From the NCBI GenBank assembly GCA_965218095.1, contig OZ244587.1, positions 4,736,001-4,800,000 on the forward strand: a stretch of 64,000 nt of DNA, in the 5' to 3' direction. This document shows positions 1 through 64,000 of the stretch, in pieces. The number at the start of each line of letters is the position of its first letter. The stretch's first letter is position 1. A program made the translations under genes and the position numbers. A model generated the notes under the pieces. It was not told the DNA's origin. It saw only the letters and a list, made by a program, of their open reading frames with translations, and did no database searches. Origin of the DNA: Candidatus Poribacteria bacterium (GTDB taxonomy: Bacteria > Poribacteria > WGA-4E > PCPOR2b).

Positions 1-583
1 CGGCTGCCGTCGAATCGAGAAAGGATTGAAGCGTTGTTGGCTGGGACATGCCCATCAGGCCGACGTTCGGTGATGTGCCGGCGATGCCGCGTTGTGCAGG
101 TATCCCCCCGCCGCCCGAATTCAGCATTGATACAGCAAACACCACCGCACCTGGCGCATCGGATGGCGAGAGATTCACATCGGTGACTATTTGAGGAATT
201 GGTGGATTCGCGTCAACGCTCCTTGGGAGTTGCAGTTGTGGACGTGCTTCGAGTTTGAGCGGGCGGTTGGAAAATTCAATCACATTTTCTGTTGTCATTG
301 AATCGGTTCTGAAACGCACAGAGGTGACGGCGCGAGGTTGCGGTTGAATCTGCTTGACCGTGATGGTTGATTGCGTCGGCACGATGGGTTTGGTGACGGG
401 TTTAATCATCGGTTTGCGGACTTTTGGCTTCGGAGGTTCGGGAGTTTTGAGAATGGTTGCATCGATCAGGTCTTGAAATGGCTTGGTGTGGGTTACCAGA
501 TACACACCGGCGATCAATATAATCAGTCCATGCACGATTAGAGATACAATTAGTGATTGGGAAGTGATCTTCATGCGCGACAT
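1..583 (-). CDS. Membrane-anchored Pro/Val-rich protein, N-terminal part (runs off the window); paralog of the N-terminus of 27988..29463
   Basis: Manual translation from ATG 583 (not in the ORF track): MSRMKITSQSLIVSLIVHGLIILIAGVYLVTHTKPFQDLIDATILKTPEPPKPKVRKP..., which aligns with MSAKQTSGAFMTSLILHGIAAFIAGVYLVTQTQQFKDLVGAEVLQAKEPPKPQVRKP. Confidence 0.8.
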   Translation of the reverse strand, partial: MSRMKITSQSLIVSLIVHGLIILIAGVYLVTHTKPFQDLIDATILKTPEPPKPKVRKPMIKPVTKPIVPTQSTITVKQIQPQPRAVTSVRFRTDSMTTENVIEFSNRPLKLEARPQLQLPRSVDANPPIPQIVTDVNLSPSDAPGAVVFAVSMLNSGGGGIPAQRGIAGTSPNVGLMGMSQPTTLQSFLDSTAA

Positions 584-709
584 TTGAATCTCTTTTCTCC
601 ACTGAGTGTATAGCCGAACTCGTGAGAATTCGGGGAGTTGTCCGAACTCCCTGATAAATCGGGATCCAGAGCGACTTACGAGTTCGGCTACATCATGGCA
701 AACCTTTCT

Positions 710-1431
710 TCATGCTTCCGACGGTCGTGTGACAAACGCCGCATGTTCGGCCGTCGAAAGCCCCTTCTGCAACGATAAAACCGTTGCCAAATCCCCTTCC
801 AGCAATGCCCCTACCGCCAACCGCAAGCCGGGAAAGATTTGACTTTCGATGATGCCATTCGCATCAGGCGCCAATGGCGTATACCCGTCTTCAACGAGCC
901 GAAACCAATCGAGTTGTTTGTCCTGCGTCTGCCAGACGATGTATTCCTGTACGCCGCAACGTTGATAGACAGCTAATTTTTCTGCAGGTCATAATCCGCA
1001 CCGGGGGCTGCGCCCTCAACAGTTAATTCCGGCGCACCTTCGACGTAATTTTTGTCGTTAATTATAGAATTTCCACCGAGTTCAGCATTAATTCGTAGCA
1101 ACGCATCAGGTTGGACTTCGTTGTCAGGGTCAAGGTAGACCGTTGTATTGTCTAATAACTGGATCCCTGGTGTTGCCACGCGATAGGCGCCGAGCCAGAT
1201 CATCCCAAAACCATGCGGTTCGCTATGGACGGTTCGCACAGGTGATGACATGTAAACAACGCCTTCAATCAGTTCTGCTTTCTTGACATACGGCATCGCG
1301 TCGTAACGCCGCTCAAATTCGTCCCGTGTCAGTCGGTCGCCATGCTTCAGCGGTGGTGCCGTCTTCTTCATTTTTTCAATGGACGCCGGTGGCTGGGCAC
1401 GAATTTCTTTTTTTAATGCTTTCTCCGTCAT
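710..1431 (-). pseudogene. Uma2/DUF820 family endonuclease, frameshifted
   Basis: ORF 973..1431 has Uma2 motifs (KAELIEGVVYM, QPDALL, GAPEL.VE). After a 1-nt shift near the A5 run at 977-981 the frame continues KLAVYQRCGVQEYIVW...FPGLRL to TGA at 710-712. Confidence 0.8.
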
Positions 1432-1745
1432 GAGGACTCCTCCTTCTTCAATCTGTCCGGGAAGTGCAACTTGCCTCGCGCTTTTAGCTCCATTGGCAAG
1501 AGGCTATGATAGATAAAGGCGTTCACCGGGGTAGCCACCCCGACTTTCTTACCGAGGCGCATTACCGCCCCATTCTGGAGTTCGAGTTCCGATGGACGTC
1601 CGGCTATAATAACCTTTGCTGCATGGAGGCAGTTGAATCCGGTGGAACACGATCCCACGCATCAATTGCCTTGGGAATCGTATCTTCTAGCATCGCAATT
1701 CCACGCGCGTGTGCCACGGCAAAAATCTCGTGCAATCCCTGTTCA
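1428..1745 (-). pseudogene. C-terminal remnant of ketopantoate reductase (PanE/ApbA family)
   Basis: Two frames give EIFAVAHARGI...STASMQ and IIAGRPSELELQNGAVMRLGKKVGVATPVNAFIYHSL, typical of the ApbA C-domain; the N-terminal Rossmann domain is absent. Confidence 0.7.
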
Positions 1746-1752
1746 AACTGAT

Positions 1753-2898
1753 TTAATCCGCCGCGATGTCAACCAACTCGACCTGCGCGCCGCGGATAGC
1801 CTCACAGAGGTAGGTAATACCTTCGGAAACGTCATCAATATGAGTGTAGGCGTAAGCCAGGCGGATGCTCTTGATGGGATCGTTACGATAGTGGAAGGCG
1901 CTGCCGCTGCTGAACCCCACATTGTGTTGGGCGGCAAGTTCTCCGAGCGTTGCCATGTCCGTTGTTTCCGGCAGATCTATCCAGAGGAAAAGCCCACCAC
2001 GCGGTCTCGTCCACGTACAGATGTCGCTGACATTCTCTTCGAGTGTCTCGATCACGGCGCGACATTTTGCGCCAACGGCGGCGTTCGTCACGGCAAGGTG
2101 TTCATCTAGATGTTCCTTGAAAAACTCTGCTACGATTGAGCTTGCTAGCGCACTGCATCCGCCATCCCACCGGTTCTCATGAATCATGCCGTTATATGGC
2201 GGTCTGGCGACGAAATATCCCTGGCGGAGACCACAACCGAGAATCTTTGAAAACGTCGCGATAAAGATGACGCGGTTGGACTGGTCAAGTTTGAAAATCG
2301 CATCGGGCGTCGGGTTTGGCACAAAGTCGATGTCGCCGTAGCAATCGTCTTCAACGATCAGGGTGTCGTATTCCTCTGCTAACTCCAGCATTCGTTTCCG
2401 GCGTTCTAGCGAAAGAATCGCCGCCGTGGGATTTTGGTGGTTGGAAGTGGTATAGATTAACTTGGGACGGATATTCTGCGCCTTGAGTTCTTTCAGCTTT
2501 TCCTCAAGGGCATCCATGTTCATGCCGTCGATGTAATCCATGGGCACGCCCACGATATTTGTCTTGAGGTGTCGCATGATACCCAGCGTGCCACTGTAAG
2601 TAAACTCTTCGGTTAAAACGGTTTCCCCTGGATCGGTGAAGGCCCCCAAGACGAGATCTAGCGCCTGCATAGAACCGGACGTGATTGAGATGTTCTCAAT
2701 ATCCAGCGGCACACCTTCCCGCCGCTCGAAGCGCATCGAAGCTAACTCGCGTAAGCCCTCATATCCATTTTCACCAGGATAGTTCACGAGGCTCCCGCCT
2801 AACTTCCGTAGTGCTTTCTCACTGGCTTTAATTAAACCTTCTGTTGGAAATGTATACGGATCGGGTCGCCCACCCGTAAAAGCAAAATCTTTAGCCAT
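1753..2898 (-). CDS. PLP-dependent aminotransferase (class I/II, MocR-like)
   Basis: HQNPT, IVEDDCY, TFSKILGCGLRQG and PRGGLFLW motifs; AAGGAG RBS. Confidence 0.9.
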   Translation of the reverse strand: MAKDFAFTGGRPDPYTFPTEGLIKASEKALRKLGGSLVNYPGENGYEGLRELASMRFERREGVPLDIENISITSGSMQALDLVLGAFTDPGETVLTEEFTYSGTLGIMRHLKTNIVGVPMDYIDGMNMDALEEKLKELKAQNIRPKLIYTTSNHQNPTAAILSLERRKRMLELAEEYDTLIVEDDCYGDIDFVPNPTPDAIFKLDQSNRVIFIATFSKILGCGLRQGYFVARPPYNGMIHENRWDGGCSALASSIVAEFFKEHLDEHLAVTNAAVGAKCRAVIETLEENVSDICTWTRPRGGLFLWIDLPETTDMATLGELAAQHNVGFSSGSAFHYRNDPIKSIRLAYAYTHIDDVSEGITYLCEAIRGAQVELVDIAAD

Positions 2899-2936
2899 AA
2901 TATTCTCCTTAAGTGGTTATGAATATCTTCCACGAT

Positions 2937-3024
2937 CCCCCTCACCTTAACCCTCTTCCACCAAGGGATGAGGGAACTATTTCTCCCCTTGCCCTTGACG
3001 GGAGAGAGGCGGGGGGTGAGGGTG
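2937..3024. repeat. Inverted pair of BoxC-like palindromic repeats
   Basis: CCCCCTCACCTTAACCCTCTTCC...GGG followed by an inverted copy ending GGGGGGTGAGGGTG; related copies at 13135-13250. Confidence 0.6.
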
Positions 3025-3076
3025 AAAACGTAAAAGGAAATAATTCAAACTTACTTAAAAACTGTGATCAGATTTC

Positions 3077-3239
3077 TATATGTAACCGTTAAAAATCTCA
3101 TACTGTGAAAATAGAATTCACGAAATATGGCACTCAAGAATCTGCTCATGTAGAAGTTTGTGCGAGTTTCTGAAGGATGTGAATTTAACAATTCGTTATC
3201 TTCGATTTCACATTGTCGCATTTTTTAACAGTTACTATA
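3077..3239. mobile_element. MITE-like non-coding element with imperfect terminal inverted repeats
   Basis: TATATGTAACCGTTAAAAA at 3077 versus TTTTTAACAGTTACTATA ending at 3239; inner pairs TGTGAAA/TTTCACA and AATTCAC/GTGAATT. Confidence 0.5.
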
Positions 3240-3455
3240 TGAAAAACCACGATTGGATTTCCACCTTCAACCTTTAACAGATGATACCATAAATTGAAGA
3301 AAAATCCTACCCAAAATTGGTGAAGACAGCGTTTTCACATTCTGCCTGCCTGGATGGGAACTCTAGCAGAAATATATCCGTTACTGACACGGGGGGTTTG
3401 ACTTAGAAAGGAAAGCTTTTGCGGGCAGAGACAGAACTCAGGAATTAAGATGGGG

Positions 3456-3732
3456 CCTGGTTGACTGACAAAAGTGGTTTGGGAGCAGACAGCCCGTGAC
3501 TTTTTGGCATATGGCTTGTCAAACAACAGAGAGGGCGAGCCCCGATAGGATCGGGATTCAGATTGCTCTGAATCCTCGATACTTCATCGGGAGCAATATG
3601 TGAGGAAGCGAGTCTGTGAGGTTCGCTCTTGCCTGCCTCCACGCTCCCTCGCCTCCATTTTCCACAACGCATGAGAAATCGGATAAAACGAGCTGTGACA
3701 TCGATCCGACCGAGTTTTGTCAGTCAATCAGG
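3456..3732. mobile_element. MITE-like element with 18-bp terminal inverted repeats
   Basis: CCTGGTTGACTGACAAAA (3456-3473) and TTTTGTCAGTCAATCAGG (3715-3732) are 17/18 complementary; internal hairpins; no credible ORF. Confidence 0.6.
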
Positions 3733-3775
3733 GGGGGGGGGCGATAATCCGCAAGATTGCATCCCATTTTCAGTT

Positions 3776-4924
3776 TTACTGGCCAATCCGACGCAACGGA
3801 TAAAACAGACTGACTGACACAAGAATTAAAATGCCCGCGGAGATCCAGTAGAGAATCTGGAAGGTTTCAGGAGTATACAGTTTCCCGGCAAATGGAGGTC
3901 CGAACACCCGTCCGAGGCTGAAGAAAGCATCCATGATGCCAATCACGGTGCCCTGTCCGATCTTCGTTTGCTTAGAAATCCACGAGGTATTTGTCGGGCG
4001 GATGATCAGGTTTCCAATTCCCGCGATTGATAGGTAAACAGTAAGCGTCATAAGTGCCTTCGACCAGGGCAGCAGCGCCATCCCCAATGCATTAATCAGC
4101 AACCCGAGGATGATGAGCTTAAACTCCCCGAGTGTATTAATCAACCGTCCTAAAATGCTGCCTTGCAGAAGGGCGACGAGCGCTCCCATAATCATGAACA
4201 TTGCCCCCATCTCTTTTGCGCCGTAGTGGAGTCGATCTTTGATAAAAAGGGGGAAAGTTGTTTCCAATCCTGAAAAGATGAAAGTTGAGAAGAAAGCGAC
4301 GAGAAAGAGCGGGGTCAAGGGGTGGTTCAGTGCTGCCCAGGGAGAGATGTGCCATTCACGCTTATTGAGGCGATCGGCGAGTTTGAGGGATTCCGGCAAA
4401 AAGATCAGCGCAAAGGCGAAGGTAACGAAAGAAAACCCGCCAGCAACAAGGAACGGGAGGCTATGGTTTTCCATAATAGCGCCGATGCCGGGGCCGAAAA
4501 TGAATCCAAGCCCCATCGCTGCTCCCATCAAACCCATGCCCTTTCCACGCGCTTCCTCTGTCGTGACATCCGCGACATAAGCCATTACCGTCGGCAAAAC
4601 GGCTGCTGATAGCACGCCCGATAAACCACGGGCGATGAATAGCCAACTCAAAGTCTTTGCTGTGCCAAACAAAGCCAGGGCCCCCGCATTCCCAACGAGG
4701 CCGATTAGGATTGCATGCTTGCGGCCGTATCGATCTGACATGCGCCCCCATAGTGGTGCAAAGATCAATTGCATTGCCGAGTAGATCGCCATCAAGAATC
4801 CAATCTGCGCAGGACTTGCCCCCAACGCATTCGCATAATATGCCAGGTGCGGGATGATGATGCCGAAGCCGAGCATGACTAGGAACATCGTCAAAAACAA
4901 GATTGTTAAGGCGCTTTTCTTCAT
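3776..4924 (-). CDS. MFS transporter (TetA/DHA1-like)
   Basis: Many hydrophobic segments; MFS motif A GRMSDRYGRK; GFIFGPGIG. Confidence 0.9.
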   Translation of the reverse strand: MKKSALTILFLTMFLVMLGFGIIIPHLAYYANALGASPAQIGFLMAIYSAMQLIFAPLWGRMSDRYGRKHAILIGLVGNAGALALFGTAKTLSWLFIARGLSGVLSAAVLPTVMAYVADVTTEEARGKGMGLMGAAMGLGFIFGPGIGAIMENHSLPFLVAGGFSFVTFAFALIFLPESLKLADRLNKREWHISPWAALNHPLTPLFLVAFFSTFIFSGLETTFPLFIKDRLHYGAKEMGAMFMIMGALVALLQGSILGRLINTLGEFKLIILGLLINALGMALLPWSKALMTLTVYLSIAGIGNLIIRPTNTSWISKQTKIGQGTVIGIMDAFFSLGRVFGPPFAGKLYTPETFQILYWISAGILILVSVSLFYPLRRIGQ

Positions 4925-5254
4925 CTGAACTCATTGCGGGTAGTTTCTTGGAAATCTAATAGAGCGCAGCAAAGAATCTCCTCGTTAAGGTGCAAGAGAT
5001 GCTTTCCTTCGTTGAGGCTGACGGGAGAAGCGTGCGTTTTACTCGCTATAAGTTCTCCGTCATACCACCGTTGAATGGCTATCACCCCTGATTTTTCCAT
5101 GAAATTCTCAGCGTGCATTGGGAATTTCATGATTATAGAAGTTCCAGATAAAGCCTGTCAAGCCTAAAATTACCCTTTCTATCATTTTGGACTTTATTCC
5201 AGACTAGGGTTAGTGTACAATAAAGCGAAAAACTCGATACGTGAGGAGAAAAGC

Positions 5255-6496
5255 ATGACTGTAGATCAGTTGAAAGGCAAAACTGTCGGAGCAGCTGTTT
5301 CTGGTGGGCTCGATAGCTGTACCATCGCGCGGTGGTTAGTCGATAACGGTGTCGATGTGGTATGCTTCACAGCAGATCTCGGGCAGCCCGACGAAAAAAA
5401 CATGGGCGAAATCTGTGAGCGGATGCTGGCATGTGGAGCGCAAGAGGCAGTTATCGTTGATGCGAAGAACGAACTTGCTATGGCAGGTATCAAGGTCATC
5501 CAATGCCAGGCCAAATATGAAGGCGGATATTGGAATACGACCGGTATTGCGCGGCATATTACGGTCGAGGCGCTCCTGCCTGAAATGGAGAAGCGTGGGA
5601 TTAATATTCTGGGACACGGCTGCACCGGTCGAGGAAATGATCAGGTGCGATTCCAGATTGCAACAAATATGTTGAATCCTGATTGTGAGGTCTATGCCCC
5701 ATGGCGCGATCCGGCCTTCCTGGAACGGTTTGGCGGCAGAAAAGAGATGATCGATTTTTGTAATGAGCGCAGTCTACCAATTAAAGCCACTCACGAAAAA
5801 CCTTACTCGACCGATGCGAACATGCTCGGCTTAACGCATGAGGCCGGTAGATTGGAATCCCTCAAAACGCCTGCTGGCTTTATCACGCCGGGCATGGGCG
5901 TCCATCCGGAGGATGCTCCCGATGAAGTCGAACATTTCACGGTGACTTTTGTGAGGGGAATACCTCTTGAGATCAACGGAAGCCCCATGGTCCCCTTTCG
6001 AGCCCTGACAGAAGCGAATCACATTGGTGGACGAAATGGGGTCGGCATCGGGATTCACACGGTCGAAAATCGCTTCGTCGGGATTAAGAGCCGAGGGGTT
6101 TACGAATCACCGGGGATGGAATTGCTCGGCCGGTGTTATGAGTACCTGCTTCAACTCATTTTGGACCGACGGGCGCGTCGTGTCTTTGATCACGTTTCAG
6201 CGGTGGTGGCGGAACAGATCTATCAAGGCTATTGGTTCGATCCCGCCACACAATCGCTGCTCGCATCCATCGAACTCTTCACGCGCATGGCTTATGGAGA
6301 CATTACTGTTGCGCTGTATAAGGGAAATGTCGCTTTTCACTCCGCCGTTGGTGTGGCCCATTCGCTCTATTCAGAGGAAACTTCCTCAATGGAAGCCATC
6401 GGCGATTTCAACCATGCGGATTCCGAGGGGTTCTTGTCCGTTCTTGGCGTTAGCGCGAAGGCGTTGTCTGCCGCCGGGCAGACGAAATTAGTGTAG
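5255..6496 (+). CDS. argG: Argininosuccinate synthase
   Basis: AVSGGLDS, HGCTGRGNDQVRF, ENRFVGIKSRGVYESPG; start placed at ATG 5255 after GAGGAG. Confidence 0.95.
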   Translation: MTVDQLKGKTVGAAVSGGLDSCTIARWLVDNGVDVVCFTADLGQPDEKNMGEICERMLACGAQEAVIVDAKNELAMAGIKVIQCQAKYEGGYWNTTGIARHITVEALLPEMEKRGINILGHGCTGRGNDQVRFQIATNMLNPDCEVYAPWRDPAFLERFGGRKEMIDFCNERSLPIKATHEKPYSTDANMLGLTHEAGRLESLKTPAGFITPGMGVHPEDAPDEVEHFTVTFVRGIPLEINGSPMVPFRALTEANHIGGRNGVGIGIHTVENRFVGIKSRGVYESPGMELLGRCYEYLLQLILDRRARRVFDHVSAVVAEQIYQGYWFDPATQSLLASIELFTRMAYGDITVALYKGNVAFHSAVGVAHSLYSEETSSMEAIGDFNHADSEGFLSVLGVSAKALSAAGQTKLV

Positions 6497-6552
6497 TAAA
6501 CCTTGAAAAGGTTCCAAACCTTTTCAAGGATCTAGAAGATAGGAAGATTCAA

Positions 6553-7542
6553 ATGAAAATAAAGTTAGCACAGTACGGCATCTCCCATGACCACGCATTG
6601 GGAAAGACGCGGGTGATGAAGGAGAGCGATCAGGTTGATTTCTGCGGCATCTTTGAGCCGACGCCCGAAGTTCGCAACACAATCGGGAAAACTCCTGCTT
6701 ATGCCGGCGTCCACTGGTTTTCATCAAAAGAGGAGGTGCTGGAAGACGAAACAATCGTTGGGATTGCTGCGCAAGGTCGTGTTTCTCAGAACCTCGGCTT
6801 TACGCAGGAGGCGCTTGAACACGGCAAGCATGTCTGGTTTGATAAACCCGCTGGTGATGATCTAGATCTGTTTCGTGCGATTTTAGACCTCGCACGGGGA
6901 AAAGGGTTGCTCGTCCAACTCGGGTATATGTTTCGCTACAATGCAGGTTTCCAATTCATCCTCAATTGGGCCAGCTCCGGTAAACTCGGCGAAATCTTCT
7001 CTGTCCGCGGACGGATATCCTCCGGTGGTTCAACGGAAGTTGAATGGAAGCGATGGAATTCACGAGGGGAACGTGAAGGTGGAATTATGTTTATTCTTGC
7101 CTGCCATCTCATTGACACTATCGTTGCATTACTAGGGCGTCCAGATCGTGTAACGCCGTTCTCGAAAAACGAAGACAGCGTATTCCCCTGGTATCGTGAT
7201 AACACAGCGGCAGTTTTTGAGTATCCCAAAGCCATGGCTATCATTGAGTCAACCGGATTGGAAGTCTCTTCAGGAGCGTCGAGGCGGTTGGAAGTCTATG
7301 GTACTCGCGGAAGCGCAATCCTTGAGCCCCTTGAACCGCCGGCACTACGGTTGTGCCTCGACGAAGATCGCGAGGGTTATGTCGAAGGCTGGCAGACGGT
7401 GCCGGTGGAAAATCGTCCGCGTTACGTCGAAAGCCTCCGTGCCTTCGTTGCGGACATTCGCGGTGAGAAAGTTCCAGACCGCTCGCTCGAGCACGAATTC
7501 ACGGTTCAGGAAACCGTCCTCCGTGCTGCGGGAATTAAATGA
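6553..7542 (+). CDS. Gfo/Idh/MocA family oxidoreductase
   Basis: GKHVWFDKP, GYMFRY and CHLID motifs. Confidence 0.9.
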   Translation: MKIKLAQYGISHDHALGKTRVMKESDQVDFCGIFEPTPEVRNTIGKTPAYAGVHWFSSKEEVLEDETIVGIAAQGRVSQNLGFTQEALEHGKHVWFDKPAGDDLDLFRAILDLARGKGLLVQLGYMFRYNAGFQFILNWASSGKLGEIFSVRGRISSGGSTEVEWKRWNSRGEREGGIMFILACHLIDTIVALLGRPDRVTPFSKNEDSVFPWYRDNTAAVFEYPKAMAIIESTGLEVSSGASRRLEVYGTRGSAILEPLEPPALRLCLDEDREGYVEGWQTVPVENRPRYVESLRAFVADIRGEKVPDRSLEHEFTVQETVLRAAGIK

Positions 7543-7547
7543 AGAAC

Positions 7548-7576
7548 TTGACTTTGATAGACGCATGTGGTATAGT
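7548..7576 (+). promoter_or_regulatory. Sigma70-type promoter of the leuS leader
   Basis: TTGACT-17bp-TATAGT with extended TG. Confidence 0.65.
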
Positions 7577-7608
7577 TAGCAGCAACGAATATTCAGGAGA
7601 TTTCATTC

Positions 7609-7722
7609 ATGGTTTACATTTCACTGTTCATCAGCAATTGCGTTTCCTTTCAGCCTGACGTTTACCTCAACTTGGCTTTATTGCGATTGCGTCTCGTGAT
7701 GGGCAGTGGCACACCGAATTGA
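7609..7722 (+). CDS. Putative Leu-rich leader peptide (37 aa)
   Basis: AGGAGA RBS; MVYISLFISNCVSFQPDVYLNLALLRLRLVMGSGTPN*, with 6 Leu in codons 20-29; lies upstream of leuS. Confidence 0.6.
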   Translation: MVYISLFISNCVSFQPDVYLNLALLRLRLVMGSGTPN

Positions 7723-7756
7723 TGTTCATTCGCATTCATTTTGATTTTTTTGTCAC

Positions 7757-7798
7757 AGCCCATCATCGAATCGTTGTTCGATGGTGGGCTTTTTATTT
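7757..7798 (+). terminator. Attenuator-type intrinsic terminator
   Basis: AGCCCATCATCGAA-tcgttg-TTCGATGGTGGGCT-TTTTATTT; its 5' arm can alternatively pair with 7697-7711. Confidence 0.75.
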
Positions 7799-7879
7799 AC
7801 GCCCCCGGTTGCATTCAGGAGACGCGGCTTGAATTTTACCCGATTTTTAGTATAATTTGACCACGTAAGGAGACCTGAA

Positions 7880-10432
7880 ATGCCAAAGTATACATATGAC
7901 CCCGCGACCATTGAGCCGAAGTGGCAGGCGGTGTGGGAAGAACGCAAAACCTTTCGTACACCCTCGCATCCGAAGGAATGGGAAGGAAAACCGAAGTATT
8001 ATATCCTTGATATGTTTCCGTATCCGTCCGGTGCGGGGTTACACATCGGACATCCAGAAGGCTACACCGCCACCGATGTAATTGCTCGCATGCGTCGAAT
8101 GCAGGGCTACAACGTACTACACCCGATGGGTTGGGATGCGTTTGGGCTACCAACTGAGCGTGCCGCTGTGCGTGAGGATATTCACCCTGCTGTCATCACC
8201 AAGCGAAATATTGATAACTTTCGACAGCAAATTAAACGAATTGGATTTTCGTATGATTGGGGTCGCGAAATCAACACCGCGTCACCGGATTACTACAAAT
8301 GGACGCAATGGATTTTCCTCAAGCTCTACGAAAAGGGATTGGCTTATCTAGCGGAAGTTCCTGTGAATTGGTGTCCGGCACTCGGCACAGTCCTGGCCAA
8401 CGAGGAGGTCAAAGAGGGAAAGTACGTTGAGACGGGAGATCCGGTTGAGCGAAGGCTGATGCGCCAGTGGATGCTGAAGATCACCGTATATGCAGAGCGG
8501 CTTTTGGAGGACCTGGACACAGTAGATTGGCCTGATGGCATTAAAGAAATGCAGCGTAACTGGATCGGTAAGTCGGAGGGGGCAGACATCGAATTCGTGA
8601 TCAGCAATACCGACCTTTCGTTCACCGTTTTCACAACACGACCCGATACTTTGTTTGGCGCGACCTATTGTGTTTTCGCACCGGAACATCCATTCGTCGA
8701 ACAGATTACGACCGGGGCGCAGAAAGGGGTTGTGCAAGCGTATGTCACGGAAACGCAGAGCAAATCTGACCTCCAGCGAACCGACCTCGCCAGAGAGAAA
8801 ACGGGTGTCTTCACGGGGGCCTACGCGGTTAATTCAGCGAACAATCAGTCGATTCCAATTTGGGTTGCTGATTACGTCCTGATATCCTACGGTACAGGTG
8901 CGATTATGGCTGTTCCCGGCCATGATGAACGTGACCATGAGTTTGCACGGGAATTTAGTCTGCCTATCGTCGAAGTTGTGGCCGGCGGCGAAAAGCCAAT
9001 CGAAGTGGAAGCATTCATCGGCGATGGCGTCAACGTAAATAGCGGTTTTCTCAACGGACTCGAGACGGAGGCCGCAAAGCAGAAGATGGTCAATTGGCTT
9101 GAAAAAGAAGGGAAGGGGGCACGGCAGGTGCAGTATCGCTTGCGCGATTGGCTCTTCTCCCGGCAGCGTTACTGGGGCGAACCTTTTCCAATTGTGCATC
9201 TCGAAGACAGAACAATTTTGACGATTCCGGAAAATCAACTTCCTGTGGAACTGCCGCCTATTGACGAATACAAACCGACACCCGACGGCAAGCCACCGCT
9301 TGCCCGCGCTAATGATAGCTGGCTGATGGTCGAACTGCCGGATGGTCGCAAGGGCGTTCCGGAAATGAACACAATGCCGCAATGGGCAGGCTCCTGCTGG
9401 TACTACCTCCGCTTTATCGACCCACACAACGACGAGCAGGCGTGGTTGCCGGATGCTGAGAAGTACTGGATGCCGGTCGATCTCTATGTCGGCGGTGCAG
9501 AACACGCGGTCCTCCACCTGCTCTACGCACGCTTTTGGCACAAGGTGCTGTACGATTGTGGTTTTGTCTCCACGAAGGAACCGTTCCAGAAACTCTTCAA
9601 CCAAGGTATGATCCTTGCCTATTCCTACCAAGATGATAACGGCAAATATTATTCACTGAGCGAGGTGGAGGAACGGAACGGAAAATGGTTCGTTAAGGCG
9701 ACCGGTCTGCCCGTTACCACTCAGGTCGAGAAGATGTCTAAATCTCGTCTCAATGTCATCAATCCCGACGAAGTCATTGACGTATACGGTGGCGATGCGT
9801 TGCGGCTGTACGAACTTTTCATCGGTCCCCTCAGCGTGAGTGCACCGTGGCAGATGAACGGTGCCGATGGTGTCTACCGCTTCCTGCAACGGATCTGGCG
9901 TCTTGTTGTTGATGAACGGACTGGCGAACTGAATGACAAGCTGACTGATGCCTCCACTGACAGCGATCCGGAACTATGGAAGGTACTGCATCAGACCATT
10001 AAAGGGGTTACTGAGGATGCCGAGTCCATTGACAAGATGAATACCGCCATCAGTCAGATGATGGTCTTTATAAACGCTGCTACACAAGCCCAAACTGTTT
10101 CCAAGGAAACGATGAAGACGTTCCTGCAACTGCTCGCGCCTTATGCCCCTCACATTGCCGAAGAGCTGTGGGACCGCCTCGGTGAGACAGAGCTAATCGC
10201 GCATGCTTCTTGGCCCACTCATGACCTAGAAGCCCTCAAGCGTGAGGAAGTCACCATCGTTGTCCAAGTCAACGGAAAACTACGCAGCCGAATCCAACTT
10301 CCCGTTGATTCAAGTAACGAGGAAGTTGAGGCCGCCGTCCTCGCCGATGCACGCATCCAGAAGTACATTGAAGGAAAACCGGTGCGGAAATTCATCGTTG
10401 TTCCCAATCGCCTGGCGAATGTCGTGGTGTGA
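7880..10432 (+). CDS. leuS: Leucine--tRNA ligase
   Basis: [14 protein letters not shown] (HIGH), KMSKS, editing domain FTTRPDT. Confidence 0.98.
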
Positions 10433-10612
10433 TGGCGAGAGTTGCTTCAACATGTGCATTTGATCGCCGACTAGAGAATATGTATAGAATAGAGAACGAA
10501 GGAAACTACGGATTTCGTAGCCTTACACGGACTAAAGATCTGCATAATCCTACGAAATCTGTGGAATTATTTAGCACCTAAACAATGCAAACAACTACAA
10601 CCGGGAGAAACC

Positions 10613-10966
10613 ATGTCAGAAGAAACAATCTTTAGCAAGATTATCCGAAAAGAGAGCCCTGCTGACATCCTGTATCAGGATGATTTGGTCACCGCTTTCC
10701 GAGACATCAGCGCCCGAGCGCCAACGCATGTTTTGATTGTTCCGAACAAACTCATCCCTACCGTTGATGACATCACCCCAGCGGATGAACCGACTTTGGG
10801 CAGAATGTTTACTGTCGCGTCGAAAGTCGCAAAAGATGAGGAAATTGCCAAGGATGGCTACCGTTTAATTGTCAACTGTCGGCGGCATGGGGGGCAAGAC
10901 GTTTATCATCTGCACATGCACCTGCTTGGCGGGCGTCCGTTAGGTCTAATGCTGGCGAGGACATAA
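10613..10966 (+). CDS. hinT: Histidine triad nucleotide-binding protein
   Basis: EETIFSKII and the HLHMHLLGG triad. Confidence 0.93.
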
Positions 10967-11178
10967 CACCGAAACCGGGATTCAATCATTTTTAAGGAGA
11001 TGAGCACCATAGAAAGTCGAGAGATTGGCTAAGAAACAAAGCGTTTTCATAAACCCGTTTTTTCTCTATGCCATTTCGTTGATGGCAGCCAACTTCAAAG
11101 CCCAATGTGGAAGCCCCCGTTTTCACGTTTTACGCATTACGTTTCACGCATCACATCTGGAGGTGTTTACATTCTATA

Positions 11179-12849
11179 ATGTCTGAAAATCGAGCCGAAA
11201 ACGTGTCGATTATTCCCATCGGTGGGTTAGCGGAGTTCGGCATGAATATGATGGTCTATGAATATGGTGATGAGCTCATCGTCATTGATGCTGGGCTCAT
11301 GTTTCCAGAAGCCGATATGCCCGGCGTGGATTTGGTGTTCCCAGACATCACATACTTGCTTGAGAACCGAGATAAAGTTAAAGGTGTTATCATTACTCAT
11401 GCGCATGAAGACCATGTGGGAGGACTTGCATTTTTTCTTCGCCAGATTAACGTCTCCGTTTACGGCACAGAATTAACCCTCGCCTTAGCGAAAGGACGGT
11501 TACGCGAATATAATGTTTTAGCAGATGCACAATTGAACATCATTCACCCGGATGATACCCTACAACTCGGCTGTTTCAAACTGGAATTCATTCATGTTTC
11601 CCACAGCATTCCTGATGCGGTCGCGGTTGCTATTCATACCCCTGTCGGAATCATCGTCCATGCTAGCGACTTTAAATTCGATCAAACCCCCGTTGACGAT
11701 CGCCTGACCGAAATTCACAAGCTTGCTGCACTCGGTGAAAAAGGGGTTTTACTGCTTTTATCTGACAGCACCAACGCCGATCGACCGGATTTCACGCCTT
11801 CCGAGCGTGCAATCTATCGCGATCTGGATCAGATCTTTCAAAAGGCGGAGAACTGCCTGTTTCTGGCAACGTTTTCGTCGAGCCTGCATCGTATTCAACA
11901 ATTTATAGATCTCGCAATCGCCCATCGCCGCCTGATCGCGGTTACCGGGCGTTCGATGATTGGTAATATCCGAACGGCATCAGAGTTGGGCTATTTAGAT
12001 GTGCCGCACAACCTCCTGATCGATGCGCGAGAGGTCAAACACTTTCAGCCCCACGAAGTTGTTGTGCTCAGCACTGGCAGTCAAGGCGAGCCCCGGTCTG
12101 CTATGGCATTGATGGGGATGGATAATCATGCGTTCCTGCATATTGAACCGGGGGATACCGTCGTAATTTCCGCACGGTTGATTCCCGGTAATGAGCGATC
12201 AGTCAGGCACATGATAAATCACCTGCTGCGGCGTGGGGCGCGTGTCTTCCATGAAAGGAATGCTAATGTTCACGTTTCAGGGCACGGGGCACAGGAAGAT
12301 CTCAAGCTGATGATGAACCTCGTTCGTCCCAAATTCTTTGTGCCAATGCACGGAGAATATAGCAATCTGGTACAGCACGCTGAACTTGCAGAGACGATTG
12401 GCATCCCTCCAGAAAACATCACTGTTGCTGAAGATGGGGACCGCCTCCTGCTGACCGACAATTCCTGCGGCATTCATGGGAGAGTTCCGACGGGGCGTGT
12501 TTTCGTGGATGGGAAGTTAGAGATGGGTATCGACGACATCGTGGTACATGACCGGCAGCAACTTGCGGAAGATGGTATGGTCATTCCGATTGTGGTCCTC
12601 AACAGCAACAGTGGAGAGCTTGCCACAGGTCCGGATATTGTTTCCAGAGGCTTTGTCTATATGGATGAATCCAAAGATCTAATGAACGAAGCCAAAGAGA
12701 TCGTCATCCGTGCAATCGAGCAACTTAGCCCGGAGAGCAAGAGCGAAGAGGAAACAGTGCAGGAAGAAATTCGGATTGTCCTGCGTCGGTTCTTCAAGCA
12801 GAAAACGGATCGACGTCCAATGGTACTGCCTATGGTCATGCGGGTCTAA
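11179..12849 (+). CDS. rnj: Ribonuclease J
   Basis: GGLAEFGMN, THAHEDH, HSIPD, TGSQGEP, HVSGH; start placed at ATG 11179. Confidence 0.95.
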   Translation: MSENRAENVSIIPIGGLAEFGMNMMVYEYGDELIVIDAGLMFPEADMPGVDLVFPDITYLLENRDKVKGVIITHAHEDHVGGLAFFLRQINVSVYGTELTLALAKGRLREYNVLADAQLNIIHPDDTLQLGCFKLEFIHVSHSIPDAVAVAIHTPVGIIVHASDFKFDQTPVDDRLTEIHKLAALGEKGVLLLLSDSTNADRPDFTPSERAIYRDLDQIFQKAENCLFLATFSSSLHRIQQFIDLAIAHRRLIAVTGRSMIGNIRTASELGYLDVPHNLLIDAREVKHFQPHEVVVLSTGSQGEPRSAMALMGMDNHAFLHIEPGDTVVISARLIPGNERSVRHMINHLLRRGARVFHERNANVHVSGHGAQEDLKLMMNLVRPKFFVPMHGEYSNLVQHAELAETIGIPPENITVAEDGDRLLLTDNSCGIHGRVPTGRVFVDGKLEMGIDDIVVHDRQQLAEDGMVIPIVVLNSNSGELATGPDIVSRGFVYMDESKDLMNEAKEIVIRAIEQLSPESKSEEETVQEEIRIVLRRFFKQKTDRRPMVLPMVMRV

Positions 12850-13134
12850 TTGCCGATTATGGTGCCCGATTTTGCCTTGATTTTTCCCATGATGTGCTTC
12901 ATACTGAAAGGAACATAATGGGAAATGACAAGTTCCGCCTCGCGGAATCCTCGCGGAACAGGATCTCATTCGGTATAATTTATACCTTGACTTTGGTAAA
13001 TTAAAAAGAGATCGTTGGCAGATCCGTTGGTCGCTCCGGTCTTCGACCGAGAATCTTCGACTTGCCCCCCCGGCCCCCCAATGCTGGCTAACTATTACCC
13101 ATAAGTCCGCAAACTCGCATGGGCAGCGGGTTTG

Positions 13135-13250
13135 CTCCCTCTCCCTTGACGGCCGGGGTGAGGATGAAAAGCGCCTCATGTCGGCCACTGGGGAATGATG
13201 CGGTTTGCCGCCCCTTCACCCTAACCCTCTCCCACGAGGGGAGACGGAAC
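13135..13250. repeat. BoxC-like repeats
   Basis: CCCTTCACCCTAACCCTCTCCCACGAGGGGAGA plus a partial inverted copy; same family as 2937-3024. Confidence 0.55.
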
Positions 13251-13491
13251 TTATCGGCTGCGGCCCAATATGTAGGTAATAGTAAGCCAATGCTGGGGGG
13301 AGAATCGCCGAAACTCCTGAAGCCTGCCCCGATCCATCGGGGAATGTGGATAGCGTAGAACCTAACCAGCCGTGTGCGCCGCAGTTGACGGCGGGGAGTT
13401 GTGGGTTTATGAAGGTTTTTGGGGTTGCGGTGGGTTTTGGTTTGTCGAATGCTTTCGGCAACCCTCGCCGCAACTGAATTTTTCCTCGTTA

Positions 13492-13517
13492 GCCCCCGAT
13501 CAAAGGTCGGGGGCTAC
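13492..13517 (-). repeat. GTAG-type REP palindrome
   Basis: Reverse complement GTAGCCCCCGACCTTTGATCGGGGGC. Confidence 0.55.
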
Positions 13518-13649
13518 GACTACAAAAACTTATGGTCAGCTACTAATAATCAACTCTTATCCGAAGATTGAAGAATTCTTATCCGAAGATTGAAGAATCA
13601 AGCAAGAACCCAACATGTCATTCTAAAGTCCAACTATGAATAACCGAAT

Positions 13650-14648
13650 ATGAATAACCGAATTTTACCGACAGTTGCAATCACTATCGGCGATCCGGCT
13701 GGAATTGGCCCTGAAGTGGTCATGAAGGCACTGGCTGATCCTGCCCTGTTAAATTTGGCTCGCTGGATTATTCTTGGCGATGCAGGCATTCTGGACCTGG
13801 CTGGGACGCAGGTGAGTTTGGACCCACCGGGTTGCGTCGTTGACAATGTTTCACAGCGTCCGACAGAAGCGCAGGTGTGCGTGCTGGATTTACACCAACT
13901 GGAGCCTTCCCAATTTATCGCCGGAAAACTCAGTGCAGCCTGTGGGCGTGCAGCTCTCGAATATGTACGAGTGGCAACTCAGCTTTGTCTTGATGGTCAG
14001 TCTGACGCCATGGTGACCGCGCCTTTGAACAAAGAGGCAGTGGCTTTAACGGGTCAGCGTTTTTCAGGCCACACAGAATTTATCGCTGACCTGTGCGGCG
14101 TCGCAGAATCACGTATGTTGCTTGTCAACGACCGTCTGCAAGTGATTCATGTTTCTACGCATCGTTCGTTGCGGAGCGCTTGTGAGTTGGAGACGCCCAG
14201 AATTCTACGCACCATCCAGTTAGGGCACGAGGCACTCCAATTGCTTGGCTTTCCCCGTCCGCGCATTGCCGTGTGTGGACTCAACCCACACGCCGGCGAA
14301 AATGGATTGTTCGGCGTTGAGGATAGCGAATTCATTACCCCGGCAATTCAATCTGCACAGAATATGGGGATTATCTGCGAAGGGCCGTTTGCTGCCGATA
14401 CACTTTTCATAAAAGCAGTTAAGGGGGCGTACGATCTGGTAGTTGCAATGTATCACGATCAGGGGCATATCCCCATGAAGTTGCTCGATTTTGAACACAC
14501 CGTCAACGTCTCCCTGGGGCTTCCCATCATTCGGACTTCTGTGGATCATGGTACCGCTTTTGACATCGCTGGCAAAAATCAGGCGGACCCCAGCAGCATG
14601 AAGGCTGCCTTGAAACTGGCAGTCACTATGTCCCTCAATAGACGCTAA
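13650..14648 (+). CDS. pdxA: 4-hydroxythreonine-4-phosphate dehydrogenase family protein (PdxA/PdxA2)
   Basis: GDPAGIGPE, GHTEF, NPHAGE, MYHDQG, RTSVDHGTAFDIAG. Confidence 0.93.
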   Translation: MNNRILPTVAITIGDPAGIGPEVVMKALADPALLNLARWIILGDAGILDLAGTQVSLDPPGCVVDNVSQRPTEAQVCVLDLHQLEPSQFIAGKLSAACGRAALEYVRVATQLCLDGQSDAMVTAPLNKEAVALTGQRFSGHTEFIADLCGVAESRMLLVNDRLQVIHVSTHRSLRSACELETPRILRTIQLGHEALQLLGFPRPRIAVCGLNPHAGENGLFGVEDSEFITPAIQSAQNMGIICEGPFAADTLFIKAVKGAYDLVVAMYHDQGHIPMKLLDFEHTVNVSLGLPIIRTSVDHGTAFDIAGKNQADPSSMKAALKLAVTMSLNRR

Positions 14649-15180
14649 TCTTGTAGGATAAGCGAATACTTGATTACGCAAGATTTTCTGGATACAGATA
14701 TTTTCGCTCATGGAAAGGAGGATGCCACAGTGCTTAAAGCTGACCGCCTCCCCACCCGCGAAGAAATACAGAAACATTCCAGAAAAGCGTGGGAGGTCTA
14801 TGTGCGTGCGGCACGCTTCGAAGGGAACCAGGTAGGAACCTTTCTTGATTAGGCAAATTTCTATGACAATACCCAAACAAATTGACGAAGCCGCCGTATT
14901 TGTTGCGAAACACGTCCGCTTCGGCTGGGATACTGATGAAATGCCGCGAAACGCATGGCAAGATCGCCCGTGAATACCAAACTCCCTGCTCTATTGACCA
15001 GAATACTGCCTACCGCGATCCACTTGAGTTGGTAAATCGAGAAATTTTAAGACGTGAAGGCAAAGATCATTCAACGCGTTATCTGATGATTATGGGATGG
15101 TTATGGGATCACCAGTCACCAAATATAGGAAACTCTCCCAAAAATGACCGAATAATGAATTCAAAAATAGGAAAAGACAA

Positions 15181-18057
15181 ATGAAGTTATTTAAGCCGAC
15201 GCTCATCGGGCTACTGCTACTCCTTTTGATACATTCAATCGTAGTGCCTACGATGGCCGATGACGTGGAAAAGTGGCGAAAAGAGCTACAAAAGGATTAC
15301 GGTAAAGCCTTAAAGGAAAAGAAGAAGGAAAAACAGGCCAAACGCCACCGGGGTCTAGTCAGCAAATGGAAAGAGAAAGGGCGTCTCACCAACCTGATTC
15401 TCCTGTACGAAGCAGATGCCGAAACTGAACGTGCTGATGCCGCCCTACATTACGGACTGGGATACGCTTACGCCATTCAAGGAAGTGGAGGGGAGAACCA
15501 AGCCTCGTTATTTGAAAAGGCAGCCAATCAGTTTGAGAGTGCTATATCGCTTGCGCCGGATATGCCGCTGGCGCATTTTAGCCTTGGCGGTATCTACCAG
15601 CAACAGGGCAGGTTAGATCTCGCATCGCAGGAGATGGAGATATGCTTACAATTGAACCCCAAGCATTATCCTGCCCACTATAAACTTGGCGAAATCTACC
15701 TGGAACAAGATAACGCCGAAGCTGCCCTTGAGTCATTTCAGGCAGCGTTGAAAATTAACCGGAAATGGGGATATCCTCACTACGGAATGGGATTAGCTCA
15801 TTTCAAGCGGGGGAATGACAACGCGGCAAGGGCGGCCTTTGAGGAAGCTATAAATCGTAATCAGAAATTCGCACCTGCGCATTTCAAACTCGGACAAGTC
15901 CTTGCTAAGGAACGTTTCTTCGAGGAGGCGTGGCAAGAATATGCAGAGGGGGCGAAATACCAACCCTACACGGCCGAGGGTTTGTATGAACTCGGTGTGA
16001 TTTTCGCTCAAGAAGGGAACCAGGAAGGGGCAATCAGTATATATCAACGTGTTCTCAACAACATCAATTCGGGGTTTGCCCCTGCGCTCTTCCAGCTTGG
16101 CGAAATCTACTATGCGACAAATCAGGAAGAACTCGCGATTGAACACTATCAGCGGGCGATCGAAGCGGATGCTTCCCTCAAGGATTACTTCATCAAACAA
16201 CTGGAGCCGTACCACATGGGATTGATGGGGACGGATGAGGCGAAATCCATCCTTGATAGATCTCACGCTGTCACTCCAGACGATCCGCGCGCTTATTTCT
16301 ATTACGGCCAAATCGAGGCTGACGCGGGAAATTTGACCGCCGCGATTCAATACTATGAAAAGACGATTGCGTTGATTGAGTCTGATGAGCGCTATCTGGA
16401 TGTAGAATTGCCCCTGAGTGGCTTCTTGGATGCTTATACATTTCTGGGAGGTGTCTACTACCAACAAGGTGATAGCGAAAAGGCGATGGCGACTTATAGA
16501 CGCGCGATCGAATTAGATTCGACATTGGAGCGGCATTTCTTCGATTTGGGCAAAGCGGCTTTCGATGCCGAACAGTATAATCTCGCAATCGAGCCTTTTA
16601 AGAAGTTCCTCCTCATCTATCCGGCGAACATTGAAGCAATGTACTGGCTTGGACGCAGCTACGAAGCATTAGAAGAGCTAGGCAACGCTTTGCAGTTTTA
16701 TGCGCGAACAGTCGAGTTGGATGCAAATCATAAGGATGCCCTGATGCGATCGGCGCAGATCTATCGCCAGCAAAACGATCCGGAAAACGCACTGACAATG
16801 CTGACCCGGCTGATTGCTATCGATCCGGAGAACGTCGAGGCACACTATCTGTCCGGGCTTTCACACCTTGAGTTAGAGCACCCTGATGATGCCCTTACTG
16901 CTTTCTTAAAGACCATTCGCTTCGAGCCCAACCACCTTGATGCGCACTACCGCGCGGGGCTACTGTATGAACAGAAGGGCGATACTGATAATGCGATTGA
17001 TCGATATGAAACGGCAATCGCGCTTGATCAATCGAGAACGGATGCATTTCTTCGCCTCGGGGCGATTTATCTCCAACGTGGCGAAAAAGATAATGTCATC
17101 CGGGTGTATGAACTGTGCTTGGCAGCTAACCCTAACCATCCGCAAGCACAGTACGACTTGGCGGTTATCTTTGAGGAGCAAGGAGAGAACGAAAAAGCGA
17201 TTAAGCGCTTCGGACTTGCGAACCAGTATGACGGAGAGCATTTTGATTGGCACTTTCGTTACGCCCGTCTGCTAGCGCACCATGCAGCGACGCTGGAGGA
17301 TTATGATCAGTATGCAGCGATGGCAGTCGAAGAATACGGCAAGACCATCGCGCTTAAAAACGACTATGCGCCGGCTTACTTCTATCGTGGACTGATCACC
17401 CGTCATTACAAACAGATTGGCGACGTCCTCTACCGCTACAGCCAGATCGTGGAGGACTTCAAACGGGTGATTGTGCTGGAACCGAAAAATCTCGACGCGC
17501 ACTACTACCTCGGCATGACGTATATGGATCTCGATCAACGTCACAAAGCGAGGGAGATCTTTCAGAAAGCCCTCAAACTCAATCGAAAGTATCAGGGCGT
17601 AAACCTTCAGCTTGGGCTGATTGCGGAGTGGGAGCAGAAATTTGCGGAAGCGATTGATTATTTTCAAAACGAAGTCGCCACTGATCCAAAGTCCATGAGA
17701 GCCTATCAGCGGCTTGGGGATCTCTACAACAATTACGAACTGGACTTCGGTCGTGCCAGAAAAGCCTTCGAGAAAGCCCTGGAGTTAGAACCCAACCATG
17801 TGCCGACGCTCCTTAACTACGGAAATACGCTCTATTATCTCGACCAGCCTGGCGCGGCGACAGAACAGTTTGAAATTGCGCTTCAGTTGGAACCCAAAGA
17901 GTGGACAGCAAACTACAATCTAGCCTTGATGTATGAGTACACCGGCAAAAAGCAGCAAGCGATTGATCGGTGGAAAAAATTCCTCAAATTGAATCCACCC
18001 GTTCAATGGAAAGCAGATGCCGAACAGCATTTGCAACAACTTGAAAGTCGGCAGTAG
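15181..18057 (+). CDS. Secreted tetratricopeptide-repeat protein
   Basis: Signal-peptide-like N-terminus; many AHxxLG...A...P TPR units over 958 aa. Confidence 0.92.
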   Translation: MKLFKPTLIGLLLLLLIHSIVVPTMADDVEKWRKELQKDYGKALKEKKKEKQAKRHRGLVSKWKEKGRLTNLILLYEADAETERADAALHYGLGYAYAIQGSGGENQASLFEKAANQFESAISLAPDMPLAHFSLGGIYQQQGRLDLASQEMEICLQLNPKHYPAHYKLGEIYLEQDNAEAALESFQAALKINRKWGYPHYGMGLAHFKRGNDNAARAAFEEAINRNQKFAPAHFKLGQVLAKERFFEEAWQEYAEGAKYQPYTAEGLYELGVIFAQEGNQEGAISIYQRVLNNINSGFAPALFQLGEIYYATNQEELAIEHYQRAIEADASLKDYFIKQLEPYHMGLMGTDEAKSILDRSHAVTPDDPRAYFYYGQIEADAGNLTAAIQYYEKTIALIESDERYLDVELPLSGFLDAYTFLGGVYYQQGDSEKAMATYRRAIELDSTLERHFFDLGKAAFDAEQYNLAIEPFKKFLLIYPANIEAMYWLGRSYEALEELGNALQFYARTVELDANHKDALMRSAQIYRQQNDPENALTMLTRLIAIDPENVEAHYLSGLSHLELEHPDDALTAFLKTIRFEPNHLDAHYRAGLLYEQKGDTDNAIDRYETAIALDQSRTDAFLRLGAIYLQRGEKDNVIRVYELCLAANPNHPQAQYDLAVIFEEQGENEKAIKRFGLANQYDGEHFDWHFRYARLLAHHAATLEDYDQYAAMAVEEYGKTIALKNDYAPAYFYRGLITRHYKQIGDVLYRYSQIVEDFKRVIVLEPKNLDAHYYLGMTYMDLDQRHKAREIFQKALKLNRKYQGVNLQLGLIAEWEQKFAEAIDYFQNEVATDPKSMRAYQRLGDLYNNYELDFGRARKAFEKALELEPNHVPTLLNYGNTLYYLDQPGAATEQFEIALQLEPKEWTANYNLALMYEYTGKKQQAIDRWKKFLKLNPPVQWKADAEQHLQQLESRQ

Positions 18058-18324
18058 GCCTAAAGCATCAGAGCTCTTAGGTTATCATTTTCCTGAATAA
18101 CCCAAGTTATCTTGCTTTTTTGTAATGGTCAATAGGATGATCGACACTTTTGCTCGCCAAATCCAAGCTGCAAATTGTAGGGTTCATTTAGAAATTGACA
18201 GAAATCTGTATCCATGATAAAATCCTGATAGTTCTTGAAGCCCCCGGCTGTCTCAATTAAAATCGAAAGTCGGGGTTGGCCGGAGCATCGTGGATCCATG
18301 CACACAATCCAACAGGAGGTTGTA

Positions 18325-19437
18325 ATGTCTACAGATTCAGGTAACATCTACACAAAGTTAGGTGTACATCCGTTAATCAACGCTGAAGGAAACCAAACTG
18401 TGCGGGGTGGCTCTACGCCTTCTGCGCTGGTGAGGCAGGCGATGGAAGAGGCAGACATGAGCTATGTGGAGATGGAGGAGCTTCTCGAAAAGTCTGGAGC
18501 GTTTATCGCATCACTTCTGGACGTTGAAGCCGCCTACGTTACGGCTGGTTGCTATGCTGCGCTGGTGCTAAGTTCTGCTGCTGTCATGACCCATAATGAC
18601 CCGGAAAAAAGAGCCCAGCTCCCGGATACCACCGGTCTGAAGAACGAGATTATTCTCCAGAAGAAGCAGCGATATGGCTATGACAGAGCCTACACCGTCC
18701 CCGGTAGCAAACTGGTGATTGTGGGGGACGAGGACGGATGTACTCCAGAGCAACTGGAGAACGCTATTGGACCCAACACAGCGGCGATTGCCTACCTGAT
18801 TCAGCCTGACCAGGGAAATGCTGTCCCGCTGGAGGAGGCTGTCGAGATAGCTCATAGACACAATGTGCTCGCTATCGCTGACGGTGCAGCCCAGATCCAC
18901 CCGCTCGACTATTTTCGGCGGAATGCTCAGTCGGCTGACCTGGTATGCTTCGGCGGTAAATACTTCAACGCGCCGCACTCCACAGGTTTCGTGTGTGGGA
19001 AGAAGGATTTGATAACGGAGGTGACGGCCCACGGGTTTATCGGGCCTCGCCCAATCGGTCGGGGGATGAAGGTAGACCGGCAGGAAATCATTGGGTTTGT
19101 GACAGCTATCGATACCTGGTTCACCATGGACCATGAGAAGCGCTCCAGAGAACAGGATTCCAAGTATGCCGTTATTGCACAAGCGCTGGAGGGCATCTGC
19201 GGCGTGTCGACCGAGATTGTTCCCAAAAAAAGTCACACGTTGTCTGACCTTCATGTCACCTTTGATCCAAAAACTGTGGGCAAGAACGCAGAGCAGGTGT
19301 CTAGCGAGCTTGACGCAGGCAATCCCCGCATCAGAGTGCCCACCCAGGGCGACGATACTATCACCATTAACGCCTACACCCTGAATGTGGGAGAGGAATT
19401 CATCATAGCTAATAGGTTAAGGAGCCTGTTGCACTAG
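18325..19437 (+). CDS. SelA-like PLP-dependent enzyme (DgaE-like)
   Basis: LGVHPLINAEG, FGGKY..APHSTG, IGRGMKV; lacks the N-terminal domain of true SelA; AGGAGG RBS before ATG 18325. Confidence 0.85.
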   Translation: MSTDSGNIYTKLGVHPLINAEGNQTVRGGSTPSALVRQAMEEADMSYVEMEELLEKSGAFIASLLDVEAAYVTAGCYAALVLSSAAVMTHNDPEKRAQLPDTTGLKNEIILQKKQRYGYDRAYTVPGSKLVIVGDEDGCTPEQLENAIGPNTAAIAYLIQPDQGNAVPLEEAVEIAHRHNVLAIADGAAQIHPLDYFRRNAQSADLVCFGGKYFNAPHSTGFVCGKKDLITEVTAHGFIGPRPIGRGMKVDRQEIIGFVTAIDTWFTMDHEKRSREQDSKYAVIAQALEGICGVSTEIVPKKSHTLSDLHVTFDPKTVGKNAEQVSSELDAGNPRIRVPTQGDDTITINAYTLNVGEEFIIANRLRSLLH

Positions 19438-19577
19438 CTAGACTAGGTAGTGCAGCAGGATGCCGAGACTTTAGCCGGGGAAGCCATTTCTTTGATCGGC
19501 TGAAAGCCTCAACCTCCGGCCCATATCCACCAGAATAAAATTGACCAGGGACTGGTACAGCGCGACGAAGGTTTTGG

Positions 19578-19718
19578 CCCCACCCCCCGAGAGCTGATAG
19601 GGGTAGGTTTATGGAATCATAGCCTCAACTGAAAGTTAAAAGGGGAAAGGGGAAAGTTTTTACTTTCTACTTTCTCTGGGCAGTATTCTCATAAAAACCT
19701 ACCCTTATCAGGGTGGGG
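19578..19718. mobile_element. Short inverted-repeat (MITE-like) element
   Basis: CTGATAGGGGTAGGTTTATGGAAT versus the reverse complement of ATTCTCATAAAAACCTACCCTTATCAG; outer CCCCACCC/GGGTGGGG. Confidence 0.45.
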
Positions 19719-19730
19719 TGAGGAGGAATT

Positions 19731-20561
19731 ATGATGCTCGAAGCTAAAGGAATCATGAATGTCGAAGAGGCATTATTGCACTTGAGGATAGATGGCCAGT
19801 GTGTGGTTGATGGGGTCATCCCCGAAGACAAAGTGGACGCGATACGTCAAAGCGTCGAGGCAACGGTCGTGTCTCATGGGCGCTTCACCGGTGTAGAAGG
19901 TGTAGGGACCCGGAAAGGACTCCTTGCCTTCAACCAGTCCTTCGCTGCCTACTTAGCCGACAAGCGCGTATTGGGCGTCGCAGAGGCGTTGTTCGGACCA
20001 CACGTGCGGATTTCTTTTACGACCGCACACATCAACTATCCGGGAAACGCACGCGGCGCATGGCACGCGGACTGGCCGTTCAATCAGAAAAACGCGGGGC
20101 ACATCGCCGCACCTTATCCCGATGCAGTCATGCATCTGACCACATTGTGGATGCTCTCGCCGTTCACGCCCGAAACCGGCGGCACGCTGGTCGTTCCGGG
20201 AAGCCACCGGTCTTCTAACAACCCATCAGGAGACAACGGCGTTGACCCCCTGAAACCCTACCCAACCGAGATGCAGGCGATGGGCAACGCGGGCAGCGTG
20301 TTGATACTTGACAGCCGCACATGGCATGCGGCCGCACCCAACAGAACCGACAAGCCGCGAGTCGGGATCGCGGTGCGCTACGCGCCGTGGTGGCTCAATC
20401 TGGACGTGCTGATGCCGGGGTCGGAGGAGCGCGCCCGGATGGTGGACGAAACGGGCGGAAACGAGAACGAAGTCGCGCCGGTTCCTCCAGAGGTTTACGA
20501 AGTACTCCCAGCGGATGTTAAACCCCTTTATAGGCATTGGGTGCAGCGATCTGCCAGTTAG
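19731..20561 (+). CDS. Phytanoyl-CoA dioxygenase (PhyH) family Fe/2OG dioxygenase
   Basis: WHAD, GGTLVVPGSH, AGSVLILDSRTWH...R. Confidence 0.9.
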   Translation: MMLEAKGIMNVEEALLHLRIDGQCVVDGVIPEDKVDAIRQSVEATVVSHGRFTGVEGVGTRKGLLAFNQSFAAYLADKRVLGVAEALFGPHVRISFTTAHINYPGNARGAWHADWPFNQKNAGHIAAPYPDAVMHLTTLWMLSPFTPETGGTLVVPGSHRSSNNPSGDNGVDPLKPYPTEMQAMGNAGSVLILDSRTWHAAAPNRTDKPRVGIAVRYAPWWLNLDVLMPGSEERARMVDETGGNENEVAPVPPEVYEVLPADVKPLYRHWVQRSAS

Positions 20562-20772
20562 CGTGCGAAATTGTGTTGGTATCTACAAATCTGCACGATA
20601 CAAGGATTATTCTGGAAAATTTGACGTATTGGTAAGGAAACGTCAAATTTCGATGCCTCACCCTTGCGGACAGTGGTATAATTTTTCATCGAATACAACC
20701 AGAAGTATTGCATTCGACTTCAGTGGTATATAATTGCAGTTATGAACAATTCGGAGCGAATATTTGAGGCTT

Positions 20773-20950
20773 CGGCGCAGATACAATGCGCGAAATCCTG
20801 AAAGCCCCGGATTCGACTGCCTTTTGGGGCTAGGCAGGCCCGAACGACGTTGAGGATGACGTTTATTTCCGAAAGACTGTCGGGACACTGCCCATGACTC
20901 TCGTTGAACCGGGCGGTAAAGTTACAACGACGTGGGGGGCCTTAAGGCTG
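20773..20950 (+). ncRNA. Candidate structured RNA (family not recognised)
   Basis: Consecutive hairpins with complementary loops AGCCCC/GGGGCT and a potential ACTGCCC/GGGCGGT pairing; strand uncertain. Confidence 0.35.
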
Positions 20951-21042
20951 ATCGATAAAACTGCATTCTGTAGGGGAGGGCTTCTGTGCCATCCTTTTTG
21001 TATAGGGAGCAACCCCTGTGTTGCTCCGCAAGGAGATTTGAC

Positions 21043-21993
21043 ATGATGAAACGGATTCTACTCTGCACGGCCGGAGTGTTACGCTACTGCATAGGTATTT
21101 TTTTGGTCACAGCCATTTTTCTAGCTTCTCCAGCATCAGAATTGATGGCGCAGACACGCCACAAGACTTCGGGAGTTCCCACGCTCAAGGAGACAAAGAC
21201 ATTTCTCATCTATGCTAAGAAGGGAAATTTCAAGGCCTTCGATCTCGCGAGCGGAAAGCTTCTCGAAAACACGGAAGCTAAGGATTTCTTCAACGGCGAA
21301 TTGCTATTTATAATCACCGGCCCCAACAGCGCAATTCTTTCGGCTAATACTGGTATAGCGGATGTTGCGTTAGTCAGAGATAAACAGTCGCTTACGTTTA
21401 TTGAAACCACACCCACGGGAAACAAGCACATTATGATTATTGAAGATGAGTGGGATGTGAAGGAAGGTGGGTTCAAATTTACCTATACACGTAACATTGG
21501 AGGCAACGAAGAACTGTCGCGAACTCTCAGATCTCTCTATAGCGGAATTGCTAAACCGGCAGGACAGTATAAGAGTTCACGGATATTACGTGAAGCAAGC
21601 CCATCTCTTCAGAGGACAAAGATATTTCTCATCTATGCTAAGAAAGGAAACTACAAGTCCTTCGATCTTGCGAGCGGAAAGCTTCTCGAAAACACGGAAG
21701 CTAAGGATTTCTTCAACGGCGAATTGCAGTATACAATCACTGGTCCCAACAGCGCAATTTTTTCTGGAAACGCTGGTTCGGAGGATGTGGAACTAGTCAA
21801 AGATGAAAGGTCGCTTACGTTTATTGAAACCACGCTCTCCGGAAGCAAGCACATTATGATTATTGAAGATAAGTGGGATGCAAAAGAAAAGGGGTTCAAG
21901 TTTACCTATATCCGGAACATTGAGGACCGGATCCTTTTGGGTAAACTTCTCCGATCAATTTACAGCGGCATTGCCAAACCAGCAGGACGGTAA
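21043..21993 (+). CDS. Secreted hypothetical protein with two tandem domains (141-aa period)
   Basis: AAGGAG RBS; signal-like N-terminus; TKxFLIYAKKGN...SIYSGIAKPAG repeated with a 423-nt period. Confidence 0.8.
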   Translation: MMKRILLCTAGVLRYCIGIFLVTAIFLASPASELMAQTRHKTSGVPTLKETKTFLIYAKKGNFKAFDLASGKLLENTEAKDFFNGELLFIITGPNSAILSANTGIADVALVRDKQSLTFIETTPTGNKHIMIIEDEWDVKEGGFKFTYTRNIGGNEELSRTLRSLYSGIAKPAGQYKSSRILREASPSLQRTKIFLIYAKKGNYKSFDLASGKLLENTEAKDFFNGELQYTITGPNSAIFSGNAGSEDVELVKDERSLTFIETTLSGSKHIMIIEDKWDAKEKGFKFTYIRNIEDRILLGKLLRSIYSGIAKPAGR

Positions 21994-22151
21994 AACGCCT
22001 TATCAGGACAAAACGGGGCAGTCTCCTACTGCTCTTCAATAACCCGTGCAATCGCTGCGAACACCTTCTCCAACATTCGCGTCAACTTCGCTGCCCCAAC
22101 TTCATTAGGAATGGCGATTAAACAACTCCGTCATTTTTGAGCAATTTGGGA

Positions 22152-22271
22152 GAGCCCCGAGATGAATCTCAGGGCTACAAGTCGGCGTCTGATGAATCGG
22201 ACTTGAGACTTGCCCCAACTCGATTAATCGAGATACCACCTTGTTGTAGCTCGGCGAGTTTATCACCAAGC
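22152..22271. repeat. Divergent pair of GTAG-type REP palindromes
   Basis: Reverse complement GTAGCCCTGAGATTCATCTCGGGGCTC (22152-22178) and GTAGCTCGGCGAGTTTATCACCAAGC (22246-22271). Confidence 0.5.
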
Positions 22272-23021
22272 AGTGACATATTCGACATATTTCGTCTCGT
22301 TGGGTTCATCGGGAATGATGCCATCTTGCGCTGCAGAGACGATGACAAAGTGTGCAGGCTGGATTCCGCCCGTTCCTCCCCAATAGACACTGACCTCGCC
22401 GTTTTTCGACCGAACAATCAGGTCAGCATAACCATCCCCGTCGAGCTCATTCGCCGCCAACTGATCACCTTCAATTTCGAGATCAACAAATCGCTTCGGC
22501 TCAAAGCCCAACTCAGATTGGTAAAAGATTCGCACCCGTCCCTGGCAGAGGAAAGCCAGATCCGGTCGTCCATCTCCGTTGAAATCACCCACGGCAACCG
22601 AATTGCAGCGCGACGCAGGCAATTGCTGCATCTGACGTTCGCTAAAGCCATCAGGCGAGCCGTAATAAATGAAGGCATTCAAATCACTCCGTATGCCGTT
22701 ATGCCATATCCCTAACACCAAGTCATCGTAGCCATCGCCGGTGAGATCTGCGACCGCGCCGGACATTGCACCATCGGACAGCAGTTCGATACGGGTGACG
22801 CTGCTTAACGCCTCCGGATACACATACGCGGGCGGTTTCTCGCCGTGGTTCTGGCTATTACAGAAAATCAGGTCTAAATAACCATCTTTATTCAGATCAT
22901 ATTGGTGGATGCGCTGAAGCACTCCGGCGTGCGACACATACAGGTTTTGGCCCGCATTTCCACATGTCCCCAAACTGAAATCCTCGAATCCGTGAGTCAT
23001 CCACACGCCAGTCTGTTTCAT
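22263..23021 (-). CDS. FG-GAP/VCBS repeat protein, probably C-terminally truncated
   Basis: DLNKDGYLDL, DLTGDGYDDL, DFNGDGRPDL, ELDGDGYADL repeats; the stop codon falls inside a REP. Confidence 0.75.
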   Translation of the reverse strand: MKQTGVWMTHGFEDFSLGTCGNAGQNLYVSHAGVLQRIHQYDLNKDGYLDLIFCNSQNHGEKPPAYVYPEALSSVTRIELLSDGAMSGAVADLTGDGYDDLVLGIWHNGIRSDLNAFIYYGSPDGFSERQMQQLPASRCNSVAVGDFNGDGRPDLAFLCQGRVRIFYQSELGFEPKRFVDLEIEGDQLAANELDGDGYADLIVRSKNGEVSVYWGGTGGIQPAHFVIVSAAQDGIIPDEPNETKYVEYVTAW

Positions 23022-23065
23022 GCGTTTACTCCATGAGCGCCTGCGAATCAATTTGCAGGTAAAAA

Positions 23066-23150
23066 TCAAGTCCGTTGAAACGGACTAAAAGCCAGTCTCA
23101 GTCGTCTTTGAGACGACTTGAGCTATCAGCCTGAACTTCAGTTCAAGGCG
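23066..23150. repeat. Triple-hairpin intergenic repeat cassette
   Basis: AGTCCGTT-GA-AACGGACT, AGTCGTCT-TTG-AGACGACT and CTGAACT-TC-AGTTCAA palindromes in series. Confidence 0.5.
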
Positions 23151-23215
23151 TTTGTGACGTACCACTACACGAAAAAAATTTCCGTTAATTTGCCCAATGA
23201 TGGTTGGCTACTTAC

Positions 23216-24415
23216 CTATTCTCCGAGTTCCTGGCGAATCCTTTCTGCGAGTATCTCGGTGCTGCTGTCATCCAGGTGAAGTGGGTTTACCCGAAGTTTG
23301 TCTTCTCGGAGAGCGCCGTGGCTGACATAAATCGGCGGGTCCCCGTGGCGGAGATTCCGACAGATCTCCATCGCCGTTCGGCTGACAGTCGTCTCATTGA
23401 TGGCGATTTCCAAAAGAGGCAGGCTTTCGCCATCTCCTTTATCAAGAACCCTACATTGTATAGGGCAGCCATTCAGCTTTTCCACAATCCGTTCAAGACG
23501 CCCCCTGGCTTTACGGGCTTCCTCATCATAAGCCCCGGAAGTAAAAAGCCGTAGTGCGACAAGCAGAGCGATGATTTCTTCCTTTGACACTTTAAAACCG
23601 CGACCGATTCCGTGCCGTGGAATGCCGCCCAGTTTTGTCTTGTCAATGAACGCAGCCGGTGGATGCCAAAGTTCCGGGTGGTCATCCATATCCAGTAACT
23701 GCGCCGCAGCCGGCCCAATAAGATCTCGACGACCGCAGAGAATACCCGTTGACTGGGGACCACGAATCGCCTTGCCACCGCTGAAGGCAACCAGATCGGC
23801 CCCTGTGCCTGCAATCGATTTCAGGTTACTTCGTGGGGGGAGTTCACCTGCTGCATCCACCAACACTGGCAGTCCGTGGCGGTGTGCAACATCAACCACT
23901 TCCTCAAGCAGGGGTCTGGCAGTCGGGCTGTATACATAAAGAACTCCCGCGGTATTCTGCCCGAAAGCGGCTTCGTACTCCCATGCTTCGGTTCGCCGTA
24001 CACCTGCGTTGGCCACAATTTCGTTGAAGCCGACCTCAACGAGCTGAGCACCGGCAGCCCGGACCGCGTGGTCGTAGCCGCTTCGCTGCTCCCGGGCGAC
24101 GACGAACTCGTTGGGAAAACCTTCGCAGTAGGGTAGCTGTTCCATCTTGCCCAGGTCATAACCGGTCAAGATGGCGGCGGTTCCCAAGGTCAGGGCAGAT
24201 GCTGCACCGGCAGTGACCAGGCCAGCTTCTGTTGCATTGGCTTCCCCAATGGCTCTGGATGCCGCCGCCTGGAGTTGTTCGAGTGGAACGGACGCACGGG
24301 CTGCCTCGTTAAAAGCCTTCAGCACTTCTTCGGGCATTGGCGCTCCCCCAAGACGAGTCACTGCTCCGGAAGCGTTGATAATTGGTGTAACGCCAAATTC
24401 TTCATAAATCCCCAT
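23216..24415 (-). CDS. SelA-like PLP-dependent enzyme, second paralog
   Basis: FGVTPIINASG, VDAAGE, FSGGKAIRGPQSTG, GIGRGFKV; GGAG RBS before ATG 24415. Confidence 0.87.
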   Translation of the reverse strand: MGIYEEFGVTPIINASGAVTRLGGAPMPEEVLKAFNEAARASVPLEQLQAAASRAIGEANATEAGLVTAGAASALTLGTAAILTGYDLGKMEQLPYCEGFPNEFVVAREQRSGYDHAVRAAGAQLVEVGFNEIVANAGVRRTEAWEYEAAFGQNTAGVLYVYSPTARPLLEEVVDVAHRHGLPVLVDAAGELPPRSNLKSIAGTGADLVAFSGGKAIRGPQSTGILCGRRDLIGPAAAQLLDMDDHPELWHPPAAFIDKTKLGGIPRHGIGRGFKVSKEEIIALLVALRLFTSGAYDEEARKARGRLERIVEKLNGCPIQCRVLDKGDGESLPLLEIAINETTVSRTAMEICRNLRHGDPPIYVSHGALREDKLRVNPLHLDDSSTEILAERIRQELGE

Positions 24416-24716
24416 AACTTCTCCGATCTTATAAATCACTTTCACCTCAAAATGCCTGCGCTCAATTACTGAATTCTACTACCCTCCACTTAGCTAAGCT
24501 CCATCCTAGAGTTTAGCATATTTTTTTGGTCATGCCAACGAAAATCTTCCTCGCCTTAATCCACGCGGTTAACGCGATTAGACATACCAAATTGCCAGGA
24601 TTTTTGTTGCGTTTGAAATTGAAAATTGGTAGAATAGTTGTAATTGGCTTCTGAGATCAATCGCAAGGGTTGTCAAACGCTAATGATTGCCAAAACGACA
24701 ACAGACAAGGACTGCA

Positions 24717-25466
24717 ATGCCTACCATGACAACACCACACACACGCAAAACGCTTGCACAGGATCTGAGAAACCTGGGCGCCGAACCGGGGGATACCCTC
24801 TTTATTCACTCATCCTTCAAGAGTTTGGGCCCTGTTGAAGGCGCGGCAGGGGCGGTGGTCAGTGCTCTGGAGGGCGCTGTCGGTCCGGAAGGGCTTATCC
24901 TGATGCCCTCGTTCAACCTTGTAGAAGGGAGGGACAAGCGGGCGGAGACCTGGAAGGTTGAGACGACGCCTTCCACGGTCGGGTGGCTCACCGAATTTTT
25001 CCGCCAGATGCCTGGCACATACCGCTCCGACCACTACTCCCACTCCGTCGCTGCTCGGGGAAAGGGGGCGAAGGACTTCGTGGCTGACCATCTCAGCCGC
25101 GAGGGCGACAAATCCCCGTGGGACCGCGAACCGTGGGGCAAGACCTATGGAATCCATTCACCTATGTATAGGGCATACCAAGCCGATAGGAAAATCCTCA
25201 TGCTCGGCGTAGATTATCACAGCTCGACCTATGTTCATTTTGTGGAAGTCCTCTACTGGAGTAAGTTGCTCGATCAAAACCCGGAAGCGGCATACCCTGG
25301 CCTGGATAGACCACTGCTTGGGGCGTTCTGGGACCGGGTGGGAAACCTGAACCGGGGTCTGTTGGGCAATGCCGACTGCCGACTCTTTCGCATCCGGCAG
25401 TACATCCACAGCCTCCTGCGTGAGGTTGAGAACAACCCGAATCCATATGTGAGGCTACGTTCCTAA
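24717..25466 (+). CDS. AAC(3)/YokD family N-acetyltransferase
   Basis: GDTLFIHSSFKSLG, GLILMPSF, RSDHYSHS, KILMLGV...STYVH. Confidence 0.88.
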   Translation: MPTMTTPHTRKTLAQDLRNLGAEPGDTLFIHSSFKSLGPVEGAAGAVVSALEGAVGPEGLILMPSFNLVEGRDKRAETWKVETTPSTVGWLTEFFRQMPGTYRSDHYSHSVAARGKGAKDFVADHLSREGDKSPWDREPWGKTYGIHSPMYRAYQADRKILMLGVDYHSSTYVHFVEVLYWSKLLDQNPEAAYPGLDRPLLGAFWDRVGNLNRGLLGNADCRLFRIRQYIHSLLREVENNPNPYVRLRS

Positions 25467-25613
25467 ATCCCTTGGGCCGACAAACGTGACATGAAAGCAT
25501 ATGGTGTGGTAAACTGGCTGATGCATGGATATTTTTTCACGAATGTCAGAAAACCATAAAATTCTAGCCCGATAAGGTGACCCAATATATCCAAGATAGA
25601 ATCTTAGACTTCT

Positions 25614-26105
25614 ATAGATCGCGACACCAAGGACATCGTATGGGCCTGGGGACCAGGCGAGCTCGACGGGCAACACCAGCCGACCCTGATCCCGGACACC
25701 CACCCCATTACCGGCGAATCAATGCCCGGCGCCGGTAACATCCTCGTGTTCGACAATGGACGGTATCGCAGGGACTACTCTCGGGTTCTTGAGTTGGACC
25801 CCATGACCAATCGGATCGTCTGGAGCTCACTCACTCACTGGTACTCTTGGCATATCTCCGGCGCGGAGCGGCTCCCGAACGGGAACACGTTCATTTGCGA
25901 TGGCCCAATCGGAAGGTTGTTCGAGATAACCCCAGAAGGCGGAATCGTATGGGAGTACTTGAATCCCACCATCGATCCGAAAAAGGCGCGAAAGCAGAGC
26001 GCAGCCTTCGACGACATCGGCGGGAAGGACAGTTCGTACGCGGTCTACCGGGCCGTGCGCTATCCGAAGGTGTACGTCGACTGCATCCTCCAGGAGCAGG
26101 GCTAA
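25614..26105 (+). pseudogene. C-terminal fragment of an arylsulfotransferase (ASST)-family protein
   Basis: In-frame DIVWAWGPGELDGQHQPT...GNILVFDNG...SRVLELDP...ISGAERLPNGNTFI...GRLFEITPEGGIVWEY; upstream part broken by stops. Confidence 0.7.
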
Positions 26106-26188
26106 AGCGACTGTTCTCAAGGCTCACGCCGGGGCCGAGTTCAGCAGCAAACCCAACGAGGAGGTGGTTCAGCGCCTCTAAGACTTCG

Positions 26189-26357
26189 ATTTTACCGGTG
26201 GAAAAGGTGAAAACGGTTATTCCGGTCAAGCCGGAGACTTGCTGGCAGTGCGGATACCCCCTGGAAGGGGCCGATCCGAGGACGCAACGGCATCAGGTGA
26301 CAGAAATGCCTCCAATTGTTGTGGAGACCGTTGAGTATCAACGCCATACGCTGACGA
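26189..26357 (+). mobile_element. IS66-family transposase remnant (zinc-finger region)
   Basis: LPVEKVKTVIPVKPETCWQCGYPLEG.DP...RHQVTEMPPIVVETVEYQRH. Confidence 0.65.
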
Positions 26358-26408
26358 CCCCAAATCCAATCACCTCTCCGGCAATACACAATGACATGCC
26401 ATTCTCGT

Positions 26409-27299
26409 TCAGTCGACCGCCACGCCAATCCGCTGCGCAACGCGCTGGATGTACGCCCTGGCGCGGGTATTCTCCACATCGGTATTGTACTCAACATAGT
26501 TGGGAGCTAAAGCTGAACCCGATACGCCAACATCTCGGAGATGTTCAATCGTGAGCACGACCTCCTCGCCGAGAGCCGCCAGTCGTTTCAGGTAAGTCTC
26601 GTAGTCCAGGGCGCCCTTTCCCAGCGGCACTTCGTCGATGCGGAGCACCCAGTGAGAAGTATCTACGTAGACATCCTTTGCATGTGCAGCGATGATGACA
26701 TCACCGAGAAGATCGAACATCTGATTCAGGAAAACTGTCGTATGATAACAGGTTCGGTGAGTGCTCATATTCACTGGATCCAGTATGACCTTCACCCTTG
26801 GCGATCCTACGTCGTCCACGATTCGGCGCAGTTGCGCCGGCGTATCCAGCGGCCCGCGATTACATGGGTGAAAGCCCACATCCATCCCGAGGCGCTCTGC
26901 CGCCGCGGCGACCACCCCGGTCCCCTCGACCAGCCGTTTCCAGGTTTCCGCCGACCACAAATCCTTTTCCCCCGGTTCGGCTATCGTGCTCAACCCGACA
27001 CAGTGAGCCTTGAGGGTGCAGGCATCACTCAGGGCTTTGTTGATGGATGCAATCCCTTCGGTTCTCACGCGGTCTTCGCGGCTGGCCAGCCGCCAACCGT
27101 GTTGGTATAGTGTCACCTCACCAATGAAGATCCCATTCGCATCGAAGGTCTCCTGGATGCGCTGGAGTTCCACATCAGTCCAACTGTCCTTTCCCAAGAT
27201 GTGACCCAGACCTTTGACACCTATAGTGTTGAGACGTTCAACGGTCCTGTCCGGATGCTGTGCATCGATACCATCCCAAAGTGCAACTGCTAATCTCAT
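26409..27299 (-). CDS. Sugar phosphate isomerase/epimerase (AP endonuclease 2 TIM barrel)
   Basis: VILDPVN, HAKD, PLGKGALDY, TIEH. Confidence 0.85.
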   Translation of the reverse strand: MRLAVALWDGIDAQHPDRTVERLNTIGVKGLGHILGKDSWTDVELQRIQETFDANGIFIGEVTLYQHGWRLASREDRVRTEGIASINKALSDACTLKAHCVGLSTIAEPGEKDLWSAETWKRLVEGTGVVAAAAERLGMDVGFHPCNRGPLDTPAQLRRIVDDVGSPRVKVILDPVNMSTHRTCYHTTVFLNQMFDLLGDVIIAAHAKDVYVDTSHWVLRIDEVPLGKGALDYETYLKRLAALGEEVVLTIEHLRDVGVSGSALAPNYVEYNTDVENTRARAYIQRVAQRIGVAVD

Positions 27300-27336
27300 A
27301 ACTGATCTCCTAACATTTGATATGGTTAGATTTTAC

Positions 27337-27534
27337 ATGAAAGCAACTTTTGTGTCAATTAGAAAACAGCTTGATCCAAAGCTGACTGAGATTGCGCGTC
27401 GTCTGGGCAAAATTCGCACCGAGATATGGCAACGTTACGGCGGGCTTCAAAATATTGGGCTCAATCATCCGAGACTTCACCGGCGGATTCGTAATCGGTG
27501 GTTAGCCGACAATTATACCGATAACTGGCATTAG
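27337..27534 (+). pseudogene. N-terminal remnant of a TnpB-like (IS200/IS605 or IS607 OrfB) protein
   Basis: ARRLGKIRTEIWQRYG...RIRNRWLA resembles the N-terminus of one TnpB clade; no RuvC or Zn finger follows. Confidence 0.45.
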
Positions 27535-27987
27535 CGGGTGCGTTTCACCATCTTATTGAGACACAAAACGCCGCAAATCCCCATTCTACCGTTGCTTATT
27601 GAGTTTCAACTTATAAAAAATTCGTCTGATGAGATTTTTTATTCTTGACCGAATTGATTTATTGTTTTACAATAAAGCGGGTACCGTCAGAAATCTCGAA
27701 AAAGCGCAGTGATTTCTGCGTTTAGGTTCGCAACTCCCATAAACCGAGAGTTTTTGCACCAAACGGTGCAACTCAAAATCGCCTCCTAAACCGATCTGGG
27801 CATTGGCGTGTTCCAGCCACAATAAAGAACCCCTGATTTCTGGGGATTTTTCGGTTATGAGATGATGGTATATAAATTGCGCTTAATCCGCACATCAGGA
27901 TGCACAAGTGTTTGCATAGCATGTGAGATGATGCAAGGGGCTATCCAATCAAAATACAAACTTAAATTCAATTGTTGGAGGTAACAA

Positions 27988-29463
27988 ATGAGTGCCAAGC
28001 AAACTTCAGGAGCTTTCATGACTTCGTTGATTCTTCACGGAATCGCGGCGTTCATTGCGGGTGTATATCTCGTCACCCAGACACAGCAGTTCAAAGATCT
28101 CGTTGGGGCTGAAGTCCTTCAAGCGAAGGAACCCCCCAAACCCCAGGTGCGTAAACCGGTCATCAAGCCTGTTGTCAAGCCAACGGTTCCAACCACAAGT
28201 ACCGTCGTTGTTGAGCAAGTTCAAGTTCAGCCAAGAGTAACGACGGCGGCTGTTGTTCGTCCCACCTCTCAACCGCAGACGGTGCTTGAATTCTCGAATA
28301 AAGTTGTTAAGCTCAATGCACCCATCAATCCCAATATTCCGAAGGTAGTCAACCCCAATGTTCCGGTACCGCAGGTGGTGACGCATGCTGACCTGCCTGT
28401 TTCCGATGCGCCAGGTGCATTGGCATTTTCCGCTCCCGTTGCGACAGCTCCAAGCGCTGCGCCGGCGAACATCGGTCGTGGTATTGGCGGTATCGTGCAG
28501 GTAAAGGTTGCTTTCGAGCGTCCGGCGGGGCTTGCGATGGTCGAGCATGTCGGGGCAACCCGCGACGCCTTGAGTGATGTGGTTGAGAACATCACGCTGG
28601 GTAATGTTGAAGTGCCGCCGCTGCCGCGTGGTGAACCGGGTGGTACAGTGATTGGCAAAGGTCGTGACATTCGTGGGGTGTTCCGCTTCACCCGTGTTCG
28701 TCACAACCTCTCTGACTGGTGGGCAGATTCTTCTTCGCTGAACGCCTTTACCAAGTGGCTCAATGAACGGACGAAAATCAAAACCGACATGAATGTTGAA
28801 GGCGGTGCGCTGAAGTTTAGCGACACTAACTTGCAGAAATCGCCGTTAATCTTCATGACGGGGCATGATCCGCGACATGTGAAGAGTCAACGCCTGATGA
28901 GTAGGGGTGCAGGCTCCGGCCGCCTAGACACCCGATTTACCGAGCAAGAAGCTGCCGCAATGCGGCGGTATCTGGTCGAAAGGGGTGGCTTCCTCATCTT
29001 TGACGACTGCGGCATAGACACCTCAACCCAGGCGATGCCTCGTATTTTCCTCGCTCAGATGCGATATGTGATGCCAGAGTATCAGGTTGAGCGTATTTCC
29101 AATGACCACGAAATCTACAACAATTTCTATCAGATGGGTGGACCACCGGTTGGGTTCGACATTTACTGGTGGGGTTCTAAGCCAGGTAGGCGGAATTTCC
29201 TTGAAGGTTTTTCCGTTGGTGATAAACTTTCAGTCCTGCTCGTGCGTCGTGACTATATGTGTTCAATGGAATCGGTCAGTTTGCCGACCCGTTCTGTTAA
29301 ATACTCTCCCGGCGTCTATCGTTTCATGACCAACGTTGCGGTCTACTCGCTGACACATGGCTCGATTTCAGACTACTCCCGCTATGTGCCAGAAGATCAG
29401 TTGGCCAAGCAGAATCTGCCAACCAAGGCGCCAGAAGCTGCAAAAATCGGGGCGGTTGAGTAG
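27988..29463 (+). CDS. Membrane-anchored protein with C-terminal DUF4159 domain
   Basis: N-terminal TM and Pro/Val-rich linker; PLIFMTGH, YLVERGGFLIFDDCG, HEIYNNFY, FMTNVAVYSLTH; GGAGG RBS. Confidence 0.8.
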   Translation: MSAKQTSGAFMTSLILHGIAAFIAGVYLVTQTQQFKDLVGAEVLQAKEPPKPQVRKPVIKPVVKPTVPTTSTVVVEQVQVQPRVTTAAVVRPTSQPQTVLEFSNKVVKLNAPINPNIPKVVNPNVPVPQVVTHADLPVSDAPGALAFSAPVATAPSAAPANIGRGIGGIVQVKVAFERPAGLAMVEHVGATRDALSDVVENITLGNVEVPPLPRGEPGGTVIGKGRDIRGVFRFTRVRHNLSDWWADSSSLNAFTKWLNERTKIKTDMNVEGGALKFSDTNLQKSPLIFMTGHDPRHVKSQRLMSRGAGSGRLDTRFTEQEAAAMRRYLVERGGFLIFDDCGIDTSTQAMPRIFLAQMRYVMPEYQVERISNDHEIYNNFYQMGGPPVGFDIYWWGSKPGRRNFLEGFSVGDKLSVLLVRRDYMCSMESVSLPTRSVKYSPGVYRFMTNVAVYSLTHGSISDYSRYVPEDQLAKQNLPTKAPEAAKIGAVE

Positions 29464-29503
29464 AATCTGCTGGTTTAGACAGACTGTCACATCTATTGAG
29501 CAT

Positions 29504-29537
29504 AAAAAAAGCAGCCAACTATTTGGCTGCTTTTTTT
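29504..29537. terminator. Bidirectional intrinsic terminator
   Basis: AAAAAAAGCAGCCAA-ctat-TTGGCTGCTTTTTTT. Confidence 0.85.
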
Positions 29538-30420
29538 ATTGGCTCATTCTTTCTTCTATTACTCTCGCTGGCGTCCCGTTTGGGTGGAATAGACTGACCT
29601 TCTTGTGGGATGGGGATATAGGTGTTGGTATCGGAACCCCTGTGCCGACTTTACTGTGGACAAAGTACAGAGGTATTCTCTAGCAGTATCGTGGCGATAA
29701 TCTTCCATGGTATAACGCATGATCAATCCCTCCAATTGATAATTTCTGAACAAATGGTTGATAATTGAACTGGTATCTGCCGGTCAATTGCGAGATTGGC
29801 TCGCGTCATAGGCGCCCTTCTCTCGCACCGCAGAAAACAGGTTCCATATTGCATTTTCTCTGCTTTGGGGATTTCGCGAAGATGGAGTTTTCTTTACAAT
29901 CCGCAATGGAAAACATTAGGTTTGTCGGGCAAAATAAACTAGAAGAAAAGGAAGAGGTCCCCTTAGCGGATCTGAAAGCGGCTCTTAATAACGACTGATA
30001 CAGTAGTTCAGTTCAGGAAAACGGAATTGAAGATTCAATGGGACACTCACCGGATCGTCCTTCAAGTTGCTTACAGTTTTACTGTCCAAGAACGCGGCGC
30101 CCCGGGGGTATGGGTCGCTTACTTCAACGCTGTCACCAGCGAATATATCTCAGCCAACTATGGATTTCCCTGCTGATGAATGTATTATTTTATCCATTTT
30201 CGCATCTATATCAAGGCAAGTCCTTGGTTGCAGAATAATTAAATCTAAGGGGGTATTATCATGTTGTCTAATAAAAAGCTTTATCTGTATATTTCCGTGA
30301 TGAGTTTTGTTTATATAGTATTATCAAATTTACGCAATACGCATTACGACAACCGGTCGGCTTATTTCTTTCAGAATACGATCGCTATTGGGATGATTGA
30401 AATCCTGGGAAACCTGGTTT

Positions 30421-31920
30421 TTAATCTTGAACGTCATCCCCGTGCATGTCGTAAGTAATCCGCGACAGCCGCAGTTCAGACTGGAACACCTGGGGTTTAT
30501 AAATGGAAGTGCCAAGAAGCATGCGCACACACTCCTGCACCCCCTCGGTGACCGCCGGATGCGGATGGAGGAGTTCCGCAAGGTCTCGGACAGAGCGGCT
30601 ATGATTAATCAAAAGTGACACGGCTTCAATGGTTGTCGAAGCATGTACGCCCAACGCCCGCATCCCAAGTATACGCATTTCATCGTCATCAGTCACCAAC
30701 AACTTCACAAACCCACCAGTTGCCCGCATGGCGATTGCACGGTTGACGAGAGAGTAACCGTAGACGGCAACCCAGTAGGAAATTCTGCGCTCCTGGGCTT
30801 GCTGTTCGTTCAATCCAATGGCAGCAACCTCTGGATCCAGAAACATGATGGTTGAGAGGTTATCATAGGATAGCGGACCCTTTGTCGCGCCGTACATACG
30901 CTCGACCGCATAGCGCCCCTCAATCTCGCCAACGCTTACGAGAGCCAGATCGAGCGTCACATCGCCGATGGCATAGATGTGCGGGACAGAGGTTTGTGTG
31001 TCCTCGCTGATGATGTGTCCGCGTCCGGTCACTTTAACGCCAGCTTTGTCCAGACCGAGCTCTTCGGTGTTGGGCGCCCGCCCGATGGAAACAAGCGCTC
31101 GCTCGACGATCGAAGTCTCACGGGCGCCTGAAGGGTGTTCGATAGTGTACTCCACCTCTCCATCTATCACCCGCATGGATATAAGCTGTGGGCGATGGTG
31201 AATGGTGACGCCCTTCGCCTCAAGATTTGTCGAGCAAAGGCCGGAGACATCCTCGTCCTCAAATGGCAGGATGCGATCCGCTCTGTCAATCAGATACACT
31301 TTTGTCTGACCAAAGTTAGCGAAGATTGTCGCAAACTCGCAGCCGACTACGCCCGCGCCGAGGATGACAAGAGACTTTGGGAAGCGCGACAGGTGCATCA
31401 GTTGGTCCGAGGTCATGATAAAACGGCCGTCAATGGGGATGGAATCGATCATCCGAGGTCTGCTTCCGGTAGCGATTACAAAGTGTTTCGCAGAAATCTT
31501 TCGTGGTTGTCCTGCCTCAGCCTCCTCGACAAGCAAGGTGTGGGGGTCAAGAAAGCGCCCGGCTCCGCGCACCACTGTTATTGCACCGGGGCAACCGAAA
31601 CGTGGCTGCGAAAGCTCAGCAAACTGCCGTCTAATCTGGGAAACCTTCTCGCCAATGGCTTTCTTGACGCAGTCCACCACATAGTCATAGCTAATCTCGA
31701 CGTTCTCTGCGATGTATCCGCGATCTCTTCGCAAGGCATTGCGATAATCCCGCGATAATTCCCACAGTGTCTTCGAGGAGAGGGCGCCATTTTGCAGGCC
31801 TGTGCCGCCAAGGGCGCCCCTCTCAACAATGCAAATCTGCGCCCCAAAATCCCATGCTCGCATAGCTGCTGCAACGCCAGCCGGACCAGCCCCAATTACA
31901 CAGACATCGAAATCTGCCAT
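30421..31920 (-). CDS. Pyridine nucleotide-disulfide oxidoreductase family protein (SthA/dihydrolipoamide dehydrogenase-like)
   Basis: GAGPAG, ATGSRP, GAGVVGCE, YAIGD, C-terminal HPHPAVTE. Confidence 0.88.
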   Translation of the reverse strand: MADFDVCVIGAGPAGVAAAMRAWDFGAQICIVERGALGGTGLQNGALSSKTLWELSRDYRNALRRDRGYIAENVEISYDYVVDCVKKAIGEKVSQIRRQFAELSQPRFGCPGAITVVRGAGRFLDPHTLLVEEAEAGQPRKISAKHFVIATGSRPRMIDSIPIDGRFIMTSDQLMHLSRFPKSLVILGAGVVGCEFATIFANFGQTKVYLIDRADRILPFEDEDVSGLCSTNLEAKGVTIHHRPQLISMRVIDGEVEYTIEHPSGARETSIVERALVSIGRAPNTEELGLDKAGVKVTGRGHIISEDTQTSVPHIYAIGDVTLDLALVSVGEIEGRYAVERMYGATKGPLSYDNLSTIMFLDPEVAAIGLNEQQAQERRISYWVAVYGYSLVNRAIAMRATGGFVKLLVTDDDEMRILGMRALGVHASTTIEAVSLLINHSRSVRDLAELLHPHPAVTEGVQECVRMLLGTSIYKPQVFQSELRLSRITYDMHGDDVQD

Positions 31921-31952
31921 GTATCCTCCTTACTCAAGTTTCAAGACTGAAA

Positions 31953-32234
31953 TTAAATCAAAAGCATGGCAATATCCGAAAATTCGACCGCCATGGCATA
32001 GGTGAGTCCTCGCATAGCGACCTGCTTTTCATCCCTACTTTCCATCACCAGCAGTTCATGATGATGTTGGTTCAGCATATCACGGTAGGCAGGCAGCGGA
32101 TAGTCCATTGTGACAATTGCTTCAGTCTGTGCAATTTGACAGGCGTATTCTGTCGCTGCCTGAGAATAGCTGGAGCCATCTAACCCTAACAAGATTTTTG
32201 CAAAGCTTGAACCTGAATGATCTGTTTGGGACAT
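31953..32234 (-). pseudogene. Internally deleted universal stress protein-like gene
   Basis: KILLGLDGSSYSQAATEYA is a USP N-terminus; it is joined to a short tail and is only 93 aa. Confidence 0.5.
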
Positions 32235-32398
32235 AATAATCTCCGATCCTGATTAGCAAATATAAACGCGGTAAGGCGCTGTCATAAGAGAGGAAGTCCA
32301 ACAAACAAGCGCGATCTATTATAGCAGAGAAATCTCTGTATGCCAATCAAAAAAGGTGGCGCCCGGCTTTTTTATTGACGTGACTCCGCCAAAGTGCT

Positions 32399-32728
32399 AT
32401 GATGGTAAATGTTCAGGTAGTGTATGGGTTGATACGGCGGGTTGTTTTTGGAATTGAGAGACTTCCAATAGGGCGCAGGAGACAATCTTTGGAGAATCAA
32501 GCCATCAACTTGTTTGTGGGATTACCGTGTCTTGCAATCCCAGAGGAAACTGCCGATTACTATGCACAGATGAAAAGGCAAGCGGAACAACAGGGTATAC
32601 CACTGTCTGATAACGACCTTTGGATAGCTACCACTGCGATGACACTCAATGCAATTCTTGTCACTTCTGATTCAGACTTTCAGCGGATTGCCGGATTCGA
32701 GTTACAGCTTGAGGATTGGACAAGTTGA
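32399..32728 (+). pseudogene. PIN-domain (VapC-like) protein lacking its N-terminal D-T-N/S motif
   Basis: GIPLSDNDLWIATTA...LVTSDSDFQRI...LEDW; no upstream antitoxin gene seen. Confidence 0.7.
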
Positions 32729-32773
32729 TGAAGGGAAGGTTTGTCTTTCGGGTGTAAGGAGGAACTGAAGGAA

Positions 32774-33745
32774 GTGCATCGCACATATCAGATGGCACGG
32801 ATTCTCAAAGTCGCAAGCCTTATCCGCCGTGACCCCAGAAAATGGAATCGCCCACGCCTCGCCCAAGAACTTCGCGTCAATAAAGCAACGATTTCGCGCT
32901 ACATCGGCGAACTGCGCGAGATGGGAATGCAGGTTATTTCACATGGGCGTGGCGGTTACGAAATCATTACCGATATTTTTCTGCCTGAACTTAACTTTGA
33001 TTGGGATGAAGCCCTTGGTCTGGTTACGGCAGCGAGTTTTTACAGGGCGAATGAAGGGCAACAGGCTCAAGGTACGCTTGACAGTGCCATCGCAAAAATT
33101 CGGACGAATCTACCCAAAGGTACTCAGCGCGTCCTGCAACAGATTGTTCCACAGATTGATGTTCCCGATTTTCAGGTGAGCCAGACCGATGAAAGTCAGC
33201 CGCAGCGCGAGACGCTATATGACGCGATTCGGGAACGCCTCAAAGTCAATATCGAATACAACTCCTTCAGCGGTGGAAAACGTAGGCGACATCGGCTTTC
33301 GCCCTATGCCGTCATGTTCCGCAAACGTGCCTGGTACGTCATTGGGCACTCTGAAACGTTCAATCGGATTCTGACCTTCCGCATCAACCGCATCCATTCC
33401 TTCTCTATCGGCCATACCCCCTACACGATTCCCGAGGATTTCTCTGTGCAGAGATACATGGAGAAAAGTTGGGATGTCATGCTCGGTCCGGAGACACACG
33501 TCGTCATCGAGTTCGCGCCACGCATCGCCCCGCTGATTCGAGAGGTGCGTTGGCATTCGACACAGCAGATACAGGAAAACGCTGATGGAGGACTTCGCTT
33601 TGAAGCCACAGTCGCAGGTTGGCTAGAAGTCGGCTGGTGGGTTTTGGGTTGGGGAGATGAGGCAGAAGTGATTGAACCGAGGGAATTGCGGGAGTGGGTC
33701 GCGCAGACGGCACGGAAGATGGTAAGGATGTATCGAAAAAATTAA
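32774..33745 (+). CDS. HTH-WYL-WCX transcriptional regulator associated with the type I-D locus
   Basis: HTH (LAQELRVNKATISRYI), LSPYAV...WYVIGH...TFRINRI, WVLGWGDEAEVIEP; start uncertain (GTG 32774 or ATG 32792). Confidence 0.92.
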   Translation: MHRTYQMARILKVASLIRRDPRKWNRPRLAQELRVNKATISRYIGELREMGMQVISHGRGGYEIITDIFLPELNFDWDEALGLVTAASFYRANEGQQAQGTLDSAIAKIRTNLPKGTQRVLQQIVPQIDVPDFQVSQTDESQPQRETLYDAIRERLKVNIEYNSFSGGKRRRHRLSPYAVMFRKRAWYVIGHSETFNRILTFRINRIHSFSIGHTPYTIPEDFSVQRYMEKSWDVMLGPETHVVIEFAPRIAPLIREVRWHSTQQIQENADGGLRFEATVAGWLEVGWWVLGWGDEAEVIEPRELREWVAQTARKMVRMYRKN

Positions 33746-33766
33746 GAATGGAAGATAGGATTGGAA

Positions 33767-33795
33767 GGGTGGCGGATACAGGGATTTGCCCCTAC
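33767..33795 (-). repeat. GTAG-type REP
   Basis: Reverse complement GTAGGGGCAAATCCCTGTATCCGCCACCC, similar to the REPs in 47397-47744. Confidence 0.5.
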
Positions 33796-34016
33796 AGCGT
33801 GATATTCACTTTGTCCGCAACGCACCTGAAAAAAGGTTGCGAAAACGCGGGCGGCAATGGTAAGTTTTATTGAAAGATGTTTGGAAGTTTCAGAGTTTTC
33901 AGAGTTTTCCGAGGAAACGCGAGAATTTGATAGAGACAAAAAAAGGGTGAGAACGCACGCCGGGACTGATTTCTAGGCGGTTTGACAGGAAGTCCCCTCG
34001 GAACTGTACTCGGAAA

Positions 34017-34043
34017 TAGGGAACGGAGATCTCCGTTCCCTAC
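34017..34043 (-). repeat. Perfect GTAG-type palindrome
   Basis: TAGGGAACGGAGATCTCCGTTCCCTA(C). Confidence 0.6.
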
Positions 34044-34064
34044 TTTTCCGAATAACGGAGGAAA

Positions 34065-35003
34065 ATGATGGCGACACAAAAAAGGAAGGCCTCACTTCAG
34101 AACGCACTTCGTGGGCGTTTTGCGAAAAAAGGGTCTGCAGAACTAAAGTCGGATTTAAAAGGGTTGTTTGATACGTTGAGTGGTTATGAGCTTGTGGATG
34201 CGGTTATCGGGCGTGTGCAGCGTTATGCGGTGGAGGCATCCGGTAAGACGGTAGATCACGATTTCAGTCGGATGGAATTGTATGAAGCAGACGAGATTAA
34301 AAGGGGAATCCGTGATGAGTTGGTTTGGCACGTTTCGTCCTTTGTCTCAGATGTGCATCGGGAGTTTATCGTCCAGTGTCATGCGTGGGGGGGGGCTACT
34401 TCCGAAGCGGCTTTGGAGTTGATGAAGACAGACAAGGCGATAAATCGATTGGCGCAAGAGGACGCGATGGGTTGGAACGAACTTCGAGAAACGTTGATTC
34501 ATCGGTTGGCGTATCTGAAGCCGGGTTCGTCTCGGTGGCCTGAAAAGAAGTACGGCTTGGCCTGGCGTGAAGCACGGGAGGAGTATAAACAGGCGTTGAG
34601 TGATATTCCGTTCACGTCTCGGGTGGAGCAGGTTGCGCTTTTAGCCAAACATGCTGAGCGAATTAACTATGAGCTGGATAATAGAATACATTCCGTGAAA
34701 GCTTTGCAAATGTTGACGAATTCGTTGGTAAAGACGGTAGAGAGTTTGCGGAAACTGTCGGCGGTTGATGAACAACAGATACCTGCGAATTTGTCTGCGC
34801 CTCAGCTTGTTGGGGTTCTGGAGCGGCTGACGCTTGCGCTGAGGGCGCCTGAGCAGAAGGCGATTGGCGGTGGGGCTGAGGAACTTGTTGGGGTTCTGGA
34901 GCGGTTAACGCTTGCGTTGAGGGCGCCTGAGCAGAAGGTGATTGGCAGTGGGGCGGAGGCTGTGCCTGCGGAGGCGGGTGGTGACGTGGGCGAGCCTGAG
35001 TGA
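34065..35003 (+). CDS. Hypothetical protein with a DUF2280-like (phage-related) central region and a 26-aa C-terminal duplication
   Basis: GGAGG RBS; REFIVQCHA...AWREAREEY...DIPF pattern; LVGVLERLTLALRAPEQK twice (78-bp period, 34806 and 34884). Confidence 0.6.
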   Translation: MMATQKRKASLQNALRGRFAKKGSAELKSDLKGLFDTLSGYELVDAVIGRVQRYAVEASGKTVDHDFSRMELYEADEIKRGIRDELVWHVSSFVSDVHREFIVQCHAWGGATSEAALELMKTDKAINRLAQEDAMGWNELRETLIHRLAYLKPGSSRWPEKKYGLAWREAREEYKQALSDIPFTSRVEQVALLAKHAERINYELDNRIHSVKALQMLTNSLVKTVESLRKLSAVDEQQIPANLSAPQLVGVLERLTLALRAPEQKAIGGGAEELVGVLERLTLALRAPEQKVIGSGAEAVPAEAGGDVGEPE

Positions 35004-35135
35004 AGTGACCTGAGTTGCCGCCTTAGATAAGACCAAGCGCAGAAACCGAGTTTTTAGATGAATAGACACGAGTTCGGCGGAAACGCCAACGATTTGCTCA
35101 GGTCTGGGTTCGTAGTAGCGCAATTCATTATACAA

Positions 35136-36359
35136 CTACGGCATGCTTGCAACGATATTTTGAACTTCCGTTTCTAATTCCAGGGTGATTTGCTGCGTGG
35201 TTTGTCTTTTCTCTTTTTTATAGGCTTCATAGGCATCCAGCAGATTTTGGGGCGTACCAATACGAACGAAAGCATCCAGGGGGCCTTTGGCTTTCGAGCG
35301 ACCAAAGACCTCCGCTTCAAGCCGTGTGATGACTTCCAGAAAGCGTTCTTGAGATGGATGTTCGCCGATGTACCCCTCGTAAATCGCAATAGAGTTGACA
35401 ATGCGGCGCAGGTCTGTGAAAAATTGTCGAAATTTGTCAAGGCGCTGTGTGTGAATCCCCTTCTCATATTTGGTCATCTCATCTACATCCCGGTAAATTT
35501 CCTCATTAATCTGGTTCTGAATGGCCCGAACTCGCCTTAGTGGATGCGAGTCTGGTTGAGGAACGATTCCCATGAAGTTCTCCATCTGTGACAGAATGTG
35601 TTCTTTCAACAGTTGAATTCGCTCATTAAGTGAACTATCTTCGCTCAGACGAAGTTGATATTCTTTCGCCAGCGTCATCAGCAGGCTCGCTCCCACATTC
35701 TTCACGCGGTCATACAATTCTGTAGGCGGATCGGTATGCTTAGGCAGGACGCTTTGTTCCAGATTCGTAAGTGCCTGCTCAATTTGACGCCACATATCTT
35801 TCTTGTAGATGTACTTTAGCCCGACAGGTACAAGATAGACAGGTTTGACATTACCCGCCTTTTCCATATCATTGAGTGCCCAGAATCCGAACTGTGCAAT
35901 GCCACTTTCAAACGGCATAATCGTCTCGTTCTGATGCGAGATTTCTCCTTCGCCGAAGATAACTAACTTCTGCTCCCCTTTGGTCAGCGTTTCTCGTGTC
36001 AGCCGAAACGAATCCCGGTCTACGGCGCCACGCACGATTGAATAGGCGCCAAGCCTAGTCATGAAAAATCCTCTCCATTTCCCCCCAGCTAACTGGTCAA
36101 AGGTCTCTCGTGCTGTCATATAGCGAAACCGCTCCCCACAGCGTTTTGACACCGCAAACATCACATGTGGGTCAGCGTGGGTTGGATGATTCGGCACGAG
36201 AATCGTTGAGAATCCATCAGTTGATTTCAGCCTATCGAGGGATGTTGCATCAATATCTAAATGTGAAACCTTCTGGGAAAGCCGCATGAGTAACGGTAAC
36301 ATCAACTTGACGGTCCCGATCACGATTGCATTCTCTTTGGGCGGTTTGAAATCTAGCAT
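35136..36359 (-). CDS. Phospholipid/glycerol acyltransferase (PlsC domain)
   Basis: NHPTHAD (HX4D), IFGEG, VPVGLKY; GGAG RBS before ATG 36359. Confidence 0.88.
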   Translation of the reverse strand: MLDFKPPKENAIVIGTVKLMLPLLMRLSQKVSHLDIDATSLDRLKSTDGFSTILVPNHPTHADPHVMFAVSKRCGERFRYMTARETFDQLAGGKWRGFFMTRLGAYSIVRGAVDRDSFRLTRETLTKGEQKLVIFGEGEISHQNETIMPFESGIAQFGFWALNDMEKAGNVKPVYLVPVGLKYIYKKDMWRQIEQALTNLEQSVLPKHTDPPTELYDRVKNVGASLLMTLAKEYQLRLSEDSSLNERIQLLKEHILSQMENFMGIVPQPDSHPLRRVRAIQNQINEEIYRDVDEMTKYEKGIHTQRLDKFRQFFTDLRRIVNSIAIYEGYIGEHPSQERFLEVITRLEAEVFGRSKAKGPLDAFVRIGTPQNLLDAYEAYKKEKRQTTQQITLELETEVQNIVASMP

Positions 36360-36519
36360 CCGATCACTCCAAAACTCGATTTCTCTGGGATAGGTAGCAA
36401 GTTTGATTATTTTAAACGATCTCGGAAACAATGTCAACCCGGAAATGCGGCGCCATGTTACCTCTGATTCCGTCCAATTCTTATCTTGTCAAGTATATCC
36501 GGGCTTCTAATGCGGAAAC

Positions 36520-36650
36520 GATTGGCGGGGAGGCTGAGGTTGTGCCTGTGAAGGTGGGTGGTGACGTGGGTGAGCCGGAGTGAAGTGATTGAACCGAAGG
36601 AATTGCGGGAGTGGGTCGCGGGGATAGCACGGAAGATGGTAACGGTGTAT
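36520..36650 (+). repeat. Chimeric duplicate of the 3' end of the 312-aa ORF fused to the 3' end of the WYL gene
   Basis: 36520-36588 resembles 34940-35008 and 36582-36650 resembles 33665-33733; joined at the shared GAAGTGA. Confidence 0.85.
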
Positions 36651-36676
36651 TTCAAAGCAAAACGATGATTTTGCCC

Positions 36677-36705
36677 TTGACCAAAAGGGCCGGTTCTGCT
36701 ACCAT
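36677..36705 (+). promoter_or_regulatory. Promoter of the mini-CRISPR RNA
   Basis: TTGACC-17bp-TACCAT with extended TG. Confidence 0.6.
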
Positions 36706-36797
36706 AATGGCGAGAATCTCGATTACGAGATTGAAATATGGTTGTGTTATATTTTGCCCTAATTGTATGATAAGAATCTCGATTGCGAGATTGAAAT
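36701..36797 (+). CRISPR. Mini-CRISPR / crRNA-like RNA: two degenerate repeats around a 23-nt spacer
   Basis: AGAATCTCGATTACGAGATTGAAAT and ATGATAAGAATCTCGATTGCGAGATTGAAAT match the 3' part of the array repeat with the hairpin intact; spacer ATGGTTGTGTTATATTTTGCCCT (36738-36760). Confidence 0.9.
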
Positions 36798-36805
36798 ATT
36801 TTTAT

Positions 36806-36861
36806 TTGACTTGTTGGGTTGTCTATGTTATAATTAGTTTATTGTGATGGTAGTGTTATAT
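36806..36861 (+). promoter_or_regulatory. Strong sigma70-type promoter followed by the mini-CRISPR target site
   Basis: TTGACT-17bp-TGnTATAAT (36806-36834); GTG PAM at 36844-36846 then ATGGTAGTGTTATAT (36847-36861), 14/15 identical to the spacer 5' end. Confidence 0.8.
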
Positions 36862-36893
36862 ACTCAATTAGAATAAAAATACAAGGAAATCAA

Positions 36894-37133
36894 ATGCAAC
36901 CCTTAAATCCATCTCTGGAAATTCAAGCACATTTAAAAAAAATAGATCGGGAGCAGTCTTATATTGAAGATCGGCATTATGAGATTGGTCAGACTGTAAA
37001 TCTTTTAGAACGCGAGAATGCAGATTTACTTGATCGTTATAGCGATCTGGATTCGGCAAAGGAAATTTGCTACAGTGCACTCGCAGGCGACCCCGTCGCG
37101 ATTTGGGCGGAACTTCAGCGGTTCGGACTTTAA
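36894..37133 (+). CDS. Small acidic hypothetical protein (79 aa), candidate Cascade-repressed toxin
   Basis: AAGGA RBS, ATG start and its own consensus promoter; no family recognised. Confidence 0.7.
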   Translation: MQPLNPSLEIQAHLKKIDREQSYIEDRHYEIGQTVNLLERENADLLDRYSDLDSAKEICYSALAGDPVAIWAELQRFGL

Positions 37134-37221
37134 GATTGTGGGAAATGCGTCTGGAGAAACCTAGTTTTTCGGCAAAACTGGGAATGGGGCAATCAATTAC
37201 ATTCTTAAACAGACGAACCGC

Positions 37222-37272
37222 AAAAAAAGCAGGGCCTACATCCACCGCCAAGGATGGGTTCGGTCCTGCGCA
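37222..37272 (-). ncRNA. Candidate ~50-nt small RNA with a UUGGCG loop
   Basis: Minus-strand promoter TTGACC-17bp-TGCTATAAT (37306-37278); hairpin GCAGGACC...CAUCC-UUGGCGGU-GGAUG...GGCCCUGC followed by U7. Confidence 0.6.
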
Positions 37273-37438
37273 TCGTTATTATAGCATTCAACTCAAGATA
37301 GGTCAAATCCTTTTCAAAAGATTTTAACAAAAATGAGATTCGGCGAGATTTTTTTTGATTAGTTGCAGGTTTGTGCGACTGATCGTATGTTATCATGTTC
37401 TCGGTTACTGGAAAATCCGATGAAATGGAGGGTTTAGA

Positions 37439-39532
37439 GTGATTAAACTTAGAGTCAAACCTGTATACTCTCGAAAGGCGGAAGTTGTTCCCATCAAGAA
37501 CGGCCCCGAAGGGCTTGAGTTTCGACAACACCAAGTCGAAACCTATAAAGCGATTCAGGATCCAGATGTAGATGTGATCTTCAATAGGGCAATGACCGGT
37601 GATGGAAAAAGTTTAGCCGCGTATCTTCCCGCGCTGACGGAAGGCAGGTCAATCCTAGCTATGTACCCAACTAACGAATTAATCAAAGATCAAGAACGAC
37701 AAGTGCAGGGATACTGCCAGTGGTTTGAGCAAAATATTGCCTGCGACAAGATGTTTGGGGAACGGCTGTACAAACTTCGTGCAGAATTGACAGATCTACG
37801 CGGGCAAAAAGCCGCGATTGAACTTTTGGCTCTAAAGAATCCAATTCTACTCACAAATCCGGATATCTTTAATCTAATCGCCAATTTTCACTATCTGAAC
37901 CCCGAATATGAAAACCCAGATCAGTTGGTACAGCACATTATCGACTATTATGATCTGTTTATCTTCGACGAGTTTCATATCTATGATGTCTCGCAGGTCA
38001 TCTCTGTTCTGACAACCATGTTGTATTTCATCGAGCAGGGACGTGGCAAATTCAATCAGAAAAAGTTCGTCTTTCTCTCTGCGACACCGAGCCCACTCCT
38101 GCTGGATTGTTTGGAGAAGGTGAATCTCCGATACAAAATCATCGAAGGGTGTTATCAATTCGATGAACTGGATTCAGCGAATTGGGACGGAATCTGCGCG
38201 CCATTCGACTTACATTTCCACGCAACGGGTCGCCGTACCGAAGAATGGGTCGAAAACCATTATCAGCAAATCGCCGAGTGGTTTGCCGATAATCCGAATT
38301 CACGTGGGGCAATTATTGTCAACTCGGTTGCAGCGGCGAAACGAATTTCCTTGTTTCTCAAAGAACGAAACGTGGCGGGGGATTTTCCTCTGAACGTTGG
38401 CGAAAATACTGGACTCAGCAGTCGGGAAGAACGACGTTTTGCTCTCCACGAAAGTGACCTGCTCATCGGGACCTCAACGGTAGATGTCGGTGTTGACTTC
38501 AAAATCAACTTTCTTGTCTTTGAGGCGATAGACGCAGGTTCGTGGATTCAAAGGCTTGGACGGCTTGGTCGGCATTCAGAATACGCAACACCTGACGGGG
38601 CGGTTATGAAGTTTGACCGTTTCGTTGCTCACTCGCTTCTGCCCAAATACGTCTACGAACGGATTGAGCAAGTCGTCACGTCGGATTCAGAAATTGACAA
38701 AGGGACTCTGATTGACCTCATGCGAAGTGAGGATGAGAATAAACGGATTTTCTCTCCCATCAACGATTTTCGCAACTATAAAAAGTCTTGGGGTTGGTTG
38801 CACGCTTCGCATATCATCAACACTTTGGGGCATCCACGATTGCGCGAAAACTATGCACCCCAGCGAGAAAAACTCACGAAGGTCTATACCGACATTTTCG
38901 AGGCGGATATCGAAACGCGAGCAACAAAATGGTATTTCGCTGTTAAAAATAAACGGCCGGAAATCATTGATTCTGCTGTGATTCAATTTCGTGGTGAGAC
39001 ACCTTTCACATGTGGAATCATTGATGAAACAGATGGCGAGGTGAAAGACTACAATCTCCTGTGGACGTTAAGCAACGCCGAAGTCGAATTCATGGACAAG
39101 ACGGATTTCATGCAAGAAATCCAATCGCGGGGAATTCCACCCCGTCAGTTTCGGTCCGTTGGCATCTATCTCCGATTACATGGATATCGCTCAGAGCGAG
39201 AGCGTTTTCACCTGACTCAGAGCCGCAAGATTGGGAAGCAGTTTACTGACGAAGATTACCGTCAGTTGCATACGCTCAAGGGGTTTGAGATTGATGGTAA
39301 TTTTCCAGAAATTAACAAAATCAATCGTTGGTTGCGCATAAAACCGCATCTTTGCCTTGTTTGTAAAGAGCCGTTGGGTGATTTACGGCGGCTGTTACGT
39401 CTGCCGATGATGTTTTCCATTTTCTCGCTACTTGATCGGGATGGTAACGAATTCAGCGTCGTATTTTCAAAGGACGCGCTCTTGTTACATTCTCAGCCCT
39501 ACATTTGGGCGAAGGAGGATTCTAATGGCTGA
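37439..39532 (+). CDS. cas3: Type I-D CRISPR helicase Cas3' (no HD domain)
   Basis: AMTGDGKS, YPTNELIKDQ, DEFH, SAT, TSTVDVGVDF, QRLGRLGRH; GGAGG RBS with GTG start. Confidence 0.95.
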   Translation: MIKLRVKPVYSRKAEVVPIKNGPEGLEFRQHQVETYKAIQDPDVDVIFNRAMTGDGKSLAAYLPALTEGRSILAMYPTNELIKDQERQVQGYCQWFEQNIACDKMFGERLYKLRAELTDLRGQKAAIELLALKNPILLTNPDIFNLIANFHYLNPEYENPDQLVQHIIDYYDLFIFDEFHIYDVSQVISVLTTMLYFIEQGRGKFNQKKFVFLSATPSPLLLDCLEKVNLRYKIIEGCYQFDELDSANWDGICAPFDLHFHATGRRTEEWVENHYQQIAEWFADNPNSRGAIIVNSVAAAKRISLFLKERNVAGDFPLNVGENTGLSSREERRFALHESDLLIGTSTVDVGVDFKINFLVFEAIDAGSWIQRLGRLGRHSEYATPDGAVMKFDRFVAHSLLPKYVYERIEQVVTSDSEIDKGTLIDLMRSEDENKRIFSPINDFRNYKKSWGWLHASHIINTLGHPRLRENYAPQREKLTKVYTDIFEADIETRATKWYFAVKNKRPEIIDSAVIQFRGETPFTCGIIDETDGEVKDYNLLWTLSNAEVEFMDKTDFMQEIQSRGIPPRQFRSVGIYLRLHGYRSERERFHLTQSRKIGKQFTDEDYRQLHTLKGFEIDGNFPEINKINRWLRIKPHLCLVCKEPLGDLRRLLRLPMMFSIFSLLDRDGNEFSVVFSKDALLLHSQPYIWAKEDSNG

Positions 39533-42494
39533 ACAACCTCAACCTGATTTCCTGGGGATTTCAGAGAGTTCCCAAGAAACACAAGAAATCCACGCACAAA
39601 TCGCATTGCTGAAAAACGCCGTTGACCCAGACGATTTTGTCTTGACAGACTACGTCGAGACAGTTGTACCGCAGATGCTGGACGAATACACGCTCCGTTC
39701 AGCGAAAGGAAGCACGGTTTGGGCGTCCAATCACGACCAAAGTATGCTCGCGCATATTCTCAACGGCATCTTTCCAACGCTCACGATTGTGCGAATTGCC
39801 GGGCAACCGTTGAGTGAACTAGACGAGCGGCTCTACCTGATTGCCTATTCGTTTCATGACATTGACAAACTCATAGACATCCGTGATTTGAGTGTCTCTG
39901 ATGCGGAGAAGTCTGAGCAATTTTACAGCTACCTTGATGAATGGGTTGCGAAACTCCATTTTGATAAATTCTGTCCAGATTACGAAGATTACCGCGGAGA
40001 CATTGCATATCTCATTCTCAACACGCAGAAGAAATACGGTGCAAACCTCAATTTGCAGAGTTACGATTCGCGCCTACCGGGGCGACGACGCCAGTTTTTG
40101 CGGGAGATGTGTACCGCATCAGACCTTATCGCCTATTTTCTGAAGAATCCGAGTGGATTTCGAGAACAGGCGAATGCCCGTGAATCTCTCGTCAAGCTCA
40201 GCGGTGGGAAACTCGAATTCGCCTATCACAAACTCGCTGAGAATCGCGGTATGATTACGAATGTCATCAACAACGCCTTGCTCAGAATCCTGCGTGACCG
40301 ATTGGGATGGAAACCGTTTCTCTTCTTCCCAACAGGTGTCACATATTTGCGAAAGTGGTTAAGCGAAGAGAGCAACTTGCCGACACAGGATGAAATTGCC
40401 GAGGATGTTGAAAAACAGCTCATTGCATACTGCGCCGGGCGATTAGAGGCGAACCTCAACGGATTTACGCGAGATGGGAAGGGATTTAAGTTTCCCGATT
40501 ACTATTACGATTTCTTCCAACTTCCTGAACTACTCCAACTCATTCGCAAAGGATGCTTCAGGATACTGCACGAGAATAAGTCACCCTCTGCTGGGAAGCG
40601 ACTACAGAAGCTGCTTCAACTTCAGAAAAAAGGTGATATTCCCCCTGATGTCAATCTCCATTTTGAAGAGGATATGCGCGTTGACCAACTTGCGGAATAT
40701 CTCTACGAAATCGAGAAACACGTTGGCGCAATAACGAGCCGTGAGGCGGTATCTTCTGAGATTATCACGATTTTGGATACGCAAGAATATCAGACTGACT
40801 TTGAAGCGATTCCACGCGATAATCGGGCAGGCGGTGTGCCGCTACATTGGTATTTCCTCGCAGGCAAATACTTGATGAAAAATCTTGGGCTTGATGCGAA
40901 TCAGATGGAAGATTTGTTTGCAGACATTGCCAATCAGGTTGTGACAACATTCGAGGGAGAAATTGAACATCGCGAGGTGGAGAAGGAAGGGTTCAGTGTA
41001 CTCCGCGAATATGTTCGAGAAATTGTCGATATCAATGGACACAGTGAGATCGAACGCGACTTTGAAGCGGAATTGGACCGATACACAAACACGAAGAAAA
41101 AAGGGCGTGGCTCGAATGCGGGTTGTTCTCTCTGTTCGTCAACGTTTGAAACAAGCAAGCAACGAGACACGTCGGTCATCTTCGCCAACCAAGTCTACAG
41201 TAACAAGAACTTGCTCAACTCCTCATTGCTCGTCCGCGGCATCTGTGAATTGTGCGAGGTCGAAATGATGCTCCGACAAATCATGATACGCTCGAAATTG
41301 CGGCTCGTGGGCGGTGGGTATGATGACGTCAAAATCAAGTGGCTGTATCTCTATCCGAGCTACTTTTTCACGACAGAGACAGCGAAGTTTGTCGGCAACG
41401 CATATCGGCAGATGAAGAACTTGAATTTCTTTGACGTGCGGAAAGCGTTACACAAAGGAATGGCAGTGAGGGATTTCATCAATTTAGATGAAATGGTCAT
41501 TGACACCGAAATTCCGAACCCTGACGATGATTATCTGCTCAAGATGGAGTTCGACACCAACGACCTTGCAACCTTCTACTTCTGCGGAATCCCGACGCTC
41601 GGCAAAAGCCCCACCGATACAGAATCGTGGGCATTACCGACTTTTCTCGGTCTGCTTATGCCATTAGTGTTCAATGCGAAGGTCGTTGTGACCGAGTCGC
41701 AGATTCCACTCTATCACAGCAGCGAGGAGTGGAAAGAGACAGTTGTTCTCAATGCCCCCCATCCGTTTGTGAAGCACATTCTAGGCACAGTCGAAATCCG
41801 CATTGACCAGATCGAAGCGGCTTTGAAGAAGATTGTTGCTGCCTACGATATGAATATTGATGTATTCCAAAAGGATGGTAAACCGCAGTGGCAACACCTC
41901 AACGAAATTGGGCGGAACATTGACACAGACCCACTTTACGTTTTTCATTATCTCGAAGCGTTTCGCCGGAAGCAGGGTTGGGACAGTTTCCCCAAACCCC
42001 GTGATGGCGAATCATCAATCCCGGAACGATACATCCAAACTTATCACCATATTGGAGGTGACAAGATGAGTCTCATTGAAGAAGTCGCCAAACGGTGCTT
42101 CAAATTTTACGGACCCGATAACTTCAAGCCGAACAGTGTCTTGAAGGTGATTACGCTGGTTGAAGACGTGATTGTCAACAGCGAGTCGAAAATTAACGCA
42201 ACTGATCTAAAATACCAAGCCATTGGCGAGGTAAGTAACCTGATGCAACGGATTCGGTCAAGTCGTGCCCAAGGCTACGCTCGGCTCCACCCTAGAGATG
42301 AAGAACCATCAGCTATTCACGAATTTGTTGAATATTTTTATAACGTGGTGTTTGCTGAATATTACGATGGCGAGCGCGGTATGCTTCGTCAACGTCGCAA
42401 CCGCTTTAATGCGGGTGTCAACGCATGGTATCAGGTAAACTGGCGTCAATTCCAAACGAAAAAGGCAAAGGAGGAAAACAATGCCGACAATTGA
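39525..42494 (+). CDS. cas10d: Type I-D large subunit Cas10d/Csc3 with N-terminal HD nuclease
   Basis: DQSMLAHILNG...FHDIDK, CSLC/CELC zinc motif, LYLYPSYFFT; GGAGG RBS before ATG 39525. Confidence 0.93.
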   Translation: MAEQPQPDFLGISESSQETQEIHAQIALLKNAVDPDDFVLTDYVETVVPQMLDEYTLRSAKGSTVWASNHDQSMLAHILNGIFPTLTIVRIAGQPLSELDERLYLIAYSFHDIDKLIDIRDLSVSDAEKSEQFYSYLDEWVAKLHFDKFCPDYEDYRGDIAYLILNTQKKYGANLNLQSYDSRLPGRRRQFLREMCTASDLIAYFLKNPSGFREQANARESLVKLSGGKLEFAYHKLAENRGMITNVINNALLRILRDRLGWKPFLFFPTGVTYLRKWLSEESNLPTQDEIAEDVEKQLIAYCAGRLEANLNGFTRDGKGFKFPDYYYDFFQLPELLQLIRKGCFRILHENKSPSAGKRLQKLLQLQKKGDIPPDVNLHFEEDMRVDQLAEYLYEIEKHVGAITSREAVSSEIITILDTQEYQTDFEAIPRDNRAGGVPLHWYFLAGKYLMKNLGLDANQMEDLFADIANQVVTTFEGEIEHREVEKEGFSVLREYVREIVDINGHSEIERDFEAELDRYTNTKKKGRGSNAGCSLCSSTFETSKQRDTSVIFANQVYSNKNLLNSSLLVRGICELCEVEMMLRQIMIRSKLRLVGGGYDDVKIKWLYLYPSYFFTTETAKFVGNAYRQMKNLNFFDVRKALHKGMAVRDFINLDEMVIDTEIPNPDDDYLLKMEFDTNDLATFYFCGIPTLGKSPTDTESWALPTFLGLLMPLVFNAKVVVTESQIPLYHSSEEWKETVVLNAPHPFVKHILGTVEIRIDQIEAALKKIVAAYDMNIDVFQKDGKPQWQHLNEIGRNIDTDPLYVFHYLEAFRRKQGWDSFPKPRDGESSIPERYIQTYHHIGGDKMSLIEEVAKRCFKFYGPDNFKPNSVLKVITLVEDVIVNSESKINATDLKYQAIGEVSNLMQRIRSSRAQGYARLHPRDEEPSAIHEFVEYFYNVVFAEYYDGERGMLRQRRNRFNAGVNAWYQVNWRQFQTKKAKEENNADN
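42066..42494 (+). CDS. cas11d: Cas11d small subunit, translated in-frame from inside cas10d (142 aa)
   Basis: GGAGGTG at 42054-42060, 5 nt before in-frame ATG 42066. Confidence 0.75.
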   Translation: MSLIEEVAKRCFKFYGPDNFKPNSVLKVITLVEDVIVNSESKINATDLKYQAIGEVSNLMQRIRSSRAQGYARLHPRDEEPSAIHEFVEYFYNVVFAEYYDGERGMLRQRRNRFNAGVNAWYQVNWRQFQTKKAKEENNADN

Positions 42495-43488
42495 AATTCC
42501 GAAAGAGCTCGTTCCCGAAAATTATTTTTTGAATCGAATTCCGAAAGCCCCAACGGGGCGTTATGCACATCTGATTGTGGTTCGTGAAACAGAGTCGTTT
42601 CCCGTTTTTCAAACAGATGGCACGCTCAACATTGCCAAGGTCAAGGCAGGTTTGCAAAATGGCGATTCGCTCATACGCCTTGCGATGTTCAAGCGGAAAC
42701 AGAGTTCGCCAGAGCGACTTACTGGACGCGAATTGCTGAGAAGCACAGGCATTACACAGAATGAAGATGCCGGCGAAGATAACTACTGTGACTACAACGA
42801 GCAGTTCTGTACGACCTGCCCCGACTGCGTTTACTACGGGTTCGCAATCGGTGATTCTGGCTCTGAAAAATCAAAGGTGTATGTTGATACCGCCTATTCG
42901 ATTACAGGCTACGATGAGTCACATCAGCAGTTTTCATTCAACGCGCTGTATGAAAAAGGGAACATGAGTCAGCATGGCGAAGTTCGCTCTAGCTTTGGCG
43001 AACAAGACCACATCGTACCACAAGTTTTCTTTCCCTCTATCATTACCATTAAGGATGTGATGGTCAACAGTTTTGCCTACGTTTTGAACAACGTGCTACG
43101 AACGAAACGTTACGGCGCGCAGACGACACGAACCGGACGACTTGCCAATCATATCGTCGGAGCGGTATTTGCTGATGGTGAGATCTTTTCAAATCTTAAA
43201 TTCACGCAAGCCATCCACGATGCGTTGGGCAACGACAAGGACGAAACGCCGTTGAATCCTGAGAAAGTTTTTCAAACGGCTCGATTAACCACATCCGAGC
43301 TCTTGAAGGATGACGGTGTGAACTATCATCTACTTGAGGAAGAAAACCTGCAAGAGTTACTTGGCATCGTCAAGTCCGCGACAACGGATGAAGAAAAACT
43401 TCATCAACTTTTGCAGGAGGCAAACGCCGAGACGCAGGAATACTCCGAACGAGTGATTCAAAAGGCATCAAACAAAAAGAAAAAGTAG
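42481..43488 (+). CDS. cas7: Type I-D Cas7/Csc2
   Basis: FKRKQSSPERLTGRELLR, CPDCVYYGFAIG, RYGAQTTRTG. Confidence 0.95.
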   Translation: MPTIEIPKELVPENYFLNRIPKAPTGRYAHLIVVRETESFPVFQTDGTLNIAKVKAGLQNGDSLIRLAMFKRKQSSPERLTGRELLRSTGITQNEDAGEDNYCDYNEQFCTTCPDCVYYGFAIGDSGSEKSKVYVDTAYSITGYDESHQQFSFNALYEKGNMSQHGEVRSSFGEQDHIVPQVFFPSIITIKDVMVNSFAYVLNNVLRTKRYGAQTTRTGRLANHIVGAVFADGEIFSNLKFTQAIHDALGNDKDETPLNPEKVFQTARLTTSELLKDDGVNYHLLEEENLQELLGIVKSATTDEEKLHQLLQEANAETQEYSERVIQKASNKKKK

Positions 43489-43497
43489 GAGGGACCG

Positions 43498-44193
43498 ATG
43501 CAAGTCACGAGATGCCGCCTTATCCTGCACGACTCTCTCTACTACGCGACTCGTGAGATGGGGCGACTGTACGAGACGGAGAAGGTCATCCACAATTGGG
43601 CGTTGACGTATGCGCTCGGTTTGATTCAAAAGCCGTATAGATCATTTAACAGCGTTCCAACTTATCAGGAGGACCTCACACCAATCAATGCGGCAGGTGT
43701 CTATGTGACACCTGCCAAACCGATTCATTATGATTATATAATCAGTACCTTCAAATTCGCGGACAATCGACATCGCCCGTTTTCAACTGTCAGCAATACG
43801 CGAAAAAGGGAGTTGAAGATTACTGTGACGAACAAACCATCTTTCGGCAAGGCGAAGGAACTTGCGCCGGAGAGCGAGTTTGAATTTTTCATCATGGGTA
43901 AATTGCCCGAACGGGTCCCGAAGTGGATCCGGTTGGGATTGTGGATGAGCAAAGCAAAAATCGAAATCAAAGATCGTCAGGACTTGACCGTTCAACGGGG
44001 TCAATTTACATGTCCTCACTTGTTGAATCCGCTAGATCTTTCAATTCGGCCGCAACTCTATGATCTGATCTCGATGCCGCCGGTGAGTCTTCTTCAAAAT
44101 GTGACTTTGACAGGCGAGTACGTTGCGTTTCAGAGAGAGCAAGAAACAGTTTGTTTACCAGCCACAATGAGATATTTTGCAAACTCAACTTAG
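43498..44193 (+). CDS. cas5: Type I-D Cas5/Csc1
   Basis: LHDSLYYATREMGRLYET..IHNWALTYALG, KELAPES, WIRLGLWMSKA. Confidence 0.95.
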   Translation: MQVTRCRLILHDSLYYATREMGRLYETEKVIHNWALTYALGLIQKPYRSFNSVPTYQEDLTPINAAGVYVTPAKPIHYDYIISTFKFADNRHRPFSTVSNTRKRELKITVTNKPSFGKAKELAPESEFEFFIMGKLPERVPKWIRLGLWMSKAKIEIKDRQDLTVQRGQFTCPHLLNPLDLSIRPQLYDLISMPPVSLLQNVTLTGEYVAFQREQETVCLPATMRYFANST

Positions 44194-44204
44194 AAAAGTT
44201 CACC

Positions 44205-45050
44205 ATGCCCATCAGCACCGTTATCTACCTCATCCCCCCCGAAGATGTCACACTTCGTCCGACGATGGGGCATCACGCGCACGCTGCGTTCCTATCGCTG
44301 TTGCGAATTGGCAATCCGGAAAAAGCGGAAGAAATTCACGCCACATCCGCGCAGAAACCGTTTACTGTTTCGCCGCTGATTGGTAAAGGCGAACGACGTG
44401 GGGATTTCCTGCACATCCGCGCTGGAACGGAATGCTGGCTCCGCTTTACGTTCCTCGACGATGAACTCTTCGCCTACTTCGGCAACGCCTTCTTGACACA
44501 GCAACTGCCGTCCATCCGCATCGGACAGGCGATGTTTCAACTCAGCCGATTGAATTCATCTGGGACAGAGGGTAAAGATTGGAGCGGCGCAAGAACCTAC
44601 GAAGACCTAATTGAATCTGCGCGGACAGACACTCGGATTCAGATGCGATTCCATTCGCCGACCGCCTTTCGGGAACTGACTCCGCACGGGCGAAAAACAC
44701 GCAATCAAGCAAATATTGACCTGCAACGTTGCTATCAGAGTTGGGTCAACAAATGGAATGCCTTCGGACCGATGCAGATTGATAAGCAACGCCTTCTCGA
44801 TTTCGTGGTCGGTCACGCCGGGCTGACCACAGTTGAGGCCAAGAGCCGGATGCTCGATTTCGGCAGACATAAGGCGGTCGGATTTGTTGGAAATTGTGCA
44901 TACCAATTTTTCGTGAAGCGTCAATCCGATGATGAGGGTAACATTGAGATGTTACGTTTGGTGAACCTGCTCGCCGATTTCGCCTTTTACTGTGGCACCG
45001 GCTACAAAACGACGATGGGGATGGGACAGACGCGGCGACGACAATCCTGA
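44205..45050 (+). CDS. cas6: CRISPR endoribonuclease Cas6
   Basis: KPFTVSPL, FHSPTAF and Gly-rich loop GTGYKTTMGMG; start placed at ATG 44205. Confidence 0.95.
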   Translation: MPISTVIYLIPPEDVTLRPTMGHHAHAAFLSLLRIGNPEKAEEIHATSAQKPFTVSPLIGKGERRGDFLHIRAGTECWLRFTFLDDELFAYFGNAFLTQQLPSIRIGQAMFQLSRLNSSGTEGKDWSGARTYEDLIESARTDTRIQMRFHSPTAFRELTPHGRKTRNQANIDLQRCYQSWVNKWNAFGPMQIDKQRLLDFVVGHAGLTTVEAKSRMLDFGRHKAVGFVGNCAYQFFVKRQSDDEGNIEMLRLVNLLADFAFYCGTGYKTTMGMGQTRRRQS

Positions 45051-45410
45051 TCACGAGATTGACATCAGATCGACATCAAGTGCCTCGGCAATCGCCTTCA
45101 ACGTTTTGACGGAACCGGACTTTCGTCCTGTCTCAATCCCCGCTAAATATGCACGTTGAATGCCGGTTTTATCCGCAAGTTGCTTCTGTGTGAGTCCCCG
45201 GTACTCGCGATACACCTTGATCGGATTCTCCTCATTGAGAATCAGCCGATTAATCACCTCGCCGGGGAAGGTTTCCTCATCAATGGCTTTCGCCCTACGA
45301 AAATCACGAATGTCTCTAAGCATCTCCGCATCTGCAAGGAGTTGGTCGTAATGCTCTATCGGTACAAGGGCAAATTTCTGACCTTCTATTTCTACTGTTT
45401 CAAGGCTCAT
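45051..45410 (-). CDS. XRE-family HTH antitoxin (HigA-like)
   Basis: NPIKVYREYRGLTQKQLADKTGI.RAYLAGIETG; start overlaps the toxin stop codon. Confidence 0.88.
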   Translation of the reverse strand: MSLETVEIEGQKFALVPIEHYDQLLADAEMLRDIRDFRRAKAIDEETFPGEVINRLILNEENPIKVYREYRGLTQKQLADKTGIQRAYLAGIETGRKSGSVKTLKAIAEALDVDLMSIS

Positions 45411-45664
45411 TTATACACACCGCCTCTCGGTCCAATTTTTACGATTTCAAGTACAAAGGTGTCATCATGGAGTTCATACAGCACTCGCCAGTCACCCACT
45501 CTGAGCCGGTATCCCGGCTCACCTGTTAGGCGTGTTATATTATTGTTCGGCGCGTAAGGATTCTCAGCAAGTTGGTTAATCTTCCCAACAACGGTTTTCG
45601 CTACATTACTGGGCATCCGCTGGAGCATCTTCATCGCGCTTGCTCGATATCGAATCTGATACAT
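45407..45664 (-). CDS. RelE/ParE-family toxin (85 aa)
   Basis: YRLRVGDWRVLY, IGPRGGVYK; AAGGGG RBS before ATG 45664. Confidence 0.9.
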   Translation of the reverse strand: MYQIRYRASAMKMLQRMPSNVAKTVVGKINQLAENPYAPNNNITRLTGEPGYRLRVGDWRVLYELHDDTFVLEIVKIGPRGGVYK

Positions 45665-45749
45665 GATGCCCCTTATTGTAGCTAAAAGCAACCTGAAAAT
45701 CAAGCATTTCCGTTACACACCCCGTTCCACAAATCTGGAGTATTAAACC

Positions 45750-47432
45750 ATGTCCGAAACCTACATACCGCTTTCGCAGATAAACACCTATGTCTTCTGC
45801 CCGCGCCGATTCTACTACGAATCCGTTGAGGGCCATCAGGTGATTAACGAGCATGTCGAAGAGGGGAAGATCAAACACGCCCGCGTTGATACGGAGATGA
45901 AAGGTCGCAACGAGCGCGGGGTGAAGGTCTCGCGTCGACAATACCTCGCCTCTGATGCACTTGGTGTCTCCGGTTATCTCGATCTAATTGAAGAGAAGGA
46001 CGGTGTGCCGTATCCGGTCGAATACAAGAAAGCCGGCACCGGCAACTGGCTCAACGATCAGGTTCAACTCTGTCTACAAGGGATGCTAATCGAAGAGAGC
46101 ACTGGCATTGAGGCGCCTCACGGCTATATCTACTACATCGGCTCCAAACGCCGCCGAAAGGTGGTCTTTGATGACGAACTGCGGCAGACCAGTCTCGACT
46201 TTGTCTCTAACGCCGAATCGCTGTTGCAGACAAGAAAGATTCCCGAACCGGTCCACGACAACCGGTGTAACGGGTGTAGCGTCCGAGGCATCTGTCTTCC
46301 AGACGAGGTTGCCTATCTCCATGAATTAGACGATCGACCAAAACGCATCAAACCTGTGCTTGGGATCGATAACGTGCTGTATGTCGATGAAGCGGGCTGT
46401 ATACTCAAAAAAACTGGGGAACGCCTGCTCGTTGTCAAAGAGGGAGAAACCATCCGCGACATTCCGCTCATCCATCTCGGCCAGGTTGTGCTTTGTGGCA
46501 ACATCAGTGTGACGACCCCGGTGATGCAAACCCTGCTCAACGAGGGGATTCCGGTTGTTTACCTGTCTGCGTACGGACGCTATCAGGGAACGCTTACGCC
46601 GAAAATCTCCCGAAACTCACTCCTGCGCGTCGCTCAACATCGGATCGCGGATGACCCGGAAAAGTGCCTCGCGCTCGCGAAAGCGTTTGTACATGGCAAA
46701 ATCACGAACATGCGGATGATGCTCCAGCGTCGGAAATGGCGGAACAGAACGACCAACGACAAAGATCTCGATTGCGAAGTTGAAACAAACGGAATCGAAA
46801 CTGAGGACAGGCACGCCGACATTTTATCGAGCATTAAGGGACTCGCTGCGATGCGCCGGAAGATTCCCAAAGCGGAACGGCTCCCTGAACTGCTTGGTAT
46901 TGAAGGTAACGCCTCTGCCGCGTATTTCCAATCGTTTTCCGCCATGCTCAAACCAGAAATGGGATTTGACTTTGAACGCCGCTCCCGCCGACCACCCGCG
47001 GATGCGACCAATTCGTTGCTTAGTTTTGCCTACTCGCTATTGACAGCGGATCTGATTTCCGCCATCCAGCTTGTCGGACTCGACCCATACGTGGGGTTCT
47101 TCCATCAACAGAATTACGGGCGTCCCTGCCTCGCATTAGACCTCATGGAGGAGTTCCGTCCGATCATCGCCGATTCAGTTGTGATTACGCTCATCAACAA
47201 ACGGCAGATTAAACCGGATGACTTCACCCAATCGCACGGCGGCTGGTTCCTCAAAGACGCCGCCCGCAAGCGGTTCTACGCCGCCTACGAGGGACGCAAA
47301 AATGAGACGATTACACACCCTGTCTTCAAGTACAAAATCAACTTTCGCCGTGCAGTCGAATTACAGGTACGATTGCTTGCCAAGTGTCTAATGGGAGAGA
47401 TTGAAACCTACACGCCGCTGACAGTTCGATAG
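45750..47432 (+). CDS. cas1: Cas4-Cas1 fusion protein
   Basis: Cas4 part: FCPRRFY, VEYKK, QLCLQ, CNGCSVRGIC. Cas1 part: GIEG, NSLLSFAY, GFFH, DLMEEFR. Confidence 0.95.
   Translation: MSETYIPLSQINTYVFCPRRFYYESVEGHQVINEHVEEGKIKHARVDTEMKGRNERGVKVSRRQYLASDALGVSGYLDLIEEKDGVPYPVEYKKAGTGNWLNDQVQLCLQGMLIEESTGIEAPHGYIYYIGSKRRRKVVFDDELRQTSLDFVSNAESLLQTRKIPEPVHDNRCNGCSVRGICLPDEVAYLHELDDRPKRIKPVLGIDNVLYVDEAGCILKKTGERLLVVKEGETIRDIPLIHLGQVVLCGNISVTTPVMQTLLNEGIPVVYLSAYGRYQGTLTPKISRNSLLRVAQHRIADDPEKCLALAKAFVHGKITNMRMMLQRRKWRNRTTNDKDLDCEVETNGIETEDRHADILSSIKGLAAMRRKIPKAERLPELLGIEGNASAAYFQSFSAMLKPEMGFDFERRSRRPPADATNSLLSFAYSLLTADLISAIQLVGLDPYVGFFHQQNYGRPCLALDLMEEFRPIIADSVVITLINKRQIKPDDFTQSHGGWFLKDAARKRFYAAYEGRKNETITHPVFKYKINFRRAVELQVRLLAKCLMGEIETYTPLTVR
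46750..46786 (+). repeat. Degenerate full-length CRISPR repeat inside the cas1 coding sequence
   Basis: CGACCAACGACAAAGATCTCGATTGCGAAGTTGAAAC is 29/37 identical, ungapped, to the array consensus; 31/37 if trailer-variant bases C8 and G25 are counted. Confidence 0.8.
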
Positions 47433-47744
47433 CGGTTGTAGGGGCAATGCCTTGTGCTTGCCCATAGTAGAGGTGAGATTGAAACCTACACGCCGCTGAC
47501 AGTTCGATAGCGGTTGTAGGGGCAATGCCTTGTGCTTGCCCATAGTAGAGGTGAGATTGAAACCTACGCGCCACTGACAGTTCGATAGCGGTTGTAGGGG
47601 CAATGCCTTGTGCTTGCCCATAGTAGAGGTGAGATTGAAACCTACGCGCCACTGACGGTTCGATAGCGGTTGTAGGGGCAATGCCTTGTGCTTGCCCATA
47701 GTAGAGGTGAGATTGAAACCTACGCGCCACTGACGGTTCAATAG
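47397..47744 (+). repeat. 78-bp tandem repeat (4 full copies + 1 partial): cas1 3' end plus a REP palindrome
   Basis: Units start at 47397, 47475, 47553, 47631 and 47709; each full unit contains GTAGGGGCAATGCCTTGTGCTTGCCC. Confidence 0.95.
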
Positions 47745-47763
47745 GCTGTCGGAGGAGAAACCG

Positions 47764-48036
47764 ATGTTTTACGCAGTTGCCTATGATATTACCAATGACC
47801 GGCGGCGAAACGCAGTTGCCAAAATTTTGCTAGATTTCGGCACACGCATCCAATATAGTATATTTGAGTGCAACACCGATCGACGCGCTTACCTCCGGCT
47901 ACAAGATCGGCTTCAGGATGCCATCAATCCCAAGGAGGATGCTGTGACTTTCTATCATCTCTGCCGGTCCTGCGAGAAGGGGATCGAACGGATTGGTATC
48001 AAAAAAGGAATTGACAAAGCCGCGTATATCGTTTAG
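47764..48036 (+). CDS. cas2: CRISPR-associated endonuclease Cas2
   Basis: YAVAYDI.NDRRR, RIQYSIFEC, LCRSC; GGAGGAG RBS. Confidence 0.96.
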   Translation: MFYAVAYDITNDRRRNAVAKILLDFGTRIQYSIFECNTDRRAYLRLQDRLQDAINPKEDAVTFYHLCRSCEKGIERIGIKKGIDKAAYIV

Positions 48037-48268
48037 CATCCAAATCGGGCATAAGGGCATTCGGGTTCGGAAAACTCAACTGTCAACCGCTGAGCTAACA
48101 AAAAGCGAAGTGTCCGACAGGATCGGTGAAGAGACTGTTATGATAGGGGTTTGACGATGTACCTTTTTGAAAATCGCCCATTTCAACTGGATCAACAACT
48201 GAAACATCCAAGTCTGACAGAAAGCAGTGTTCAAAATGCTTGCTGTTACTGGCTTTCAAATGGTCGCT
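48037..48268 (+). promoter_or_regulatory. CRISPR leader
   Basis: Non-coding region between cas2 and the first perfect repeat; degenerate repeats lie at the opposite end of the array. Confidence 0.75.
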
Positions 48269-51200
48269 CGATCAATGATAAGAATCTCGATTACGAGATT
48301 GAAACGCAAATATCGTGAAAATGGCGGGGTTGTATGGGTGGACGATCAATGATAAGAATCTCGATTACGAGATTGAAACATGTCAACGAAACGGTACAAC
48401 AACTCGCCGATGATGCGATCAATGATAAGAATCTCGATTACGAGATTGAAACGTAAAAGGTGGGAGATGCCCCCAGCTGGGTTGCTGGGCGATCAATGAT
48501 AAGAATCTCGATTACGAGATTGAAACTACATTAATAATGAGCCGCTCCGCGACTTTGGTGGTGACGATCAATGATAAGAATCTCGATTACGAGATTGAAA
48601 CAAATATCATCGGGATGATCTACCAATTTATCCGCAATCGATCAATGATAAGAATCTCGATTACGAGATTGAAACCAACGCTCGGGTTGCGACATCGACA
48701 CTCCCAAACCCTCGATCAATGATAAGAATCTCGATTACGAGATTGAAACGCATCAGTAATGATATACTCCGACGAAGCGAACCTGTCCGATCAATGATAA
48801 GAATCTCGATTACGAGATTGAAACTACATTATGATAGCAATGGCAACCACAACGGCTATACGATCAATGATAAGAATCTCGATTACGAGATTGAAACTCA
48901 CCGGTGCTAACGACATCCGACGGAATACCCGGCTCGATCAATGATAAGAATCTCGATTACGAGATTGAAACCAGGTGAGGGAATCGCTTTCAGATCGCGA
49001 GATACGCACGATCAATGATAAGAATCTCGATTACGAGATTGAAACATAATCCTCAGCATCATACGCTTCAAACGGTTTAATCGATCAATGATAAGAATCT
49101 CGATTACGAGATTGAAACGGAACGCCGGCGCTGCATACAGTGTTTAATCGCGCCTTCGATCAATGATAAGAATCTCGATTACGAGATTGAAACACTGCCA
49201 TGCTTTCCAGAGAGTCATAGTGCGGTCGCCGATCAATGATAAGAATCTCGATTACGAGATTGAAACTGAGACAACCTGTACTTTTCAATCCTCCAGTGAA
49301 CACCGATCAATGATAAGAATCTCGATTACGAGATTGAAACGACAAAGAGCGGATCAGAACTCTCCTCAGTATCCCCGATCAATGATAAGAATCTCGATTA
49401 CGAGATTGAAACGACAGCCTCCGAGAAGAAGCCCGACGACTCAACATCACCCCCGCGATCAATGATAAGAATCTCGATTACGAGATTGAAACCTGGGTGG
49501 AACGGCGCAATGGGATAGCGACGAATTTCGACGATCAATGATAAGAATCTCGATTACGAGATTGAAACACATGGCATGGAAACTCGGGCTGATGGGAATC
49601 TGGGATCGATCAATGATAAGAATCTCGATTACGAGATTGAAACAAGTCCAAAATCGTCCCGTCCAGCAACAACACCTCTAAAACGATCAATGATAAGAAT
49701 CTCGATTACGAGATTGAAACAGAGATTCGCTGGGAATTAGGCGCATCCTCATCGAGGCGATCAATGATAAGAATCTCGATTACGAGATTGAAACTACCAC
49801 GACCGCGAAGGGCGCCCCCGACAGTATCTTCCGATCAATGATAAGAATCTCGATTACGAGATTGAAACCAAGTACCACTTCGATGTTGCCACTCACCGTC
49901 GCGGTGTTCGATCAATGATAAGAATCTCGATTACGAGATTGAAACCAGCAAGTCAGGGTACGATTTGCGAGTCTGCCCGATGACGATCAATGATAAGAAT
50001 CTCGATTACGAGATTGAAACAAAACGGTAGGACCAACAACGAAATTTGGACAGGCAGCTCGATCAATGATAAGAATCTCGATTACGAGATTGAAACTGTA
50101 AACGATAATGACGATCTTGAAGTCGGCACACAATTCGATCAATGATAAGAATCTCGATTACGAGATTGAAACAGCTATAACCAAGACCGCATCCTGATTC
50201 CGATGGAGATTCGATCAATGATAAGAATCTCGATTACGAGATTGAAACAAGTCCAAAATCGTCCCGTCCAGCAACAACACCTCTAAAACGATCAATGATA
50301 AGAATCTCGATTACGAGATTGAAACGACTGAGTTCTATCGAGAATACCCGTCAACGCCGGAGGACGATCAATGATAAGAATCTCGATTACGAGATTGAAA
50401 CTCCCCGTCGTCGCCGCAGACAGCGCACCCGACGCCCCGATCAATGATAAGAATCTCGATTACGAGATTGAAACGCGAAACGTGCGATTTCTCTGCCGAA
50501 GCGGATGGAGATACGATCAATGATAAGAATCTCGATTACGAGATTGAAACCAGCGAATATCTTGGGACCCATCCTCTGCTGATCGTATCATCGATCAATG
50601 ATAAGAATCTCGATTACGAGATTGAAACGAAGGGCACACCATTGATGTACAATCGATAATCGAACTCGATCAATGATAAGAATCTCGATTACGAGATTGA
50701 AACCACTGGGGCATCCATCAGTACCGATTGAGATATACGAATCGATCAATGATAAGAATCTCGATTACGAGATTGAAACTTGTGATCCACCTGCGCCCAT
50801 CGCGCTATCTGCCTGTCGATCAATGATAAGAATCTCGATTACGAGATTGAAACACAGGCACGATTTCAGGAAAGACGGTCATCCCGTTTGACGATCAATG
50901 ATAAGAATCTCGATTACGAGATTGAAACGAGATTCAACAGATCCCGCGCTGCACCCCGCCGTCCCGACGATCAATGATAAGAATCTCGATTACGAGATTG
51001 AAACTACCATGCCAGAAATAGCGGTTCAAAGTTGCTTTCGCGATCAATGATAAGAATCTCGATTACGAGATTGAAACACAGACGCATCATCGGTATCGGG
51101 GTCAACCACCGCTTCCGATCAATGATAAGAATCTCGATTACGAGATTGAAACTTCTATAATCCAAATAGTTCAAAAATACTCAGTGTTCGATCAATGATA

Positions 51201-53142
51201 AGAATCTCGATTACGAGATTGAAACCGTTGAAAGGTGGGAATATGGCAAAGATTCAATTAGGCGATCAATGATAAGAATCTCGATTACGAGATTGAAACA
51301 ACATCATCAAACGGCAGGATAAATTCACCCGATGTTGCGATCAATGATAAGAATCTCGATTACGAGATTGAAACTCAAGGCATTTACTCCTTCGAGGGAT
51401 GGCGGGCTGAGGAGCGATCAATGATAAGAATCTCGATTACGAGATTGAAACCAGTGGCTGCTTCGTTGCGCGGATACCACCGCTTGCGATCAATGATAAG
51501 AATCTCGATTACGAGATTGAAACGCGGCGGTGAGTTACTTTCCCTTGTTCAATCCGGCTACCCGATCAATGATAAGAATCTCGATTACGAGATTGAAACC
51601 GGAACTGGATCAACTGACTGAGCAGGGTAAGCAGAACGATCAATGATAAGAATCTCGATTACGAGATTGAAACTAACGTCTCGCGTCTCATGTTCCGCGT
51701 CTGCCGGTGCGATCAATGATAAGAATCTCGATTACGAGATTGAAACTGGTGCGCAAGTGCTGGGTGCGCGTGCGGGTCGTGCCAAGCGATCAATGATAAG
51801 AATCTCGATTACGAGATTGAAACAGCCGTTGGTATCACGTCTTTGTGGGTTTCGTCAACGATCAATGATAAGAATCTCGATTACGAGATTGAAACGAAAC
51901 CAATAATCGTGTACCATTTTTGATACGATTCGCCACGATCAATGATAAGAATCTCGATTACGAGATTGAAACTCTGAAGATTTCAGCGTTATCAATCAAA
52001 TACGCTTTACGATCAATGATAAGAATCTCGATTACGAGATTGAAACAGAAATGACTTCCCATTCGGAACGTGGCAAGTTTATACGATCAACGATAAGACA
52101 CTCGATTGCGAGATTGAAACAAACCCAAACCAGAGGCATGGATAAAGTGTGGATAACGATCAACGATAAGAATCTCGATTACGAGATTGAAACATGAATG
52201 AACACCACCAGAAGATTTGTTGATGGCTGTACGATCAACGATAAGAATCTCGATTACGAGATTGAAGCTGCTGAGCTCTCACCATGTGGAAGTCGGCGTG
52301 AAGCGATCAACGATAAGACACTCGATTACGAGATTGAAACTTCCCACACCTCTCGTGGCAGTGTCTGAGGTTCAGGGAACGATCAACGATAAGACACTCG
52401 ATTGCGAGATTGAAACGGGGGTGGTATTGTATTTGTTGCGTGAGTCCGTGTTTTCGATCAACGATAAGAATCTCGATTACGAGATTGAAACCCGCAGCCG
52501 GCGGAGCGGAGAATACAGCGCATTCAACGATCAATGATAAGAATCTCGATTACGAGATTGAAACTTATCAGACAGTACCACTTCAAGCCCATTTAATCTG
52601 CGATCAACGATAAGAATCTCGATTACGAGATTGAAACAGCGGTGCAAACCGATTAAGGCGCCAGGCCTCGAACAACGATCAACGATAAGAATCTCAATTA
52701 CGAGATTGAAACATGGTAGAGGGTAAGAAAGCTCACCAGATGGAGATCGCCGCCGATCAACGATAAGACACTCGATTGCGAGATTGAAACAGTTTCGATT
52801 TGACTCCCATCAGTTTGACTCCTTTTTTTTGTGCATGCACAAGAAAATTCGCCGCACGATCAACGATAAGATTCTCGATTACGAGATTGAAACGTGGAAA
52901 ACAGATGAAATACAAAAAGCCATCGGAAACTCCCGATGCTTCTGTTGAAGTCGGCGTTGAAAAAGATGCTGTTGATGGATTCTCTTACGGTGTTCTGGAG
53001 CGAGTCACGGTATTGAGTCCATGCGGACCTCGGATCAGGGAATCGATACCTGTTGCCTCCCACGACGTAAGAAATGAAGCGCGAGTTGCGGCGGGGGAAA
53101 CAGAACAACCTACGATAAGACTCTCGATTACGAGATTGAAAC
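48269..53142 (+). CRISPR. CRISPR array, 37-bp repeat CGATCAATGATAAGAATCTCGATTACGAGATTGAAAC, about 63 repeats / 62 spacers
   Basis: Manual count; spacers mostly 35-43 nt; hairpin AATCTCG-ATTA-CGAGATT; 3' ATTGAAAC; variant repeats from 52084 onward. Confidence 0.98.
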
Positions 53143-53390
53143 ATAACCCTGACGGTTTTAATTCATTGCTTGTAACCGTTCAGGGGGTAGCGCTGGTCGA
53201 ATAGGCAGAACCGTATTGAGACCAACGAGTTTTTCACTTAGCTACCTCAGACCGACTGGAACCAGTAAATATGCGGGTTTGAGAACAGAATATTCGACTC
53301 GCAGGACACTGATTATGACTGAATTCCTGCCATAACTGAAAAAGTTGTATTTCTAACCAGAAATTACTGACAAAGAGGTTCAAAAGTCAA

Positions 53391-54563
53391 TTGAAATTTG
53401 ACGCCCAGCGAGCGTATTATTATATTGCCCAGCTTGCCTTTCCAAGGGCGGTTGGCAGCGCGGGAAAATCCAAAGCACGGGCTTATATCGTCAAGCAACT
53501 TACACAGCTCGGATTAAGCGTGGAGCAGGAGGCGTTTGACTTTACCTTATTTCCCGCCGAGGTCTTGCCTCGCTTGATCTCGGCGGCCTACACCGTTGGC
53601 GTGATAGGCGTTTGCTGGCTGAGTGGCAACCGACCAACAGGCGCCAGCCTTTTATGCGTCGGTATGTTGGTGATTGCCCTATCGCTAACGCGCTGGCAGA
53701 AAAGACTGGAATGGCTCTATAATGTTGGCAGAGCACACACGTCAAAAAATATCGTCGCCACAAGTACGCCATCTATTGGTGCAAATTTCGATTTCATCTT
53801 CGTCGCGCATTACGACTCCAAGTCGCAGGTGCTGTCGATTGCAGTGAGGGCGTTATGTTATTATGTTGCCGTCGTTGGTTTAATCGGATTGACGCTGCTA
53901 ATGCTCATTCAGATGTCTCCTTTGAAGGTCACATTGTCCTTGCCTTTGATCTGGCCGATTGGTGTCTCTATCTGTCTTTGCCTCCTGCTCTTGCAATTCA
54001 ACTTCACGCAAAACGGTTCCCCCGGCGCATTTGACAATGCCTCTGGTGTTGGTGTCTTGCTGGAGCTCGCCCGTTGCCTTGCAGCACAGCCGCTGACCAA
54101 CAAGGTGCGCCTGACTTTCCTATCGCCAGGGGCTGAAGAGTACGGGATGTGCGGCGCCCTGCGCTACATCCAACGGCACGCGGAAACCTACCATCCGGAT
54201 CGGACTTACGTCATCAACCTCGACAGCCTCGGCGCGAGCGGAAAACTGACCCTTATCACACGCTACGGAATTCCACCTGTGGCGACAAGCAGAAGCCTGG
54301 GTCAAGCCATTATCGCATACGGGAGGGAAATTGGCGTTGAAGTTTCGGAGATCTATTCGCTGACAGGTGTTGGATTCGATCAGATTCCAATTGCCAGTCG
54401 CGGATTTGAAGCTGTAACACTGTCGTCGGGCGGATTTGGTGGGGCTGCCTTAAAAATTCACTCCAAACGCGATCGAATCGATCTGATTCACGAGGACAGC
54501 TTACAGCAGGTTGGGGATGTGCTCGTGCATTGTGTGGAACGGGAATACAAGATGCAGATCTGA
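53391..54563 (+). CDS. M28 family metallopeptidase with transmembrane segments
   Basis: AHYDS, GAFDNASG, GAEEYG, INLD, IHSKRD. Confidence 0.88.
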   Translation: MKFDAQRAYYYIAQLAFPRAVGSAGKSKARAYIVKQLTQLGLSVEQEAFDFTLFPAEVLPRLISAAYTVGVIGVCWLSGNRPTGASLLCVGMLVIALSLTRWQKRLEWLYNVGRAHTSKNIVATSTPSIGANFDFIFVAHYDSKSQVLSIAVRALCYYVAVVGLIGLTLLMLIQMSPLKVTLSLPLIWPIGVSICLCLLLLQFNFTQNGSPGAFDNASGVGVLLELARCLAAQPLTNKVRLTFLSPGAEEYGMCGALRYIQRHAETYHPDRTYVINLDSLGASGKLTLITRYGIPPVATSRSLGQAIIAYGREIGVEVSEIYSLTGVGFDQIPIASRGFEAVTLSSGGFGGAALKIHSKRDRIDLIHEDSLQQVGDVLVHCVEREYKMQI

Positions 54564-54598
54564 ATCCTGAATCTCTGAATCCACGAAGGGTCATTCAA

Positions 54599-55240
54599 AT
54601 GCAAAATCACATGGAAGCAACCACGGGCGTCATCCTCGCCGGTGGATGCAGTCGCCGGATGGGGCAGAACAAGGCGTTGATGCGTTTGGGAAATGAGGCG
54701 ATCATCGCCCATGTCGTCCGCCAGATGCGAGCCGTCACAGATGAGCTCCTGCTAATCACGAATACGCCAGAACTATACGCTCATTTGGGCTTGCCGATGC
54801 ATGCGGATATCCTGTCAGACATGGGCACATTAGGCGGCATCTACACCGGGCTGACTTACGCTGTAAACAGCACCGCGCTCTGTGTCGGCTGCGATATGCC
54901 ACTGTTGCAGCCGAATCTCTTATCTCACCTGATTGCCATCTTGGGAGAATATGATGCTGTCGTTCCATGCGTGAAAAAAGTTAATCGACCTGTCCCCATC
55001 TTCCAAACGCTATCCGCCGTTTATTCCAAACGGTGTTTGCCGGTCATCGATCAGATGCTCGCGGAGGGAGAATTGCGCGTTCATGCGCTGTACGAGCGAA
55101 TCTCCGTCCGTATCGTCGAACCCAATGAATGGCAGGCGCTTGATTTACAGGGACTGTCGTTTTTCAATATTAACACACCTGAAGATTTTGAAAAAGCAAA
55201 GCAGATGAAGATGGAGGGAAATGGCCATGCTAAGTGTTGA
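54599..55240 (+). CDS. mobA: Molybdenum cofactor guanylyltransferase
   Basis: GVILAGG.SRRMGQNKA, GCDMP, FFNINTPED. Confidence 0.93.
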   Translation: MQNHMEATTGVILAGGCSRRMGQNKALMRLGNEAIIAHVVRQMRAVTDELLLITNTPELYAHLGLPMHADILSDMGTLGGIYTGLTYAVNSTALCVGCDMPLLQPNLLSHLIAILGEYDAVVPCVKKVNRPVPIFQTLSAVYSKRCLPVIDQMLAEGELRVHALYERISVRIVEPNEWQALDLQGLSFFNINTPEDFEKAKQMKMEGNGHAKC

Positions 55241-56429
55241 AGAAGCGCGTAAACGAATGCTGGACACCATTACCGTTTTATCCACAGAGACGTGCAGCAT
55301 TTCAGACAGCCTTGGGTATGTGCTTGCCGAGGGTGTCTATGCCAGCGAGAACATACCACCGTTTCACAACTCAGCGATGGATGGCTTCGCTGTGATTGCC
55401 GAAGATATATCAAACGCTTCCAAAGATTGCCCGGCCCAGCTTTCAGTCATTGAAATCATCCCGGCGGGATATGCGCCGACTAAGCGAGTTGTGCGGGGAC
55501 AAGCGGCGCAAATCATGACCGGCGCCATGATGCCCGAAGGTGCGGATGCCGTTGTGATGAAGGAAGTGACGCAGTTGGAAGGGGATGAAGTCACAATCTT
55601 TGAGGGGATAGAAAAAGATGGAAACGTCCGGTTCACAGGCGAAAGTGTGAAGCAGGGCGATCTGGTCATGTCCAGAGGGAAGCTCATCCGTCCGCAGGAG
55701 ATCGCGATGTTTGCTTCGCTGAACCGATCGGAAGTGAAAGTTTACAGATGTCCAAAAGTCGCGGTGGTTTCCACGGGCGATGAGCTCACGCCGCTCGGCG
55801 AGGCGCTGAAGCCGGGTAAGATTCGGGATAGCAACCGCTACGGCATCTGCGCACAGATCGAAGAGGCGGGGTGTTATCCGATTGACATGGGAATTGCCCG
55901 TGATGATGAGGCAGAGACAGAACGCAAGTTCCGCGATGCGTTGGATCAGGCGGACGCGCTCATCACCAGCGGCGGCGTTTCTGTTGGAGAATACGATGTG
56001 GTCAAAACGGTGCTATCCAGGCTCGGTGAGATCAATTTCTGGCGAGTGGCGATGAAGCCGGGAAAACCGCAGGCTTACGGCATCGCTGACGGCAAGCCAA
56101 TCTTCGGATTGCCGGGGAATCCGGTGTCTTCGCTGGTTGTGTTTGAGCTCTTTGTCCGTCCAGCTCTGCTCAAAATGGCGGGTCACGCCAGCCTACTTCG
56201 TCCGACCTTCAAAGCAGTTTTGGAAGAAGGTGTCGTCAACAGAGATGGGCGGGTCAGCTATATGCGGTCGATCATCACACCGTGTGACGGGAAGTATTAC
56301 GCGAAGACGACGGGACCACAGGGTTCGGGCATCCTCTACTCACTTGTCTTGGCGAATGGCTTTATTGTTATTCCGCCGGGAGCAGCGATGAAGGCTGGCG
56401 AAGTCGTGGAAGCGCAGTTTATGGGATAA
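55221..56429 (+). CDS. moeA: Molybdopterin molybdotransferase
   Basis: SAMDGFA, IMTGA, STGDEL, TSGGVSVG, KPGKP, LPGNPVS. Confidence 0.96.
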   Translation: MAMLSVEEARKRMLDTITVLSTETCSISDSLGYVLAEGVYASENIPPFHNSAMDGFAVIAEDISNASKDCPAQLSVIEIIPAGYAPTKRVVRGQAAQIMTGAMMPEGADAVVMKEVTQLEGDEVTIFEGIEKDGNVRFTGESVKQGDLVMSRGKLIRPQEIAMFASLNRSEVKVYRCPKVAVVSTGDELTPLGEALKPGKIRDSNRYGICAQIEEAGCYPIDMGIARDDEAETERKFRDALDQADALITSGGVSVGEYDVVKTVLSRLGEINFWRVAMKPGKPQAYGIADGKPIFGLPGNPVSSLVVFELFVRPALLKMAGHASLLRPTFKAVLEEGVVNRDGRVSYMRSIITPCDGKYYAKTTGPQGSGILYSLVLANGFIVIPPGAAMKAGEVVEAQFMG

Positions 56430-56774
56430 GCATGGGTTTGTGCTCGCGTTAAGGAATGGTCACCTGCATTTGCTGAAGTATCGCGATCGGGGGCCCTGTA
56501 GATCAGGAAGGCGAACACGATTGTATGGTTCTGGAGGATTCTGCAGCAAAGCCTGAAATTGTGTTCTAATTTCAGGGAGGTAGCGGTTATAATTTGTCAC
56601 CATTCGTCCATCTGTTGATGTTCACTATCCCCGAAGGACTTGTTTGATGCTTGCGTCGCTTGGATCTACTTCGATAACCAAATCACCACAACGGCGTCCT
56701 ACATAATCCTTTACCTCCGATCGCAAGGGACGCGCAATCTATGTGCTTTCCTGCTATTCATCACGTTTCACGCA

Positions 56775-57608
56775 TCACGCCTCCGGTATCTCGATCGGCA
56801 GATCCAGCCGATCTCCCCACTCTTTCCACGACCCAATATAGTTGCTGACTTTCGGGTAGCCCAAAAGCCGCAGCGCTAGATAGCCGTGGGAAGAGCGGTA
56901 TCCGCCCTGTCAGTAGGACATGACGCACTTTTCTGGCGTAATGCCTGCGGACTCGTAGAGCGTTCGGAGTTCAGCGGCAGGTTTGAACATGCCACCTTCG
57001 TCCAAGTTGTTGAGCCATTCGATATGGATGGAGCCGGGAATCGCGCCCCCTCGCGCAGATCTCGCAACGTGTGCGTAGTGCTCCGCATCGGTGCGCGTAT
57101 CGAGGACAGCAAAGTCATCTTGATTGAGCATGGCATGGATGGTATCTGCGTCTATATGGGCGTCCGGTTTTGCATCGGTCGGGAATGACGGAACATCCGA
57201 TGGCTCGACGCCTTCGGTGCTTATTCCTCCTCCTGCGGCGAGCCAAGCACTGAATCCACCGTCTAACACGCGGACATCTTCGTGCCCCAAATACTCGCAG
57301 AACCAGAACCCACGTGCAGCACAAACGCCCGACGTGTTTTCGTACCAAACGATTGTTTTTGTCGGGTCAACCCCACGGTCTCGGAAAAGGTAAGCGATCA
57401 TCCACATAAAAGCGTTGAACGGCTTTTCGCTCGTGTCGTTGAGACTGATTGCGAACAGATCGAGATGAATTGCGCCGGGGATATGCCTTTCGATATACTT
57501 GCGCGTTGGGCGCGTATCCACAATACATACTGAGCCATCGTCGAGTCGGTTCATCAATTCTTCGGCGGAAATCAGTAACTGTGGATTAACATAGCCTTTG
57601 TCATTCAT
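56775..57608 (-). CDS. Two-domain rhodanese/sulfurtransferase with in-frame UGA (probable selenocysteine) at the catalytic site, 277 aa
   Basis: HIPGA, LDGG; ...VMSY-TGA(56912-56910)[31 protein letters not shown]...LPIE continues in frame to the stop at 56775. Confidence 0.85.
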
Positions 57609-57654
57609 TGTGTGCTCCTTTTTTTAGGGTTTAGGGTTTAACGAATTCCCAAAG

Positions 57655-58761
57655 CTAAAGCAAGACATTTCTTAGCTCAGTTGCACGCAGGATCTTGCAT
57701 CCATCAACCTCTATCGGTTCTTCAGCACCCCTACCATGGATTTCCTCTTGTAAGCGTTTCCACAATCCATTATCGCAAAAGGCGTGAGGTAGTTTATCAT
57801 CTACTACGCCAAAAAATTCAAAGTGGTTTGCTATATCTTCGACAGTCCAACTGGGCAAATTGTTCTGCTGGATGGAAAGGGCGATGGGGTGAATCTGTTC
57901 AGCACTAGGAGGGTGAGACAAGGTAAGGTGTTTGAGGACTATTTCTTTCCCTCTTGCATGTATTTCTTCGAGTGTCTTGTTTACCCATTTCAGATAACAA
58001 ATTTGACCATATGTCCTCTTCAAAGACTGATACCACCCCATCTTATCAAACATGTGACTCATTATTTCCCGAGAGATTATGAATCTGTCAATATTCCTTT
58101 CCTCTTTTCGCCTGTGTTTTGAGATCTGCATCTTTCCATCAAAGACCAAAGGATCTGGCTTCTCGTGGTGTAATGCGTGACAATAAGCGCACATGACACT
58201 ATAGTGCTCTTGTATAAAATCCTCATCGTGAGGAGAAGTTTTATATATTTCATCCTCAATACCCTCGTTGTGGTGAACATGCCAGGTGAATGGACTGTTC
58301 TGCTCCCTTTCGCGACAATCCTTGCACATAGACTTTTTGTTTTTGTCCTCACTAAGGCAACTTTTTATTCTCTCTATAATTCGATCGTGGGTATAGAAGC
58401 CGGGCTCGTAATCCTCATATTTCAAATAACCACCCTCTAAAGTGTCGATAAAGTCAACTCCGTAAACATCTAAATCCAAAAGTTTGATCCTATACTGTTC
58501 TATACTTAATGGCAGGATTGCCCTGACTATAAACACATGGGATTTAAAACGAATAGGCTTCAAATCCTTATAAAGGCTGATAGGGCTGTGACTAGTAGTT
58601 GCTTCAGCCTTTTTTATTGCTATTTTCTTGGCATCTGTATCACTCTCAGCTCGGATAGGCCATTTCTTCAAGCACTTAAAAGACTGTATTTCTTCCTCGC
58701 TTTCCAAATTTTCTTCCTTACTTGTAATAATTTTCTCAAGGATAGCCTCAAAAGACTTCAT
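57655..58761 (-). CDS. AT-rich hypothetical protein with an HNH-like zinc-binding motif
   Basis: CKDC...WHVHH...VMCAYCHALHH. Confidence 0.6.
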   Translation of the reverse strand: MKSFEAILEKIITSKEENLESEEEIQSFKCLKKWPIRAESDTDAKKIAIKKAEATTSHSPISLYKDLKPIRFKSHVFIVRAILPLSIEQYRIKLLDLDVYGVDFIDTLEGGYLKYEDYEPGFYTHDRIIERIKSCLSEDKNKKSMCKDCREREQNSPFTWHVHHNEGIEDEIYKTSPHDEDFIQEHYSVMCAYCHALHHEKPDPLVFDGKMQISKHRRKEERNIDRFIISREIMSHMFDKMGWYQSLKRTYGQICYLKWVNKTLEEIHARGKEIVLKHLTLSHPPSAEQIHPIALSIQQNNLPSWTVEDIANHFEFFGVVDDKLPHAFCDNGLWKRLQEEIHGRGAEEPIEVDGCKILRATELRNVLL

Positions 58762-59009
58762 TCTTTATTTCCTTTCAGTATTTACGCACTTAAGGTGTAA
58801 AGCAATTGATCCAGATAGACACCCACCCTAAATTATGCTGTATATTTTTTAAACGACAAATATATTTCGGAACGGGTATATTCGTTCCTTATTGGTTCAG
58901 TTTTGTTCGTAGCTTGGCATTTGTTGGAACGCTTTTTCCGTTCCGGTTCAAGGAACTGAATATCAAATTCCGCCCTTTCCCCACCAAACGATTGTCAATT
59001 TTTCACGCA

Positions 59010-60308
59010 TTACGTCGATCCAATCGTCTCAATACCACCCATGTAAGGCGTGAGAACTTCTGGAATGCGAATACTTCCATCTTCCTGCTGATACGTTTCG
59101 AGGATTGCGATAACCAATCGTGGTAGTGCGGTCCCTGATCCGTTGAGGGTATGAACAAATTCTGGTTTTGCGCCTAGTTCACGACGGAAGCGGATATTTG
59201 CGCGACGCGCTTGGAAGTTTTCAAAGTTGCTGCACGACGAGATTTCCAGACTGAACTTTTCCTCCGTAACCGCCCATAATTCAATATCGTAACATTTTGC
59301 AGCAGCAAACGTCAGTTCGGCTGTACAGTGTTGGACGATCCGGTAGGGAAGCCCTAGGGCTTGTAAAACATCTTCAGCATCGGTCAGTAGCGATTCATGT
59401 TCATCGTAAGACGTTTCAGGGAGGGTAAACTTCACCATTTCGACCTTATCGAACTGATGGATACGCTGCAATCCCCGTGTTTCACGGCCGTAAGAACCTG
59501 CCTCACGACGGAAACAGGGCGTGTATGCAGTATAGTAGATTGGGAGATTTCTGCCCTCTAAAATTTCCTCAGCAAAGATGTTGGTGACAGGAACTTCAGC
59601 CGTTGGAATGAGAAAGAGATCGCCGGCTTCGTCCGCTTTGTTCCGGTCGCATCGGTACATATCCTCCTCAAACTTGGGCAACTGTCCCGTGCCGGTCATC
59701 GCCGGACGGTTGGCAACAAAAGGAGGGGAGATTTCGGTGTAGCCGTGTAGGGTAATGTGCATATCAAGCATGAAGCTGATGAGCGCACGCTCCAGTTTCG
59801 CACCTAACCCCTTGAACAACACAAAGTTGCTGCCGGCCAGCTTTGTGCCCCGCTGAAAGTCGATGATATCCAACGCCTCTGCAAGCTCCCAGTGGAGTTT
59901 TGGTTCAAAATCGAAGGTTCGGATTTCTCCCCATTGCTTAATTTCAGGGTTATCCGCTTCGCTGCTCCCGATCGGTGTACTTGAATGCGGCATGTTCGGA
60001 ATGTTCATCAAAATCTCATCCACTTCATTTTTATAGATTTGCGCCTGCTCATTCAACGTCTTGATCTTCTGAGAGACGTTTTTCATCTCAGCAATCTGAT
60101 CGGAGGCATCCTGCTTGTTTCTCTTGAGTTGAGCGATTTCCTTTGAAATTGTGTTTTGATAGCTTCTTAACGACTCCACCTCCCCCAACAGTGTACGCCA
60201 TTTGCGGTCAGCCTCAATGAGTTGATCTAACGGCACTGTCATCCGCCGATGTGCTAACATCGCTCGCACCACATCGGGGTTTTCGCGAATGAATTTGAGA
60301 TCTAACAC
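59010..60308 (-). CDS. serS: Serine--tRNA ligase
   Basis: [40 protein letters not shown]. Confidence 0.97.
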
Positions 60309-60349
60309 GAGAATAACCTCCTTCTGAGACCTTCGATCTGTAGATATGA

Positions 60350-60388
60350 AAAAGCCACAGATTGCTCAAAAACAACCTGTGGCTTTAA
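60350..60388 (-). terminator. Intrinsic terminator after the tRNA pair
   Basis: AAAGCCACAG...CTGTGGCTTT stem with a U-run on the minus strand. Confidence 0.65.
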
Positions 60389-60390
60389 AA

Positions 60391-60466
60391 CGGACCCGAC
60401 GGGATTTGAACCCGCGATCTTCTGCGTGACAGGCAGATGTGTTAAGCCAGGCTACACTACGGATCC
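60391..60466 (-). tRNA. tRNA-Asp(GTC)
   Basis: GGATCCGTAGTGTAGCCTGG...CTGCCT-GTC-ACGCAG...GGTTCAAATCCCGTCGGGTCCG; CCA not encoded. Confidence 0.95.
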
Positions 60467-60485
60467 GAGTAAGGATTTCAATTTT

Positions 60486-60562
60486 TGGTAGGCGGGACAG
60501 GGCTTGAACCTGTGACCTACGGCTTGTAAGGCCGTCGCTCTGGCCAACTGAGCTACCCGCCC
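60486..60562 (-). tRNA. tRNA-Val(TAC)
   Basis: GGGCGGGTAGCTCAGTTGG...ACGGCCT-TAC-AAGCCGT...GGTTCAAGCCCTGTCCCGCCTACCA. Confidence 0.96.
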
Positions 60563-60593
60563 AAAATCCACGACCTTCCAGAAAAGCCCATAG

Positions 60594-60622
60594 AGTATAT
60601 AACACAAAGAGACATTTGTCAA
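60594..60622 (-). promoter_or_regulatory. tRNA operon promoter
   Basis: TTGACA-17bp-TATACT on the minus strand. Confidence 0.75.
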
Positions 60623-60812
60623 GAGGAAAAGTCGTTTTTCCCAGACGGACAAGAAGGTTGACACCAGTGAATTTTTCGTTGATTTTTCGTTGGGACGTGA
60701 GTAAAATGGCAAGTAGATGCTGAATTTGTAGGCTCGGCGCAATCGATCCAAGTTGAGTTGGAAAAAATTGGGGATTGAAATCGGAAGGATCAACGAATCA
60801 GCAAGTTACATC

Positions 60813-61592
60813 TCACGCATCATCCTTCGCGCTTTTCGGTTTTATAAATGACTGCAATAAATCGATCGGTAATGGAAAAATCAGCGTAGAGTTTTTCTCG
60901 GCGGACACTTCAATCAGAGCTTGTAAATAGCGGAGTTGGATACCGATTGGATTTTTGCTTAAAGTCATCGCGGCTTCCGTTAAGGCTGCCGACGATTCCA
61001 ATTCTCCCGTTGCGTGTGTCAATTTTGCGCGACGTTCCCGTTCTGCTTCCGCCTGTTTCGCCATCGCACGCTGCATTTCCGCAGGCAGATCAACATGTTT
61101 AATCTCCATAGCAATGACGTTGATTCCCCACGCTTCGCTGTGGTTTCTGATAATCTCCTCCAGATCATGATTTAGTTTTTCGCGCTCAGACAGGAGATCA
61201 TCGAGTTCTGCGCGTCCGAGAACACTCCGAAGGGTTGTCTGTGCGAGTTGAGTAATTGCAAACCCAAAATCCTCTACCTCAACCACCGCTTTCGCTGCGT
61301 CTACGATACGGAATGTCAAAACTGCGTTCACGCTCACAGAGACGTTGTCCTTGGTGATCACGTCCTGCGGTGTAACATCCTGTACGATGGCGCGCAAACT
61401 CATACGCTGCATCCGCTCGATCCAGAATGGAATCAGCCATATCCACCCGGGCCCCCTCACGCTGACTAAACGCCCGAGTCGAAAAACAACGGCTCGCTCA
61501 TATTCTTTGAGGATACGTACAGAGGTCATCATTGCTATGATGCCAACGACCATTGCGATTCCCATTTCATTCATAAAGTTGATTTGCGGCAT
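60813..61592 (-). CDS. SPFH/band 7 (stomatin-like) protein
   Basis: [43 protein letters not shown]. Confidence 0.93.
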
Positions 61593-61643
61593 TTATCTCT
61601 CCTTACTCTCTAATTTATTGGAAATAACAAGCCTAATTCAGTA

Positions 61644-62597
61644 TTATCCCTCTTCTTTGAGTTTTCTTGCATATATTGCCCAAAGGGCAAAACAGGTGGT
61701 TTGTAAATTCGCCGTTGGCTGTTCCAGTTCAATAGGAGTTGAGCTGACATAGCTTCCATCTTCCTGTTGGACACGTCTCAGATACCCGATTGCGACCTTA
61801 TCGGCGTTCAAGGGATCTTCCCCGATCACCAGTGCCAGAGTGGCATAAGCCGTAATTTCCGGATCGCTTGGTTCCCCCTTCCACTTGCCGAACCCGCCAT
61901 CCTCATTCTGCATCTGTTTCAACCACACGAGTTGCTCATTGATATCATAAACGAGCGGTAATGCCTGCAACACCCATGACGTAACTAGAACATCGGATCT
62001 CAGCCCACGACCTATTGACCAGCCGCCATCTATATTGATGAGACCGGCAAGCCAATCAGCAGCTTTGGGGACAGGGGAAAACTTCTTGTTGAAGCCAAGT
62101 TGGCCTAGCCCTGCCAAAACGGCCGCTGTATAGAGCGGATTGCCGGGTCGGTACATTTCACGGCCCCAACTTCCATCTTCGTTTTGTGCTTCCTTAATCC
62201 ATTTGAGCCCTTTAAGCCGGGCGTCCGGATCTGTCTCGGCGCGAGTTAGCGCGATTAAGGCGAAAATGGTGTGGGCGGTATTTCCGTTCCAGCTTCCATC
62301 TGCTTTCTGATGCTTTATTAAATAGCTTACCCCTCGACGGATGAGGCTTGAGCCTGTGCCCCACCCTTTTAGCATCAGCACCTGCATCGCCATAGCGGTA
62401 ATCTCAACATCACTTTCTTCACCGGGGATAAGGGGCCAACCGCCGTCGGGATTCTGGTGTTCGACGATATACGATGAAGCAAATTTAAGGGTCTCATAAA
62501 TCGATTCCGCAGCTATCCCCGCTGTTGAGTGGAAACTCAACGAAACAAGCAGTAAACAGACCCACAATTTACGGATAACATATCGAAGTATTTTCAT
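61644..62597 (-). CDS. Secreted prenyltransferase/squalene-oxidase repeat protein
   Basis: Signal-like N-terminus; repeated QNxDGxW (QW-type) motifs. Confidence 0.85.
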   Translation of the reverse strand: MKILRYVIRKLWVCLLLVSLSFHSTAGIAAESIYETLKFASSYIVEHQNPDGGWPLIPGEESDVEITAMAMQVLMLKGWGTGSSLIRRGVSYLIKHQKADGSWNGNTAHTIFALIALTRAETDPDARLKGLKWIKEAQNEDGSWGREMYRPGNPLYTAAVLAGLGQLGFNKKFSPVPKAADWLAGLINIDGGWSIGRGLRSDVLVTSWVLQALPLVYDINEQLVWLKQMQNEDGGFGKWKGEPSDPEITAYATLALVIGEDPLNADKVAIGYLRRVQQEDGSYVSSTPIELEQPTANLQTTCFALWAIYARKLKEEG

Positions 62598-62692
62598 TGG
62601 TTCTCTTGGTGTTGCTTTTTGCTGATGGAATTGGTTAAACTGGGAGTGATTGGTGAGCGGGCACTAACCACTCCACCACTTGCCACTCTACC

Positions 62693-63817
62693 TCACTGAT
62701 GTGGCTCAATAACAACCTTATAGACCCCTTCTTGACCAAGTATCTGGATGCCTTCCTCCAGGCGAGTCAAGGGGAGATGATGGGTAATCAAATCCTTCAG
62801 GGGCGCATGGGTTCGCTCTAAAAAATCTAAGGCGGTTTGGAATTGAATCTGCGGATATGCCCACACACCACAGATATCGAGATCTTTATTGCAGATTTGA
62901 TGTGGACGCACTTGAATGGAACCCGAATCGGTATAGTGTCCCACCTCAATCACCTTTCCACCACGTCGCACGACATCCAGAGCTTCGGCGAAAACGCCCG
63001 GCAGCCCGGCACATTCGATCGCGATGTCCGCCCCGGTGCCGTGCGTCAGATCTTGAACTTGCTCAAGGCGTTCTTCAGCGGAGGTTTTGGCGACGTTGAG
63101 AACGACATCCGCCCCCATATTTTTTGCCATGTCCAGACGGCTGTCCACAATATCTGTGGCGATAATTGTGCCAGCTCCCGTGCTGCGGAGAACCGCAATC
63201 ACGAGGAGCCCAATCGGACCGCAACCGAGAACTGCAACGCTATTCCCAATCCCGTACCCCGCCCCAACTTGCGGGATGCCCGGCGCACATGCACGCTCCA
63301 CAGCACGGGTCGCCACAGCGACCGGCTCCGTTAAAACTCGCAGTTCTTCAGGGATGCTCTCTGGCACCTTAAAAACCCAGGAGTTACCGTGGATGTAGGT
63401 ATATTCAGCAAACTCCCCTGTCAGGTGGGGTGGGTTCTCACAGTTGCTGAACCCGTAGATCGTTCGATTTGTGCACAACGTCGGACGGTGTGGGAAACGT
63501 AAACAGTAATAACACCTCTCACAGTTTTTCGACCCGGGCACCACAGTAATCCGATCGCCTTCTTGAATCGGGCCGCCCATCACATGCATCACCTGATTTG
63601 CATCTTTGCCAATTTCGGCGATGGTGCCAACGACTTCGTGTCCCGGAATCACCGGAAAGTTTAGATTCGTATGACCGAGATACATATGCTTGTCGCTGCC
63701 ACAAATCCCAACCTGATCTACTTGAAGCAGCAACGCGTCGTTGGCAGGCGCCGGTTTTTCAAATTCACGGATTTCGATCTGTCCCGGCTCTGGCATCACC
63801 GCAGCCTGTACTTGCAT
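62693..63817 (-). CDS. Zinc-dependent alcohol/sugar dehydrogenase (MDR family)
   Basis: GICGSD, PGHEVVG, CERCYYC...C, GCGPIG. Confidence 0.92.
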   Translation of the reverse strand: MQVQAAVMPEPGQIEIREFEKPAPANDALLLQVDQVGICGSDKHMYLGHTNLNFPVIPGHEVVGTIAEIGKDANQVMHVMGGPIQEGDRITVVPGSKNCERCYYCLRFPHRPTLCTNRTIYGFSNCENPPHLTGEFAEYTYIHGNSWVFKVPESIPEELRVLTEPVAVATRAVERACAPGIPQVGAGYGIGNSVAVLGCGPIGLLVIAVLRSTGAGTIIATDIVDSRLDMAKNMGADVVLNVAKTSAEERLEQVQDLTHGTGADIAIECAGLPGVFAEALDVVRRGGKVIEVGHYTDSGSIQVRPHQICNKDLDICGVWAYPQIQFQTALDFLERTHAPLKDLITHHLPLTRLEEGIQILGQEGVYKVVIEPHQ

Positions 63818-64000
63818 TTTGAGAACTCCTTTTTAAGCCTTAACCCGATTTGGGCTTGCAATCTCGTATGATGACGCAATCGCCCCTCCCCTTTTGTATT
63901 CTTCGACAAAGAGGAAAAGACAGGTAAGAAGCATTGAGGTTTACGAGCCATCGGCTTCAGGTACAATCACCACTCTTCCACCTAACATAGATATTATGGC

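Follow-up and report, generated by a model that had tools for sequence, protein, structure and literature searches.

Regulation by crRNA-like RNAs has been demonstrated experimentally in CRISPR-Cas systems of types I-B, I-C, I-E, I-F, II and V-A, whereas for type I-D the literature searched yields computational predictions only. According to the accessible parts of the reports, CreTA is a CRISPR-repressed RNA toxin-antitoxin found with the I-B system of Haloarcula and the I-F systems of Acinetobacter and Pseudomonas. For type I-D, the accessible text of Shmakov et al. (2023; bioRxiv 10.1101/2023.03.03.530964 / PMC10120712) predicts mini-arrays that control cargo genes located upstream of or inside the cas locus, that of Liu et al. 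(2023) mentions creA-like elements, and I-D candidates for CreR are mentioned in the CreR report (bioRxiv 10.1101/2023.03.10.532045, Fig. S7). Here, we describe a two-repeat mini-CRISPR, made of two degenerate repeats and a short guide, that adjoins the type I-D cas genes in sponge-symbiont Poribacteria and appears to be a circuit of known kind with a previously undescribed cargo. An earlier note on this DNA had considered both the I-D instance and its cargo undescribed; this seems to hold for the cargo family, but I-D mini-arrays with cargo are among the predictions of Shmakov et al. (2023), as given in the text cited above.

The window, i.e., the whole stretch of 64,000 nucleotides that was analysed, contains a complete set of the type I-D markers looked for, namely Cas10d/Csc3, Csc2 (Cas7d), Csc1 (Cas5d), a Cas3' helicase devoid of HD domain, and Cas6. 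The type proposed at the outset is thus borne out by Pfam and NCBIfam matches (TIGR03174, E 2.2e-120; TIGR03157 and PF18320, 2.6e-113; TIGR03159, 1.3e-57; TIGR03158, 5.7e-74; and Cas6 domains). The locus is organized as follows.

32741-33745, + strand: gene of an HTH-WYL-WCX regulator (Pfam)
37439-45050, + strand: effector and processing genes as a block (Pfam, NCBIfam)
37439-39532, + strand: cas3' (Pfam, NCBIfam)
39432-42494, + strand: cas10d (Pfam, NCBIfam)
42481-43488, + strand: csc2/cas7 (Pfam, NCBIfam)
43498-44193, + strand: csc1/cas5 (Pfam, NCBIfam)
44151-45050, + strand: cas6 (Pfam, NCBIfam)
45750-48036, + strand: adaptation genes as a block (Pfam, NCBIfam)
45750-47432, + strand: cas4-cas1 fusion (Pfam, NCBIfam)
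47764-48036, + strand: cas2 (Pfam, NCBIfam)
48269-52893, + strand: CRISPR array of 62 repeats of 37 nt, the repeat family imitated by the mini-array

The array repeat, CGATCAATGATAAGAATCTCGATTACGAGATTGAAAC, occurs in 62 copies at up to 4 mismatches between 48269 and 52893. Spacer length in the array is 35-43 nt in 60 of 61 cases, the exception, a 66-nt gap, probably corresponding to a missed repeat, and no array spacer matches the host genome outside the array. Repeat-like fragments also lie within the locus, at 46760-46785 inside cas4-cas1 and, as GAGATTGAAAC, in 78-nt tandem units at 47394-47783.

Between the WYL regulator gene, which in related loci is directly upstream of the mini-array, and cas3' lie the elements of interest.

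36677-36705, + strand: mini-array promoter TTGACC-17-TGcTACCAT (consensus scan, 9/12, TG-extended)
36701-36737, + strand: psiR1, a degenerate repeat whose 3' 25 nt retain the hairpin TCTCG-ATTA-CGAGA and the handle ATTGAAAT
36738-36760, + strand: psi-spacer of 23 nt, ATGGTTGTGTTATATTTTGCCCT
36761-36797, + strand: psiR2, the second degenerate repeat, with the hairpin TCTCG-ATTG-CGAGA
36806-36834, + strand: cargo promoter TTGACT-17-TGtTATAAT (consensus scan, 11/12, TG-extended)
36844-36869, + strand: PAM GTG (36844-36846) and protospacer, unpaired past spacer position 15
36894-37133, + strand: cargo ORF of 79 aa (translation), with an AAGGAA Shine-Dalgarno sequence 6 nt upstream
37222-37306, - strand: antisense unit in the interval from the small ORF to cas3', consisting of a promoter (TTGACC-17-TGcTATAAT), then a hairpin and a T7 run
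37388-37396, + strand: extended -10 element TGtTATCAT, ~40 nt upstream of cas3' (alignment of 8 variant-A loci)

The repeats, hairpin, ATTGAAA handle and 23-nt spacer described in the earlier note were rechecked and stand at the same coordinates and with the same sequences, and both promoters were recovered by the consensus scan. The match of psiR1 to the array repeat spans repeat positions 13 to 36, that of psiR2 starts at position 7 and is broken only at one loop base and at the last base, the TCTCG-N4-CGAGA hairpin and ATTGAAA handle being present in both units. As had been proposed, the spacer is shorter than those of the array, the hairpin-to-hairpin period being 60 nt in the mini-array against 72-80 nt in the array. 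The mini-array promoter takes the place of the 5' part of psiR1, so that transcription would be expected to start a few bases upstream of the psiR1 hairpin; a TTGAC...TGnTAnCAT-like motif, read by eye, is similarly placed in most related loci. The psiR1 hairpin is retained in all 12 related loci compared (see below); in G057, a G-C pair is replaced by A-U through compensatory change, and G032 has a G-U pair. The psiR2 stem is preserved in relatives via compensatory TCTCA...TGAGA changes while its 3' handle decays, and the last handle base, a T here, is T, G, C or A among related loci. Outside the array, a search of the 6.35-Mb genome at up to 3 mismatches over 22 nt returned psiR1, psiR2 and one 3-mismatch site 4.1 Mb away. 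An Rfam scan gave no match at the mini-array or at the antisense unit.

The psi-spacer finds its counterpart just ahead of the small ORF. The target ATGGTAGTGTTATAT (36847-36861) pairs with psi-spacer positions 1-5 and 7-15, position 6 being a T against an A, and the protospacer lies between the -10 box, which ends ~10 nt before it, and the cargo start codon, 47 nt further on. This GTG-flanked match had been pointed out before and is confirmed here as unique in the genome; the site is where it had been reported, except that the PAM starts 46 nt, not fifty, past the end of psiR2. The 15-mer with any base at position 6 has exactly two occurrences in the 6.35-Mb genome, the spacer and the target. 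At up to 2 mismatches, it has two matches in the window against a mean of 0.24 in shuffled sequence, 2 of 100 shuffles reaching two. A GTN motif followed by pairing at positions 1-5 and 7-11 occurs at a single genome site, 36844, a reversed control pattern also yielding one. The accessible text of PMC10212523 gives GTN as the type I-D PAM in Synechocystis, in line with the PAM assumed in the earlier note, and places the I-D seed in the first 8-10 nt minus position 6, with a 5' handle of 8 nt; the PAM of the Microcystis I-D system is reported there as GTH, which the GTG found here falls outside.

In gene order, the small ORF comes first and is followed by cas3'-cas10d-csc2-csc1-cas6-cas4/cas1-cas2. 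It encodes an acidic (pI 4.6), coiled-coil-like protein with a conserved C-terminal motif, AGxPVxIWAELQRFG, and homologues are found in 13 of 176 Poribacteria genomes, with an excess of third-codon-position changes as expected of a coding sequence. Among these 13 genomes, 10 carry an intact ORF along with the mini-array, and an intact ORF was never seen without it. Two retain the mini-array next to a broken ORF, due to a 5-nt deletion in G057 and to an interruption around codon 75, at the contig end, by transposase-like sequence in G024, and in the last one (G006) the mini-array was lost along with the 5' two-thirds of the ORF. The protein has no match in Pfam, NCBIfam or PADLOC (0 families), and when the 13 aligned members were all scanned against Pfam, weak coiled-coil noise was the sole outcome. 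In PHROGs, the only two matches are weak (E 0.049 and 0.093) and concern families whose function is unknown. A profile search of the PDB yielded coiled-coil matches only, the best being Rad50 (E 0.013). The family is also small: nine proteins, query included, were found among 5.8 billion, and 21 at E <=0.001 among 1.84 billion representatives. Neither a tblastn search of 50,697 phage records nor IMG/VR provided a homologue, and a search of genome contigs returned three loci, all within the known set. A metagenome scan also gave three loci, two of them with homologues at ~32% identity on contigs of ~1 kb with no recognisable repeat or target, and the third with a C-terminal fragment resembling that of G006.

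The antisense unit located between the small ORF and cas3' is conserved and present also in I-D loci devoid of the small ORF. Judging from its layout, it would yield an RNA of ~50 nt (37271 to 37222), and the fold of its hairpin is not more stable than that of shuffled sequence (z -0.05). A dispersed repeat was rejected, the element being single-copy in the genome, and so was a peptide gene, since the core shows no third-codon-position variation among 21 copies. In G126 and G138, the element is read as the C-terminal tail of the WYL ORF.

Comparison of related loci also argues for a functional link between guide and target. The set consists of the present locus and 11 relatives from Poribacteria, across three families (n=12: G000, G017, G024, G013, G008, G032, G036, G051, G126, G138, G110 and G057); these 12 loci are kin and amount to about five guide groups, not to 12 independent trials. 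Guide and target sequences vary among them, yet pair at positions 1-5, 7-10, 13 and 14 in all 12 loci, at position 11 in 11, at positions 12 and 15 in 7 each, and at positions 16-18 in one to three, such that pairing fades after about position 15. Position 6 is paired in none, in keeping with the tolerated mismatch that had been proposed for it. The PAM is GTT in nine loci and GTG in three. Positions 3, 4, 7, 8, 10, 11, 13 and 14 vary jointly in guide and target, and cognate pairs score 12-13 of 13 against 5-10 across different guide groups. Spacer-target covariation in homologous loci, which the earlier note had set in advance as a test of its reading, is thus found at eight positions over the 12 loci. 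In G057, ~2.5 kb of DNA with methyltransferase-like and vsr-like ORFs (translation read by eye) separate the mini-array from the promoter and target, and position 10 carries, in guide and target alike, a T-to-G change private to this locus; this arrangement looks like that of a guide acting in trans, with covariation persisting over the ~2.5 kb.

Synteny is constant throughout the related loci (WYL regulator, mini-array, small ORF, effector genes, cas6, cas4/1), across three effector modules, and for one of these modules there is no match among known Cas families. The same design is found with a second cargo, DUF3800, in five other Poribacteria I-D loci, where the PAM is GTT or GTC and position 6 unpaired in all five, and positions 1-5 and 7-11 fully paired in three. 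In one of these loci, G154, the best site is mismatched at seed position 2, which indicates that such modules need not all be active. The DUF3800 cargo has a weak PADLOC match only (PDC-M04A, E 2.9e-4). Repeat-like units were also detected, with a narrow regular expression, in at least 5 of 20 I-D loci devoid of the small ORF.

Sequence and comparison establish the anatomy of the mini-array, show its target to be unique and reveal that guide, PAM and target have co-evolved, and from these we infer the processing and loading of a crRNA-like RNA, its non-cleaving binding and the resulting repression. We consider it quite probable that the mini-array encodes a crRNA-like regulatory RNA with which Cascade represses the small ORF without cleavage. 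The RNA would be transcribed from the mini-array's own promoter and cut by Cas6 at both retained hairpins, giving a product composed of the AUUGAAAU 5' handle, the 23-nt guide and the psiR2 hairpin. Once loaded into type I-D Cascade, this RNA would bring the complex to the GTG PAM at 36844, where 14 of the first 15 guide positions could pair with the template strand, position 6 being flipped out. Bound ~10 nt past the -10 box of a strong promoter, Cascade would then block initiation or promoter escape and thereby keep the 79-aa ORF off, whereas depletion or inhibition of Cascade would lead to its expression. With pairing too short to form a full R-loop, Cascade would likely remain bound without nuclease recruitment, and the guide has the sense of the mRNA, hence action would be possible on DNA only.

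The extent of this repression along the operon is the point at which a first alternative arises. In a CreR-type autoregulation, the promoter at 36806 would drive the whole operon (small ORF, cas3', cas10d, csc2, csc1 and cas6), Cascade and the mini-array RNA would form a negative feedback loop, and the small ORF would merely be the first cistron, a reading that is compatible with Cascade-guided repression of the small ORF and that we regard as unlikely. The small ORF always comes first, in the same orientation and directly ahead of the effector genes, in all full loci examined, and a consensus scan from 36834 to cas3' revealed no other + strand promoter scoring at least 9/12 and no strong + strand terminator. 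As far as the accessible texts go, CreR RNAs regulate in this manner in types I-B, I-E and V-A (10.1101/2023.03.10.532045), and targets in the cas10d promoter are predicted in type I-D (Shmakov et al., 2023). Nevertheless, a TG-extended -10 element (TGtTATCAT or TGgTATACT) precedes cas3' in all eight variant-A loci, two with the small ORF and six with neither the small ORF nor such an upstream target; the element at 37388-37396 is the probable promoter of the effector operon itself. Moreover, the conserved antisense promoter-hairpin unit separates the ORF from cas3', and in G081 the same design would control a DUF3800 cargo with a WYL gene between cargo and cas3'. Csc2 is found in 68 of the 176 Poribacteria genomes against 13 for the small ORF, which makes the module an optional insert. 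As the probable promoter of cas3' itself is conserved whether or not the ORF is present, we lean toward the small ORF as the main target of repression, the effector operon probably being affected by read-through only. No convincing + strand terminator was found between the small ORF and cas3', so repression could also reduce cas expression.

By analogy with CreP and CRISIS, it is possible, at somewhat less than even confidence, that failure of Cascade releases a cargo protein of growth-arresting or defence type; the protein is acidic, soluble and unlike known toxin or defence families, so a toxic role is put forward by analogy only. More tentatively, the cargo could be a new Cascade-gated effector of this repeat/Cas6 lineage, either a toxin or abortive-infection trigger or a feedback regulator, carried with its ~23-nt guide across three effector modules. 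If this were true, it would constitute the first type I-D CrePA-like anti-anti-CRISPR module, in which the short guide and the unpaired position 6 would act as safeguards by giving a shortened Cascade that would be unable to license the nuclease.

A cargo that is neither toxic nor a defence effector also has to be weighed. It could be a homeostatic regulator, e.g., a WYL anti-repressor or a Cascade/Cas6 modulator, through which loss of Cascade would feed back on cas expression via a protein intermediate. The effector module was exchanged three times, yet the ORF stayed with cas6, cas4/1 and the conserved WYL gene (62-69% identity), which speaks for such a role, as does the acidity of most family members. 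So does the existence of tandem-duplicated single-chain forms of the cargo (G036, G051, P0010-P0012, P0016, P0018), which suggests a dimeric binding protein. We nonetheless find this quite doubtful: the cargo has no similarity to any regulator family, WYL genes accompany ORF-less I-D loci too (G081), and the ORF is broken in 2 of the 12 mini-array-bearing loci, which is easier to reconcile with a gene that is costly than with a regulator that is needed. Finally, non-functional debris, i.e., a decayed array fragment or an off-target integration whose 14-nt similarity is a local duplication, is disfavoured and highly improbable: the locus does contain other repeat-like fragments (46760-46785 and the units at 47394-47783) and stand-alone repeats are often sporadic according to the accessible text of Shmakov et al. 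(2023), but covariation at eight positions with PAM retention in 12 loci from three families, its survival of the ~2.5 kb separation in G057, the maintenance of the promoter and both hairpins, and a pairing phased as Cascade reads a guide, with position 6 never and position 12 often unpaired, all speak against it, and flanks that differ between loci argue against gene conversion of a larger block spanning guide and target.

The present locus and its 11 relatives provide a clean I-D test case, backed by comparison, with a unique target, a defined PAM and a natural trans configuration in G057, and the five guide groups with their matched targets serve as natural compensatory mutants. The cargo family occurs solely in this context. 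CRISPR "self-guarding" would reach the I-D systems of uncultivated sponge symbionts should the cargo prove to be toxic or to trigger defence; should it be a regulator, a new layer of feedback would be added. Besides, 23-nt guides could aid the design of non-cleaving guides for I-D CRISPRi.

Comparison with the systems described so far, as presented in the accessible parts of the respective reports, places the locus within a common design and reveals its own features. CreTA has the same general logic, a degenerate mini-CRISPR RNA that directs Cascade to a neighbouring promoter, and makes the cell Cascade-dependent. CreT toxins are small RNAs, whereas the transcript that would be controlled here codes for a protein, which is conserved and whose gene shows substitutions of coding type. 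CreR (types I-B, I-E and V-A; bioRxiv 10.1101/2023.03.10.532045) likewise combines a degenerate mini-CRISPR with a promoter heading cas genes, but it hits the effector-gene promoter directly and involves no cargo, while here a cargo ORF intervenes and cas3' probably has its own promoter.

CRISIS (type I-C; bioRxiv 10.1101/2024.12.27.630466) also uses crRNA-like RNAs against promoters of non-cas genes in the cas operon, with mismatches at positions 6, 12 and the PAM-distal end, and its cargo is released once Cascade is blocked, as proposed here. It differs by its single repeat units processed by Cas5c, against two repeats here, by targets upstream of the transcription start site, against a target just downstream of the -10 box, and by a cargo of multi-domain defence enzymes, against a 79-aa protein without PADLOC match. 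CrePA of the Acinetobacter baylyi I-F system (bioRxiv 10.1101/2024.01.05.574328) shares the succession of psiR1, psi-spacer and psiR2, the partial PAM-flanked promoter match that skips a sixth-multiple position, and a small protein gene (103 aa against 79 aa here) located inside the cas locus and tied to one CRISPR subtype. CreP is a phage-derived KilAC-domain protein shown to be toxic, whereas no known domain was recognised in the present ORF and the phage searches gave no homologue of it; CrePA relies on a CC PAM and 19 paired positions in type I-F, against a GTN PAM and 14 paired positions in type I-D.

The I-D mini-arrays predicted by Shmakov et al. (2023) resemble the present one in that two repeat-like units occupy a conserved position of the I-D locus, the match is partial, lies on the seed side and involves a site next to a PAM in a non-cas promoter region, and a mismatch at position 6 is noted; their cargo is variable and includes toxin-antitoxin and regulatory genes. 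The main text of that study has 0 occurrences of Poribacteria, WYL or small protein, and its supplements list I-D loci that may include relatives. Relative to this main text, the 79-aa cargo family, the uniform ~23-nt spacer, and the explicit covariation over 12 loci and three effector variants are new.

On its forward strand the window carries a complete type I-D locus, with an array whose spacers measure 35-43 nt in 60 of 61 cases (the other being an apparent gap of 66 nt). The array repeat recurs in two degenerate copies, psiR1 and psiR2, some 640 nt upstream of cas3'; with the psi-spacer, or guide, between them they form a mini-array. The coordinates given in an earlier note were all confirmed.

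Features of the mini-array and the type I-D locus (window coordinates)
36677-36705: mini-array promoter, TTGACC-17-TACCAT, TG-extended, overlapping the 5' part of psiR1
36701-36737: psiR1, hairpin TCTCG-N4-CGAGA and ATTGAAA handle retained
between psiR1 and psiR2: psi-spacer, 23 nt, ATGGTTGTGTTATATTTTGCCCT
36761-36797: psiR2, same hairpin and handle retained
36806-36834: cargo promoter, TTGACT-17-TGtTATAAT, starting 8 nt past psiR2
36844-36861: PAM and target, GTG-ATGGTAGTGTTATAT, 10 nt past the -10 box of the cargo promoter
36894-37133: small ORF (the cargo), 79 aa, starting 47 nt past the first protospacer base and 6 nt past an AAGGAA Shine-Dalgarno
37439-39532, + strand: cas3'
39432-42494, + strand: cas10d
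42481-43488, + strand: csc2
43498-44193, + strand: csc1
44151-45050, + strand: cas6
45750-47432, + strand: cas4-cas1 fusion
47764-48036, + strand: cas2
48269-52893: CRISPR array, 62 repeats of CGATCAATGATAAGAATCTCGATTACGAGATTGAAAC, downstream of the cas genes

The target is identical to the spacer at positions 1-5 and 7-15. Across the genome (6.35 Mb, single contig), the 15-mer with N at position 6 is found exactly twice, as spacer and as target, 109 nt apart. A GTN PAM with pairing at 1-5 and 7-11 is found once, at 36844; a reversed control pattern is also found once. Shuffling the window gave two matches at no more than 2 mismatches in 2 of 100 trials (mean 0.24). Apart from the array, psiR1 and psiR2, the genome has a repeat-like sequence (up to 3 mismatches over 22 nt) at only one site, 4.1 Mb away.

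Upstream, the 130 nt ahead of the mini-array promoter (36520-36650) are copies of two gene ends, namely the 3' ends of the ORF at 34065-35003 (34940-35008, 86% identity) and of the WYL regulator gene at 32741-33745 (33665-33733, 90% identity). Because these are copies and the WYL gene end directly adjoins the mini-array in relatives, about 2.9 kb seems to have been inserted here, comprising an uncharacterised 312-aa ORF and, on the - strand, an acyltransferase gene (35136-36437). A PIN-domain ORF (32399-32728) directly precedes the WYL gene. Downstream, five tandem 78-nt units (47394-47783, 79-100% alike) copy the cas4-cas1 3' end into the cas1-cas2 spacer; each begins with GAGATTGAAAC; these are the final 11 nt of the CRISPR repeat and here double as coding sequence of the Cas1 C-terminus (GEIETY...). 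The cas4-cas1 coding region itself contains another repeat-like stretch (46760-46785), which ends GTTGAAAC and is identical to the repeat 3' part at 21 of 26 positions. Between cas6 and cas4-cas1, a 133-aa ORF without family match (45156-45557) is 72% identical to its counterpart at the same position in a relative, G017. A second, distant Csc2-like gene lies elsewhere in the genome (G000:C1:3417267-3417941, E 3.9e-40), and such second copies also occur in several relatives.

The small ORF is counted as a real gene because it has homologues and because orthologues differ mostly at third codon positions (for example 11, 7 and 20 changes at first, second and third positions between this genome and G017). 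Its homologues (29-78% identity) were found with a single-protein query in 8 of 61 relatives' genomes and by profile in 13 of the 176 Poribacteria genomes, own genome counted in both. The family is tiny: a search of 5.8 billion proteins gave 9, and one of 1.84 billion representatives gave 21. With a pI of 4.6 and a charge of -7 the protein is acidic, and it is hydrophilic as well; the family shares an invariant C-terminal motif around IWAELQR, and some members carry a tandem duplication within one chain. No family match was obtained in Pfam, NCBIfam or PADLOC; the only PHROGs matches, two weak ones at E 0.049 and 0.093, were to families of unknown function, a profile search of the PDB gave only coiled-coil noise, and phage records and IMG/VR gave no homologue.

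Every full ORF-bearing locus shows the same order: HTH-WYL-WCX regulator, mini-array, small ORF, effector genes, cas6, cas4/1, cas2. The effector module behind the ORF takes three forms.

Forms of the effector module
Variant A: cas3'-cas10d-csc2-csc1 (this genome, G000, and G032)
Variant B: cas10d-csc2-csc1-cas3', 22-40% identical to A (G017, G008, G051, G126, G138, G110)
Variant C: proteins of 775, 318, 269 and 258 aa (sizes in G013) plus Cas3' (G013, G036, G057)

Variant C was assigned in G036 and G057 by tblastn pattern (no Csc matches, cas3' last). In G013 the module lies between small ORF and cas6 (locus L016, 3153-9818, - strand), the Cas3' helicase following four proteins without Pfam or NCBIfam match. 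It shares the repeat family, Cas6 and the GTN-flanked regulatory target with the other forms, and may represent an unclassified type I variant. Cas6 (59-83% identity), Cas4/1 (73-94%), repeat hairpin and mini-array are alike across all three.

Guide and best target were extracted by script in 11 loci, to which G057 was added. The PAM is GTT in nine of these 12 loci and GTG in three. Guide and target are identical at positions 1-5, 7-10, 13 and 14 in all 12, at position 11 in 11, at positions 12 and 15 in seven, at positions 16-18 in one to three, and at position 6 in none. Spacer-target covariation, which the earlier note had proposed as a check, is indeed seen: with the PAM kept, both change jointly at eight positions (3, 4, 7, 8, 10, 11, 13 and 14), giving about five guide groups (ATGGTTGTGTTATAT, ATGATTTTGTTATG, ATAGTTGGGTTYATA, ATATTTGCGTCATAT, ATGGTTGCGTYATAT), with scores of 12-13/13 for cognate pairs versus 5-10 between groups. 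Compensatory changes (TCTCG/CGAGA to TCTCA/TGAGA) likewise preserve the psiR1 and psiR2 hairpins, in contrast to the psiR2 3' handle, which decays. A type I Cascade flips out every sixth base and has a PAM-proximal seed, and the pairing phase in the 12 loci is the one that such a complex imposes. An I-D review gives the seed rule, the GTN PAM and an 8-nt handle (PMC10212523).

In G057, a ~2.5-kb insertion holding methyltransferase-like and vsr-like ORFs (read by eye from the translation) parts the mini-array from promoter and target, and guide and target still have in common a private G at position 10. Covariation kept across this distance argues for a relation that works in trans and against a by-product of local duplication. 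As a separate observation read by eye, five loci (L008, L009, L011, L012 and L059, in G013, G008, G036, G051 and G057) have a near-consensus promoter (TTGACA-17-TATACT-like) upstream of the small ORF, with a short hairpin and T-run within ~8 nt downstream, which sets the promoter immediately ahead of a terminator; the target coincides in part with another, weaker -10 (TATAGT).

Five other Poribacteria I-D loci carry an analogous mini-array, promoter and target upstream of the operon, before a ~200-aa DUF3800 protein (L040 in G156, 2640-3530; also L048, L050, L052 and L054; genomes G170, G154, G081 and G099). Their targets are flanked by GTT or GTC; positions 6 and 12 are unpaired in all five, and positions 1-5 and 7-11 fully paired in three. 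The protein weakly matches the PADLOC candidate PDC-M04A (E 2.9e-4). A second cargo with the same design thus makes the arrangement a general trait of these I-D loci, the cargo being exchangeable.

Of the genes that could be controlled, the effector operon is predicted to have its own promoter, because a TG-extended -10 (here TGtTATCAT, 37388-37396) is conserved in the 240 nt before cas3' across eight aligned variant-A loci, two with and six without the ORF. Read-through from the promoter at 36806 into cas3', which the earlier note had considered, is possible, as no convincing + strand terminator lies between cargo and cas3'. Mini-array and ORF together look like an optional insert, a reading that fits the presence of Csc2 in 68 of 176 genomes versus the ORF in only 13. 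Ten of these 13 have intact ORF and mini-array, and none an intact ORF without mini-array. G057 keeps the mini-array, with a 5-nt deletion placing the C-terminal motif out of frame (compared with the intact relative P0018); G024 keeps it too, but near codon 75, at a contig end, its ORF is broken by a sequence that in translation gives a weak match to the start of HTH_Tnp_1 (E 0.0043, below cut-off); in G006 the loss took the mini-array along with the first two-thirds of the ORF. A cargo that is costly or of the addiction type would leave such a pattern, though the numbers are small and the genomes kin.

A conserved antisense unit (37222-37306, - strand) also lies between small ORF and cas3', consisting of a promoter (TTGACC-17-TGcTATAAT), ~8 nt, a hairpin (GCAGGACC...GGCCCTGC) containing an invariant GGYGGUGGAUGUAGG stretch, and a T7 run; the predicted RNA is ~50 nt. 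Single-copy in this genome, it has 21 distinct copies across Poribacteria I-D loci, located either behind the WYL gene or immediately ahead of the first effector gene, both in loci that have the small ORF and in loci that lack it. It had no Rfam match, little covariation, and no unusual fold energy.

A genuine regulatory mini-CRISPR is well supported by these comparisons, and its function is probably Cascade-guided repression of the small ORF. Transcription would start a few bases ahead of the psiR1 hairpin, and Cas6 would cut both hairpins to yield AUUGAAAU, the 23-nt guide and the psiR2 hairpin. Cascade would then bind at the GTG at 36844, pair 14 of 15 bases with the template strand over roughly +6 to +20 of the cargo transcript, and block RNA polymerase. 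The guide, ~14 nt shorter than array spacers, may assemble a Cascade with fewer Cas7 subunits, and short pairing and short guide should keep a full R-loop from forming and the nuclease from being licensed. An RNA target is ruled out, since the guide has the same sense as the mRNA.

CreTA and CrePA repress toxins, CreR represses cas genes, and CRISIS places defence genes under I-C supervision. Shmakov et al. (2023; bioRxiv 10.1101/2023.03.03.530964, PMC10120712) predicted I-D mini-arrays whose regulated cargo lies ahead of the locus or between cas3 and cas10d. The literature covered, figures and supplements aside, yielded neither an experimental I-D case nor one from Poribacteria. Within a class already established by these systems and I-D predictions, what is new here is the cargo family, the uniform short guide, a module that persists although the effector genes take three forms (one unclassified), and naturally occurring sets of compensatory and trans variants.

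Follow-up and report, generated by a model that had tools for sequence, protein, structure and literature searches.

A 79-aa coiled-coil protein as a probable Cascade-repressed cargo of a type I-D CRISPR-Cas locus in Poribacteria

We analysed a stretch of 64,000 nucleotides (the window) from a Candidatus Poribacteria bacterium, in which a gene at 36894..37133 on the + strand encodes ORF79, a 79-aa acidic coiled-coil protein. Comparison of related genomes leads us to conclude that ORF79 is very probably a Cascade-repressed cargo of a Poribacteria type I-D CRISPR-Cas locus. This type of circuit has already been published, in the form of type I-D cargo mini-arrays, CreP and CRISIS. What is new is the cargo family, found in type I-D and in an uncultivated phylum.

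[quoted passage not shown] The effector genes were identified with Pfam and NCBIfam at 37439..45050 on the + strand, in the order cas3′ (37439-39532, Cas3 helicase domains by Pfam), cas10d (39432/39531-42494), csc2 (42481-43488), csc1 (43498-44193) and, as the last gene of the set, cas6 (44151-45050). Cas10d/Csc3, Csc2 and Csc1 match the NCBIfam equivalogs TIGR03174 (1.8e-120), TIGR03157 (1.1e-77) and TIGR03159 (1.3e-57), respectively. A cas4-cas1 fusion and then cas2 follow downstream, and the main CRISPR array, with a 37-nt repeat that is the parent of both pseudo-repeats described below, occupies ~48270..53142 on the + strand. The cas locus also contains a type II toxin-antitoxin pair of the classical kind, at 45051-45703 on the - strand between cas6 and cas4-cas1, whose members are an ORF for a toxin of the ParE/RelE family (98 aa) and an HTH_3 protein (119 aa). 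The usual upstream flank is a gene for a WYL-domain transcriptional regulator (32741..33745, +; HTH_11, WYL and WCX by Pfam); among 12 related loci, tblastn gave a homologue in 10. In the window genome an insertion at 34065-36437, comprising orf312 and an acyltransferase gene, has parted the WYL gene from the mini-array, and a duplicated remnant of the WYL 3′ end lies at 36555..36656 on the + strand (repeat families D2 and D3; tblastn match to WYL query positions 300-333). Within the span 34065-36656 the 312-aa protein gene carries a 78-nt tandem duplication (34806-34959) and the acyltransferase lies on the - strand. The insertion is flanked by duplicate copies of the 3′ ends of the WYL gene and of the 312-aa gene (families D2 and D3).

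Matches to the repeat core numbered 65 in the window, against 0 expected. Most of them (63 of the 65) lie at 48281-53142, within and just beyond the main array, and the other two, at 36713-36737 and 36773-36797, belong to a mini-array of degenerate repeats upstream of ORF79. The mini-array derives from the locus's own CRISPR repeat, of which it keeps the 3′ 25-31 nt of 37 nt, and the 7-bp repeat hairpin (the Cas6 hairpin) is retained in both pseudo-repeats. Pseudo-repeat 1 (36713..36737, +) consists of the 3′ 25 nt of the repeat and differs in the last base; pseudo-repeat 2 (36767..36797, +) consists of ~31 nt, and the T-rich tail after it has a terminator-like score. The pseudo-spacer between them (36738..36766, +) is, at ~29 nt, shorter than the array spacers, and its targeting part is the first 15 nt (36738-36752). 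All promoters described here were called by consensus match only. One promoter-like site, TTGACC-17-TACCAT with a TG (36677..36705, +), is placed to start transcription at pseudo-repeat 1, and the same layout was seen by eye in loci L004 and L006-L009.

The predicted promoter of ORF79, P1 (TTGACT-17-TATAAT with a TG; 36806..36834, +), matches the consensus at 11 of 12 positions. Nine nucleotides downstream of its −10 element, directly after a GTG (36844..36846, +) that fits the type I-D 5′-GTN-3′ PAM, lies the target of the pseudo-spacer (36847..36861, +). The two are identical at 14 of 15 positions, the sole mismatch being at position 6, and there is no match past position 15 (family D10). 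The pseudo-spacer pairs with the template strand and, in the window clade, pairing starts by eye a few bases past the expected transcription start. In type I-D the PAM is GTN and every sixth base is flipped out and tolerant of mismatch, as summarized in a review (PMC10212523). ORF79 is the first gene downstream of P1, in agreement with an earlier note on this DNA, which had described it as the first gene after a promoter targeted by a mini-CRISPR.

In order to follow guide and target through related genomes, we searched 176 genomes of the phylum with an ORF79 profile. Fifteen matched and 14 were retained as copies; the match in G113 (E 0.008), with one stop and non-CRISPR flanks, was judged spurious. 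Every genome with ORF79 has one copy, always at the CRISPR locus and none elsewhere. All 13 genomes that keep the 5′ region of the gene carry an upstream mini-array whose pseudo-spacer matches a GTN-flanked site before ORF79, with GTT as the PAM in nine and GTG in four. Where lineages differ at spacer positions 3, 4, 8 and 11, the target carries the corresponding change. A mismatch at position 6 occurs in 12 of the 13 genomes and one at position 12 is frequent, and the identity ends after 14-16 nt. Since the related genomes are kin, the 13 co-varying loci overstate the number of independent events, and part of these readings were made by eye. A strict script that required identity at spacer positions 1-5 and 7-11 gave 12 matches across 29 loci, 11 of them with a GTN PAM downstream of the mini-array and one spurious. 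These 11 lie 107-185 nt downstream of the mini-array, except in L037, where a restriction-modification set has been inserted and the distance is 2529 nt. Given the comparative data, the guide-target match is not due to chance, and ORF79 is in all likelihood repressed by the I-D Cascade with the mini-array guide. Of the CRISPR-repressed toxin proposed in the earlier note, the regulatory half, in which the mini-CRISPR is directed at the promoter of the gene, is strongly supported by the co-variation and the conserved type I-D PAM, and the toxin half stands as an analogy. The note had also asked whether homologs sit beside mini-arrays, and those of the 13 genomes do. In the clade with guides starting ATAGT (L030, L031, L033, L034 and L037), a short GC hairpin and then a T-run lie between a strong upstream promoter and the PAM and target, and the target, by eye, overlaps a second −10-like element, TATAGT.

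Judged from its orthologues and codon pattern, ORF79 is a genuine conserved protein-coding gene, single-copy in the window genome. A Shine-Dalgarno sequence, AAGGA, lies at 36883-36887, 6 nt ahead of the ATG, which confirms the good ribosome-binding site noticed earlier. A word-indexed protein search found seven 79-aa orthologues of 72-82% identity and one frameshifted form of 46 aa, and an exhaustive profile search among 1.84 billion found 16 cluster representatives at E ≤ 1e-3. Five of these representatives are proteins of 138-164 aa made of two tandem units. Another, P0020 (325 aa, with six repeated stretches), was judged to be coiled-coil noise and not a relative. Among five orthologues the substitutions at codon positions 1, 2 and 3 number 181, 138 and 251, an excess at the third position, and 37 columns are invariant in an alignment of eight orthologues. 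Pairwise dN/dS values of 0.26-0.70 (10 pairs) indicate purifying but relaxed selection. A C-terminal motif, ALAG-[DE]-P-x-x-IWAELQRFG-[FL], is conserved; this segment is the best conserved part of the protein and is what the remnants and the last unit of the tandem forms have retained. An antisense ORF of 127 aa (36868-37251) was rejected as a real gene on the codon-position pattern and because its frame is interrupted in five of seven orthologues.

Nine of the 14 genomic copies are intact (G000, G054, G137, G125, G108, G048, G095, G025 and G024). They come from three families of the phylum, share one length class, and in no case lack a cognate mini-array. The other five are broken in five different ways, and the cas genes remain. 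An IS has inserted at codon 75 in G041; TTA replaces the TTG start and the Shine-Dalgarno sequence is weakened in G033; the N-terminal half is replaced in G055, with guide and target kept; the guide and the 5′ part of the gene are deleted together in G031; and G021 has a frameshift. A scan of metagenome contigs gave one locus, L054, a C-terminal remnant resembling that of G031. This breakage, the truncated or frameshifted metagenomic forms (P0009, P0010, P0013, P0021 and P0022) and the dN/dS of up to 0.70 are what would be expected of a decaying or non-functional ORF79, either a remnant that is open by chance or one that is translated without function. We consider this very improbable in view of the nine intact copies of one length class in three families, the invariant columns, the third-position excess and the preservation of the C-terminal motif in the tandem-fused forms.

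ORF79 has a pI of 4.58, a net charge of -7.3 and a negative GRAVY, and six orthologues are likewise acidic and hydrophilic (pI 4.2-4.9, net charge -6.5 to -10). An AF2 model from the eight-sequence alignment (mean pLDDT 88.4) consists of a helix over residues 6-63 and a short helix over residues 70-75, and the acidic and probably helical character proposed in the earlier note thus stands. The natural tandem-fused form models as an antiparallel helical hairpin, with helices 8-70 and 74-133 separated by a three-residue joint, again with a short C-terminal helix (pLDDT 91.6, pTM 0.75). From this hairpin the model suggests that the single-unit ORF79 forms an antiparallel coiled-coil dimer. No family had been recognised from the sequence alone, and the database searches gave the same result. 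ORF79 matched 0 Pfam families at E ≤ 0.1 and no NCBIfam family, PADLOC and PHROGs gave only weak coiled-coil noise (E ≥ 0.0016), and a profile search of PDB sequences had no significant match, the best one (ribosomal uL18, E 0.026) being regarded as noise. Foldseek, the structural check named in the earlier note, returned generic coiled coils only for both models (E ≥ 0.03), and the top scores in the ESM Atlas, 0.76-0.77, were below the lead threshold. Among phage sequences, 0 of 66 candidate stretches in IMG/VR were confirmed as relatives and INPHARED gave no tblastn match. Complex prediction between ORF79 and the WYL regulator scored 0.00 and gave no answer, from which nothing is concluded.

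The loci share a constant frame of WYL regulator, mini-array, ORF79, effector genes and cas6, in which the effector module varies. The window, L032 and L035 share the module cas3′-cas10d-csc2-csc1. In L026-L030 and L034 the order is cas10d-csc2-csc1-cas3′, with only 22-37% identity. A third effector set, found in L031, L033, L036 and L037, contains four proteins without a significant Pfam or NCBIfam match; it is possibly an undescribed or highly divergent set of type I effectors that was exchanged into a frame resembling that of I-D. The third module also occurs in L039, L040, L044 and L046, with proteins of ~780, 319, 260 and 263 aa and a Cas3 helicase (e.g. L033:4974-11678). ORF79 occurs with three effector modules that differ greatly from one another, which makes an effector subunit an unlikely partner, and ORF79 probably does not act by touching one.

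The type of Cas6 found at these loci is present in 86 of the 176 genomes, as compared with 14 for ORF79. We retrieved 16 loci that lack ORF79 and read six of them in detail. In three of these (L038, L039 and L042) the mini-array, the promoter, the GTT PAM and a target with mismatches at positions 6 and 12 are kept, there is no gene ahead of the cas promoter, and the targeted promoter points at the cas genes. Since the empty loci retain mini-array and target, the circuit does not exist for ORF79 alone and outlives its cargo. In other loci (L040, L044-L046, L048 and L052) the slot is filled by DUF3800-like genes, three of them confirmed by Pfam, and DUF3800 is a second candidate for a Cascade-repressed cargo. 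The DUF3800 genes in the slot encode 203-238 aa (e.g. L052:6978-7589), and the pseudo-spacers of L046 and L052 agree at 14-15 of 16 positions with a site before the DUF3800 gene that is flanked by GTC. In L037 (G021), at ~1950-4100 of the reverse complement, cytosine-methyltransferase-like, 244-aa and Vsr-like genes, named by eye from sequence motifs, lie between the mini-array and the ORF79 promoter. As far as the gene content of these loci tells, the ORF79 slot behaves as an insertion hotspot.

Defence genes supervised by crlRNAs have been reported under the name CRISIS (10.1101/2024.12.27.630466). By analogy, ORF79 could be a single-gene anti-phage effector whose dose is supervised by CRISPR-Cas and which is harmful mainly in infected cells, rather than a classical addiction toxin. 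The DUF3800 genes in the slot and the restriction-modification set of L037 agree with such a role. ORF79 itself is a 79-aa coiled coil with neither sensor nor effector domain, it belongs to no PADLOC family and no finding here bears on phage, and we regard this explanation as improbable.

The interval between ORF79 and the cas genes contains two further conserved elements. The first is a convergent small-RNA-like unit at 37222..37306 on the - strand, composed of a promoter TTGACC-17-TATAAT (TGnTATAAT; 37306-37278), a hairpin (37269-37229) and a U-run (37228-37222). In alignment A3 it is present in 24 copies in 22 of 29 sources (the window and L026-L053), one per genome and never outside this CRISPR locus, whether or not ORF79 is present. 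It sits between ORF79 and cas in six ORF79 loci, is sometimes found upstream of the mini-array instead, and is absent from L007, L008, L011 and L012, all of which have ORF79. The hairpin is ~41 nt long and the 3′ half is highly conserved. Rfam gave no family in 36400-37500, the hairpin folds no better than shuffles (z -0.23), and in an alifold 2 of 11 pairs have double (compensatory) changes. We do not claim a structured RNA on these values, and describe the unit as a conserved promoter, hairpin and U-run that is a possible small RNA of ~50 nt (37271 to ~37222). Reads of four contig-type runs on the locus came from diverged relatives only, and their very high summed depth over the unit is a hint that it is more conserved than its flanks. 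The arrangement recalls convergent type I toxin-antitoxin pairs such as txpA/RatA, since the putative small RNA gene runs towards the 3′ end of ORF79 and the two share a hairpin. Unlike those pairs, the convergent unit is found in loci that lack ORF79 and is missing from at least four that have it, and ORF79 is not a hydrophobic peptide; an antisense-RNA (type I) toxin-antitoxin system was therefore rejected.

The second element is a conserved palindrome at 37356..37385, which overlaps the putative cas-operon promoter, scored as a stem and was seen by eye in every related locus read. It is probably an operator, that of the WYL regulator. The cas genes thus have their own conserved putative promoter and palindrome. 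A terminator scan of the + strand between ORF79 and cas3′ scored nothing besides this palindrome, and in L007, L008, L011 and L012 the ORF79 stop lies within ~130 nt of the cas promoter. Because the stop abuts the cas promoter in several loci, the alternative raised in the earlier note, that ORF79 takes part in regulation of the cas operon, is equally alive.

Autorepression of cas genes by CreR has been established for types I-B, I-E and V-A (10.1101/2023.03.10.532045). By extension, P1 may serve chiefly as an additional promoter of the cas operon that Cascade autorepresses, with ORF79 as a harmless leader or accessory that is co-expressed when Cascade is low; it could modulate cas expression or the WYL regulator, or could be a helper against anti-CRISPRs. 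The empty loci, in which a guide, PAM and target are kept at a promoter that points at cas, fit this explanation, as do the short interval to the cas promoter with only the operator palindrome scored in it, the retention of cas in the 5 of 14 genomes that have lost ORF79, and the acidic, non-enzymatic nature of the protein. On the other hand, the cas genes have a conserved promoter and operator of their own, and in six loci the convergent promoter-hairpin unit stands between them and ORF79. A harmless gene would also be expected sometimes away from its guide and none was found, and ORF79 is conserved across three unrelated effector modules. We regard an accessory role as a serious possibility that falls clearly short of an even chance.

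The published systems provide a comparison for both parts of the circuit. In type I-D, the spacers of mini-arrays have been reported to match in part the promoters of variable 'cargo' genes, comprising toxin-antitoxin genes, regulators and 'other genes', and empty loci that retain the mini-array have been described (Shmakov et al. 2023, PMC10120712). The window resembles those loci in its subtype, mini-array, partial promoter match, variable slot upstream of cas and empty relatives. The main text of that report contains 0 occurrences of Poribacteria and does not name the ORF79 family, and its supplementary locus lists may include the present loci. We found no description of the family in the literature on CRISPR-repressed genes and type I-D. 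CreTA (I-B and I-F) and CreR, as published, share with the ORF79 circuit a degenerate mini-CRISPR, seed-proximal pairing and Cascade as the repressor. CreT toxins, however, are small RNAs whereas the target here is a protein gene, and CreR is directed at the cas promoter itself whereas the cas genes here have a separate conserved promoter, with read-through from P1 possible. The closest counterpart is CreP, a Cascade-repressed protein toxin of the type I-F system (CrePA) of Acinetobacter baylyi ADP1, which is a 103-aa protein with a phage-derived KilAC domain that blocks division (10.1101/2024.01.05.574328). In that system, as here, a mini-CRISPR guide would bring Cascade through a partial match and a PAM to the promoter of a small protein gene beside cas, and each is, as CrePA is described in that report, a single gene without a protein antitoxin. 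In contrast to the I-F, KilAC protein, ORF79 belongs to type I-D and is a predicted coiled coil of 79 aa with no Pfam domain and no phage homologue. With no Pfam family and a coiled-coil model, ORF79 was rejected as a member of the CreP family (KilAC/ANT-type).

A mechanism can be proposed from these features. The mini-array would be transcribed from its own promoter and its transcript cut by Cas6 at the two repeat hairpins, which would yield a crRNA-like RNA with a short spacer. I-D Cascade carrying this RNA would pair over ~15 nt with the template strand just past P1, beside the GTN PAM, with guide positions 6 and 12 free of pairing. From the CreA/CreR systems we infer that such pairing is too short to license cleavage by Cas3′/Cas10d, so that Cascade would sit as a repressor. 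Loss or dilution of Cascade, or its inhibition by an anti-CRISPR, would let P1 fire, and ORF79 would be made, presumably as a soluble acidic antiparallel coiled-coil dimer that presents two copies of the conserved Trp/Phe-rich C-terminal helix. Our best guess is that ORF79 is CreP-like, a non-enzymatic binder that would sequester a conserved cell component, arrest growth and so guard the CRISPR locus.

We hold this whole explanation, growth arrest and the role of toxin or guard included, tentatively and at a little below an even chance. There are hints of a costly product in the invariable presence of the guide beside intact copies, the frequent breakage, and the near-consensus promoter with its good Shine-Dalgarno sequence. 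In one clade the start codons are TTG and a hairpin resembling a terminator stands between promoter and target, and this apparent layering of expression control also hints at a costly product. The empty loci with mini-array and target, and the lack of a clear terminator before cas, point the other way. Moreover, toxins do not usually take the form of an acidic and hydrophilic coiled coil, and ORF79 has no similarity to a toxin, defence or enzyme family. The guard and accessory readings are not separable by computation. A more specific form of the guard explanation, which we consider rather unlikely, is that ORF79 represents a new non-enzymatic class of CRISPR-repressed guards, whose conserved Trp/Phe C-terminal helices would, on inhibition of Cascade, sequester a host factor that is essential, and which is perhaps tuned by the convergent ~50-nt RNA. 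Such a guard would be portable between the three effector modules because it would depend only on Cas6, the repeat and the PAM.

If ORF79 arrests growth, then protein toxins that guard CRISPR loci would extend beyond the single KilAC example to type I-D and to a phylum known only from metagenomes, and would include a very small effector without a recognised domain. If real, a guard of the new class would have no precedent in type I-D or in this uncultivated phylum of sponge symbionts. Type I-D is a hybrid subtype that is used for genome editing. Whatever ORF79 does, the loci together amount to a clean natural experiment, in which the guide changes in step with its target, the mismatches at positions 6 and 12 stay fixed, and one frame of guide, cargo and Cas6 occurs with three different effector modules. 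It offers evidence at the level of sequence on the pairing that the I-D Cascade needs in order to bind without cutting.

Follow-up and report, generated by a model that had tools for sequence, protein, structure and literature searches.

A decayed CRISPR repeat in frame within the cas4-cas1 gene of a Poribacteria type I-D locus

Results

The type I-D locus and its surroundings

The window, the whole 64,000-nt stretch of DNA analyzed here, covers positions 4736001-4800000 of a 6.35-Mb single-contig genome from a sponge symbiont. The closest relatives of its cas1 gene were all labelled Candidatus Poribacteria or uncultured bacterium. A type I-D operon lies on the forward strand, and the features relevant to this study are listed below in window coordinates.

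37439-48036, + strand: type I-D operon, in the order cas3', cas10d/csc3, csc2, csc1, cas6, cas4-cas1 and cas2, then leader and array
44151..45050, + strand: cas6 (TIGR01877, 61.2 bits against a cut-off of 58.65), an endoribonuclease that would act on repeat RNA
45750..47432, + strand: cas4-cas1 fusion gene of the type I-D operon, 560 aa (P0001), Pfam Cas_Cas4 and Cas_Cas1
46750..46786, + strand: decayed 37-nt CRISPR repeat, here called the fossil, which runs in the sense direction and in the reading frame of cas1
46752..46796, + strand: 45-nt (15-codon) insertion TNDKDLDCEVETNGI, Cas4-Cas1 residues 335-349, with boundaries ambiguous by 2-3 nt
46787..46801, + strand: tail AAACGGAATC and cas1's own GAAAC, a possible weak second resemblance to the 3' end of the repeat
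47764..48036, + strand: cas2 (TIGR01573)
48269..53142, + strand: CRISPR array of 63 repeats (37 nt each, consensus CGATCAATGATAAGAATCTCGATTACGAGATTGAAAC), to whose repeat family the fossil traces back

The whole P0001 protein scored 621.5 bits against the NCBIfam model NF049935 (Cas4g/Cas1g), for which the curated cut-off is 560, and it was therefore assigned to that family. In the array, 52 of the 63 repeats were identical, degenerate variants lay at the far (trailer) end, and the spacers were for the most part 35-41 nt long.

Several other elements were recorded in and around the locus. Between cas6 and cas4-cas1 is a gap of 700 nt (45051-45749), the sole long ORF of which (45156-45557) matched no NCBIfam model; the corresponding gap in relatives contained GGAAGG low-complexity sequence and REP-like repeats. 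Tandem duplications were also found at 34806-34959 (78 nt x 2, within the ORF 34065-35003) and at 21192-21992 (423 nt x 1.9). Outside the window, a second CRISPR-Cas locus (G000:C1:3421096-3432537) encodes cas1 and cas4 as separate genes and has a ~8.5-kb array.

Upstream of cas3', at 36701-36869, two degenerate repeats, with 28 and 30 of 37 positions matching, form a mini-array with a 23-nt spacer. The spacer matched positions 36847-36869 at 16 of 23 nt, and 14 of its first 15 nt agreed, with the mismatch at position 6. The matched site is preceded by GTG, which we take to be a type I-D PAM. A promoter-like site, TTGACT-N17-TATAAT (36806-36834), lies shortly before the matched site, and a small ORF (36895-37134) follows it. 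By analogy with the elements described for type I-D loci, the mini-array resembles a crRNA-like repressor of the CreA/CreR type that would act on a cargo gene.

The repeat-like segment of cas1 and its match to the array

The original prediction was that the 37-mer at 46750-46786 aligns to the array consensus CGATCAATGATAAGAATCTCGATTACGAGATTGAAAC without gaps on the sense strand at 29 of 37 positions, and recounting gave the same value. It had also given a count of 31/37 when C8 and G25 were allowed. Both bases do occur in trailer-end repeats, for example at 52084, but no single real repeat reaches 31/37. The best individual array repeat, a C8 variant at 52157, agreed with the fossil at 30/37, and accepting any base seen at each position among all 63 repeats gave a generous bound of 32/37. 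The reading frame and the encoded peptide, TNDKDLDCEVET, were correct as predicted, as was the peptide INDKTLDCEIET obtained when a trailer repeat variant was translated by hand in the frame of the fossil.

The chance of such a match, a calculation called for in the original prediction, was computed with a Poisson-binomial model using the base composition of the genome. At 29/37 or better, 1.9e-4 matches were expected in the whole genome on both strands, 1.9e-6 in the window and 2.5e-8 in cas1. When the codons of cas1 were shuffled 5000 times, no shuffle reached 29 (maximum 26, mean 19.7). Across the whole genome outside the array, four sites matched the repeat at 26 or more of 37 positions, versus 0.12 expected: two in the mini-array upstream of cas3', the fossil itself, and one at genome position 615384. 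The fossil thus resembles the array's repeat family over its full length, ungapped, and beyond chance.

The last of these sites lies outside the window, on the minus strand at G000:C1:615341-615622. Its match to the repeat is 28/37 and falls within a 94-codon open frame that reads the repeat in the same frame as the fossil (...DQKLDYEIEKK...); no Pfam match was found for this frame.

A lineage-specific insertion at a helical-hairpin tip

An alignment of Cas1 homologs, proposed with the original prediction as a check, confirmed an insertion at this place: the 560-aa and 545-aa classes of the protein differ by one 15-column gap. The locus set comprised 72 loci (the window and 71 from species-representative genomes), and in 67 of them the loop segment was readable. 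The insertion was present in 10 of these 67 Poribacteria cas1 loci and absent from 57. Opposite the insertion, the solved Cas4/Cas1 fusion 7MI4 shows a gap of 15 residues, and when 97 diverse Cas4-Cas1 representatives (31-89% identity) were aligned, 96-97 of them left the insert columns empty. Between the invariant residues R327 and G383, the window protein has a linker of 55 aa versus a median of 30.5 aa, a length equalled in one of the 97 representatives. The insertion is thus specific to a lineage, being absent at the same position from orthologs and from the wider family.

A structure model made from the alignment with the 97 representatives had a mean pLDDT of 93 and a pTM of 0.92. It contained a helix at 303-337, a coil at 338-347 and a second helix at 348-374, so the insertion lengthens the tip of a helical hairpin; pLDDT fell to 59-65 only at the insertion. 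The polar loop between Cas1 helices that had been predicted was therefore placed by a confident model at a helix-loop-helix tip. A first structure run with 18 close sequences gave a mean pLDDT of 48 and was kept only for the coil at 334-351. PDB entry 7MI4 (title: PAM-PAM prespacer bound Cas4/Cas1/Cas2 complex) has the same architecture and fold as the window's fusion (E-value 6.9e-112; TM 0.87 for the model against 7MI4_A). It lacks the 15-residue insertion; the window's fusion, by contrast, works with a type I-D effector operon.

A single origin and the direction of transfer

In a maximum-likelihood tree of cas1 DNA, the 10 insert-bearing genes formed one clade (SH-aLRT 99), and the minimum number of changes was one. 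With all carriers in one clade a single gain suffices, and on the gene tree the insertion has a single origin. The tree was obtained from a quick IQ-TREE search with midpoint rooting, on which the branch-length argument made below rests. It included 67 of the 72 rows; L063, L069, L088, L090 and L091 were left out, as no long open frame with the anchor motif was found in them. The insert columns, being filled in few rows, were dropped from the tree automatically. The carriers fall in two genome families (f1 and f3), from which it follows that the locus has probably moved between lineages.

The 48 distinct repeat consensus sequences of the relatives, insert-less loci included, all belong to the same repeat family. 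Because arrays of this family are carried by the insert-less loci, the deepest branches among them, the repeat is older than the insertion, and the direction was from repeat to cas1. The 5' part of the fossil (CGACCAAC) is of the CGATCAA(C/T) subtype, as in the repeats of its own and the sister clade; the repeats of distant loci are of the CTTGAAAT subtype. The original prediction had named as evidence against capture the same peptide in Cas1 proteins paired with unrelated repeats. What the relatives have is the shared repeat family without the peptide, and the reading stands on this point.

Decay of the captured copy

The nine other carrier copies matched the repeat at 17-25 of 37 positions in the same register, versus ~9 expected by chance. 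At three of the eight mismatched positions of the window fossil (4, 14 and 29) the repeat base is retained in other copies, and two further mismatches, C8 and G25, are states of old trailer-end repeats. Over the 45 within-clade pairs, nucleotide identity was 0.64 in the insert versus 0.65 at third codon positions elsewhere in the gene; amino-acid identity was 0.44 versus 0.93 elsewhere. Of 546 windows of 15 residues, the insert was the fourth least conserved. A few of its residues are fairly conserved in the clade (D341 0.8, E345 0.9, T346 0.8, I349 0.9), which makes the drift near-neutral rather than strictly neutral.

The window gene is on the earliest and shortest branch, at 0.049 from the base of the clade versus 0.21-0.27 for the others, which accounts for its copy being the best preserved. 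A hand estimate, taking third positions to change at ~2.5x the gene average, gave ~4-9 neutral mismatches for the window copy and ~14-17 for the others. The observed mismatches to the repeat were 8 in the window copy and 12-20 in the others.

RNA features of the fossil

The original prediction of a weakened hairpin was borne out by folding: the repeat forms a 7-bp stem at -7.5 kcal/mol, versus -3.5 kcal/mol in another register for the fossil (z 0.08 relative to shuffles), which therefore has no stable repeat hairpin. Among 49 distinct functional repeats, the core pairs (positions 18-21 with 26-29) were kept in 49/49, with compensatory changes in 16, and positions 27 and 29-37 were invariant, including the 3' handle ATTGAAAC. 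The window fossil retains three of the four core stem pairs (19-21/26-28) and seven of the eight handle bases, so that it may still bind Cas6 to some degree. It has a C18-A29 mismatch, carries A29/G30 instead of the invariant G29 and A30, and reads GTTGAAAC in place of the handle. With neither the complete core stem nor the invariant handle, it is a degenerate copy and no functional member of the repeat family. Judging by the 8-nt 5' handles of crRNAs, G29 and A30 presumably flank the Cas6 cut. Pairing was present in 62.9% of cells across the 10 homologous copies, a value equalled or exceeded in 427 of 500 shuffles, so that the structure is not conserved; pairs 17/30 and 19/28 were broken in 8 of the 10.

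Three metatranscriptome runs (7% of sampled words) yielded contigs in three places: 45750-45851, where the sequence is 90% alike and from a relative, 47103-47302, and 48062-48284. These contigs show neither ends nor strand and leave the fossil uncovered. Contigs of two further runs do cover it, and among the differences listed for them no change falls within 46750-46801. A contig join in run X4 (47423>47658, skipping 3 x 78 nt) was considered as copy-number variation and set aside as a possible assembler collapse.

Route of entry and other insertions in cas1 genes

No flanking target duplication of repeat length was found around 46750-46801. The 45-nt insertion therefore lacks the classic integrase scar and does not qualify as an off-target scar as it stands. 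The repeat part is flanked by cas1's own ...CG and GAAAC..., and the 545-aa class reads ...AC(N) GAAAC... there. These are bases that cas1 may already have had, which fits microhomology-guided copying from the array. Two candidate routes are microhomology-templated copying from the array 1.5 kb downstream and off-target action of the Cas1-Cas2 integrase on array-derived DNA. The 8-10 nt that follow the repeat part may be accompanying spacer sequence, as originally suggested; a search of the window for the source of this 10-nt tail gave eight matches at three or fewer mismatches, none of them informative.

Independent insertions, laid out as spacer integration would leave them, were observed in related cas1 genes. 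In a 545-class gene (L074:4048-4156), an exact 37-nt direct duplication surrounds a 35-nt insert; the total of 72 nt is in frame. The insert is unique in its genome, and this is the cleanest signature of off-target spacer integration inside the integrase gene; an exact search of viral contigs with it gave 0 matches. In a partial metagenome cas1 (L103:738-850, 85% identical), an exact 40-nt duplication surrounds a 33-nt insert with a period of 73 and a frameshift, and the loop is longer than in the 560-aa class. This sequence was the only close relative from the metagenome scan, and the one examined among L101-L109. At L039:4021-4131, a second insertion of 75 nt lies inside the fossil loop, where a 39-nt piece is flanked by a duplication of 36 nt with 2 mismatches. 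This piece has a 32-nt palindromic core with 322 copies in its genome (REP- or MITE-like), and none of eight other copies of the palindrome that were inspected had such a duplication.

In the window itself, 4.5 tandem units of 78 nt lie between cas1 and cas2 (47397-47744). Each unit consists of the last 36 nt of cas1, stop codon included, and a 42-nt insert with a GGGCAA...TTGCCC hairpin; it begins with GAGATTGAAAC at 47397, identical to the last 11 nt of the repeat. The 42-nt insert was found nowhere else in the genome save for two weak relatives. The units may have begun as an integrase-type scar and undergone amplification afterwards, or they may be REP-related.

A scan of the 72 loci for the duplication-insert-duplication pattern flagged 10. 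Inspection, which covered the flagged loci other than L084, L054 and L063, showed L033, L056, L080, L051 and L067 to be GGAAGG low-complexity sequence or REP-like repeats, and they were rejected as integration scars; the 78-nt units of the window were masked by the array filter. The same kind of scan over the whole genome returned 29 loci, which were mainly protein repeats and the two arrays, and such scars are thus not common in this genome.

Discussion

Weighing the explanations

The explanation that we consider likely is that the fossil is a repeat captured once, which has drifted near-neutrally and is now most likely an inert loop-coding sequence. An old repeat of the locus's own family entered cas4-cas1 within an in-frame insertion of 45 nt. 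This happened in the common ancestor of a small group of Poribacteria type I-D systems, after the repeat family had arisen. Of the two sense frames of the repeat that lack stops, one is read, and the acidic, polar peptide that it encodes sits where a helical hairpin of the Cas1 helical domain turns. This spot varies in length across Cas4-Cas1 proteins, so the insertion was tolerated there, and the sequence has afterwards drifted at a roughly neutral rate.

A rival reading is chance resemblance, or the derivation of the repeat family from this cas1 segment. Coding alone can make cas1 and the repeat somewhat alike: when translated, the repeat motif (E-I-E-T) resembles the Cas1 C-terminal GEIETY, and an exact 11-mer (GAGATTGAAAC) occurs at 47397. 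Given an expectation of 1.9e-4 per genome, the absence of any codon shuffle reaching 29 in 5000, and the presence of the repeat family without the insert at 57 of the 67 readable loci, deepest branches included, we regard both chance and the reverse direction as extremely improbable. It is also conceivable that recurrent gene conversion or template switching, with the array 1.5 kb downstream as donor, has maintained the likeness of the window copy to the repeat, given that this copy matches at 29/37 versus at most 25 in the nine relatives and that A12 and C18-T19-C20 are repeat-like in the window alone. Against this, the window gene is on the earliest and shortest branch (0.049 versus 0.21-0.27), and by hand parsimony each window-specific repeat-like state needs one change on the branch of 0.086 leading to the other nine. 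C8 and G25 are old trailer-end states and not those of the 52 identical repeats, so no recent conversion is seen. The 8 mismatches observed agree with the ~4-9 of the neutral hand estimate, and conversion is not needed; we judge it unlikely.

The original prediction was upheld in its proposal that an old repeat was captured into cas1 and tolerated as a loop, and not in its suggestion of a weak Cas6 site limiting cas1 mRNA. Such a site, which Cas6 would bind or cleave, could tune Cas1 or couple adaptation to the Cas6/crRNA load. The sense orientation does place the repeat strand in the cas1 mRNA, cas6 is encoded just upstream of cas4-cas1, and the window copy keeps pairs 19-21/26-28, with GTTGAAAC versus the handle ATTGAAAC. 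Yet the canonical hairpin is not its favoured fold, with an energy equal to that of shuffles, and the core pair 18/29, G29 and A30 are altered, all of which are kept in 49/49 functional repeats. The hairpin is kept inconsistently in the 10 copies, where pairing is no better than shuffled (427/500) and 17/30 and 19/28 are broken in eight, and the fossil drifts at about the synonymous rate. Repeat-like sequences were also reported as depleted in cas genes, in the portions drawn on here of a preprint by Shmakov et al. (2023). With the hairpin lost and both invariant bases at the presumed cut site changed, a Cas6 site has little probability beside a neutral fossil. The fossil is probably not a working regulatory site, and the loss of its Cas6 features may reflect mutation to escape Cas6 or neutral decay, both being compatible with the data. 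Since the repeat stem and the presumed Cas6 cut-site bases are gone, the captured repeat is most likely an inert loop-coding fossil today.

Relation to known systems

Repeat-like sequences at ectopic sites have been described before, as mini-arrays and regulators between genes, and the same large survey that reported their depletion in cas genes (Shmakov et al. 2023, bioRxiv 10.1101/2023.03.03.530964) describes them, in the portions drawn on here, as intergenic, often paired mini-arrays that act as crRNA-like regulators. Like those elements, the fossil is a degenerate repeat of its own locus, outside the array and inside a cas locus. Unlike them as so described, it is single, lies inside an ORF, is translated in frame and is not conserved as RNA.

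Off-target integration ("neo-CRISPR") is known from experiments in E. coli (Nivala, Shipman and Church 2018, Nat Microbiol), and in the passages of the literature drawn on here the evidence for it outside the laboratory is described as circumstantial. The fossil shares with it DNA inserted outside the array of a genome that has an active integrase, and the spacer-sized inserts with 37-40-nt duplications in the cas1 genes of L074 and L103 have its signature as given in those passages. The fossil differs in being a repeat and not a spacer, in an insertion length of 45 nt, and in having no repeat-length target duplication. Phage solitary repeat units, or RNA anti-CRISPRs (Camara-Wilpert et al. 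2023, Nature, PMC10651486), are likewise single array-less repeat copies. As characterized in the portions of that paper used here, they are phage-encoded, non-coding, intact mimics that bind Cas proteins; the fossil is host-encoded, coding and decayed. In a full-text literature search of a limited collection, we found no report of a CRISPR repeat inside a cas ORF. Ectopic repeats as such are already known; the one described here has turned into coding sequence of the integrase gene.

Significance for the Poribacteria family

The insertions at L074, L103 and L039 suggest that the integrase strikes its own gene, and together with the tandem units they make an integrase route for the fossil plausible, without proving it. 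We offer tentatively, as a possibility that we rate below even chances, that the cas1 of this Poribacteria family is a recurrent off-target of its own integrase and that the fossil is DNA from the array that was inserted in cis, then trimmed or resolved without the usual duplication. If so, natural genomes hold a record of an integrase that damages its own gene and now and then remodels it.

Natural evidence of off-target integration is rare, and the insertions in the related cas1 genes provide some. The fossil is a rare molecular fossil of modest functional weight, and its value is mainly that of a marker. Its history is dated by the gene tree as one gain followed by near-neutral decay, and it marks a permissive site in Cas1, the helical-hairpin tip at residues 335-349, which could accept engineered insertions. 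It shows that DNA from the array can escape into genes nearby and become exapted there as a loop.
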